A DNA stretch of 64,000 nucleotides. Origin: Intoshia linei. Taxonomy: Eukaryota; Animalia; Orthonectida. Under the pieces are notes generated by a model. It searched no databases. It was not told where the DNA came from and saw only the letters and a program-made list of their open reading frames with translations. Shown in pieces: positions 1 to 64,000 of this stretch (the stretch's first letter is position 1; each line of letters starts with the position of its first letter). The stretch is taken from assembly GCA_001642005.1 (NCBI GenBank), contig LWCA01000013.1, positions 23,582 to 87,581 on the forward strand. The letters run 5' to 3'. Position numbers and translations under genes: made by a program.

Positions 1-135
1 CCACAAAATTATAGGTTTTAGTACATTATACAATTTTTCATTAAATACACAATGTACTTAAATTATTGCAATACATTATAATATTAAAATTTAAATAACA
101 CCAAATTGTATGAAAAATATTTTAATAAGCTATGA

Positions 136-324
136 CAGAGTTTCCCAAATGCCAGTCCGCGAGACAGGTACTGGTCAGTGAAATAATTTTTACTAATTAG
201 AAGTCAATTTATTACATTTTTCATCAAATTTTTTTAAGGTTTGCTAGTAATTTCGCCTTAATAGTCCGCAATAAATTATATAACTTATTACCGGCCCGCC
301 GAGAAAAAAGTGTGAAAACCCCTG
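136..324. mobile_element. hAT-type MITE, family B (CAG..TTCCC termini); related copies near 12155-12400, 17703-17845, 26470-26584 and 28904-29122
   Basis: Copies share internal sequence (ttattaccggtccgc...aaaaaagtgtgggaacccctg). The 28904 copy has a perfect TSD. Confidence 0.7.
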
Positions 325-384
325 TGATATGGTTTATTATGGCAGTTATTAATTCCAAATTTCAAAAGTTTTTATAGACTAAAC

Positions 385-717
385 CAGAAGTTGGGAAAAT
401 GCGGTCTTTGAACAATTTAAATTATTTTTCATTTAAAATTATTTTATTTATTATATTTATTTTTAATAAAATAAGTTTTTTTCCTTAAAGTTTTGCAAAA
501 TTTTGATTTTTCTCATAAGATATTACTAAAGTGAATAAAATATGCTAAAAATTTATCATTATCCCCAATTATCTAAAATGTTCATATTGCCCCTTGCCAG
601 TCACCCCATGAGAAGAACTATTGTATTTGATTACATTTGATTTAGAAAAATGCTGCCTTATTAAATTTTTTGTGGACGTTAATGCTGCCTTCGAACAGTA
701 AATGCTTCCAACCTCTG
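385..717. mobile_element. hAT-type MITE, family D (CAGAGGTGG termini)
   Basis: Homologous in reverse orientation to 46711-47347 and 57069-57457. Confidence 0.7.
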
Positions 718-989
718 CTATATATCATTTACGGACCGGATCAAACCCCATGTCACTGGTTTAGAAATTCTCAACCTATCAACTAAACCCTGAAATTAAA
801 TTTATCAATATTTTTGCAATTACAATTATATTTACTTCATTTTTTAACAAAATTAAATTATTTATAATCTGAAATCTGGATATGGCTGTATGAGCTGTGA
901 TTATTTTTTTAATTCTACGACTCTTTTCATTTAAATCAAGTGGTAATTTAGACTTTTACCATGAAGAAGTTAAGACGTTAAGATTTTTT

Positions 990-1140
990 ATAACCTAAAT
1001 CACCAACCCTAAAGCGAAAAATCTAGTTTTACCAATCCTAAAAAAAAAATCCAGTTTTACCAAACTTTTAGGGAAAATTCTACCTAATCAACCCTAAAAA
1101 GAAAAATCCAGTTTTACCAACTTTTTAGGAAAAATATTAC
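990..1140. repeat. Degenerate ~20/41-bp tandem array (ttttaccaaacctttagggaaaaatccag-like); also at ~45570-45750 and ~46970-47270
   Basis: Repeated ttttacc(a)aacc/ccctaa units are visible at several loci. Confidence 0.7.
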
Positions 1141-1282
1141 AAAGTATTTTGTAAATTTACATTTTAAATTTAATTTAAAATGTTTAAAAGAGGCGTTCCC
1201 AAATATTTTTAGTTTTAGTTCTTATTTTTAACAAGTTTTTTAGTTTTGTTTATTTTAATAATACATTACTCTTGACGTACAC

Positions 1283-1558
1283 CAGGGGTCGGCAACCTTT
1301 CGAATCTCATGGGTACTTTTTTATATAAAAAAATTCTACTGCCCCAGTTTTTGAAAATTTACACGATACATTTCAATTTTAATTTAAGACAAACGGTTTT
1401 AGTATTATATTCGCAAAATAAATTCAGTATTAAAATGATTATAATGAGCCAATGTAGTAGAAAATGCTTAAAACAGTATTTAAAAGTTGAAAAATAAATA
1501 ATTTACATATTTACTCAAAGGGCCTCAAAATTATTATGTGGGCCAGTGGTTGCCAGTG
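1283..1558. mobile_element. hAT-type MITE, family A (CAGGGGTCGGCAACC terminus)
   Basis: Near-identical internal sequence to 26735-27034 and 63337-63495. Confidence 0.75.
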
Positions 1559-1636
1559 ATTTTCACAAATAAAATTAATATATTATTAATTAATCAATAA
1601 ATATGACAATAAAATTATTAAAAAATATTAAAAAAC

Positions 1637-4600
1637 CTTTTTAGATAATTCTTGAAAAAAAAAATAAGCCATTCCAGAGATATCCTTATTATCATCAATA
1701 ATGCACATTGCAACTTCACTAATCTGTCCTTTAATTTTGATCATATCATTCAAAATAAGCCTCGTAATAATCATTAAAGCATGATACCTTACTTCAAAAG
1801 AAGAATCACGAAGTCTATAATAAATATGAGGAGTATAAGGATCAATAAGATTTGGATATTGTAAACACAAATCATCGATAGCAATAATGATATTAATTTT
1901 AATATTAGCATGTTTAGATTTTTCAAGAATAGTAAACAACAAATTTAAATTATCCTGACAATAATTGCAACTCGTGAGCATAAATTTAGTTAAAGCCAAG
2001 GTGGCATTTGATTGTAGAATAATATTAGGTAAAATGGTGGTATTTGAACAAATATACTTTACTAGATCGGAAAAGAAACTGAGCAAATGAGTATCAGATA
2101 ATAATTCATCATCAGTAACACTACGGATAAGTTCATATTCCTCATCGTCTGCGAAAGCTCCACCGAGACCCATTTCATCTCCAAAAGTTTTGTCTGGGTC
2201 AATAGTTTTATCCTTACTACAATTATTTTCTCGAGTACATCTACGTTTCTTAAGTTCAGAAAATATGTCTTCATGTAAATAAGATAATTGGCAAACAGAA
2301 ACATGACCAGCAATGTGGATAGTTCTGGACAAAACGACTAGATTAATGTTTTTTACAATATAGTCAATTTTTTTAGGTGTTTCAGAAATTTCTTTAGGTT
2401 CAAGTTCATTACACTCTTCACTGTTTAAATTCACTTTCTTTTCATTGTGGGTATTTAAATCAACACTTTTACCGCACATTTTATTGACAAGCTTCTGTAA
2501 AATATTTTCCCATCTCAAATCAGGTTTTTCAGAGTATTTATAAACCAAAACTACTGCCGCGCGAGTAAATGAATTGTAATTTTCAATTTCAATGTCATCA
2601 ATTTTGTCGCATGTTATATTTTCAATTAAATTAAAAATTTCGTGATCAAATGGAAATCTGGTAATATTTTTATTAGTTTTGGAAAGATTGCAAATTGTCA
2701 GACACGTTTGAGCAGCTAAATTGACATCATTGGAAGCATTATCGATAGACAAACCTACATGCATCATAATGTCTAAATTATTAGCAAGAATGTCCATGTT
2801 ATGAGAAATCATTCCCAAAATTATCATAGCTTTGACAGAAGAGTTGTACACGTTATCATTGTTTTTAGAATTAACCATAATGTAAATTTTCCATAGTTGT
2901 TTAATGACCTGATCGTCGATATCCTCCGAATCCACCAATTTTTCTACAATCAAAGACAACGCCGTGTACTCGCCCAAATTTGCATTGTCCAGTAAAGAAA
3001 TTAACCGTTTGGCCACAAATTCAGATCTTTGAACATGGTTCATTTGTTCGCTAGGTAAATTTATAGCTCTAAATGTATCCAAAGTAGACATTTTAACGTT
3101 ACCGTCATCAGACATTATCAATGATTGATATTGTCTTAATAATTTTTCAATACCCTGTAAACCAACATCATGGGCAATTACCAAAAACCTCAAAGATTCA
3201 ACAACCAAACTGGCAACCGTGCTAGACAACATTTCGTTGATGATGGGAATAATATTAACAATACATTTTTTAAAAAAAATGGAACCCTCCATAAATTCTA
3301 CAAGGGATTTCTGTTTAGTCATGGCTTCTTCAGAATGTTCCTGTTCTTGATCCACGTTATTTAAATGTGAGTTGATTACATCAGAGTTCTGTTCAGTTTT
3401 ATAGTCAATTTCGCCATTTTTTTCAATATTATCAATGTCTATTACCGCTGCATTCAAAATTTCCTCCAAATTTATCAGTTCATTTTCCAATGTTTCGACT
3501 TCTTCGTCTGAACCGTCAGAGTGATTGATATTCATGTCCTTTAACATTTCTTTGTATTTATTTTTTTCTTCCAAACATTTATTACTCAATTCTTCAAAAT
3601 TTAAACTAATAGAAATACAATTTTTTTTCAATATGTCACCAAAAAGAGACAACACCATTTTCCTTACATTTGTAGATTTATCATACAAACGTCCAATCAA
3701 CAAAGGCAACAACGTCTTTTGTCTCGAATGAGGTAAAGCATCATGTGCAATAACATTTTGCCAAATCGACACTACCTTTGACCTCACAAAAGCGTTTGTG
3801 TCATGAACATGTTCCTCCAACACAAAAAAACACTTTTCCAAAATTTTATTACATCCATCAACACTTTTGCCCTTGTTTACAATTTTTGGAATGTAATCGA
3901 AAACTAAAAAACCTATAGCCGTCAAAACTGCGATTCTTACTGTATAATATTCAACACACCTCAATTGAAACAAAATCGGCAATTGCTTAAACATTACTGC
4001 TGGGTTTCTCATTGTAACTTCAACAATAAAAGTAGGGATACCTTTTGGTTGCATAATTCTCTGTGTCGCCTGGTTTGCTTGGTCTAAGTTAGCTTCTTCG
4101 GTAGAGCTAAAAATGTTTACCAGTTCTTGCATCATTGTATCGATAAAAAGTGTCAATTTAAGTTCCACGTTAAACATTGTCACAACATCCGCTATTGTAC
4201 CACCCACGTCATCTAAATGTTTCAATAGTTGAATCAATTTTAAAGCAGAGGTTAAAATATGATGATTGTACTGTTTGACACAAATTCCTATTATTTGGAA
4301 AAGTAATGAAGGGCTCGATTTGTTTTTCCATTTGTGCATATTTTCAATCAAAATGTAACAAGATTCCGTTATTACGTTAATCAAATCTTCGTCTACTATT
4401 GGAGGGGACCAAAGGCGTTTTATCGGCATTTTTAATATATTTAGTATTGTTTCAAAGCAAGACATTCTTAAACTTTCCATATCTTCAGAAAATTCCGTCA
4501 ATTGTATATTTTTTTCACTGTCCAATTGTCTTCTTTTGTTTTTCTAAATTTATAAATTGCAATGTTTACACACAAATATAAATCTATATATAATAAAATT

Positions 4601-7600
4601 TGCTAAAAATGTCCGTCTAATTATAACCATTTATTTAAAAAAGGGAGAGTCCCAGAAACTTTGAAAAACACAAATTCTTTATCAGTTTTTTCTGATGTAG
4701 GAAATAAGATAAACTTGACTGTCAGAAATTTGTACCTTCAGAGTCAAAAAATCCATTATTTTATTTTTAAAAAAATTAAGAACTAAGATTTTCTGAATTT
4801 TAAAATACTCAAATTATAATACATCTAATAGTTTGCCAAGGTTAATGTAGTCTCATCAATTTATATCTTTAGTCAATGTCCCAAATTACCCATTATTATA
4901 AAAAATTTCAATTTGTCAAATTTTTCAAATTTGATAATTTGGTAAATTTTTTGTGATAACTGAATATAACTGTACCAACCATAAATTTGTTTAAAACTCT
5001 AAGACTATTATCATTTTTAAAAAAAGGGTAATCTATGGTTCTGATCGTGAAAATAAACTTTTTTGAGGTTTTTTCCATTTATGATAATGCTAATGATTTT
5101 AAAACTTATCACACAATGTATATTGTATAAAATAATAAGACGTTTTTTATTTTAAAAAAAAAGGGTAATCTGGGTTTTGATCGTTAAGATATATATTTTA
5201 TCACAATGGTGATAATTTTTTAAAAAAATGATAATTGAGGTTTTTGAACTAAAAGGGTTCAATTTACAAAAATTAAATTGACAATAAAACATCACCATCG
5301 AAAAACTGTATTAAAAATGTAGTTTTAAAACTCTACGCCTATTAATTTCTTACATAAATGGTAACAAACAGACAAAAAAATGGGACATAGGGTTTTAACT
5401 AAATGCTAACTTATATAAAACTCTTTATTTGTGTGTCTGTTATCTTTATTTCAATAACTAAGTCTTAGAATTTTTAAAATTCCACATTTCCATTATAGTT
5501 TTCACCGAGCGTGAAAATAAGATAAATGTATGACTTCAACCCTTTCGTTGCTATCATCATTTTTTTAAATACACTGTTTTATTGGTATTTTTTGTTTACA
5601 AGTTCACCCAATGATTTGATCATAAAATGTACGCGTGTTAAGTGACGATGTAAACCAGGTAAAGAAAAATTTTTATAATTCATCATTTTACCCCAAATAG
5701 AGCATTTTGCTTTTTCGTTTTCTCATTTAAAATAGTCCTATAAATTTTCGTACAACATAACCGTTATCTTAAAAATAAACAATCTGATACCAAATTAATA
5801 AATTAAAACTGAATTCAATCACCGTAAAATTTAATGTTGTTTTTTATTGTAATAACTGAAATTACTTAGTTTTTACACGCTTAAATTTATTAGCAACAAT
5901 TAAAAATGATTATTCTTTGAAGATTTTATTTTTGTATCATATAGCAAGTTACCTATTAGAAAATTTTCAAATATAATTTTAAATTTATGAATATTTAAAT
6001 TTCTCGATAATTCTCGAGATCAAGCACTAGTTACAATTGATAAACAAGTTATAGCCGCTATGGCTTCCAGTCATATAATTCCATTTTCCGTAGTTGAGGA
6101 TCCCATATTCCAGTGGACATATCCATATAATAGGTTCAGAATCACTTATGTTAAATTAACAAACAATTAATGTAATTTTAAAAAACATATCAATAAATAT
6201 TGATATAATTCAAAAAAATGACTCAAATTTAATTCATTTGATTAATGCATATAAAACTATTAGAGACTCTTGGTTAAAAGATTTACCTGGAGTGTTAGAT
6301 ACTGATACAATTAATAAATTAAAAGAAATTTGAAATTACAGATGGAATATAATCACTACAAGTAATTTAGGAAAAATTTTATCTCATTTATCATTTTCTT
6401 CCCAATTTATCGGAATATGCTCACATCCAATAAAAGTACTAAATATTGTTTCAAGAGTTGGCCCCATAAAATATTACCTGAAAGTAAAATTACAATGCTC
6501 GAGGAAGAGTTTAATGAAATTTTGAATTTAAATACATTTGAAATAAAAATTGATATTGATTGTTTTCTTATTCATACTATACTGAAAAATGTTTTAATGA
6601 AATTAACAGTAAGCGAAACGGCTGTAGAAAGATGTTTTTCGCAACACAGAAATATTCACTCAAATGTTAGAAGTAGCCTATTTGAATCAACACTGGATGA
6701 TTCTTTATACATAAGATATAATTGGAAGAATATATTATAAATTATAATGTTAATATTTAATTTATTTTTGTCTGCCAAAGAAAAAAAACTTACGAAGTAA
6801 TGGACACATTTTGAAAAATAGAATTAATTTACAAAATTAATAAAAAATTACTTATACTAATGTTTAAGGGGTAAACTCAATGGGTATTATTCCTAGATTT
6901 TCTTTTGATTAACGACACATTATTTACTAACAAAAAGTTTAAGTACATATAATTAACACTTATTAATAAACCTATAATTTTTTTCAAAATGTTGTGCTGG
7001 AAAAACAGCCTTGCTGTACCGGTACAGCAACCGTTATTGCTGTTACCAGCCAACGTCGCTGGTACCAGCAATTCCACACAGCCCTGATGATAATGCTCAT
7101 GATTTTAAAAACAATACAAGAATTTATGATTTATAAAATTTTAAACATTTTTTCATTTAAAAAAAAGAGTAGTTTAAATTTTTGGTTTTGACCATGAATG
7201 TGTAAGTTTCTGATATTGAGATTTACGAAAATATTAATAATTTTAAAACGCGTCCAGAATATGTTTTTAAAAATTCTAGGTCTGATTTTATTCATTTAAA
7301 AAAAGAGTTATTAGGGTTTTTGACTCTGAAGGAGTCATTTTTCATTTCTGAAAATGAAATTAGTGATAAAACATCTCGAAAATCTGTTTAAAAATTTAAT
7401 TTTTTAATTCTACGACTCTTAGTTTATTAATTAAACAAATATACACACACATTACGTTTTATATAAGTAAATGTATACTAAAATTAATGGTTTATAAATT
7501 TTTAAAAAGTCTACTAAAAATTGTAGGTTTAATAATGGTTCCTTGGAATTTTAAGTTTAAAAACCAGTGACCTAAAACAGCTCTAATAAAAATGGTATAA

Positions 7601-8668
7601 ATTTATCTAATTTTTCAGTTTCTCAAAAGTGACATAAAAGGTACTATTTCATGTACTAATAGAATCTAATAGTGAGATAAATGAATAATATGAATACCCT
7701 CGTAACAAAGCACGCTGTCATATTCATCTTGGTAAGATTAGCTTCATATTCTTCCAATAGCATGCACAACTCAAAACAAGACATGGTTAAAGCATTTAAC
7801 ATGCCACTCTTTTCACTTAAATCAGGTTCCGATATGCAATTTTTTAGTTTTTCCGTCATTAAATTTGCACCATCCAAAAATACTCCTAAAAAGTAAATTT
7901 TTTCTTTACAATCAATATCCTTGATATGCACAAGAATACTAAAATACAAGTCAGAATGGTTGATTATTGCTAGACATGGATCTACGTGTAAGGATCTTTC
8001 AAATTCTAAAAATATTTTATTAAATTATATTTTAGATTACAAAAATGGACAAATAGAAACAAAGTCGGATCTATGAAAAAAACCGAAACAAAAAAAAAAT
8101 ACAATTTTTAATGTTTATCAATTTAATTATATGTCGTTAACACCAAAAGTCGAATCTATCTAGGCGAAGCCACACAAAAGTGAAAAATATGCCTCTAAAC
8201 AAATTTTCCTAAAAGGTGCATAATGTCATATAATATGACATATATGATATACCCTAGTCACATTTCCAAGGGTCTTAACTCGATATTTTAAATTTAGCAC
8301 AGAAAATAGTTAATATTCAAAAACATAATTTTTAAATTCTCAATTTGGAAAAATGATGCTTCCCTTTTACAAAAATTATGTCTAGTTCCCGAAAGAGTTT
8401 AATTTTAGTTTAATAACAATTCCAGTATAACCTATAAACTATTTAAATCAACCAGCCATAATACATTATTATAAATATTACTTTTAAATAAACAAATACA
8501 AAAATTATCTCAAGAAATTTTTTTAAATAAACCTTTAACTTTAACAGAAATTTTCTTTTTTTCAATTAATTTATTTTTATTTTTATTAGATTTGATCATT
8601 TCATCAATAGATATTGGAATGGTGAAAATTTCATGGTTAAATAATGATATAGAATTATGTATAGACAT
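1637..8668 (-). CDS. NCAPD2: Condensin I complex subunit 1 (CAP-D2/Cnd1), HEAT-repeat protein; exons 8668-8533, 8005-7698, 4543-1637; 3' exons lie left of the window
   Basis: The 965-aa ORF carries CAP-D2 motifs (HVHDTNAFVRSKV, RLYDKSTNVRK, LILNDMIKIKGQISEVAMC, FFQELSKK). Two upstream exons (MSIHNS...FTIPISIDEMIK; DPCLAIINHSDLYFSIL...LNALTMSCFEL) join in phase through GT-AG introns. There is a donor GT at 1636. Confidence 0.93.
6040..7086 (+). mobile_element. Degenerate hAT transposon relic in NCAPD2 intron 2
   Basis: A PFSVVEDPIF motif (~6085-6115) and a hAT C-terminal dimerisation motif (SETAVERCFS...RSSL...LYIRYN, 6417-6740) lie in broken frames. The right end reads cagccctg (reverse complement CAGGGCTG, TIR-like). 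The left end was not found. Confidence 0.75.
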
Positions 8669-10155
8669 TTTTTAATATAATAAATGACTCCGGTAAAAAT
8701 ATAATTTAAAGTTAATATGCGCGCAAGTTTCCCAAGCAATAGTTAAGTTTTAAAATAATGTTATTGTAGATTTTTTTTAAATGTTTATAAAAATTTATAT
8801 TTAACCAACCAATTCTGAAAATTCACCATTCTGAAACTTAATTGCTCAATAAATGAAATAGCTTTTTAAATATTGGGTGTACTTTGTTTCTATTATATTT
8901 ATACAGCAAGCTCCTAACTTGTGACTCCCGAGCACGAATTTTCAACATCTCAACACAATCTAAACAAGAACTTGGAAAAGTGTTGCAGATTTCTAGTTTA
9001 TATCAATTTCATATGTATCGTATTAAAGTTGGAATCGCGCCTACTAATACTCCTGTCAGTTGTCAAAACATTATGAATTATTTTTGGTCGAATAGTGACT
9101 GAAAAATAGATTAATGTTTCAACTCTATTTAATAATACACATAGGACTGATAGTCCTAATTGAAGCGTATCAGACTTTCAAATTTCTTATTTACTTACCT
9201 GATGGAAGAAAGGTGTATAATACACCTGATATCTTTGATATAAATGTACAATTTGTTAATTATTGCAACTCTTTATTCAATAACAGTATCGATTATAAAA
9301 AGATTATAAACTAAACCTGAATAATCTAAAAAACCATTTAATTTATAAATATTCAATCGTATATTATCAATTTATTATTTATCTTTTAACTGTCTTATGG
9401 GTGTAAATTTTTTAAATTAAATGTGATATTTGTGAGATGTGTGAGGTATGAGAAAAATAGATTTATTAATCGATTCGTCATCTAAAGCTGTCATAAAATC
9501 CAATAATAAATGATGTATCGTGTATATGTGTAAATTATTAATATAGTACCAGTTTGCTCTAATTTAAATTTATTTTACATGATTAATTATTCATATTTCT
9601 GCAATAATTATGTCAAATATTAAATTTGAATGGACTTGAAAAGTTAATTTTAATAAGAATTCTCGAGAGTACCAAAAATACAATATTTGAACCGTATGCC
9701 GCTTACGCATATGCAGCTCAAACCTACATTTCTAACCTAAATTTAATTTTTAACTGTAATATTGTCCATTTGTGGAATTACATGTCAAAGGTTGAATTTT
9801 CTAAGAGACTTGCAACCGTGACTCGTCGAAAAAATATTTTGTAACTATTGACGGATTGTAAAAAAATGCCAGATAAAAGGAAAACTTTTTTATTTACATA
9901 TTGATATTATTCTTTTACTGAATGCTAGTTACTTGCTTGAATGTTATATTATAGACATAATATTTATAATATAAAAGGGGTAATTTGTAGTTATGTCATA
10001 AAGGTGTTAATTTTTGAATTTAAAATTTATCTTACTTTTTGGTCCGGAAAAAAATTGACTCAAAATTTTTCTTTATGAATTATCTTCGATTGACAGTTTT
10101 CTCAATAAATTGTTCCACAGAGACACATTTTTAGCAATTTTTATTTTATACAGTA

Positions 10156-11769
10156 CTAGCTCGATTGTTATGTATTTCGTACAAACAACAGCCAGCTCTG
10201 CCGAAGCTGACTTTTTATTCTACTTAAAAAATAAATTTAGTAAGAAAATTAAAATTAGTACTAACTTAAAAATGCCAGTATTCACTATTCACTATTATCA
10301 ATCCTTTAAAGGAGGGGTTCCCAAACTTATTTAACCATGAATCCATCATTTTATATTACCTTTTAATTTAAAGTGAATTTTTCTCAATTTAATGTTATTG
10401 TGTAAAGAATTTTAAAAACAATTTTGATATACCATTTTTTCAATTTATTCCAGAGAATGACTGCACAATCTTAAAAATTGTCATAAATAATTTAAATTCC
10501 AAAAATAGATAAAACATAAAATTGAATTAGCGATCATTTTTTTGACTATGATGATATATATTCAGTATCAGCTATCGATAAGTATAAAAAAATTTTGTAT
10601 CAATTTATAATTAATTAAAAATTTTTACAATTATAATTGTAATAATATTTAACGGACAAGCACTTAAAAACATATTTCAGGTAAATTTTACCAAAATTGT
10701 AATAAATTTAAAAATGATAATAACAAAGTTGTACTTAAAACGATTTTAAACTTTTTTAAAATAAGATTCATAATGTATTTCAAATTTTGAAAATAATAAA
10801 ATTGCGTAGCAATGAAAAAAAAACAGAAGGAATCAATTTATGATATTTCCACCCATATATCTTTATTGGAAATGTGTAGACGTTCAATGCACATGTTTTT
10901 TGAAATTTTAAGATGAATATTTACTTTTTCATTTTTAATTTTATTAAAATTTAATCCATTATTTGAAAAATATTGATTGATAATATATTAAAAGTTATTT
11001 TTCACCGGGAATGCGTAGATTTCTGAATTTGAAATTTTCTGCTAACATCAACTATAATAAACTGTATCAGAATAATCTCTTTATTTATTGTAGGACTGTT
11101 AATTGAATTAATTTTCAAATTGTTTATTTTACAAAATGTTAATAAAATAGTTTCAAAATAAAAAAAATTAATAATAAACTGATTTTTTGACCGTGAAGGC
11201 GTCAAGTTGTCAGATTGAAATTTTTTTGGGAGTTAACTAGATATAGCTGCATCAACTGTACATTTTTTTTTAATTTCTAAGATTATTTTTATTTTTTAAA
11301 AAAAAATAAGTCTTGGTTTTGATGGTGAAAATGAAAATTTTTGAGGTTGCCATTTATGATAATGTTCATGATATTAAAAACTATCCAGAATTTATGTTTA
11401 ATAAAATTTTAATACATTTTTCATTTTTTAAACATGGCACAATTTGAAGTTTTAACCGTGAAGGTGTGCGTTTCCGAGGCTGAAATTTACTACAATGTTA
11501 ATGATTTTAAAACGCGTTCCCGAATGTACGCTTTATTAAATTTTTGGGCTGATTTTATTTTTAAACAAAATGGCAAACTGGGTTTTTGACTCTAAAGGAC
11601 TCAAATTCGGAAACTGAAAAATAGATATCAACATTACCTGCGAAAAACTGTATTAAAAATATGGTTTTACAATACAAATAAACAAATACATTCTACAACT
11701 GTTAATTTTTTAAATATACACACGTACTGTAGCACACACACAGACATTCAATTATATATAAGTAATGGA
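10156..11769 (-). mobile_element. Non-autonomous Helitron, ~1.6 kb
   Basis: The minus strand reads A|TC(cattacttatata) ... CTAG|T, with a subterminal short palindrome, a 5' (GT/GTCT)n microsatellite and internal ~125-bp subrepeats shared with other copies. Confidence 0.7.
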
Positions 11770-12644
11770 TTCTTTCACTCTAACAATACATTGCTCAACT
11801 AAATGTTCGCCCATTTAAACCCTATCAAATTATTTTTATCTAAAGTAAAAGTCAAATCCTTCGTATATTTTATTATTCACTTTGTAAACATTTCAAAATT
11901 ATTAGTTGACCATTGAATAGTTGTATTCATGTCAAATTTAGAAATATTTTTAAATTTTAATTGTTCGTATTTGACTTTTGTCACGTTTTACATAATTATT
12001 TAAAATTTCACAATTTAGCTATTAAATATCAAAGAAAACGTTACAAATTAAATATTGAATACAGTGCTGTTTAGTTAATTTGTAAGTGCTAAAAGTGAAT
12101 ATGGAATACCGTACTAATCAGTATTTTATTATATCATCTAACATGGGATTACAATATTCCCACACTTTTTTTATTGCGGACCGGTATTAATGATAAAATC
12201 TCGAGCAATTAATGCGAAATTATTAGTCAACAAAATTTAATAAAAACGTAATAAATTGACTTGTAAATTACAAGTCAACAGTTAACAAGTTGTCAACTGA
12301 TGTAATTACAAGTTGTAATTAGTAAAAATAGTTTCAAATTTTTTTCACGCACCAATACTGGTTTGCGTAAAGGATTTTTCAAAATTTAGGAAACGCTTAG
12401 ATTGTAAGCCTTAGATGCTAACATTTTATATCTATTTTTCTAAGTTATGAATAATGTATGTATCACTTTTTTTCGCGTTCCAATAGTTTTTGAACGGTAA
12501 AAAGTAATTGAGTTTGAAAAATTTGAAAAATTTGAAAGTTTGTAAAGGAAAGGGTAGTTACAGTTAAAAATGTGTACTATGCAGTGCATATATGATATAT
12601 ACATGTATTGTATATTATAGTGTATCAATTAATGGTACCGTATT

Positions 12645-13283
12645 TAGGGCGGATACAAGTGAGTGCAGAAGGTTCAGTTACACTGCTAAATTTTTAAAAC
12701 AAAAATTTTTTCTTATTAATTATTTCAAAACGAGTCATTTTAAATATTTGAAAGAAGTCGCGGAAAAATATTAATTATTTATACCATGCATATCATTAGA
12801 TGAAGATATCAAAGCAGAATATACTAGATGGAAGAAAAAAAAATGATTCAAAGACCACTATCATACAATTAATCGAAAGCTGCAATTCTAATTTGTTCCC
12901 AAATATTCATCAACTTTTAATCATTTTTGCAAAAGTGCCAATCATCACATGTGAATGTCAACGCTCCATTAACATTTTCAAAAGATTGAAAACCTTTTTA
13001 AGATAAACAATGACTGGTAATCGTCTATCTGCACTGGCTTTCATGAATTGCCAATATGACTATAATTTTGATATTGAAAGTTTGGTTAAGTAATTTGCAA
13101 TACTTTATCCAAGAAGACTGGATCTTATTTTTGCAAAAAAATACGAATTTTTACATTTTAAAATCAAACTAGACGTATTGCTATTAAAAAAGACGCCCTA
13201 AAATGTTTTTCGCTTTCGACGAAGTTAAATATATTGCTCGCTTCGCTCGCATCCCATTAACTAGCCTCTTGGATTCACCCCTG
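12645..13283 (+). mobile_element. Internally deleted hAT element with pseudogenised dimerisation domain (THAP12/ZMYM1-like type)
   Basis: The frame reads FPNIHQLLIIFAKVPIITCECQRS...LKTFLR*TMTGNRLSALAFMN...YPRRL with in-frame stops. Imperfect TIRs are tagggcggatacaag and cttggattcacccctg. Confidence 0.8.
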
Positions 13284-14018
13284 GTATTCTTATTATAGTT
13301 TTTCCAACCAATAAAGGAATAAGAAAAAATGATACTTTCTGAATCGGGTATAATTCTTAAAAATTGATGAAAACTACTAAACACATATGCACCATAGAGG
13401 ATGGAATGCTCCTCTATTTAATAAATATGATATTATAATGAAAAATGATCATTGCTCAATGATATCATATCAAACAAATTACAAAGTGTTATTTATTTAA
13501 AAATGATTCAATTTCTCAAACAAATAAGTTATTCAAAGTCATGTCAATTCCCTCTAGACAAGCAAATATCAAAGTACAAATGTATTCGATAGAATAAGTA
13601 TATAAACGGGACAAAATTCTTGTACACGATAGTACCGAGTCGGTACTACCGACTCAATATAATTATTGACTTGAGTAATTTCTATTATCAGGAACTATTT
13701 TTGTTTAAAAATTTTTGAAACTTTGAACTATATCATACATGAAAACCTATGGCCCTTGGCCCATTTCAACAGATATAAATATTACAAGTAAAATGTATAT
13801 TTTTGGAAATTTCATAAATGATAAATATTTTAAACATTTATTCATTGAACATTATTTGTATGTCGTACAGTCAAGGCCGTGGGTAGTCAACACTAGGCCA
13901 GGTGAGATGAAAATTGTAGGCCCTATAAAAAATTTAAAAATTGTACCTCTATAACTTGGTATTGTAATTTTTGGTGTAATACATTGGTTATTTTAATCGA
14001 TCGTTCATTATCTAAAAA

Positions 14019-14611
14019 CTAGCTTGGCTGTTTTGTACTACGTACATAGCTCTGCTGAGGGCACTCTTTTATTATACCAAAAAAATAAATTCACGTTGAA
14101 AATCTAACTTAAATCCACCATTAACTATTATCAATCCTTTAAAGGAGTGGTTCCCAAATTTGTTTCAGGTGGAAATGTCATATCACATTACTTTTTACTA
14201 TAAAGTGAATTATTCCTTTTTAATTTTTTACCTTCTTCTGTACCACCTGTAAATTTTTTGAAATTCTAGGGCTGTTTTCAAAAAAAAAAGGAATTTGTGG
14301 TTTTGGCTATGAAGGTATAATTTTTTTAAAGTTAAATTTATGATAATGTTTATATTTTTAAATCCGCATTAGCGTATATATTTTTTTAAATTCTCCAATC
14401 GTTTAATTTTTAAAAAGAGGGTCAATAGAGGTTTTTGACCCTTAAGATGTGAAATTGAGAGGTTGAAATTTATCTTATTATACGCCCCGGAAAAAACTGT
14501 AATTGAAATGTGGTCTTTAAAAAATTCTAAGAGTGCTAGTTATTTCAAAAAAGTAACACACACAGACAGACAGACAAACAAAAATCGCGTCGCATTTTAT
14601 ATAAGTTAAGA
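14019..14611 (-). mobile_element. Complete non-autonomous Helitron (593 bp)
   Basis: The minus strand reads A|TCttaacttatataaaatgcg...gtctgtctg ... tgtacgtagtaca hairpin ... CTAG|T. There is no TSD and the element sits between A and T. Confidence 0.8.
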
Positions 14612-15004
14612 TTAAAATAACCGTTAGAAATTGCATTGGTTATCGAAATTTTGATATACACATGTATTACTAATTAATACTTAAGACATTTTCCAACATT
14701 ACCTATTAATAAATTTAAAAAGAAAAGTAGTAAGTCATGATTGTATCTGTATGTAGCATGACCCTAGCCTTTCTTCACGGCCCTGCATAGAGTTTACGTT
14801 TAAGTTTAGCTAATGTTGAAACTTTACATAATTTTTACTTATTAGAGAAATTGGAGACATACAAAAAGGACAAAAACGATAACTATATAAATTCCTATTG
14901 AAATTCAATTCCCAATTTTTATTGTCTTGAAAAACGTTGGGAATGGTGGAAATTTCAAAAAATAATTACTTTTAATAAAAAAATATAAAATTAACTTGTA
15001 AATA

Positions 15005-15534
15005 CAGCCCAAGTCTTTAATTTTTATTATTGGAATTTTTATTAGCGGAAAAATGCAATTTTAACGGAATCTTGAATTATTTATTTTTTCTTGACGAATT
15101 TGTATGAACCAAATATTCCGTTAATAAAAATTTTATCTCCAAAGATCTAGAATCTATTTTTAATCACTATCGTACATATAAACTTATTTTTTACTAATTA
15201 AGAGATAATTTATAACGTTTTTATCAAATTCAAAGAATAATCATTTTTAACTGAATTTATTTCTGTAAATAATTTAAAAATTTTAAATAAACCAAAAAAA
15301 CTGATCTGGATCCAGGAGTCCATATGAACCCGTTGTTAATGTTTTGTGTATATTACATCATCAATGATGATTCGTCATGTATTATTCAAAAACTCATAAT
15401 AACAAAAAATATCACCATTTAATGGTTTTTATTTAAAAAAATTAAATTCCGTTAAAAAGTGTGTTACCATGGGGAAAAAGTCCATATTAACGGATTTAAG
15501 GAATTTTCAATTTTGTTAATAAAGACTTAGACTG
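15005..15534. mobile_element. Tc1/mariner-pogo-type MITE
   Basis: Ends read TA|cagcccaagtcttta ... taaagacttagactg|TA, i.e. inverted termini with a TA duplication. Confidence 0.7.
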
Positions 15535-18500
15535 TAATAATTAAAAAGTTAAGTCAAACGCGAAACTAACCACATGTATTCGCATCCTTACAAAATTTCG
15601 ATCGACACAGTAACTCCCCGACAATTGTTCTGATACAAAACAATATATAGTAAACAATGCTATCTTCTTTCAGCTCGAAATCTCGAGTACTCTTAAAATT
15701 TCTAAAGTACTCTTACAATATTATTGTCCAGTTTTATCGGCTGAAATTTTGATCAAATGAAATATATCACAATATGTATTACACATATTGTGTACAAAAT
15801 ATTAATATACAATGTATGTCAAATTTGATGAAAATTTTGCAATACTTTTCTATTCTATTCTCATTTCAAATTAAAATTTTTAGTTTTTTATTTTTTTTAG
15901 AGTTAAATTTACCCTGCTAAAGTAAAAAATGTTCGCCCACCAGCTGCAAATTATTTATGTTATCAGCGATTAATTTGGAATATTAGGGCCCTCACAGGGT
16001 AGGCACTTATGAATGTTCTAATATGGATTTAGAATGGATTATTAAATTATAATTCCTTATTAACTGCACAGCCAGGTTACTTGTTACTGATTAAAGTTGA
16101 TAAATTCACTGAATAAATGGTTTATTCTGGTCATGGTTTAATTTAATCATTTAAATTACAAAATGAATATTTAAATTTTAAAATGGATAAAACTGTAAAA
16201 CAATAACTAATAAGCAAATATGAATTGTGATTCACAATAAATCCATAAAATCATCATCAAACAAGATAAAAGTGCATTGTTGTTATTGAAATCATTATCG
16301 ATTATCAAATTTAGCTAATTGAACCTGCTGAGCAACACATTGTACAGATTCAAACAAGCCTTTCACAACGAGAATGCGAAATTATAGCCTGGTGTGAAAA
16401 AGTGGGCGGTACAAACTATAATCTCAATTTTATGTGACACAATACAACATACTCTACTACACGACTGTAAATTTATCGAGCATTAAATATTTGCCAAAAT
16501 TTAATTCTCGTCAGCATTGTACAAAGCAATGTACACCAGCTTTACATAATTTAATTGTTCACTAATCGTGTTACACACTGTAAATTATTACTATCAATAT
16601 CCAACCATTTAAATCATTATGCTATTCCTAAAAGATGATGCATGTCAAAAAAGTCCGGAAATTATTTCTACATTACAATCAAGAATGTACACTTCAAAAT
16701 TGACATTTTATTCAATTTTTCAATATTTATACTTATTATATATTATTGTGATTCATTTTCATACATTATTATGTACATTTTAAACAAGTACACACAAGTA
16801 TTTCAAATATATTTTTTACATCAACCTAATTTACTTTATTACAGGTAATTTTTTCTGTTTTAATTATAAATATTTACATTTTTGTATTCATCTATTTGAT
16901 GAAAAATTGATACTTACACTAAATTGACCTCAACTAACCCAAGTTAACCTATATTAGCCTAAACAATTTAATTCAAGTTGTATTTTACTTATCTAAAGTG
17001 TATATAAAAAGGCATTTTGGGTGTTGGGTATTAGAGTGATAGGAGTAGACTACGCCGCGTAGTTCCATCTATAATTGTTTGTTAGAAACACGATCCAAAC
17101 ACGAATTTTTGATCGTGCCGAATCGTGTTTTCGGTCGCATTATAGAATACTGTTGAGTGTTTTATGACTATGCATTGTTGTAGGTTTTATTTATTATACA
17201 TAACTGGTTAGGATCGAATACGCAATATTTACCATTTTTAGTCATTGGAAGGTTTTTTATGGCCTTTTGAAATTTTTATGTATTAATGATTAAATCAAGG
17301 AAGAAACTACATTATTATAATTAAAGGTTCATCCATGATATATACGAAAAATTGCCCATATTTTTTAGTTTGGGGTCTCGATCATGATTAATGATTTCTA
17401 ATGTTGAAGGTATGGGTTTAAAATTTTTATTAAAAGGAACGCATCTAGCTAGGTTAAGCTTATTCTATTCGTCTATAAACATCTGATAAAAAATAATCTA
17501 GTGTCTGAAAAGCAAATTATTACATTAGTGCAGAGTTGACCATTAGAAGTCGTTAAATTTTTACAAAATAGTGGCCTCTTTTTACAAACTGAACATTAAA
17601 AAAAAATGTATTTGTCAATATCATAACTGTTCTGTATGTCAAATTTAAACGGTAAGTCTAGTCTAGAGTCTAGATCCGAAAAAAGCTGATTAAGGTCATG
17701 TAATAGGGGTTCCCACACTTTTTTTACGTCTGACCCATTATAAATTATAAAATTTGGATAAAAACGTAATAAATTCTATTCAGTGATAATATTAAAATTA
17801 AATAATTTTTCAAAAATTTTTTCACAGATCACCATTTGGGAAACAGATATAACATTATTATCACATTTAGAGCGAAATTTATTTAGGGTCTCTTTTTGAT
17901 TTCTGGCCTTGACGTGGTAGGTTGAAGTCTGAGTCAATGATTTTCATTTTATCAGGTAATTGCTTAATTTTTAAAATGTAATTTAATTTACCTAAATAAT
18001 AACCATGGATGCATTGGAGGTAATTAAGTAAATACGAAGGCGTAAAACTAAGTCTTACACTACGATTAAATCTTAAGTTTGCATTCTTATAGTGCATTCT
18101 TTTAATAGCTTTAAATAATAAAAATAACGTTAAAATTTCCACAATAATTAACACGTCAATTATAAAAAATGTCAAAAATAAAATATAAATTCAGAAATTG
18201 GGACAAATAGAAATGTAGATGAGACTTTCAAAAATATTCCTGTCGTTATCGTGTATTGGTCTCTTATATACTTTGTACATGTCACTCATTCGACCCATTT
18301 GTAGATATAATTTTCCTCACTTTTCTATTACATAAGAAAATGTATCTTTATAATTTCTACAATTTTGGATCAATTCGTATCTTTTTTATTAGATTTGGTG
18401 ATACTTAGAACCATTAAACTAAATATCTTTTAATTATAGTAAGACTTGTGCTAGGACTGGTTTTTTATCACAAATTTTTATAATTTAATATTTAAGACTC

Positions 18501-20584
18501 AAGTTAAGTTTAAATTTTTAAATTAAATTGGTAACCTATATAGAGGTCATTTTAGTAAATGTATTTATTGTAAGATATATTTATTATCTAATTAAAGAAT
18601 GTTTATTGAAGTTGACTCAATTCTACTCAGTTATCATTATGACGTCATTTATACATAAAAATGTAAAATACAGCAATGTATAATTTATTTTAGTGAAATT
18701 TTTTCTCGTTATTCGTGCAAATTAATTTTATTAGTAAAAAGATAAAATTTGTAAAATTTGTAATTTACTACACGGTTTTAAAAACTGTCAAAAAATTAGT
18801 GAAAATTGATTACATTTTTGTACTTTTTTGTTTACACAGGGCATGTAAAAATGACTATAAAATTTAAATTTCAAAGTTTTAATTTGACTACATTTACAAT
18901 TGATTTAATTTAAAAAATTATATACATGCCGTTTAGATTAATTTAAAGTGAAATGAATTTAATCCATCAAATTTGTTTAATATTGAATCTCACACCGTTA
19001 ATATTTGGATATGTGTTTGGTAATTTTGATTTCAATTTAGTTTTCAATTTAATTTAATTTAACTGTACATTTATTTTAAATTAAATTTATTCTTGTAATT
19101 TTTTCAGGGTTTCAAGGGTATTAATTATAAAATATTTACCAATCATTGGAGCAATCATAATAAAAATTGTATACTAATAGTATAATAGATTGTATAGTAC
19201 CCCATGGCTAAAATTATAATTAGTAATTAGGGCTAAAAAGTCAAAAAGTTAATTACCCATTAGAATAAATTAAATTCATTTTAAAATGTGGAGTATATGG
19301 AAATTTACACATGATTGAATTAATCGGATAATAAAAGATGGATAAAAATAACATTGAAAAATTGTTTTTTATAGACTATTGTTTCATGGCAAAGATGAAT
19401 TACCCTATTAATTGTCTGTGACACAATGGGTGTCATTTTTGTTACACATGCATTCAAAATTTCTATCGATTGACTTTAACCTTTTGACATGTTACTAAAA
19501 TTTAGCCAATTTAACTTGACGAAATGTATAATATTTTGACTGTATATTTATACTGAAATGAAAATGATTAAAAATTGTTAATATTCCATAATAAATGATA
19601 GAAATCAAGTACAGTATTGAATCAACTATAAAATCATGTTATTGTAATTTTATAAATTTTTAAGTTTATTCATCAAACGAAAAATATGACTAGCCATTTC
19701 ATGATAATGGATGGATTATGTTGGATTAGCTTTAATTCCATTCTTAAATAATTAATCTATAGTACGTTGAATGGGAGAGTATAAATGTACGTATTATTTA
19801 TTCTAACTAAATTTTTATTCATTCATACACGTATTCTTAAAATAATTAATTCACAGATTAATAATATTTACTTGTGTTTGGTGTAAACTTTAATAAAATT
19901 AAAATAAATTAATCGCGTTTAATGTGTGAAAAATAACACTAAATATAAAAACCAAATTAATTTTGGCGTTAATTTAATGGTATTCTATTGTTATAGTGTC
20001 AAATTTTATTTTCGTGATACATTTTTTTGTGTTTATGCAATTTTATTCTTAATTTGACAATTTGTATTCAATTATTGTAATAAAACTACCATTAAATATA
20101 TATATTTTATTTTTATTAATTGTAATTTTCACCTTATTCTTAATTCAATGAATAGTATTCATTAATTCACTATATTTACTAACAACTATGTTGATTATTG
20201 AAAAATGAATGCATTTATTGTTGGTACCAATTAGTCGTCTTTGTATTCATTTTTCCAAAATTTATTAATTTTATTTTTAATATTTTTAATTAGTCCATTT
20301 TACTCCATTCTATTAAATTTCCATTATTATTGAATTATTATGTTATTGTATATTTTACATTACACAATATAATTTTAATTGTTTATTTAACTGACATTAT
20401 GGACAATAAAAATTTACTCAATCGTATCTTTCTATATCACGTATATTTGAACCTTATAAATTCTATAAATTGTAAGTTATATAAATTTATTTATTGATAT
20501 TTTTTCAACGATTTCTATTTAAGTTAAATTTTAGCGGTGCCTAAAAAAAATAAATATAGAATATTTTGATTACTTAAGTATACT

Positions 20585-21360
20585 AACTTATATAATATGC
20601 TACGCAATTTTTGTTTGTGTTCCACTTTATTAAAATAACTACAACTCTTAGAATTTTTTAAAGACAACATTTCCAATACAGTTTTTTCCGGGACGTATAA
20701 TAAGATAAATTTCGACCTCCCAATTTCACATCTTACCGGTCAAAAACCCCAGTTGTCCCTCTTTCTGAAAATCAAACGAGTAGGAGAATTTAAAAAAATA
20801 TATATGCTGATACGGATTTTAAAATCATATACATTATCATAAATTTAAATTTAAAAAAATTATATTTTCAGGGCCAAAACCACAAATTACCCTTCTTTTT
20901 TTAATGAAAACAGCCCTAGAATTTCAAAAATTTACAAGTGGTACAGTTGTATCCTGTTAACACACACAAAAAATTTCAATCCGAATAAGTGACGACTTCA
21001 CGGTCAAAAAAGCATTTTAGTATTCATATATTTTTTTTTCGAAATATTTTATTAAAACAAAAAATGTGAAATAATTAACGAAAATCGAAAATTAAAAAAA
21101 AAAGATTATTCTGATACAGCTTATTCCAGTTAATATAAATTCAAAATTTGAACCCCAGAAATTTACGCATTCCCGGTGAAAAATAACCTTTAATTTATTA
21201 TCAATCAATATTTTTCAAATGTTTCGATTAAACAATCAAAAATTAAAATATTCATCCTACAATTCCAAAAAAAGCGTGAATTGACCGTATACATATTTGA
21301 AATCCAGAAATATTGGTTTCAATCTGATAAATTGATTAATTGTGTTTTTTTATCATTGCT
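20585..21360 (+). mobile_element. Helitron family copy (5' part); further copies near 4980-5560, 7090-7470, 39331-39870, 54481-55294, 57753-58250 and 60600-61340
   Basis: High similarity to 14019-14611 and 10156-11769. Confidence 0.7.
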
Positions 21361-24326
21361 ACAAAATTGATCATTTTCAAAAACTAAAGTTTTGAAAGTT
21401 TTTAATCAACTTCAATATAACTTTGTTATTATAATTTGATATTTATAATAAATTTTATTGCAATATTAGCAACATTGCTTCATCCATTCATTATGTATTA
21501 TAGAAAAAAAATGATTTTTCAATTCTCCTGATTGTCTCATATTTACATCTTTTCTATTTAACAAGCTAAACTTATTCATATTGCTCGCAAATACTAATTT
21601 TTTTTTATTTTAACAAATTATATTTGAATAAAGGGAATATAGAGCAAGACATTTACATTTTTTTTTGATTTTTAAAAAAATCTATGGCGAATGCAATTTT
21701 GGATGAAAATCACCAAAACTAAACAAAAGTTTTTTTAATCGAATAATGGATACTTTACTGGTTTTATTTTTGATTAATATATTTTGACTGGATTTTTATC
21801 TGAAATTTTAAATTACTTAAAAATCAATACAATACGATGCCGACATATTCTCTCAAATAATTTAAAATTTTGAATAATACACCAATATTAATTACTGACA
21901 TTTTGGTATCAAAATAATACCTCCTAAGTCTTTGAGTTTTTTTATAATACGTTTAATACATGTCACCGACTTCATAATGTTATGATTAAAAATTTAAAGC
22001 AGTGCTGCATGGTATTCATTTCGTTGTTTTAAATTAAGAATTGAATCATCAATTACATTATAATGTAATTATTATATTGTAATGTATTAATATTATAAAA
22101 AACCATAATGTCCTGTAGAGCCTACCATACTCGAGACCCGAAAATCAAAAATAGACCCATTAATTTTCGATATATTTAATGCTATATAGACCATAGTTAC
22201 CTAGCCCTGACTTGCGGTTATTATTTTGAAAAATATAAATTTTATAAATACTACACTCGTAAATATTATGGCAACAATTTACAAAACCGCTTAGGGAGGA
22301 GAGTTCAATTGAAGTGTTCTTTTATGTTATTTTATTTCTTACATTATGTTTTTTTAACCTTTAATTCCAGAAACTAAACGAGAATATGATAATTTTTTTA
22401 TGCGACAATTATGTGTCAAATTTTTATTTTACGTTTAATTATTTTGAATACTTTATGTTTTTAATCATGTTTATATCATATTTCATAAAAACAATAAATT
22501 GTCCAGAATGACAATTGTATTAAAATGCTTAAATCTACGATAAAATCCTATTGATATGAATCGTTGCGTGCAGCTTCTATAGTGAGGAATATACAATATT
22601 ATTCAATTAGTGTCAAATTAAGTGTCAAAATTAAATTGAGATATTTCAACTGATTAAATGTGATTAAAATACAGATTAATGAAATATAGTGGTCATGTCA
22701 TCAAATGATGTGCTTAAGCTAAACGCTGAGATGAATAACGTGTGCATGCACTTGTTAGTTTAATTTATTTTATTTTTTCAATCGTTACATTTTCTATTTA
22801 TGGCTGTGTTACAATACAAATTAAAATGAATGAATTATGTGTAATTAATTCCAAAATTTTGTATTGTTTGTTATGGATCAAAAGATATTTTTGGTGTATT
22901 TTCTTTTACCAAAGATTTAAAGTGTTTAATGTGTTTTTGAACCAAACTTTGAATACCTGTTTGAGGGTCCTTTTAATCATTATCGATCTATGTCATAGAT
23001 TCTATCATGATAATGCTATATGCCATGTCTCCAAAAATTTTTCTTATCTGACCCTTGATCTATTATTCATATTAGATAAGATGATTATACTATAGTATGG
23101 CTATATACTAATATAATTAAAAAAATTTAATTTTCAATAAGTTGAAACATAATTAATTTATGAAAAAACTGAAATAAATAAGACTTCAGTCAGTTTTATC
23201 CTCCTTTGGGAATCAATTAACTATTTTGTATCAGTTGAACTCTGTATTTTTAACATATGCTGATGTTTATATTTACATTCTTTTTTATCGCTATAACTTA
23301 TGGTTAAGCGTGATCGATTTGCTGATACAGTCTAAGTCCTGATCGATAAAAGTGTCATTTTACTTTTAGTAAAACCGGATTTTTCCTATAAGGGTTGGGT
23401 AAATTTTGATTTTTAGTAAAATTGTTAGGATTTAAGAATATTGTTAATATAAAAATAGCAAATTATAACTTAAAATCTAAAAAAACTTAATTTTTTTTGT
23501 TTCTTCAATTATGAATCATGATTAAAATTTGATGCTGATTAACATAACAAATCTGTTGTAACGTTTATGTTTGCGATTAAGTTACTTAACGGTTGAAAAT
23601 TAGTGATTTTATAATAAAAAAAGTGTAAACCACCTTTCTAGAGTGTATTATTGAACAGTGTTCAATGAATGTTCATGATGTTTTTAATGCTATACTTGTC
23701 TCATTGTTATAATTAAATTTACAATATGTTAATAAATTATCTATTCATCAATAATTCACTTCCACATGTTCTTTTTATATATTCTGTCATGGGTAAGTGG
23801 TGTGAAATGATTAAAAGTTTGCTAAACAAAGTGAATGAATTGTAAAATCTTAAAATAATGCAAGAATTCGCATTATATTTTATTATATGCTTTAAATCTT
23901 TTTCATCAATACAAAGAAATCTCATACTGAGTTTACCCTTTCCCTTTAGATTGAATGGCACATATTTTAATTTTAATTATATGAAACTATGACACCTTTT
24001 GTAGAACAATATGTTATTTGTTATTCTAATTCTAAGAAAAATATTGCATCGAATGAAATAAAAAGTGAATGGATAGTTTTTCATTTTTTTTGAAGATTTT
24101 ATGTAATGAAATTTATTTACAATTATTAATAAAGGTTTTTGAAATTATTTTTAAAAATGGACACTAAACATTTAATTAACTATCTAATAACCGTCATTAA
24201 CCTAACAATACCTCAGAGACGATAAAAATAACGGATGTAAAAAATTTTAGTCTATCCTAGGTTTATGTTTAAATTAATGCAATCTAAATTAATGTTTATA
24301 AAAGTATAATAATTAAATACTTTTAG

Positions 24327-27300
24327 ATGAAATCCTCTACGATTCATCAAAAGTGCAACCTTCTCTAAATTGGGCTACCTATAACGACCCCTTAAAACAA
24401 GATATATCAAACCTTACAAAAGAAATAAACCAAAACTCAGATTTAAAATTCCACCAAAAAAAAAGAATCTCGTCATTAAACATGGTAATTGTATTTACGT
24501 AAAATATACAACTATACAAATAATGTGACACTTTAAAAAGATGTATATAAATTGGAAATGTATAAAGTATACTGTCAATTTTGATCCGTTAAATGGTTCA
24601 ATATACACATTGCACATATTATAAATATTGAAACTTTACCGATAAATTTTAAAGTGGGTATTTATATACATGAATGACTTATTTTGGAAAATTGACTTTT
24701 TAAAATTTTCTTAAACTGCATCTGTAATGCAATATATCATTTTTTGACAAGTTTTTTATAATTACCGATTTTTGGACGGGTTAGTTAATTGTTTGATGGA
24801 GCGTAAATTAAGGAGAATGCATTGCATAAAAATCAAAAGTAGATAATGCAACTGTGTCATGAAATGGATAGTCTAATAAATGCATTTGCATACATTTTTT
24901 AGTTTAATCCAGAGTTGAATAATCTTTTTATATTTTAATTATATAATTGTAGATATTCAATTGAGAATACTATAATTTAATGTCTGATGATCATGTCGAT
25001 GCAAGCATAATTTTGGGCGTTTCTTTTTATGATTTTTTTAATTATAGTTATTGATTTTGCAATTTAAATAATTTATTGTTTTAATTTGCATTCTGTGCAA
25101 ATTGACAGAATATGTAAATTATGCAATTGGATAAATGTGACAGTTTTATCTAGATATCCGGCATCTGTTTAATTAAGATAATGTTGATATAGTCTTATTT
25201 TTAAATTAATTTTGTAAAATATAGGAAAATGTAAACTATTTTATATTGTACAAATTAAATTATAATAAAAAAATTTAGTGGAAAGAAACTAGTGAAACAG
25301 TTGGAGATTTAACTGTACGAGCATATGTAATTTGTAACATGAACGGCGAGTCTTTCAATTGGCTCAGGGTACCTTTTGTTAATGTAGATCGTAGTCAATA
25401 TGTTTACATAAATATGACATTCTCAATGAGAAAATGTGTCAATAATTCAAATTGTAAAGAATCTTTTTCTATGTATTACCAAATAAATCAAAAAGACTTG
25501 CAATTCAACCAACCCAATCATCCTTTTGAAAATTTTAAATTATTACACCTTATATCTCCAAAACTACACATAAAGTCTGACAACCCTACAAACAAACTAT
25601 TGAATTTTAAAATTTTTATAAAAAAGACTGGATTTCTTAGTTTAGCCTTCTTGGATAAAGGGGCCTGTGTGGCTATAAGGAAATTGGTTATTTTCAGAAA
25701 AGTTTGTCCAAAAACTTTTTTAAATTATGCAATGTTCCCGGAAACTTCTGTAGCTAATCAAACTCAGCATGTTTATGGACAGTGTGTCAATAATTCTATT
25801 TGGGGATTGAAAAATTATCAGTTTGATAAATTTAAATCTTTTAAACTCAAGAAAAATAAAAAAACCATTCATCACAATTACTTAAAGTTACTGCCTAAAG
25901 CCATTTGTACTAATCATGGATGGATTCAAGTTAATAATAATTGTCAATGTTTGCCTGGATTTGAACCGAAAAATAATATTTGTTCAGGTAATTTAATTTT
26001 ATAGTGTTGTAAACATTTTAAGAGTTTATGACATTCTTTCAAAAGTTGGCTCTTAATCCAGCGAACATTTAGTTGAGCGATACATCTTAGAGCGACATAA
26101 TCATCGATTTTGTTAATTAATCATAATATTTATTTTTTTACAATATTTTTGTGGTTTCTTCAAGGTTTCTTTAATGATAATGACCAAAAATGTGTAAGGT
26201 TTTTAAGCGAATATTTTTTTCTACCATTTTTGAAAAATTTTGAAGATAAATTCCCTTAAAAACCATATATAATTTTGGTCCCAAAATAAGATAATAAAAA
26301 TAAAGAAGGTAGCGTAAATTTAAATAACTAAAATTTCATGACAAAAATCAATATGATAAATAAGTAAAATTGATGATTATGTCGCTTTAAGATGGGTCAT
26401 TGTTCGTTTTTTGTATCGCTCCAACAATACATCGCGCAAACAAATATCTCTCCAAACTATGGACGTTCTTAACCTAGGGCCCTGAAATTCTGGCGAAATT
26501 GTCGGCTTTAATGGTCAGTGATAAATTTTATAATTTATTACCGGTCCGCCGTTTTCACTACCGAAAAAAGTGTGGGAACCCCTGACAGGGCTCCTCTGTA
26601 CTGTTGTACTATGAGGATATTATTTACAAACTATAAATGGTAAATAAGTCTCAATTTTCATCATATAAAAATTTCATATTATAAAGATATTTTTACCTAA
26701 CTTTAAAATGGGAATTTTTTACCAAACCTTAAAGTAGGAGTCGGCAACCTTTTGCATTTCGTGGGCCACTTTTTTATATCAAAAAATTCCACGGGCCCCG
26801 TTTTTGAAAATTTACCTATAATAAATTTCAATTTTAATTAAAGAGAAACGGTTCTAGTGTATTCAACAAAATAAATCCAGGGCGATTTGAAAATTCAGTA
26901 TTAAAATGATTATAATGAGCCTATTTTAGTAGAAAATGTTTAAAACGGTGTTTAAAAGTTGAAAAATTAATAATTTATATAGTCACTCGAAGGACCACCA
27001 AAATTATTATGTGGGTCACTGGTGCCGACCCCTGCCTTAAAGGGTGATTTTAAGATTTTTATAATTTGAAATATTTTCGTTTCCACTAGTTCATTCTAAA
27101 AAAATCTGCTCATAATAAGTAATTTTTATATTATGAAAATTGTTTAATTTAAGAATTTGATTCATCTTCCCAAAATTTAATGTAATCGTATAATTTTCTA
27201 TGTAAATGCATTTTTTTAAATTTATTAATAAATTTAGAATGCGGACGAAATTATTACAAATCTATAAAAAACCAAACAGTTTGCAAAAAATGTCCAAAAA

Positions 27301-30300
27301 ATTCAACTAGTAGACTAGGTTCAAGTTTCTGTACATGCATTTCAGGATATTTCCGCGCTAAAGACGAATCATTAGAATCGAAATGTTCTAGTAATATTTA
27401 ATTATCATACGTTTCAATTTAATATTAAATGTAAAAAATTAATTAGTAAATTAGTAAAGTAATTAGAAAATATAAAAAATTTATAGATCCGCCATCTGCT
27501 GTACAAAATCTTAATGTATTGTTTTTCGATAAATTGCCAAATAATTCAATAAACTCGGTGTATGCATCACATGAAATTGAAGATGTAAATGACATGTCGA
27601 AGGCAATGATTAAATGGGATCCACCGGTAGATAGTGGTGGTAGAAACGACATAACATATTCGGTAATTTGTTCCAACTGTGACAGTTCAATTGAATTTTT
27701 ACCCTCCATTGATATGCTTAAATCCACAAGGTATAACATTTATTTTATGTACTGCATTATTATATTGTAACATCATTTTGTTAACAACAAAGAGTACAAT
27801 GTACATAAAACTATTGAATCATTCTAAAATCTCACGAGATTAAAAGCTGCTTTAATCATTTATTAATTTACGCTAATTTTTTCGAAATCTTTACATTTTG
27901 TATTTACATAGATTATTGTATACAAAAATGATAAATAAATTAAATTAATTTATCAAACGCTTAAAAGTAGTTTTATCATACATGATTACTTCTTTAATTT
28001 ACCCTAATGTTTAAACTTGAATGATTTAATGTTTTATAAAACGCCTCAAGAAACTTTATATTTTATGTAGTGTTATCATCAAAAATTTGAAACCAAATCG
28101 TTTATATTCTCTCAAAATTGTTTCTCAAAATGGAGTATCTGATGTTAGTAATTTGGTTTCTTATGCTAAAATTGACCTCAAAACTACTTTGGAAGGTAAT
28201 TAATTTACATAAACGTAAATGTAGTAAATTTATTAATACATGTTAATATATTCTACAAATAGATAATTAATAAAATACTCTAAATTGAATTTTTGGCTCC
28301 ACTGTTCATTTTCATTTATGAATTACATATACTAATTTGCGCCTTTTTTCATTACTATGTTTTCAACAGGTAATATTTGATAATTTCTATAGCTATTATC
28401 ATTTTTTTATTGTTATCGTATTTGTGCAGACATTTTTCAAAACATTACTAAAATGACAGACTGATTCTTAATTAATCACGTTAGTCATTTTATCTGTTCA
28501 TTTCACAATAATTTCAAGATTAAATATAGCCATACCAATATAAAATGGTTCTTTTTATGTATATTTATCAATATATTAATGTACTCATTATCATAAATTA
28601 TAGCTATCAATACCATTCAAAATTTTGAAATTGAACTGTTAAAGAAAGGGTTTATAATGTTGAAATGGACCAAATCGAATAAATATGAAAAATATGAAAT
28701 TCGATGTCAAAAATTTATCAATTTCACTTATGAAAATGTCAATACATTTCAAAACGCATCCAGAAATGAAAAATTTGAAAATGTTTTAACAACAAACAAT
28801 TTTGCCAATTATACCGTTGAGCCTTACTATTATTATGCATTTGAGGTAAATTGTGTCAAATTAAATTAAATTAAATTAAAACGTTAACGTTAACACACTA
28901 AACCAGCGTTACCAAAATGTCGGTTCGTGAAAAAATTTTACCGGTCTGCGAAATAATTTTGAAAAAACTTTTTACTAATTACAACTTTTAATTTAAAAAT
29001 CGATTTTTACGTTTTTTATCAAATTTTTTTAACGTTGCTTAGTAATTTTGCTTTAATGATCCGCGATAAATGTTATAATTTATTACCGGTCCGGTTCGAT
29101 GAAAAAAATGTGCAAACCCCTCCACTAAACTTAGTGTGTTAATTTAATTTATTTAAAAAGGAATTTTTTTGAAAATGACAAAATCACCCTAAAAATTTTA
29201 TAAAACCAATATTATGTACCTTAAAAATGAACTAAATGAACATTTTTTAAAAAAATTTAATTTTTGACTAGGAGGGATGAAACCTTTTTGTGTATAACTA
29301 TTTTCTATACATTGTAATTGTAAAAATTTTAATTTTAGATTCGAGGTCTACTCAATACCAAAAACAAATGGTGGTCCAAATTTTCTGAACCAATTGTTAT
29401 TTATTGTGACTCTAAAGGTATGTATTTTCTATGTTAGAATTTATATAAACGGTAAAATACACATACAAACCACATTTAAATGCTTGGCTACAAAACACAG
29501 GTCACAACTACGAAAAGTTATTTCATATACATGTAGTTAAGTTGAGTTAATAAGTTAGAAAAAATATTCTTTTTATGAAAGAAATATCGCGTAATTCTTT
29601 ATCTTATTGACCTAACATTTTAACTTGGTATGACATTAATCGATTCAATGTCTTATCAAGGTTCAATTAGAAGGTAGTTACCCTATCAAACCTAAGTTTT
29701 TTAAATTACATTAAATTTACTTTATTATTTAGGTTACGTAAAATTCCAAGAAAGCATAATTCATGCAAATTACCACATTATAACAATATCGGCCGTCGTA
29801 TTTGTTATTTTAATTATTATTGGTGTCATTTTACTGAAATGTTTTTTTAAAAAACGTAAAAACAAAAAAGACTGTATTCAAAAATATAACGTGTCAATGG
29901 TTATGGGAGAATCTGGATCAATTATCCCTGTTGTAAGCTTAGACAAGGGATTTAACCAACAGACTGGTATGATTACACGAGAAAATTTGTCATTGAAAAA
30001 AGAAAATAAAAGCATTTACTCTTCCTTGGAAAATTATTATAATTTTAATGAATTAAATTGCGGCATTAAAACGTTTGAAAAATCAAGCGTCAATTTTATT
30101 TATCCAGATTCTTATACCTCACTTAAGGAAGCTCTTAATTCTCATTTTGTGGAACTTAATCATACGGATTACAGCATTATTTCTGTCATTCAATCAGGTA
30201 AATATTTTTGTCATTTGGTAATTATTGTAATTTAGGAATATTTGGAAATTTATGTAAAGGAAAAATAAATAAAGCCAATGGAAATTGTACTTTATATGAA

Positions 30301-33160
30301 CAACTTGTTGCAATAAAACTTTTGAGAAAAGATTATACTGACAAAGAATATTTTAATGAAGCTGTCATTATGAAGCAGTTTAATCATCCAAATATTTATT
30401 CCATCGTTGGAGTCATTTTTTCTGGTAATTATTTATCATTATTAAAATTTTTTTAATTTTGAGATGAAGGTTTTGATTTTAAAATTTAATAATGGTATAC
30501 TGCAGAGTTCAGTGACGTACGGATAGCAGATATGTTTTTAAAATTTTTTATTCTTATTATTATTAATATTATCATTTTTTTTATCATAAACATGGTACAA
30601 TGTATTTTCAAGGAATGAAGTAATTTTAAATTTATTAATTTAGTTCATCCTCGAATGTGCGTGTATGAATACATGGTGAACGGATTATTGAGTGAATTTT
30701 TGATGGTAATATTTATTTTTTAATGTAAATGTTTAGTTTAATTATTCAATTTAGAAATTTGAACATAAATTATCCGACAATGTAAAAATGAGGTTTGTGA
30801 TCAATATAACGGAAGCTTTGCTTTATTTTGAAAAAATTGGATTTTTATATAAGGTATTTCAATTATAAAGTTTTACCTACGATCCACCCGCAGGATAAGG
30901 GCAAAGCGAGTTAAACATTTTAATTTAAATATTTTTTTAATAATTTAATTACATTAATTGTTAAAAATAATGTTTGTGTAATTATGAATATATGGAAAAT
31001 GGGAGAGAATAATGTGCAATGACCAGTGGTTATGAAGCATGATTAGGCTTTTTTTATTGACCTTAAATTAAATAATTATTTAATTTACAATTATTAATAA
31101 TTTGTCTATTATTATAATTTAATTTTTGAGTTGAAAAAATTAATGTTTTCTACTATGCTACAGTGTGTATTTTTGGGAAAATGTAAATCAATCTCAAGTA
31201 AATAAGTTTCAATTTTTATAATATAAAAATTATATATTATGAACATATTTTTTATGAACTGCAGAAGGAAATTTCAGAATATATTTTTTCCAAACCTTAA
31301 AGTGGAGGGTTTTGTACGATTGTTTTAAACCAAACCTTACAGGGGAGGATTTTTACAATATTTTTTACTTAAAGCCATTTCATTGGTTTACATTTATTTT
31401 TTTTATATCAATTTTAATATAAAGACTATAGAAGTGTATACAGCGTAAGAGTACACCCTAATTTTATTCTGTATTTTTAATAAATTTTTTTTATTACATT
31501 TCATGCAACATTGGCATATTTTTTGTAAGAATCTACAAAAAACACCTTTTCAAATTTGAGTACAGATTAATTCCAATAGATACACTGGTAGAAATTTATT
31601 TATGGAACAGGGTTTCGCAAAACCGAATCTACCATACTAGAGACCCTCTTCGGTGGATAAATAGGCTGACTCGTCGGAATTATTTTAAAATGGTGGATTA
31701 ATTTTAGAGAAATTGAATTTTTTTGACTTTTAAATAATGACTAGTTACAACTGACTAACATTTGTTTTAGATGCATTTTCTCGTATTTTATTCTACATTA
31801 AAAAAAGTTGACTTAAAAATTTTTTAGGATTTACGGATTAGCAAAATTTTTTTAAATGACGAGACGGTAGGGCACTTAATTACAACTTTTGAGTAAACGG
31901 TAGAAATTGTAATTTGTTAGATTTTAATTTCAATTCTAAATTAATTTACATGATAAAATTATGATTATACATTGGTGATTTTTAATCAAAAAAATAAAAC
32001 TTAACCGAGACTTTAAAATTTATTATCTGAAAAATTTTATAAAATGTAATTTTAAATTAATAATAGTTTCAGATTAAATAAAAGTAATTTTGTGATAATA
32101 TTTTAATAAAATCGTAAATCTAACGTGTCCACTTTTTTAAATTCGATACGAACCATATTCCAGATAATTATAATTTCGACTAATTGACAAAATTTAGAAT
32201 TTAAACACAAAAAATGTATACATGAATGGATATTTGCAATGTAAAATTGGAAATTTCAAGGAAAGTAAAAATGATGGAATGATGTGGATATGCCCAGAAA
32301 CATTACTGGGTGATAAGTTCACCTACAAATCAAATGTGTGGAAACTGGGTGTATTAATATGGGATATTTGGTCTTACGGTAAACTGTCGACATTAAACAT
32401 TCCCCAAAAATCATATGAAAACGATTTCATCAAACCAGTAAACACTGAAACCAAACCGCAAATATTTTTAATTCGATCCAAACAGACTCTACTCGTAACT
32501 AGCTTAAAACCAAACCAATACTTTGGAGAACTAGAACCAGTGTATTGTCTTACAAACGAAAAAGTTGAAATATCTGAAATTTTAAAAAAATGTTGCAACA
32601 TAAACAGTAAAGACAGAATGAATTTACAATCAATACAAGCAATTTTGGAAAATACGATTTTTAAAAATTCTCATAAATTTGACATTCATAAGGATAATTA
32701 TTATTACAAGTTATCTCCAATTCTTTCAAACCTGAAAGAATCTTCATACATGAATAATTTGGATGGAATATTGGACGTATTGTCATTTTTGGGCCTCAAT
32801 TTTTACATTACCAATTTCATATCTCAAAAAATTGACAATCTGTCAAAATTTGCACGCTTGCACAATTCTATTGAAAACGTTTTCCAACTCTTACAAATTT
32901 ATGATACTGATCATCAAAATACACTTTCTCATTTAGTGTCATTCATAAGTGATTTTCGAAAAAATTACGAAATCAACAACGATATAACTAAAGAATACAA
33001 AAACTTTCAACATCCGGATACATCCTTTTTTGATAATACAAATTCAAAAACAGACACTTCGTCGAAATGTACAAATTCTACAAACTCGGAACTTTTCTAT
33101 AATGAAAATATTGACTTTCAGTTTGACAATCAAATTTCAAATCAAGTCAAAATTATATAA
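24327..33160 (+). CDS. Eph: Eph receptor (ligand-binding domain, sushi/EGF, 2 FN3, TM, kinase-like, SAM, PDZ-binding tail), probable pseudokinase; exons 24327-24484, 25279-25987, 27238-27390, 27487-27730, 28071-28195, 28604-28845, 29339-29417, 29733-30197, 30236-30424, 30644-30705, 30755-30853, 32198-33160; signal-peptide exon not located
   Basis: Motifs in order: EILYDS..LNW; WKETS...RAYVICN...NWLR; FSMRKC; CKESF; FLDKGACVAI; CQCLPGFEP; YYKS...CKKCP...CTCISGYFRA; WDPPVDSGGRNDITYSVIC; SQNGVSD; TM segment IITISAVVFVILIIIGVILL; VAIK; EAVIMKQFNHPNI; WICPE; SAM-like LSFLGLNFYITNF; C-terminus VKII. All junctions are GT-AG and in phase. Confidence 0.93.
26060..26450. mobile_element. Long-inverted-repeat (foldback-like) element; related copies near 50117-50375 and 58970-59520
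   Basis: Inverted arms ttagagcgacataatcatcgattttg ... gatgattatgtcgctttaag recur at three loci. Confidence 0.6.
26735..27034. mobile_element. hAT MITE family A with perfect 8-bp TSD
   Basis: Ends read CCTTAAAG|taggagtcggcaacc ... ggtgccgacccctg|CCTTAAAG. Confidence 0.9.
28904..29122. mobile_element. hAT MITE family B with perfect 8-bp TSD
   Basis: CACTAAAC at 28896-28903 and at 29123-29130. Confidence 0.85.
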
Positions 33161-33216
33161 CTTTTATAAAAAAATTATACAGGGTGATTGTTAATTTTGT
33201 GTATATTAAATTTTCA

Positions 33217-36200
33217 TTAAATATTGTTGAATGAATCGGTAGATTGGCTACAAGTTGAGTCTATATTGTATCGGTTTAAATTTCTTGGTTTCAATGTTCT
33301 TTGGATTAGATCAGTGGCTTCTCTTTTTAATGTATGCAACTGTCCTAATGGAGACATTCGTTTCGTTGTAATTATACTTTCTTGCTGATTTTCGTTGATG
33401 TAAAATTTTTTTGATCGTTTCTTTGAATTGCGGATTTGTATGTTTATCATCATTTTCAACATTATACCCATTATGCAACCAAATAAAAAGACAAAACATA
33501 TTACTATATAATTAAATTTGTGGGTTTCAATGCAATCTGATTTTAAAATTTCACTTTTATCCTTTTTTACACTGTTACGTTTCCAATGTTTTCCCATTTT
33601 TAATGATTTTAAATCCTAATTTTTAATTTTTTAAAATAATAAATAAAAAATACTCTTGTCAAATTATTAAAGCTTTGGATTGGTGCTAGTGTTGAGTTGA
33701 ACTTTTTCAAATTCTTTGTATTATTTTTTGATGCAATCGTTGTAGCTTAAATTTATCATTAAAAATTTAAAGAATAAGAAAATACATAAACTCAAAATAA
33801 GCTAATTAAAATCAGTTACAATTAATTGACCATTGAGCAGAAAAAAAATAAAAATATCAATCAGTTAGAGCGGATTCATAGGACTAATTGAATGGTTAAA
33901 TAAATACTAGTGATTGTGCCGGGACAAAATTTCCGAATTTTCGGATTTTTACGATTTCCCGAAAAAAATTGAGACATACCTGTATTTGATTTATGTTTGT
34001 TATTAATATGAAAATATGATTATATTATAATATTTAAAATTTACCATTTCAAAAATCCCACCACTAATAAATTTAATCAAAAATACCATTTCAAGCCCTC
34101 ATGGAAACATTGTGTTACACCGATATTTTCAAAAATACAATTTTACGAAATCTTATGAAAAAAATCCACTTCATCAAACCACAAATAAAAAATCTTATTT
34201 TCCAGCCCATAATGGAAAAATATCCTTTTTCCAATACTTTTTTTAAAAACCTCTTATTCCAACCACAAATTGCTAACGCTTAAGGGAATTATCCTCTTTT
34301 TCCAATATTATTTTGAAAAATATTATGAGTAGTTACAAACTGGAACGCTATCATCAAGATTGTTAAAATTAAAGGAAGCCCTTATGACCGTTCAACCTAC
34401 GTGCACACAAAATGAAAGAAATTTCTCTACTGCTTCTAATTTCGTTGCAAAACGTAGAACGAGTTTAAAAGACGAATCTATCAATATTATGTGTTTTGAA
34501 AAACTTTTTCAACAATCTAAAATAAATAAATTTTTTTGCTAATTAAATTTGTAAATTTCAATCTAGATTCGTGTTATGTCATTAATTAAATTTCTTTTTG
34601 TTTCTAAAATTAATTAAGGTCTCTAAAATTTTTTATTTTTCCCGGGAAATCACAATCACTAATAAATACCTGCATAATTAATGATACATGAAAATGAAAA
34701 TTACGTATGGTAACATTCTTAATTTCTTTGATAAATCTTGATTTGAAATTTGATAATTTAAATAACAAATTATTAAAATTTGACACATTATTATCAGGTA
34801 TGATTGTGTTGCATTTTGAGTTGGTTTTATTTACATTTATTGAAAAGGTTAAATTAGTTCCAATTCGTTTTTTATTTTTCTGGCTTAAATTAACTTCATA
34901 TTTCAAAATCAAATTTGGAAAAAACAAATATTCAGAATAAAGATTCTAATAATAAACTGTATGTATAATATCTAAAAATAAACTATAAACGTGAGGCTGT
35001 AGGTCCACGGGAACTGAAAATTTTCGTTCCTGAAAAAACCCGTAAATACCCATAGAGTTTAGTATAAAAACTAAACGTATGCACGCTTACAATCTCAATT
35101 GAAAGTTTTTATATAAATTATAATTATATACCTTTCTAAATTGAGAAACATGCAAATTCAAATCCAAAACACCAGTTGAGTTAATAAAAGTATAACTATA
35201 AAACATGAATTTTTTTTTACATTCAGATAATTGAATACGATTCAAAATTAGTTTCGTAATATTCTTCTGGACATTAGAACATGTCGACAAAATGTATACT
35301 TTAATCATATTGAATATTTCATCATAAATTATATATCGCATAAACTGCAATCTGAAATCATTATAGTAAATATAAAAGTAGTTATCAACAGGGCGGTATG
35401 CCAACAATGGGCTGAGTAAATCAAAAATGGTAGACTCTTGTAAACGTATAAAAATTTAAAAAAAATTGATTCTTCTATTTTTAATCCAATTAGTCAATCT
35501 CTTCTTCAGCATAACCCTGCTGAAGTAAAATTTCGTCTCACCAAGAAATTTTTTTTAACATATTAGTCTATTAATTTAGAATATAAGCCATCATATGACC
35601 TAACCCTCTACACGGCCTGGCTTTAGTACAATGTAATATTTAGATAAATACTTGACTGATGATTCATAAATTATTAAACAGGGAATATTGTTGTTTTTTT
35701 CAGAATTTAATTGACTAACTTTAAATTTATCCAAATCCAAATAACAAATAAATCTTTTACTTTTTCTACATTGATAAAATCATATAATTAGACAAATCAA
35801 AATAAATGAAAAGTAGAATACAATGTAATATAAAGTAGTATACTTTAATGATTTAGTAACTACAGTGTTTGTCAACGTGGATGGCCAGTCACCCTTTAGT
35901 GTAGCAAGATATTTTTAAATTTTATTGCAATTACTGCATCCATTAAAATATGGCATGACGTAGATAAGGATGTTATTCCCATGCTCACCAATTACCTCTC
36001 TGTTACATTGTAGTATCGCATCTTTAAGACTATACGTCTGGGGCCCGAGATTCAAATAAAATATAAAAAAATTTTTATAGGATAATTTTTAATATTTATT
36101 ACAGAGTTGCCAGATGTTGGAATTTATTCCAAAGCCCCGACGACCGCTACATTGTTATTTCAAAAATCCCACTTTTATCCCACCATTAATAAAATTTAAT

Positions 36201-39200
36201 AAAAAATACCATTTCAACCCTCGGATAAATCGACTTTTACATTTATTTTTTGAAAAACACGATTTTACCAAAACTTATGAGAAACTTTAATTTTATATTA
36301 TAAATGTTTTATATTTACTGTTTCGTTTAGGCAAAAAAATATAATTTTGAAAAATGTCCATAGCAGGGATTGGAATTAATTGGTAAAAATTATTGAAAAA
36401 TAATCAATTAATTGTTTGTTCAAAAATTATTTTTTAATTAATTCAAGATTGATAACAATATCAATCATTTTTAAAAAACTGTCATGTAGTTATAATGAAT
36501 ACTAGAATGCTGTTTGTTCGAAGTACATAAAAGTCAAGCTAGTAGGTTAAATACATCATTTTTCTGTTCATTAATTAATTTTTTCATCCAACCATTCGTC
36601 AATAAAAGGATTCAGTTTATATCTTTTCAGTTATATAAAAAAAACCAATTATTTGAAAAATTAATATTTAGCAAACAATTAATTGGTTTATACAAAATAA
36701 TTGATTGCAATCAATTATTTCTAATCCCTGGTCCGTAGTACAGACTCTGTACATTATTTTAATCGGGAACCACTGCATTACACGGTACTGACTAGTCTTT
36801 CAAATTTAAACTTTTCCTCGGCTTTACCCTTAACTAACTGTATTGTTGTGCGTGTAGCGAGAAAATTTTATGGCGTACCATATGGTGTAGGCCAATTTAT
36901 TTGGCTCTGTCGTACACAAATGACTACATTCATGATTTAGTACCAATAAAACCAAAACAAATTAAGATAAATAATTACAAAGTTTCTTGATGAATTTTAA
37001 TCAAAATTAATAAGCTGTCTTTATATTCCAAAACATTTAATATTTCAAAATTTTTAAATTGTCTAGTTTTGTATACAACAACAATTTTTTTTAATTTATT
37101 GAATTTACTCGTCTAAGTTTTGTTAAATTTATAATACGACAAATTTAAAAAATTACCAAATTAGTCATTTGTAAGAAATATTCAAGGTTCATATTTGACT
37201 AATTAAAAAATATTTAATAATATCAAATAAAATTACATTTCCAATGACGTAAATTAAAAAAATTGAATTATTTTTCGAAAATGAATAAACGTGTAAACTT
37301 TCTAAATGTAAATTTAGAATTTAGACTGGAGTATTTTTAATATATTCATGTTACCGTCAGTTTGCAATTTCAGTAAATATGAAGAAATATGGCGTAGTTA
37401 TGGTTCTCATATTGAGATTCTCAACTTAATTAATTTTTTTAAATTTAATAGAGGAGTTTATAACTATAATATAATTATAATATAACCTAGTCTGGTGCCA
37501 TGATTGAAAATCTTGATAAAATTAATTCAATCAGACGATAACATATACAACTATTTATATCTAAAATTACTTGAAACTGTTCTTCTTTGGTACAGTAAAC
37601 TGGGTTTAAAATGAGAATTATTGTCAGAAATTTCAAAGGCATACATTATATTTTTTCGGTTAAACCATCTAGTATAAATATATACACGTTTATCTTTTGA
37701 ACGTTCGATAAAAGTCCATGTGTAACTTTCATAGAATCTTTTTGTCAATATATTGACATTGCTGAAATCTTTGTCAATGATTATCAATTTTGAGGTCTAA
37801 ATAATTAAAATTAAACAATGTAAATTATAAAATGTACATACCAGCGGTAAAGCAGTGGAACTGGGCCAGATGAAATCTATTGCCTTATATAAAATTTATC
37901 AATTATAAAAGTTTTTTAAACGTGGTTAATTAAATTATACAAATCGAATTTTATAAAAATAAATTTCGTATATTCATAGATTTATGTGTAAAATTTACCA
38001 ACAAAAGATTTTGCAAGTAGGTACTAGGCACTATATCATGAAACTATTATCCATATAATTAATTTCGCGACACTTAAGGGTATTTCATGTGCCGCCTTAT
38101 GAGCCAAGGTAAACCGTTTTGAAAAGTCGGTATATTCAAAAATGTTAATATTTTAATAAATAAATATAACCTACCAATTGAGCATAGTTTAAAACGACGC
38201 ACATAGGTTTCATAGAACAAGTTCCACATAATATAATTTTATCTTGATTTGGATAATCTAATGCAAATAAAACGTCATTGTAGCAATTTTTCTAAAATTT
38301 TATTAAAATTACAATCATAAAAATGTATTCATAATATGGATTCCATATTTATTACATTTAAAATTAGAGCTTTTAAAAAGTGGGTTAAAATTAAACACAT
38401 TTAATGTATTACAATTTGCTACGATTTTTCGGTTTTTAAAGTCATTTTATGGATTCGCATTATTTTCTATTTGAGGACGATTCCAGTATCCCACCATCTT
38501 CTAGTTTAACAATTTCTTATAATTTCGTAAAAAAATTTTTTTTAATAAAATTTAAATATTAAATCAACAACATTACCATTTTTTTGCTAAAAATTGCAAA
38601 AAAAAAACAGAAATTAAGTTAATTTAGAAAATATCTCCTTTTTTTAAAAAACAGGACGAGAAAAGGATAAAAATAAAGGACTGTCTTTAAATTAATAGAC
38701 ATTTCACCACTCTAATTTCATGTAACTTTAAACTTAAAATTATATATTTTTATCATTTCAACCAAATAAATGAAACAATTGATTTGTACCATTTGATTTC
38801 CATTTCTCCATAAACAATTGCTGACATCTTCTGGAGATGAGACCCATTCAATCTCTTTTTCAGTTTTTAGTGTATCCTTATTCAATATGTTAATTTTATT
38901 TCTAAATATAACATTAATAATAATTATAATTATTATAATTGATTTTTGCAACATGTTCCAATTTTTAAAAGTTCGCGTTCGCATCGTGTTGCAGAACACT
39001 AATACATTAGTACTGATCTATGCATTGTATAAATGGGCCAATTTTAATTACTGAATCATTTCAGTAACTTTTTTGGCCTTGCTATGGACTATCTATATCT
39101 ATATATGCCTATATCTGTAGACACTAATCATGTTTATATTCAATTGCAATTGACGGGCCGGATAATAAACTTTTTAGCATTTTTTTATTATATAATTGCG

Positions 39201-40252
39201 CCTTGACATTAGTCATTAGTGAAAACGAATTTTAAAATAATATTCAATTATCTGGATCTTAGACAGAATATGTTTATTACACACAACTAAAATAACTAAA
39301 ATATTCAAGGCCTTCCGTTTAATAAAAGTACTAGCTTGGATGTTTTGTACTTTATACAAACAGCACCTAGCTCGCTGAGGGCGGACATTTTTAATTCTAC
39401 CAAAAAAGTCATAAAAATGCTTTTTTGATTGTGAATTTGTTACTTTTTTAGATTAAAATTTTTTTTAAATTCTAGGGCTGTTTTCATTTTATAAAAAAAG
39501 GGTAATCTGGGGTTTTGATCGATGAAAATAAACCTTTTTGAGGTTTTTATTTATGATAACTCTTATAATTTTAAAATTTATCCTAGAATTTTTGTTGTAT
39601 GCAATTCTAGGACTTTTTTCATTTTTATAAAAAAGGATAATTTGATGTTTTGACAAGAAGATATCAGATTTTGAAATGGAAAATAACTATAATGTTGATG
39701 ATTTTAAAATCGTGACCAGATTGTGTATTTTTTATAATACTAGGACGGGTTTGAATTTAAAAAAAGGGGACATTGGGGTTTTAACCTTGAAGGGCTCAAT
39801 TTATGAGATTAAAATGTATCTTACCTTCACCACCAAAACAAACTGTAATAAAAATGTAGTATTTTTAAAATTATATTTTAAAAAATTATAGTGTGTCAAT
39901 AAGAGTCTATAATAATACTAATTAAGAATTTAAAATAATTTTTTAAATTTTGACAATGTTTTTTAGAATACGTTTGTTGTGAAATTTTGAAAATAGTTGT
40001 AAAAAATTTATAAAGCCTAGGTAAAGTAGAATAAATTATACTTGAAAATTTTCATTAAAACCGGGCTAAAAATTATTTAACCACACAATTTTAAAAATAC
40101 TAAATATTAATTGTTACATTTTTTAATTAATTTTATAATTGACGGAAATGAAATACAAATAAATTACCTTTGAGTAATAATAAATACATTCAACTTTTCA
40201 ATAAAAACAACAGAGTGAATAATTTCATTAGTTGAACTGTATTCAATTGGAT
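33217..40252 (-). CDS. Divergent semaphorin-like (Sema-domain) single-pass membrane protein; confident exons 40252-40168, 38901-38790, 38291-38175, 34945-34705, 33745-33654, 33615-33217; middle exons (35132-38130) and first exon only partly resolved
   Basis: The spliced product ...FIITQR|NKINILNKDTL...IEWVSSPEDVSNCLWRNGNQM|KNCYNDV...IILCGTCSMKPMC matches the Sema-domain pattern GAR-N...W.S...C...G...C.N...CGTNAF.P.C. YFFIFTEIA resembles YFFFRE.A. A C-terminal TM segment YIVICFVFLFGCIMGIML is followed by a basic tail. Confidence 0.72.
33908..34661 (+). mobile_element. Deleted hAT element (754 bp) in an intron of the semaphorin-like gene
   Basis: 11-bp TIRs tagtgattgtg/cacaatcacta, a perfect 8-bp TSD ATAAATAC, and a residual dimerisation-domain ORF (PTCTQNERNFSTA...RRTSLKDESINIMCF). 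Confidence 0.92.
36364..36730. mobile_element. hAT-type MITE
   Basis: TIRs cagggattggaattaattg / caattatttctaatccctg; TSD gtccatag / gtccgtag (7/8 match). Confidence 0.8.
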
Positions 40253-40743
40253 CTAAATTGATATTATATTTTTCAGGACAGCTAACTAAAGTCCAACCAC
40301 AAAGCTAGTCACCCAAAAATGAAAAATAGACCACAAATTTTTTTCGAATACAATAAGTAGTGTCGTGTATCCATAGGCTCCTCTCCGAGCCTCTTGACTT
40401 GACATTTTAAATTTAACACACAAAATAGCCCAATTTTTAATGCCCTATCAGTAAAAATAAGGCCACCGTTTTACAAAAATTTCGTCAAGTCCCCCTCAAA
40501 GAGGTTGAAAATAAATTTGAAAAAATTGAATATTTAGTTTATATATTTTAAATTTTTTATGACAAAACACACACAATGTACAATGTACCAAAACTAAAAT
40601 TATTAAATTTCAGCAAACTACATTCTGTACATAATAACCAATGGTTATTATTGTTATTAACCATAAGCAATAAAATTGAATATAATAAATTTAATGAAAA
40701 AGCAAGTTTATTGAATAATATTTATTTAGATAATCTAACAAAA

Positions 40744-41943
40744 ATGTCCAGACAAAGCGAAAGTATGCAAGTTAAGAATTAAGTAATATAATGAAATCTA
40801 GAACTAATGTTTGAATTACAAATGGATGTAAAAAAAATGAAACGAGAAGCAGATAAAGCCAAATCTAGATCTGAAATGGCCAAAAAGAAGGTGAAAAATG
40901 TATATATTTTAAAAAAATTAGATTTGATTAAAATTTAGTTAATTTTAAAAAATGAAATTAAGGAGGCTGAAATTGAAGCAGAAAATTCAATAAGTTTGTA
41001 CAATAGATCGCTGATGTATAGGCGGTATGCATCTAAAATTGATCTTATTGCACACAAATTGAGACACAAACAAGCTATCGAGGGAATGACTAAAAATATG
41101 ACCAAAATTGCGCATAGTTTACACAATTCTCTTACTACTGCCAAAATTGGAAATGTTTATTTTTCATGATACATAATGAAGCATGAGTTTTCATTGTCTT
41201 GTCAACATTTATATCAGACATTCCCAACATTTTCCGTTGCACTCTTGGGTTCGACAGAAAAATTTTGGGTGAAAAAATTTACATTTTGTAACGCTTTTTT
41301 CATCATTTTCAACTATTCATACAGTGTTTCTCAAATTATGCGTCCGAAAAATTATTGAAAAATTATTGAAAAATTATTTGTCAACATTTAAGTTTACTTG
41401 ACGGTAGGAGTCTGAGAAATTGAAGGGTCAACAGTTTAAACTTTGAGAATATCTGATTTCAAGGAATTTAGATTTAAGTTTTAATAAATACTCATTAGTT
41501 TCATGTTTTGTTTAGATTACCGAAATTTCCGAATTGTTTGAACAGCAGATGGAAAAATTGGACATTCACTCTGGAATTGTTCAAAATACAGTAGCTGCAT
41601 CTGATGTCATAAATGCGCCAGCTAATGAAATTCAAAATTTGATGAAAGCTGCAGCAGATGAAGCCGGGTTTGTTAATTTACATAATATATCAAAATTATG
41701 TAAAATTGTTCACATAATTCTGAGTTACAAAAAATTCAAAATAAATTACCCTCTATTTTATTTTTTAAATTTCAAAATAACTTACATTTTAGCATTGAAT
41801 ACAATATAGCTCTATCATCCAACGACCAACAAAATACAGTTACTGAACAGACTGAAATTGAAGTAATTTATATAGATTTTATTATATATTATTAATTATA
41901 GGAGGATCTTAATGAGGAATTACGTAAATTGAGACAATTATAA
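40744..41943 (+). CDS. CHMP1: ESCRT-III protein CHMP1/Did2; exons 40744-40762, 40802-40899, 40939-41154, 41516-41667, 41793-41862, 41902-41943
   Basis: Motifs AEIEAENSI, FEQQMEKLDI, LMKAAADEAG and a C-terminal MIM1-like EDLNEELRKLRQL. All introns are GT-AG and in phase. Confidence 0.9.
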
Positions 41944-42023
41944 TCAATTTAAAACTGTTGTATTTATTTTGTTATATTATTTTTATTAAATTTTTTACCA
42001 TTTTATTTTATTACCAGTAAATA

Positions 42024-42666
42024 CTAGCTTGACTATTATGTACTTTGTACAAACAACATCCTAGCTTAACCGAGGGCGGGCTTTTTTAATTCTACAAAAA
42101 AATAAATTCACTAATATAATCTTATTTAAAAATGGTACATTCATTATTATCAATCCAATAAAGGAGTGGATCCTAAACTTTTTTCACCATGAACCCGTAA
42201 TTTCAAATTATATTTATATCACTAGTCAACACTGAAAAATAATACCGTTTTGTAGATAAATTTGGACTGTGATTGACTGACTTTGGATTGGACTGTTTTT
42301 ACTTTATTTTTAAATGTTAATATACAAAAAATTAAGATGGAATAGTTCACTTTAAAGTAATAAGTAATGTGATATAATGGTTTCACCTGACACAAATTTG
42401 GGAACCACTCCTTTAAATGATTGATAATAGTGAATAGTAGGATTTTTAAGTTAGATTTTCAACGTGAATTTATTTTTTAAGTATAATAAAAATGTGCTCT
42501 CGGCAGAGCTAGGTCCTGTTTGTACGTAGTATGTAAATTTATTTTTTGGTAGTATAAAAATGTTCCCTCGGTAGAACTAGGCTACGCTGTATTTTTAAGT
42601 ATAATAAAAATGTGCCATCGGCAAAGCTAGGCCCTGTTTGTACGTAGTACATAACAGTCAACCTAG
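42024..42666. mobile_element. Two Helitron 3' ends in opposite orientation, the right one with a triplicated subterminal segment
   Basis: ctag at 42024 (minus) and 42663 (plus). The aaaatgtgccctcggcagagctagg-like unit occurs three times at ~42474-42666. Confidence 0.7.
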
Positions 42667-43654
42667 ATAAAAAATAAAAAAGGTAATAAAGGATTAGATA
42701 TTTACTAGTTTACTTACATATAGCGAAAGTTTCACTGAGTTTGTCTAAAATTTGTTAGACAGTGTAATGGAGCATTGCTTCATTGACACACATTCACGTA
42801 TGTCAAATAAATTTCACACCGAGTTAATTACATGTCATTCCTACAAAATATTTTCGTTGTAAATTTAAATTTTAATCCAACCATGCAATTAATTTACTAT
42901 TTTATGCCATTTGTACGTTATTTATTTATACCTCTACAATTTTTAAAGTAAAAATTACCTAATTGAACAGATAAAATTTGTACAAATTCAATCAAAACCA
43001 AACAAACACAACATTTTGTCCAAATTTTCGTTATCATTTTCAGTCTAATTTTTAAAACATTTTAATCTAATTTTTCAAATTGAACGTGATCATATTTTAA
43101 TAGCTTAATCAATGTCTAGAAATGTCATGGTTCAAAATTAAAATGTACATGGTTCAATAGGTTTGTATATTACATAATTCGCTATCGTTAGTGCGATATG
43201 AATGATAGACAACTCACTATTTAAATATGATAAATTTTTTAACTAATGTATACAACCAGACATTTTATTAAAATTATGCCTGCACAATTTGTGTAGTTTC
43301 ACAAGTAGATAAACTCAGTAAGCGATAAATGGCTCATTTTATATTTTTACACCAATTTTTATGTTTTGTATTAGGTACAAACTGGCCTGTCTGTCAAGAG
43401 CCGACAAGTTTTCAGTCAAACCACTTTGGCGACTTTATCATGAAGTGAACAATTAACTTGTAACAACTGTAGTTACAATAACTTATTTAATTTGTGTTAG
43501 CTTCATGCTAATATCATTAGAGCATTTAATTACAATTGTAAATAAATATACAATAACAATGCATTTGTACAACTTAAAAAAAATATAATTTAACTAACTG
43601 TAAATAACGATAAACAAAATAACAGAAAGATGACGTAGTGACAGAAACTAATTA

Positions 43655-43666
43655 TTTGGCGGAAAA
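43655..43666. promoter_or_regulatory. Candidate E2F site TTTGGCGGAAAA about 20 bp upstream of the ORC1 ATG
   Basis: Matches the TTTSSCGS consensus in very GC-poor DNA. ORC1 is an established E2F target in fly and human. Confidence 0.6.
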
Positions 43667-43686
43667 TATAAATATAAATTGATTTT

Positions 43687-45237
43687 ATGAAATTGGAAAG
43701 TAAAATGAAATCTCAAAGATTAAGTTTAAAAGATTATAAAGATTTAAAAAATGTAAAAAGAAACAGTATGATGGTAATAAAAGAAAAACCAAGTAAAAAG
43801 CGATTATCATCGATTGTAACAAGATCAATGTCTATGGATAAAGCTATACCAAACAAATACAAAAAAATTGATAAAATAAAGGAAAACGAAGATAAACTAT
43901 ATGATAAACAAAATGAAAATTTAAAAAGTATAAAAAAACCAAACTTGGAACGAATAAAATCATTGCGGAACCGATCAATGATCAAGTACGACGATTCATT
44001 AAAATTCACAGTGTTGAAAAAGTCCTTAGAAAAACACAAGAGCCAAATTACGGTACTAAAAAAGCCAAAAATAGACATAAACAATGTAACAAAGAAAAAG
44101 ATTCAAAACATAAACAAAGACATCCAATACACCCCGAGAAAGTCAACAATGTGTTTTGACGGACATTTACCGTGCCGAGAAAAGGAATACAACCACATTA
44201 AAAAATTTGTATCGAGTCATTTAAAACAAAAAGTTGGCGCCTGTTTATACATTTCTGGCGTACCTGGAACAGGAAAAACAGCGACAGTTACTAAAATTAT
44301 CTCAGACATTACAAATTCCTTTAAAGCCGTAAAATATGTTCATTTAAATGGGATGGAATCTACAGGTCCAAACCAGATCTATTCTAAAATGGTACAGCAG
44401 TTAACGGGTAGGAAAATGAGTACAACCAAATCATTACCATGTCTCGTCAATCTTTTCGGGATAAATTTAATAGAAAAAACCCAAAAGAAGTACACTAGTG
44501 CTCTAATAGTTATCGACGAACTGGACATGCTTGTTGGATCACAAAAAAACTCGGCTATTTATAATATTTTCGATTGGCCGAATCAATCAAAGTCTTGTCT
44601 CGTTGTTTTAGCTATAGCTAACGCAATGGATTTACCTGAAAGATTATCTGCAAAAATATCATCTAGAATAGGACTTAACCGTTTAACATTTGAACCGTAT
44701 TATTACGATGAATTGATTAAAATTATTAAATACAAATGCACTTCCATTTTGCCCAGTATTGGTTCCAAGAATGTGGAATTTATATCTCGTAAAGTTGCTT
44801 CACTTTCTGGTGATGTTAGGAGAGCTATCGATACGTGTAACAAAATTAAATTGGACATTTCACGAGAAAAATCTCGCAAAACAAAAATTGATGAAAATTT
44901 GATTAAAAAAATTATTATGGCTACATTCTCTTCTCCTGTGCATGAGGTCATTTTGGCTAGAACTTTTTACGAAAAAATATTATTAAATTCATTTGCTACA
45001 GTCATCAACAAGACTGGTATAGATCAAATCAAAATAAAGGATCTTTATAATCATTTTTGTCAATCTTGTGTTTTTTCCGGAAATTCTTATGTTTCTCTTT
45101 ATAGTTTTTATAACATGTGTGTCGAACTCAATCAATCTAGACTCATTCTTATTAATTCTGCCAATTCTCCTTTTAATTGTCACATTCAGCTGTTGGCAAA
45201 TACAGACGATATTTTTACATGCACCAAAGAAAATTAA
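43687..45237 (+). CDS. ORC1: Origin recognition complex subunit 1 (AAA+ and winged helix; no BAH domain), single exon
   Basis: Motifs LPCREKE, YISGVPGTGKTATV (Walker A), IVIDELDML (Walker B), IYNIFDWP, IANAMDLPER, SSRIGLNRLTFEPY, RKVASLSGDVRRA. Confidence 0.95.
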   Translation: MKLESKMKSQRLSLKDYKDLKNVKRNSMMVIKEKPSKKRLSSIVTRSMSMDKAIPNKYKKIDKIKENEDKLYDKQNENLKSIKKPNLERIKSLRNRSMIKYDDSLKFTVLKKSLEKHKSQITVLKKPKIDINNVTKKKIQNINKDIQYTPRKSTMCFDGHLPCREKEYNHIKKFVSSHLKQKVGACLYISGVPGTGKTATVTKIISDITNSFKAVKYVHLNGMESTGPNQIYSKMVQQLTGRKMSTTKSLPCLVNLFGINLIEKTQKKYTSALIVIDELDMLVGSQKNSAIYNIFDWPNQSKSCLVVLAIANAMDLPERLSAKISSRIGLNRLTFEPYYYDELIKIIKYKCTSILPSIGSKNVEFISRKVASLSGDVRRAIDTCNKIKLDISREKSRKTKIDENLIKKIIMATFSSPVHEVILARTFYEKILLNSFATVINKTGIDQIKIKDLYNHFCQSCVFSGNSYVSLYSFYNMCVELNQSRLILINSANSPFNCHIQLLANTDDIFTCTKEN

Positions 45238-45274
45238 AATTTATTAATGTACATATATTTACAATAAACAATAT

Positions 45275-53383
<8,109 letters not shown>

Positions 53384-54509
53384 CTTTTTTGTTGATAATT
53401 TTTTAATTTATGTTCCATAGATAAATATTCTATAGATAAATAAAGTTTAGGTTTTTGGACGATAATGAAGAATGGATTTCTAAAAATTTTTCACAAATGA
53501 TACAGTGTCATATGACCCTAGTCATATATCTAATGCTTTTGATATGCCATTTTAAATTTAACACACAAAATAAGTTATGATATTGAAGAATATAATTTTT
53601 TAATGCTCAATTTCGAATAATGAGGCCTCCATTTTATTAACAAAATTTCAACAAAAATTACAAAAAGAGCCTTAAAGAGAGATTATAAATATTTTTGGAT
53701 GATACAATTCAAATTTACACAATGTCAATCAAAGAAAGATATATCTATGAATGGTATACCGAGAAAAATCTTATTTTTTCAAATTCAACATAGTCATTTT
53801 ATTAAAGCGTCATATCCACTAATGAATATGCGTGGCTATACAGTAAATATTAAATGTAATGCAATCAGATATTCTAGGTAGTTCTTCGTCCGCAACGTTA
53901 TCTTTATCTTTATTTACTCGTTGAATTTCTTTCAGACTGGATATGATATCATAAAATTACGAATTATAACTAGGGCAAGCAAAAGTCAAAAAAGTTAAAA
54001 TTTGATATATTAAATAGTTTAACAGTATGATGGCACCAATATCGTCATTATTAATTGGTTAATTAAAATTTTATAAAGTTAATACGGTTAGAAAAGTTAA
54101 TAAAGTTAGATTTTGAAAATATTCAATTATTTACATGTGCATTTTAAAATTTGAATCCTTATCAAATTTTAATCTAATATTCAGTTAATACCTAAATTTC
54201 CAAAGTCTAGACAGAAAAAATTTTTATTTAATAAAACATTCAAATTTAAATAAGAAACTGAAAAAACTTTGTTAATATCATTTTGATATTACAATCGTTT
54301 GCAATAGTGGTAAAATTACGCTGAAATATTTATAAAGTGAAGATTCAGTTAATTATTATTACACAATTGGTATTTTTAAGTATTTATTAAATTGGTACTG
54401 AATATATGTCATCACATTGAAAATGACAAAATAGATTTTTATAGTTTTATTTTTTCTGGAATTTATGCTAATTATGACAATTTTTAGGATTGGACTGTTT
54501 TTACTTTAT

Positions 54510-54963
54510 GAGAAAAAAATTAATTTACGTTATTTTGGTAGAAAATACTTTGTTTTAATAAATTGCAAACAAATTGTACTTTATTTTTAGTAATACGTAC
54601 TTTATTATAAAAATGAAAAATTTTACCCATGAATTCAGGTGAAGATATAAAGAAGAGTAAGAATATGTTGGATTTCGATATCGCATGAGGAGTTTGATGA
54701 AATTAATCTTTGTCAATATAAAAAGGTTGATTTGCAAAAGCTTTATTTAAAAACATCACAAAAATTTTTCTGCAATAATGACAAAATTTGTGGATGTTTT
54801 TTGAGGAAGGACATTTTAAAAACAGGAGTTATTAATTATTATAAGAACAAGATGGAAGTTTGTATTTTTAAAATTATCCAGAACAAACCTGATATTAAGA
54901 AAACAAAATAATGTATGAGCTACTAAAATAAATACCAAAATAACGTTAAATTACCGAGTAGCC
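54510..54963. mobile_element. 454-bp insertion with 9-bp TSD and subterminal inverted repeats (Mutator-like), nested in a Helitron copy
   Basis: TTACTTTAT at 54501-54509 and 54964-54972. taattt(a)acgttattttggta is inverted at both ends. The flanks join into an uninterrupted sequence seen at ~58071-58130. Confidence 0.75.
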
Positions 54964-55539
54964 TTACTTTATTTTTAATATTATACACACATTCTGTCTA
55001 ATAAATTAAAAACATAGGATAGCAATTGTTTTTAAAATTCTTTACGCAAATGTTAACAAACAAAAAATTAAGATGGAAATAATTCACTTTAAAATAAAAA
55101 AGAATGTGATATGATGGTTCCACAGAAATAAATTTGGGAACCACTCCTTTAAAGAATTGATATTAGTAAATAGTAGGATTTTTAAGTTAAATTTTCAACG
55201 TATGTATTGTTGTAATGTATTTTTAAGTATAATAAAAATGTGCCCTCGGCAGAGCTAGGTGCTGTTTGTACGTAGTGCATAACAGTCAAACTAGTGGTTT
55301 ATAAAATACGAGATGTCAGATTATACGGCCGCGTCAAGATATGGTGCTAAGATGTAAGATACAAAAGTTTATAGATGATAATGGATACAAACAATAATAA
55401 TAATAATACAATATCACAGAAACGTAAACATGCAATTTTATCAACCATTATTCACCAACTCACTACGAATCAATGATGATGAATGCAAATAATGAGACGC
55501 ATTTATTTCTACATTTTTATTTTAAAATAATATCAGGAA

Positions 55540-58500
55540 TTATATAATTAAATTTGCGCTATTTGAGTTTTCTAGAAGAGATAAGTAATTTAAAGGAAAT
55601 GCCAAACATAATCCGAGGAATATTGCACTTAATATGACTAATCCTGCTAGCATTGCAGATGATCCTTTAATTTTATTTGGTAAATTTCTAAAATGTAAAT
55701 TAACATTTTTAATGACTTAGTGATTATTTCCGAATAATAGCCCAAATAAACATACATGTATGTACTGAATGAAAACTTACCAAGTTTGAGGTCATCTGAA
55801 AATGAAATAAAATCACAAATGATGCGTAGAATACATCAATTAGCCACATTTCCAGGATCTTGATGTGATACAATAGTTATGATATTCAATCATTAAAAAA
55901 TTTTTGTAATGCTTAAGATGGCAAAATGAGGTCACCATATTGCAAAAATTCAATCACTAATTATGAAAATAAAATAAAAAAATTACTCTGGAATCATCAT
56001 AACGGCTCCACTTAGAATGTATCCATTTGATATTGCTAGTAATGAAACAAATATTCCAAACATCAAATCTGATTTTATTAGTCGAGGTATAAAACGTGTT
56101 TCTTTCGGAGACAAATTAAACAATAAAGCCAACGGTAAAAATAGAATACGACTTATTGTTGTAATCAGATAAAAATTATCGTTTTGCTAAAGATATATTC
56201 TATTTATTTATATTAAATTGTATAGGTTTATCAGTGGTTTTCAATATTTTTTGAGAATCGCCCTTCTCAATTTACAATTTAACTTGCTTTATTAAAATCC
56301 TCTTAAAATTTCAATTTTATATAATTTTTAATTTTATTCAGTGTTTGGAATTTGTGCTCCCTCATTTACTCTATGTTATTTGAAAAAATTATAAATTTAA
56401 AATTAAAAAATCAGAAAAAATGACGAGACTCAAAAAATATATTTGGTGATCCCACTGTCAAGAAATCTGATATATTATTTTTTATTATAAAAATATTTCG
56501 AAGGATATCTTTGAAAAAACGTTTCACCACTGAATTAGCCAATATAAAATAAAACAATCAAATATATAAATGACGAATTACAGAGGACCCTTTTTATAAA
56601 ATATATTAATTATTATTTTTTTAAATTTTAATTGAGTCAATTAATAGTAATTTTAAATAGAATAATTGTTGACATTATTAAGATATATTTTAATACATAC
56701 CGAACAATAAACTGATGCTAGAAGAGATCCCAATAGTGCAAAAAGATTAAAATTTAAAAATACAACCAAAGCTTTAAAATATGGATGATCTAAATTTTGA
56801 TTATAGACATAACGTTTATTAGGTAAACTTCATTATTAAGGCGGTGAACTATTGTGATGTGTCTGACCAGATGAGGCATAGTTACCAAAATAGATTAATA
56901 AAAATATCAATTCAAATTGAACTATGGTAAACTATACATGTTTGGTTTGATAAAAGAAGAAATCTGGTTTCTTCAGTTGACGAAGAGATACAACAATAAC
57001 TGTTTGTTCACCACCTTTGCTTTAACGTGAAATAAAAATAAAAAATTATAATAATATACGGTATACACCAAAGGTGGAGAAGCATTTACTTTTCTAAGGC
57101 TGCCCTAACGCCCCAAAAAAATTTAATAAGGCCGCAAATAACTTTATAAGTAAAATTTAATCAAATACAACAGTGCTATTCATGGGAAGTGAATACGAAA
57201 ATTTTAGATGATTGGGGTAATTGATAAATTTTTAGCATATTTTATTCAATTTAGTAAAATCTTATGAGAAAAACCTCTCTTTTACCAATATTTTTCTGAA
57301 AAATACCATTTTACCAAACTTTTAGATGCTAAAAATCCATCTATCTGATCCAACCGAAAAAGCTTAATTTTACCAAAAATTAATATTTTTAAAATAATAA
57401 AAATTTTTCACAAGACCGCACCAAATCGTCAATAATGCCGCACTTTTCTCACCTCTGGTCTACACTGTTATTTAAATTTATCATTTATATTATTTATTTA
57501 ATATTACAGTATGATATATTCTTATTTGTCGAATTTATTTGATACGTTAATCCTGGAAATATCATAAATGTCACTGTGAATACCAATAATACTGACGTAT
57601 ACAGTTTCCATTTCTATAAATTAATACATTAGTATTATGGAGTCCTGATTATTCGAAAATTTGAAAAACCGGTTATCGAATAATTCCGGTTATTTGAACA
57701 ACGATTATCTGATTAATCAGAATTTAAAATTTTTAACATATAAACCAATAAATCCTTACTTATATAATATGCTACGCGATTTTTGTTTGTGTGTGTGTTC
57801 CACTTTATTTAAACATCCCAAAGTCACATATTACGGGTCAAAAACCCCAATTGTCCTTTTTTTTGAAAATTAAACGAGTTGGAGAATTTAAAAAAATATA
57901 TACGCTGATACTGATTTTCATCATCGCTGAAATCATAAACATTATCATAAATTTCAATTTAGAAAAATTATATCTTCAGGGCCAAAATCTGAAATTACCC
58001 TTCTTTTTTTAATGAAAACAGCCCTAGAATTTAAAAAAATTTACAGGTGGCACAGTTGTATCTTGTAGAATTTTTAGGATTGGACGGTTTTTACTATATT
58101 TTTAATATTATACACACATTCTGTCTAATAAATTAAAAAAATGGGATAACAATTGTTTATAAAATTATTTACGCAATATCAACAAACAAAAAATTAAGAT
58201 GGAATAATTTACTTTAAAGTAAATGGTAATGTGATATATGATTTCAATGATATATTTATGACAATTTTGAAAATCCAATTATTCGAAATATATTCCGATT
58301 ATTTTTCTCCGATTATTGTAAGCGATTAACCGGGTTTTGGATTAATCAATTAATCGGATATCATTCCATAATTAGTATATTTAATACATATATTATAAAT
58401 AATAGACACATAATAATATATATTATATTCTGTATTTGATAAAATCCCTCATGGTGTTTGTGATTACACAATGCCCCGTTAATACTAGATCTCTCATAGA

Positions 58501-61500
58501 ATCATTTTGATATAAAAATTAGAAAAATTACAATCTTAATAATATTCATATAGTCCTTCTTTATCAAACGTAATGATACATTTTCTTCATTGTCAATTTT
58601 TTGGGAAACTTTAATTACTTTTGTTTTATTGATTTCATATTTATACGCCATCTGAAAAATTAAATGTCACATTTGTAATTAGAGAAAAATTATATTTAAA
58701 TTTCGAATAAATGAAATTACTGTATTAGGAATACTTTGACTGGCTGCAAATGCAATCAATGTTATTAAAAGAGCAATTGAAAATAATAGTATGCCTGCAT
58801 ATGATAAATTCTTTTCAAAAACTAAATTATACATTTATTTTAATCAAAAATTTTTTTGTAGACCAAATAAGATTTTTACCAAACTTTGTGATTATTATTT
58901 GGAAATAATAAATATGGGAATATGTATCAAAAAATTTGGGAATTCCATATACCAACTACAAAAATATCATGGCGAACATTAATTTGAGTCATGTATTGTT
59001 AGAGCGATATAATCATAGAATTTGTTAATTAATCATATTATTGATTTTTTAACCAAATTTTTGTGGGTTCTGTGTGGAAAATTTTTTCTACCGTTTTTAA
59101 AAGATTTAATGATAATTTTGGGATCAAATTTACGTAAGGTTTTAAGGGAATATTTTTTTCTACCATTTTTTAAATATTTTGAAGATAATTTTGCTACCAA
59201 AATTAATTGCTTTTTTAAGAAAATATTTTTTGTACATTTTTTAAAGATTCTAAAGATAATTTAGAACCCAAATATAGTAGAATTTTTAAGTATTAGAGTA
59301 GAGATCGCACAATGGCTCGTCCAAAATTGCCTTCAAAGTCTTTTAAAAATTGTAGAAAAAATATTCCCTTCAAACCATAAAAAATTTTGTCCCAAAGTTA
59401 TGAATATAAGATAATCGAAATAATAATAAAATATGAATAAAGAAACGCACTAAAATTTTGTGAAAAAATCAGTGATTAATTATGATAAATTAGTAAAATC
59501 GATGATTATGTCGCTCCAAAGAATGGCCGTCAAATATCATACAATCACAAAAAATATAAAGCAAGTACCTGCACTCGTTAGCATTACTAATAATGTAGTT
59601 ACAACTCCACTTGTATTCTAAATATTAATTTTTAATAGAAATAAATTTTATGAGTTAAAAATCAAAAATTGATTCAAAATATGCGCTATTTTGGCGAAAG
59701 TTTACTTTTTTTCTGGATATAACTCATTTTATATACTAAAACTGAAAATAATAAAAATTTAAAAATTTTGAAAAAAGTGGTCCACTTTTCACAAACGGTC
59801 CATCCTCCAATTTTTCTTCTATCATAAATTACTCTACTTAATCTATCGCTACAATTAGCTATTTACATGTCCAGTGCATAATTTTCACTTGACAATACGA
59901 GTTTAATACTAAGATGTAAAAGTATTTAATTAGATTTCGAAAGGTTCTAGTACCAATAGTAATCATAATAATCAAAATTACCATTCCAATATTTACACAA
60001 TTCAAATATGTCTTATCCAATGTGGCAATATAACCAAACGTACAACATTGCAGAATTGACTGGAATCCTAAAATACATAATTATTACTTATATATAAAGT
60101 AAAAATTGCTAAAAATGTATGTTTTGAGTTATTGGTTACTTCTAAAATGGTATGAAATAAAACTACACTAATGCACTTATTAACAATACTTAAATTTAAA
60201 TGTGACCAATTGTTAATCAAAATAATTGCCTCTAAAAATGTAAACAAAATTGATCAGAGAGAGTAGTTTTTAGTAATTTTTGTCTCATACCCCTTTGGGA
60301 AACAAACAAAATATCTGGTATAAAAATTAAAAATATAAAAAATTAATATAATTACAAATTATATATATAAACAAACCATAAAATTAAAGTATTACCATTA
60401 ATAAGAAAAGCCATAAATATTGTCATTATAAAATAGCAGAAAACATCTATAAATGAATAATGTTACATAATAATTAATAATTACAGTTTGAAGTATCCAC
60501 TATAGCTAAAATAATTGATATCAAACAAAATAAAATGGCTGCAATGTAACTAATTTTTATTCGTTGCAACAATGTAAATCTAAAATAACATTTCTATAAA
60601 AAAATCCAAAGGAATCAATTATATAGATTTCCACCCATATTTCTTTATTGGAAATGTGTAAACATTCACTCCACATTTTTTTGAAATTGTAGGATGATTG
60701 TTTACTTTTTAATTTTAATCCAACATTTGAAAAATATTGGTTGATAATATATTTAAAATTGTTTTTTACCGAGAATGCGTGGATTTCAGAAATTTTGTAT
60801 TTATATTAACTGGAATAAGTTGTATCAGAATAATCTTTTTTTAAAAAAAAATGAACATTAAAGTGTTTTTTTGACCATGAAGGCGTCACCTTATCAGATT
60901 AAAAATTTTTGTGTGTGTTAACTGGATATAACTGTATCATCTGTAATTTTTTTTAAATTCTAGGGCTGTTATCATTTAAAAAAAAAAAATTTGAGTTTTT
61001 GACCGTGAAAATTACCTTTTTTGAAGTTATTATTTATGATAATACTTATGAATTTAAAACCATCCAGGAATTTATATTGTCTAAAATTATAAGATTTTCT
61101 TAATTTTTCAAAAAAGGGGGTAATTTGTGGTTTTGGCCGTGAAAATGTAAGATTTTGAAATTGAAAATTATCATAATATTGATGAATTTAAAATTTTTTA
61201 TTAGAATGTGTATTTTTGATAATTTTAGGACTGGTTTTAATTTAAAAACAGAGGACAATTGAGTTTTTAACCTTGAAGGACACAATTTCTGAAATTGAAA
61301 TTTGAGATAAAAGATCACTCTGAAAAACTGGAATAAATAAACAAATAAATAGATATACATTTTTAACCATTTTACTTTATATAAATAAGGAGGGTATCTA
61401 TTAGATATCTATTAGAATCAATTTAAATAAATATAGTTAAATTTTAAATTGATTGCGACCACAAAAACTTTCAACAGTCCATGTTAGGAAACCCTGGTTA

Positions 61501-62180
61501 TAGTTTTAAATAGCAAATACATTTATTAATTGATTAATATACCTATTAAATAAACTAGTAAAATTATTTAATGCAGCAGTCACTAGAGCTAAAGCTTGTA
61601 CAGAAATTCCAACATATCTAATAATAATTGTTAAATGATATGAAAATCTTTTAATTTATAAATGTATAAATAAGAATTTTGCAGATACGAGATTTCCCGC
61701 CTTCATAAATTAATATCAAAAAATGATGTAATTTGATTGTGGTATTTAACGGGATAATGTCTTTTATAATTAATATGATAATACATTCTGTATTCACAAA
61801 AATTGATAAAAATTTGCATAAATTATAATTATATATATATCAACCCAATCAAATTCAACTAAATCAAACAATTTAAATTAAATTACGATATATAGTAATC
61901 CTGATACACATTAGTTGTACCATCTTTCTGATCAACAAACTTTAACTTGTGTTGTACAAAATACTAAAAAAATAAATTGAAAAATTTACTATAAAAATAT
62001 ACAAAAAAAACATACTTGATAAGCAGATATAAATATATTGTAAGGTAGCAAAATGGAAACTCCAATTAAATAAATAAAAAAATATAAAATTAATCTTGAT
62101 CTTTGATTTGGTTGTTGAGGATCAATAATTGATACATTTTTAGTTTCATTATTTAAACCTTCTTTGCAAATGCTCTGCAT
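55540..62180 (-). CDS. Equilibrative nucleoside transporter (SLC29), ~453 aa, 13 exons: 62180-62016, 61963-61887, 61617-61543, 60579-60485, 60446-60396, 60067-59982, 59617-59569, 58821-58721, 58651-58532, 57613-57508, 56789-56701, 56186-55987, 55687-55540
   Basis: Motifs LIGVSILLPYNIFISA (TM1), ILQCCTFG, VFTVTFMIFPG (TM7), FLNFNLFALLGS (TM8), SRILFLPL (TM9), LAISNGY (TM10). Exon lengths sum to 1362 nt in frame. Confidence 0.92.
57069..57457. mobile_element. hAT MITE family D
   Basis: TIRs caaaggtggagaag / cttttctcacctctg; TSD gtatacac / gtctacac. Confidence 0.8.
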
Positions 62181-63336
62181 TTTATTAATTAAAAAACTTT
62201 ATATATAATGTTATTGATATTGTAAATGTAAAATCAAAATAAAACTAAACTAAAACCCAACCAAGTATAAATGAAAGCTTGAATTATAAATTTGTACGAA
62301 TTTGTATAAGTTTAATTCACAGAATCAAAGAAATTTAACAGATATCAAACTATCATGTTGATTCTATTATATTATGATTATAATATAATACATGCCATTA
62401 TCCTATATTAAGAATTTCTAAAGTTGGATTATTTTTCAACGGTCGCATTAACACACAAGTTTAAATGGATATTCCCAAATGTCTACTCCAGATTAGTAAA
62501 AATTAAAATGCATGTTTGTTAAAATTTTATTTATCAAGAATTGGGAATATTTAACAATGACTGGAATATAAATTCAACATTTACATCTAGTTCAAAATTT
62601 GAAATCAAAACAATCTGAAAAAATACAAAATAATTCAAATTGAGGAATTAAATAACATTCTTTAATCAACATTTTTCAAAACAATTACATTATGGGGCCG
62701 AGTCAATACAGGCTACAAATCAAGGTCAAATTTATGCATTGTCAAGTAATATATTAGAGACGTTGATAAAATTACATAAAATTTAAAAATTTTACCGTTT
62801 CGTTTTCAAGTAGACTGTCATTTTCACACAAATCAGACTTTATCATAATAATTAAAAATATTCGAATTATTTGTACATATATTTGCTAGAAACAATTTAC
62901 TTTAAGTCAATAAACAAGTCGATTTTAATAAAATACAAATTTAAAATATTTATAAATCGATTATAAAAATATTTAAATTCTGATCTCTCTGCGTTTCCAA
63001 TGTAGTTTACGTTTTTACATGGTTCCATATCCTAATTAATACTAATTTATTTATAAATAGATACATTTTATACATAAAATATTGTAAAACAACTAAAAAT
63101 TAAATATAATTTTAAATTTTTACACAAGTATATCAATAATGTGTATCGTATATATTTACATTTATTAATGTCATAATAATTTTGCATTCAGTACATACTT
63201 GTTACCATATGGATAATGTCCGTTACACGCGTTTTATGTATAAATATGGATATATTCTTTCTTGGGGACTTGATTTAAAATGATAAATAAAATGATAGCT
63301 ATCATCCCTATAAAATCTATATTATAGATTCTATAC

Positions 63337-63495
63337 CAGGGGTAGGCAACCTTTTTTAAACCAAAACATTTTACGAGCCCATTTTTGAAAATTTACACAT
63401 GATACATTTCAATTTTAATTGAAGTGAAACGATTCTAATATATTCAAAAAAATGAAATTCGGGCGATCTGAAAATTCAGCATTAAAATGATTATA
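63337..63495. mobile_element. Truncated hAT MITE family A
   Basis: caggggtaggcaacc start and internal similarity to 26735-27034. Confidence 0.7.
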
Positions 63496-63575
63496 GAGAT
63501 TTTCAACCTTTAACGTAACTTTTTCACAAATAGAGTTGCTATTGCATCCGATATCATTTCTTTTTTAACCTTTAT

Positions 63576-63887
63576 CGTTTTTATATGAAAATTTGAATGC
63601 ATAAAATTACATTAAACTTATATTGTCAAATTAAATTAAATGTTTTTAATTTGATATATAATTTAATTTATTGTTAATTTTAATAATTTGTTCAAATGAA
63701 ATTATGTACTGTATATAAATTAGTCATCTAAATGAAACGTTATGCAATTTATATTTAAAAAATATAATTACTAACCACACAATTATATTATTAATTAATT
63801 AATTATATATCAAATTAAAAACATTTAATGTAATTTAACAAAATAAATGATATAATTTTATGCATTCAAATTTTCATATATAAACGA
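63576..63887. repeat. AT-rich inverted repeat (probable MITE)
   Basis: cgtttttatatgaaaatttgaatgcataaaatta ... taattttatgcattcaaattttcatatataaacg. Confidence 0.65.
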
Positions 63888-64000
63888 AAATCTTTCAACT
63901 GTAGAAATGAGACCCCGTCTGTCATAACCAGCAATGACATAAATTAAATTCTATATTTGATTAAGTTCAATTAAAATGGGTTACTTACTTTAAAGACGGT

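What the first reader, a model, noticed from the sequence alone, without database searches (positions are those of the whole stretch)
30236..33160. Invertebrate Eph receptor with an apparently dead kinase domain
Seen: the spliced kinase keeps the VAIK lysine and the alphaC Glu. However, the catalytic loop reads FLYK|NLNTKN instead of YVHRDLAARN, DFG is NFK, the subdomain IX Asp is Asn (SNVW) and the Gly loop is QSGIFG. The activation loop shrinks to NFKESKNDGMMWICPE with no Tyr, and juxtamembrane YxDPxxY is FIYPDSY. The ectodomain, TM, SAM and PDZ tail are intact and the frame is open, so this is not a pseudogene. Known: kinase-dead Ephs are described in vertebrates (EphB6, EphA10). Inference: this is an independently evolved invertebrate Eph pseudokinase acting as a scaffold, adhesion receptor or co-receptor.
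Basis: partly seen in the sequence, partly recalled or inferred. Interest (0 to 1): 0.78.

Follow-up and report, generated by a model that had tools for sequence, protein, structure and literature searches.

The report
Parasitic worm's kinase-dead Eph receptor
This gene of a tiny, highly simplified parasitic worm (the orthonectid Intoshia linei) encodes an Eph cell-contact receptor whose outer part is well conserved but whose enzyme part has lost both catalytic aspartates, so it likely signals without kinase activity of its own, a state best known from two vertebrate Ephs and likely reached here independently.

Summary
Confirmed. The region is the 3' half of a 13-exon Eph receptor gene, Intoshia linei A3Q56_00274 (1187 aa). 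All 12 introns are GT-AG and the frame is open. The beta3 Lys and alphaC Glu are kept, but HRD reads YKN, DFG reads NFK, and the activation segment is 16 residues against 28-31. The loss is specific to the kinase: 0 of 26 highly conserved ectodomain positions changed against 43 of 87 juxtamembrane-kinase positions. The kinase branch is 3.1 times the ectodomain branch, against at most 1.13 in 30 other Ephs. The ectodomain groups with protostome Ephs (SH-aLRT 96), though grouping with EphA10 was not formally rejected (p=0.084). No second Intoshia Eph appeared among 149 other hits; the genome itself could not be searched. SAM is barely recognisable and the PDZ tail is non-canonical, so 'intact' is overstated. 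An alternative exon or RNA editing would not restore activity. No paper describing it was found, and the scan has not noted it on other DNA. Verdict: a new, likely independent Eph pseudokinase, possibly this animal's only Eph.

The parts
18953..19019 (+). Candidate true first exon (ATG, hydrophobic 22-residue leader, phase-1 GT donor); unverified
   Evidence: One of 8 candidates from a relaxed scan of 8000-24300. It fits an intron-skipping contig that continues about 690 nt beyond 24326 with no long listed piece inside 20500-34500; inference only
23726..23792 (+). Second candidate first exon (consensus GTAAGT donor, weaker leader); unverified
23989..24064 (+). First exon of the deposited model (aa 1-25); no signal peptide by inspection, probably mis-predicted
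24327..24484 (+). Exon 2: start of the ephrin ligand-binding domain, with a 30-residue insertion
   Evidence: joined to 25278 in a contig of run X4
25279..25987 (+). Exon 3: rest of the ligand-binding domain and cysteine-rich (sushi) region, with a Lys-rich insertion
   Evidence: Pfam Ephrin_lbd 81 bits, cut-off 27; EphA4 match
27238..27390 (+). Exon 4: EGF-like cysteine-rich module
   Evidence: Pfam Ephrin_rec_like 20.9 bits, below its 23.1 cut-off; joined to 27487 in a contig of X4
27487..28195 (+). Exons 5-6 (27487-27730, 28071-28195): first fibronectin type III repeat
   Evidence: Pfam fn3 36 bits
28604..29417 (+). Exons 7-8 (28604-28845, 29339-29417): second fibronectin type III repeat
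   Evidence: alignment, beta-strand model, Foldseek match to whole Eph ectodomains; no Pfam hit for exon 7 alone
29733..30197 (+). Exon 9: transmembrane helix (about 29777-29836), long disordered juxtamembrane, JX1 Phe717 (30095), JX2 Tyr723 (30113), start of G-loop with Gln749 (30191)
30236..30424 (+). Exon 10: kinase N-lobe, VAIK Lys778 (30316) and alphaC Glu792 (30358) kept
30644..30705 (+). Exon 11: hinge; gatekeeper is Tyr821 (30664), Thr in 47 of 63 canonical rows
30755..30853 (+). Exon 12: alphaE and start of catalytic loop, ending Tyr866-Lys867 in place of His-Arg
30854..32197 (+). 1344-nt GT-AG intron; holds no exon that supplies both catalytic aspartates
32198..32299 (+). Start of exon 13: Asn868 for the catalytic Asp, Asn873 kept, NFK for DFG (32252-32260), 16-residue activation segment ending CPE
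32300..32660 (+). Rest of the C-lobe: Asn913 for the alphaF Asp, low-confidence insertion (aa 931-979), Arg1007 kept
32711..32926 (+). Degenerate SAM-like helical region (aa 1039-1110)
   Evidence: position and alignment; helical model with an Eph alignment, pLDDT 70-89; 4.2 bits, 8 of 1000 shuffles higher; single-sequence fold pLDDT 53
32990..33160 (+). Disordered C-terminal extension ending VKII-stop; not a canonical class II PDZ motif

Best explanation
This is a full-length Eph receptor gene whose kinase domain has lost both catalytic aspartates and half its activation segment, so the protein is predicted to be catalytically dead and likely works as an ephrin-binding cell-contact receptor that signals by clustering and scaffolding rather than by phosphorylating. 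Shown: the architecture, the motif losses, the open frame, and the much faster decay of the kinase than of the ectodomain. Inferred steps: (1) the conserved ectodomain binds an ephrin on a neighbouring cell; (2) the contact holds or sorts cells and signals in reverse through the ephrin; (3) on its own side the folded pseudokinase acts as a platform, and the retained JX2 Tyr723 would need another tyrosine kinase, more likely a cytoplasmic one (Src or Abl type) than an Eph partner, since none was found; (4) metal-free ATP binding is possible but no better than even odds, because Lys778, Glu792 and the hinge are kept while the first G-loop Gly is Gln and the gatekeeper is Tyr. I put catalytic death at about 0.93 and this mechanism as a whole at about 0.5.
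For: Motif losses at positions invariant in 63 of 63 canonical rows. Of 96 proteins with an Eph LBD and both motif columns, 90 keep both aspartates; the 6 others are this protein, 4 vertebrate EphA10-type proteins and 1 broken gene model (names). Ectodomain 0 of 26 versus juxtamembrane-kinase 43 of 87 highly conserved positions lost, Fisher p=5e-7. The C-lobe keeps 25 of 59, while the lowest other row keeps 85%. Kinase/ectodomain branch ratio is 3.07, against 0-1.13 in 30 other Ephs. Fast evolution alone does not explain it: the Pol III subunit in the same window keeps its NADFDGD motif. The fold is still maintained: Lys778, Glu792, Asn873, Phe887, Trp897, Glu901, Trp915 and Arg1007 are kept. 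The model scores about 86-97 pLDDT over most of the kinase core and matches EphA7 kinase at Z 30.8, rmsd 2.0, 261 aligned (built from an Eph alignment, so biased towards Eph). Contigs of run X4 skip two ectodomain introns, so the gene is likely transcribed and spliced. Precedents, from passages seen: ephrins are reported in orthonectids (PMC6543705); kinase-dead vab-1(e2) is slightly weaker than the null in C. elegans (PMC12659383); EphB6 and EphA10 bind ATP at about 95 uM and EphB6 pJX2 binds Abl, Src and Vav3 SH2 domains (PMC8454701); ULK4 has Asn at the DFG Asp and binds ATP without Mg (10.1101/2020.06.18.159293).
Against: No biochemical test. The docking features a scaffold would use are eroded: JX1 is Phe, the residues after JX2 are T-S-L rather than E-D-P, SAM is near noise, and the tail lacks the -2 hydrophobic residue. 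This fits slow decay equally well. The kinase domain alone cannot be placed among Ephs in a tree (branch 4.96, attracted to another long branch). No orthonectid orthologue was available, so selection on the pseudokinase was not measured. The signal peptide exon is unidentified. The Intoshia ephrin was not retrieved.
Confidence: 0.5

Rival explanations
1. Only the ectodomain and membrane anchor matter. The receptor serves as an adhesion molecule or ligand for ephrin reverse signalling, and the whole intracellular part is a decaying vestige.
For: Kinase branch 3.07 times the ectodomain branch; 34 of 59 conserved C-lobe positions lost; SAM and PDZ motif eroded; many changes are the G-to-A or C-to-T type expected from drift in a 26% GC genome (15 of 43).
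Against: About 550 cytoplasmic codons and 4 introns stay open and in frame after about 4.4 changes per site, where shuffles of the last exon alone give 26 stops. The kept residues are the structural core plus the beta3 Lys and alphaC Glu, not a random subset.
Confidence: 0.27
2. It is the dead partner of a second, active Eph in the same genome, which phosphorylates its JX2 tyrosine as EphB4 does for EphB6.
For: Known kinase-dead Ephs coexist with active ones, and PMC6993872 (passage) says the same of altered invertebrate isoforms. JX2 Tyr723 is kept. The genome was not available for a direct search.
Against: No second Intoshia Eph was seen in three word-based searches or in the full HMMER scan. 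Of its 149 other top hits, down to 86.5 bits, only 1 has Intoshia-like composition (FYMINK 0.36 or more) and it is Hydra. Distant Ephs such as Hydra's and nematodes' scored 118-232 bits there. S. mansoni and C. elegans have one Eph each (PMC3135232 table). Only 20 of the 149 were looked up by name, and unannotated or split genes would be missed.
Confidence: 0.15
3. The protein is an active kinase after all, through an alternative exon, A-to-I RNA editing, or atypical catalysis.
For: 10 of 43 lost positions, including both catalytic aspartates, the HRD Arg and the DFG Gly, differ from consensus by A/G only. An intronic acceptor at 31828 starts with Asp-Leu and scores in the top 2 of 2022 acceptor sites on an 11-column catalytic-loop profile (0.016 expected in this intron).
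Against: The A/G class is not enriched over the T/C control (10 of 47 versus 5 of 35 opportunities, p=0.57; at the 70% threshold 17 of 72 versus 7 of 58, p=0.11). 33 of 43 losses and the 12-15-residue activation-segment deletion could not be edited back. The intronic reading lacks the catalytic-loop Asn and any DFG and stops after 22 codons.
Confidence: 0.04
4. Pseudogene, assembly error or mis-prediction.
For: The deposited model has a doubtful first exon. The only DNA run laid over the kinase may be the assembly's own source.
Against: 0 stops and 12 of 12 GT-AG introns. Changes are spread over dozens of codons in 5 exons. X1 contigs match 29684-30831 with 0 differences and 32055-32957 with 1 difference (32890, outside the motifs). 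Intron-skipping contigs cover ectodomain exons.
Confidence: 0.04

Closest known systems
Vertebrate Eph pseudokinases EphA10 and EphB6
   Same: Full Eph ectodomain, transmembrane helix, kinase fold lacking the catalytic-loop and DFG aspartates (PMC8454701 passages); JX2 Tyr kept, as in EphB6.
   Different: Different substitutions (fish EphA10 rows read HRR or HKM and GF, with a 29-30-residue activation segment; here YKN, NFK, 16). The beta3 Lys is kept here, whereas human EphB6 and EphA10 replace it. Decay is far deeper: EphA10 rows keep 86-88% of conserved C-lobe positions at the lowest, this one 42%. Those sit among 12 active human paralogues; no partner was found here. Ectodomain groups with protostomes.
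Protostome single Eph receptors (C. elegans VAB-1, insect and mollusc Eph)
   Same: Same ectodomain lineage and domain order; VAB-1 has a kinase-independent component (PMC12659383 passage).
   Different: The five nematode and insect rows of that group keep HRD and DFG, as does the mollusc row; here kinase independence would be the only mode.
Pseudokinase-only receptor subfamilies PTK7, ROR, RYK
   Same: Receptors with no active member of their own subfamily (PMC13259870 passage), which is the position this Eph would hold if it is the only one.
   Different: They are Wnt co-receptors with other ectodomains; this has an ephrin-binding ectodomain and an Eph-type kinase fold.
ULK4 pseudokinase (NFC for DFG)
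   Same: Asn at the DFG Asp position; precedent for metal-free ATP binding (10.1101/2020.06.18.159293 passages).
   Different: Unrelated cytoplasmic Ser/Thr-kinase family; lacks the beta3 Lys; analogy only.

Membership tests
Eph receptors | N-terminal ephrin ligand-binding domain | tested here: met
   Pfam PF01404 81.1 bits, cut-off 27; 5 of 5 highly conserved columns kept
Eph receptors | Cysteine-rich (sushi plus EGF-like) region | tested here: met
   15 of 15 highly conserved columns kept; aligns to EphA4 at i-Evalue 4e-18 together with FN3-1; Pfam scores alone are below cut-off
Eph receptors | Two fibronectin type III repeats | tested here: met
   First: Pfam fn3 36 bits. Second: alignment, beta-strand model and Foldseek match across whole ectodomains, E 1e-41; no Pfam hit for the second
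Eph receptors | Signal peptide | tested here: inconclusive
   Absent from the deposited model; 8 candidate first exons, none verified
Eph receptors | Single transmembrane helix and juxtamembrane JX1/JX2 segment | tested here: met
   Hydrophobic helix aa 611-630; segment aligns, with JX2 Tyr and Pro kept and JX1 Tyr lost
Eph receptors | Eph-type tyrosine-kinase fold | tested here: met
   Best sequence matches among solved kinase domains are EphA3/A7/A5/A4 (E 1e-29); top 37 structural rows are Eph, Z up to 30.8 (model built from an Eph alignment). The kinase-only tree could not place it
Eph receptors | SAM domain | tested here: inconclusive
   No Pfam hit; 4.2 bits, 8 of 1000 shuffles higher; helical model aligned through EphA2 KD-SAM chains; single-sequence fold unreliable
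Eph receptors | C-terminal class II PDZ-binding motif (common, not universal: 58 of 81) | tested here: not met
   Lys at -2; the class II rule is recalled
Eph receptors | Binds ephrin | not testable with these tools
   No Intoshia ephrin sequence was obtained
Active protein kinases | beta3 Lys and alphaC Glu | tested here: met
   Lys778, Glu792
Active protein kinases | Catalytic Asp of HRD | tested here: not met
   Asn868; Asp in 63 of 63 canonical rows
Active protein kinases | Mg-binding Asp of DFG | tested here: not met
   Asn886-Phe-Lys
Pseudokinases | [quoted passage not shown] | tested here: met
   Two of three lost; fold retained in the model
Pseudokinases | No phosphotransfer; nucleotide-binding class | not testable with these tools
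   Needs assays
EphA10/EphB6 (gnathostome kinase-dead Ephs) | Orthology by tree | tested here: inconclusive
   Free tree places it with 6 protostome rows (96); AU test of a clade with 2 EphA10 rows p=0.084; no EphB6 row included. Not filed as a member
EphA10/EphB6 (gnathostome kinase-dead Ephs) | Shared inactivating substitutions | tested here: not met
   EphA10 rows HRR/HKM and GF versus YKN and NFK here; EphB6 RLG per PMC8454701

The most novel reading that the evidence does not exclude
Intoshia's only Eph receptor is a pseudokinase: an animal that has kept Eph and ephrin but runs the pathway with no Eph catalytic activity at all, having turned the ancestral single protostome Eph into a kinase-dead contact receptor during parasitic simplification.
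Probability: 0.45. Interest if true: 0.75.

Novelty: new variant of a known kind. Interest (0 to 1): 0.6.

Why it matters
A survey of Eph evolution found VAIK, HRD and DFG present in all phyla and traced kinase-dead Ephs to jawed vertebrates, while noting unspecified invertebrate isoforms with altered kinase activity (PMC6993872, passages). This gene is a protostome case where the gene itself, not an isoform, is dead. Known dead Ephs rely on active relatives. If this is Intoshia's only Eph, it is a natural experiment on which Eph-ephrin functions need no Eph catalysis, in an animal of a few hundred cells with a reduced nervous system. It also shows that inventories of signalling genes in reduced parasites can count a receptor as present when its forward enzymatic output is gone; the database name is still 'receptor protein-tyrosine kinase'.

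Tried and rejected
RNA check of the kinase junction: no RNA holder was listed. Runs X2-X4 laid on 29650-33350 gave no contig on the transmembrane or kinase exons, only short matches of 18-42 nt. The 30853/32198 junction is therefore not RNA-confirmed; the gap is no evidence either way. No whole genome is held, so a direct search for a second Eph or for ephrins was not possible. No second Eph lies in the window. A search of shorter proteins found 0 of 2346 candidates. Alternative exon in the 1344-nt intron: 12 other phase-0 acceptors were listed; the best, 31828, was rejected; no exon duplicate by repeat search. RNA-editing rescue was rejected statistically; one search had wrong exon ends, its codon table is void, and it was redone. 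The kinase-only tree was uninformative (quick tree only, long-branch join). The SAM alignment A3 was misaligned and not used; the single-sequence SAM fold had pLDDT 53 and was not searched. The Atlas gave generic tyrosine-kinase clusters for aa 700-1187. Contig collections of viruses, metagenomes and prokaryotes were not scanned, and no complex was predicted. Literature: Intoshia+Eph 0 papers; Intoshia+ephrin 2; further searches showed no description of this gene. Not held: the Intoshia genome paper, the pseudokinome survey, the Eph JM-SAM paper, the C. elegans kinase-independent signalling paper. The supplement of PMC6993872, which aligns these motifs across invertebrates, was unreadable and may bear on novelty. 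Supplement searches of PMC5620054, PMC6543705 and PMC8662651 gave no Eph count for Intoshia. Earlier scan notes: nothing on this genome or sequence; 4 loosely related pseudokinase notes, not used.

Full report
Identity. The last exon (32198-33157) retrieved one longer protein at 100% identity: Intoshia linei hypothetical protein A3Q56_00274, 1187 aa, OAF71953.1. The window is 26% GC. Thirteen exons between 23989 and 33160, joined by coordinates, reproduce that protein with 0 internal stops and 12 of 12 GT-AG introns. Pfam finds the ephrin ligand-binding domain (81 bits), fn3 (36 bits) and a tyrosine-kinase domain (113 bits), but no SAM. The best solved-structure matches are Eph ectodomains and Eph kinases.

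The kinase motifs. Against 63 canonical rows of a 67-row alignment (the query and 3 EphA10-type rows left out), the protein keeps Lys778, Glu792, Asn873, Phe887, Glu901 and Arg1007. It has Tyr-Lys-Asn for His-Arg-Asp, Asn-Phe-Lys for Asp-Phe-Gly and Asn for the alphaF Asp; each of those consensus residues is present in 63 of 63 rows. The first G-loop Gly is Gln and the gatekeeper is Tyr. The activation segment is 16 residues against 28-31 in 7 of 7 compared Ephs and has no Tyr. JX1 is Phe and JX2 Tyr723 is kept. Among 203 proteins fetched, 125 had an LBD hit and 96 of those had both motif columns. Of the 96, 90 keep both aspartates; the rest are this protein, 4 vertebrate EphA10-type proteins and one broken model. 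The sample is vertebrate-heavy and ranked by likeness to the query, so it is not a census of invertebrate dead Ephs.

Specific loss, not general fast evolution. Ectodomain 0 of 26 versus juxtamembrane-kinase 43 of 87 positions conserved at 90% or more are changed (p=5e-7); at 70%, 11 of 75 versus 80 of 139. The C-lobe keeps 25 of 59 and the N-lobe 17 of 24, while the lowest other row keeps 85% of the C-lobe set. On one fixed topology of 31 Ephs the terminal branch is 1.44 for the ectodomain and 4.42 for the kinase, a ratio of 3.07; the other 30 range from 0 to 1.13. The RNA polymerase III subunit in the same window keeps its catalytic motif. The kinase has therefore been released from catalytic constraint while the ectodomain has not.

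Could the active site be supplied otherwise? A six-frame scan finds no HRD or DFG kinase exon nearby. In the 1344-nt intron one acceptor, 31828, begins Asp-Leu and scores unexpectedly well on an 11-column catalytic-loop profile (0.016 expected by chance). It lacks the loop's Asn, has no DFG and stops after 22 codons; it may be a relic or chance and cannot give an active enzyme. Ten of the 43 losses, including both aspartates, differ from consensus by A/G only, which raised A-to-I editing. That class is not enriched over the T/C control (p=0.57), and 33 losses plus the deletion are beyond editing. Contigs of DNA run X1, possibly the assembly's source, agree with the window over 29684-30831 and 32055-32957 except at 32890. 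Contigs of run X4 skip two ectodomain introns exactly, so the gene is likely transcribed.

Origin. In a quick ectodomain tree (31 rows, 409 columns) the protein sits in a 7-row group at SH-aLRT 96 with a bivalve, a bee and four nematodes, away from EphA10. Its branch is long and its composition atypical, and an AU test did not reject a forced clade with EphA10 (p=0.084). No EphB6 was in the set. The kinase alone could not be placed. The different substitutions and the gnathostome origin of EphA10 (PMC6993872; passages and part 1 of section 8 read) make an independent loss the likely reading.

Is it the only Eph? Not settled. The genome is not held. Three word-based searches found no second Intoshia Eph. 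The full HMMER scan listed 149 other proteins down to 86.5 bits, including Hydra, nematode and tunicate Ephs. Intoshia proteins in this window have FYMINK fractions of 0.36-0.43; only 1 of the 149 reaches 0.36 and it is Hydra. This argues moderately against a second annotated full-length Eph, not against a split or unannotated one. PMC6543705 (passage) reports ephrins and ephrin receptors in orthonectids without numbers.

Rest of the cytoplasmic part. The model has high confidence over the kinase core and a five-helix region at aa 1039-1098 (pLDDT 70-89), and it aligns through EphA2 kinase-SAM chains. It was built from an Eph alignment. By sequence the SAM scores 4.2 bits, exceeded by 8 of 1000 shuffles, and a single-sequence fold failed. 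The tail is extended, disordered and lacks the -2 hydrophobic residue. The deposited first exon has no signal peptide; 18953-19019 and 23726-23792 are the more plausible of 8 candidates, both unverified.

How it likely works. The conserved ectodomain would bind ephrin at cell contacts and signal in reverse through it. On its own side the folded pseudokinase would act as a clustering and docking platform, with Tyr723 phosphorylated by another kinase. Precedents are the kinase-independent component of C. elegans VAB-1 (PMC12659383, passages) and SH2 recruitment by EphB6 pJX2 (PMC8454701, passages). Metal-free ATP binding is possible by analogy with EphB6, EphA10 and ULK4 but unproven. The main rival is a decaying intracellular vestige; the open frame and the selective retention of core residues argue against it, but only orthologues can decide. 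Odds: scaffold-type dead receptor 0.5, vestige 0.27, partner of an unseen active Eph 0.15, active or artefact 0.04 each.

Novelty. Kinase-dead Ephs are a known kind. PMC6993872 traces them to gnathostomes and mentions altered invertebrate isoforms; its supplement was unreadable. PMC6485061 (passages) speculates on catalytically null Eph-like forms in non-bilaterians, some lacking the kinase domain. Ten paper searches showed no description of this gene as dead. The Intoshia genome paper and the pseudokinome survey were not held. Other papers were seen as passages (PMC5620054, PMC8662651, PMC7854359, PMC13259870, PMC3135232) and one supplement in full; none was read whole. I rate it a new variant of a known kind, interest 0.6, rising to 0.75 if it is the animal's only Eph.

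Noticed in passing
window 33217-38955, minus strand: A convergent multi-exon gene (leader exon near 38950, transmembrane helix and tail in 33217-33615, stop 57 nt from the Eph stop) resembles a divergent transmembrane semaphorin by recalled Cys and Trp motifs in several exons. PMC6543705 says orthonectids lack semaphorins, so this would matter. Tool support is weak: one exon hits Semaphorin-1A at E=1.8, third of 3 rows, on the expected motif; 3 other exons gave no semaphorin hit; Pfam gave no Sema hit; the Atlas gave no usable hit. The spliced protein needs a profile search.
   Followed up: partly
window 31828-31893, + strand: Intronic acceptor whose reading scores like the start of a kinase catalytic loop with Asp (top 2 of 2022 sites) but stops after 22 codons; relic of an exon copy or chance.
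   Followed up: yes
window 24327-24484, 25750-25880, 27500-27600, 32390-32530: Lineage-specific insertions in the ligand-binding domain (about 30 aa), the cysteine-rich region (Lys-rich, about 28 aa), the first FN3 repeat and the kinase C-lobe; the first two lie on an intron-skipping contig.
   Followed up: no
window 30017-30040: Juxtamembrane tyrosines 691, 697 and 698 upstream of JX1 fit recalled ITIM-like and Grb2-type patterns; likely chance in an Asn-rich protein.
   Followed up: no
window 1631-4543 (-), 43678-45234 (+), 50738-53407 (-): Housekeeping neighbours: condensin CAP-D2-like, Cdc6/ORC1-type ATPase, and an RNA polymerase largest subunit that reads as Pol III.
   Followed up: no
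window 6366-6737 (+), 49444-49809 (-), 20500-21430, 26100-27040, 33600-34500: Transposon remnants (hAT dimerisation domain, DDE_3 endonuclease) and high-copy repeats with very high contig depth.
   Followed up: no
proteins P0055, P0058, P0081, P0098, P0135, P0144, P0201: Mostly unnamed proteins built of 3-10 tandem tyrosine-kinase domains, most of them degenerate; P0055 has 10, of which 9 lack a catalytic residue; P0055 is from ENA contigs.
   Followed up: no
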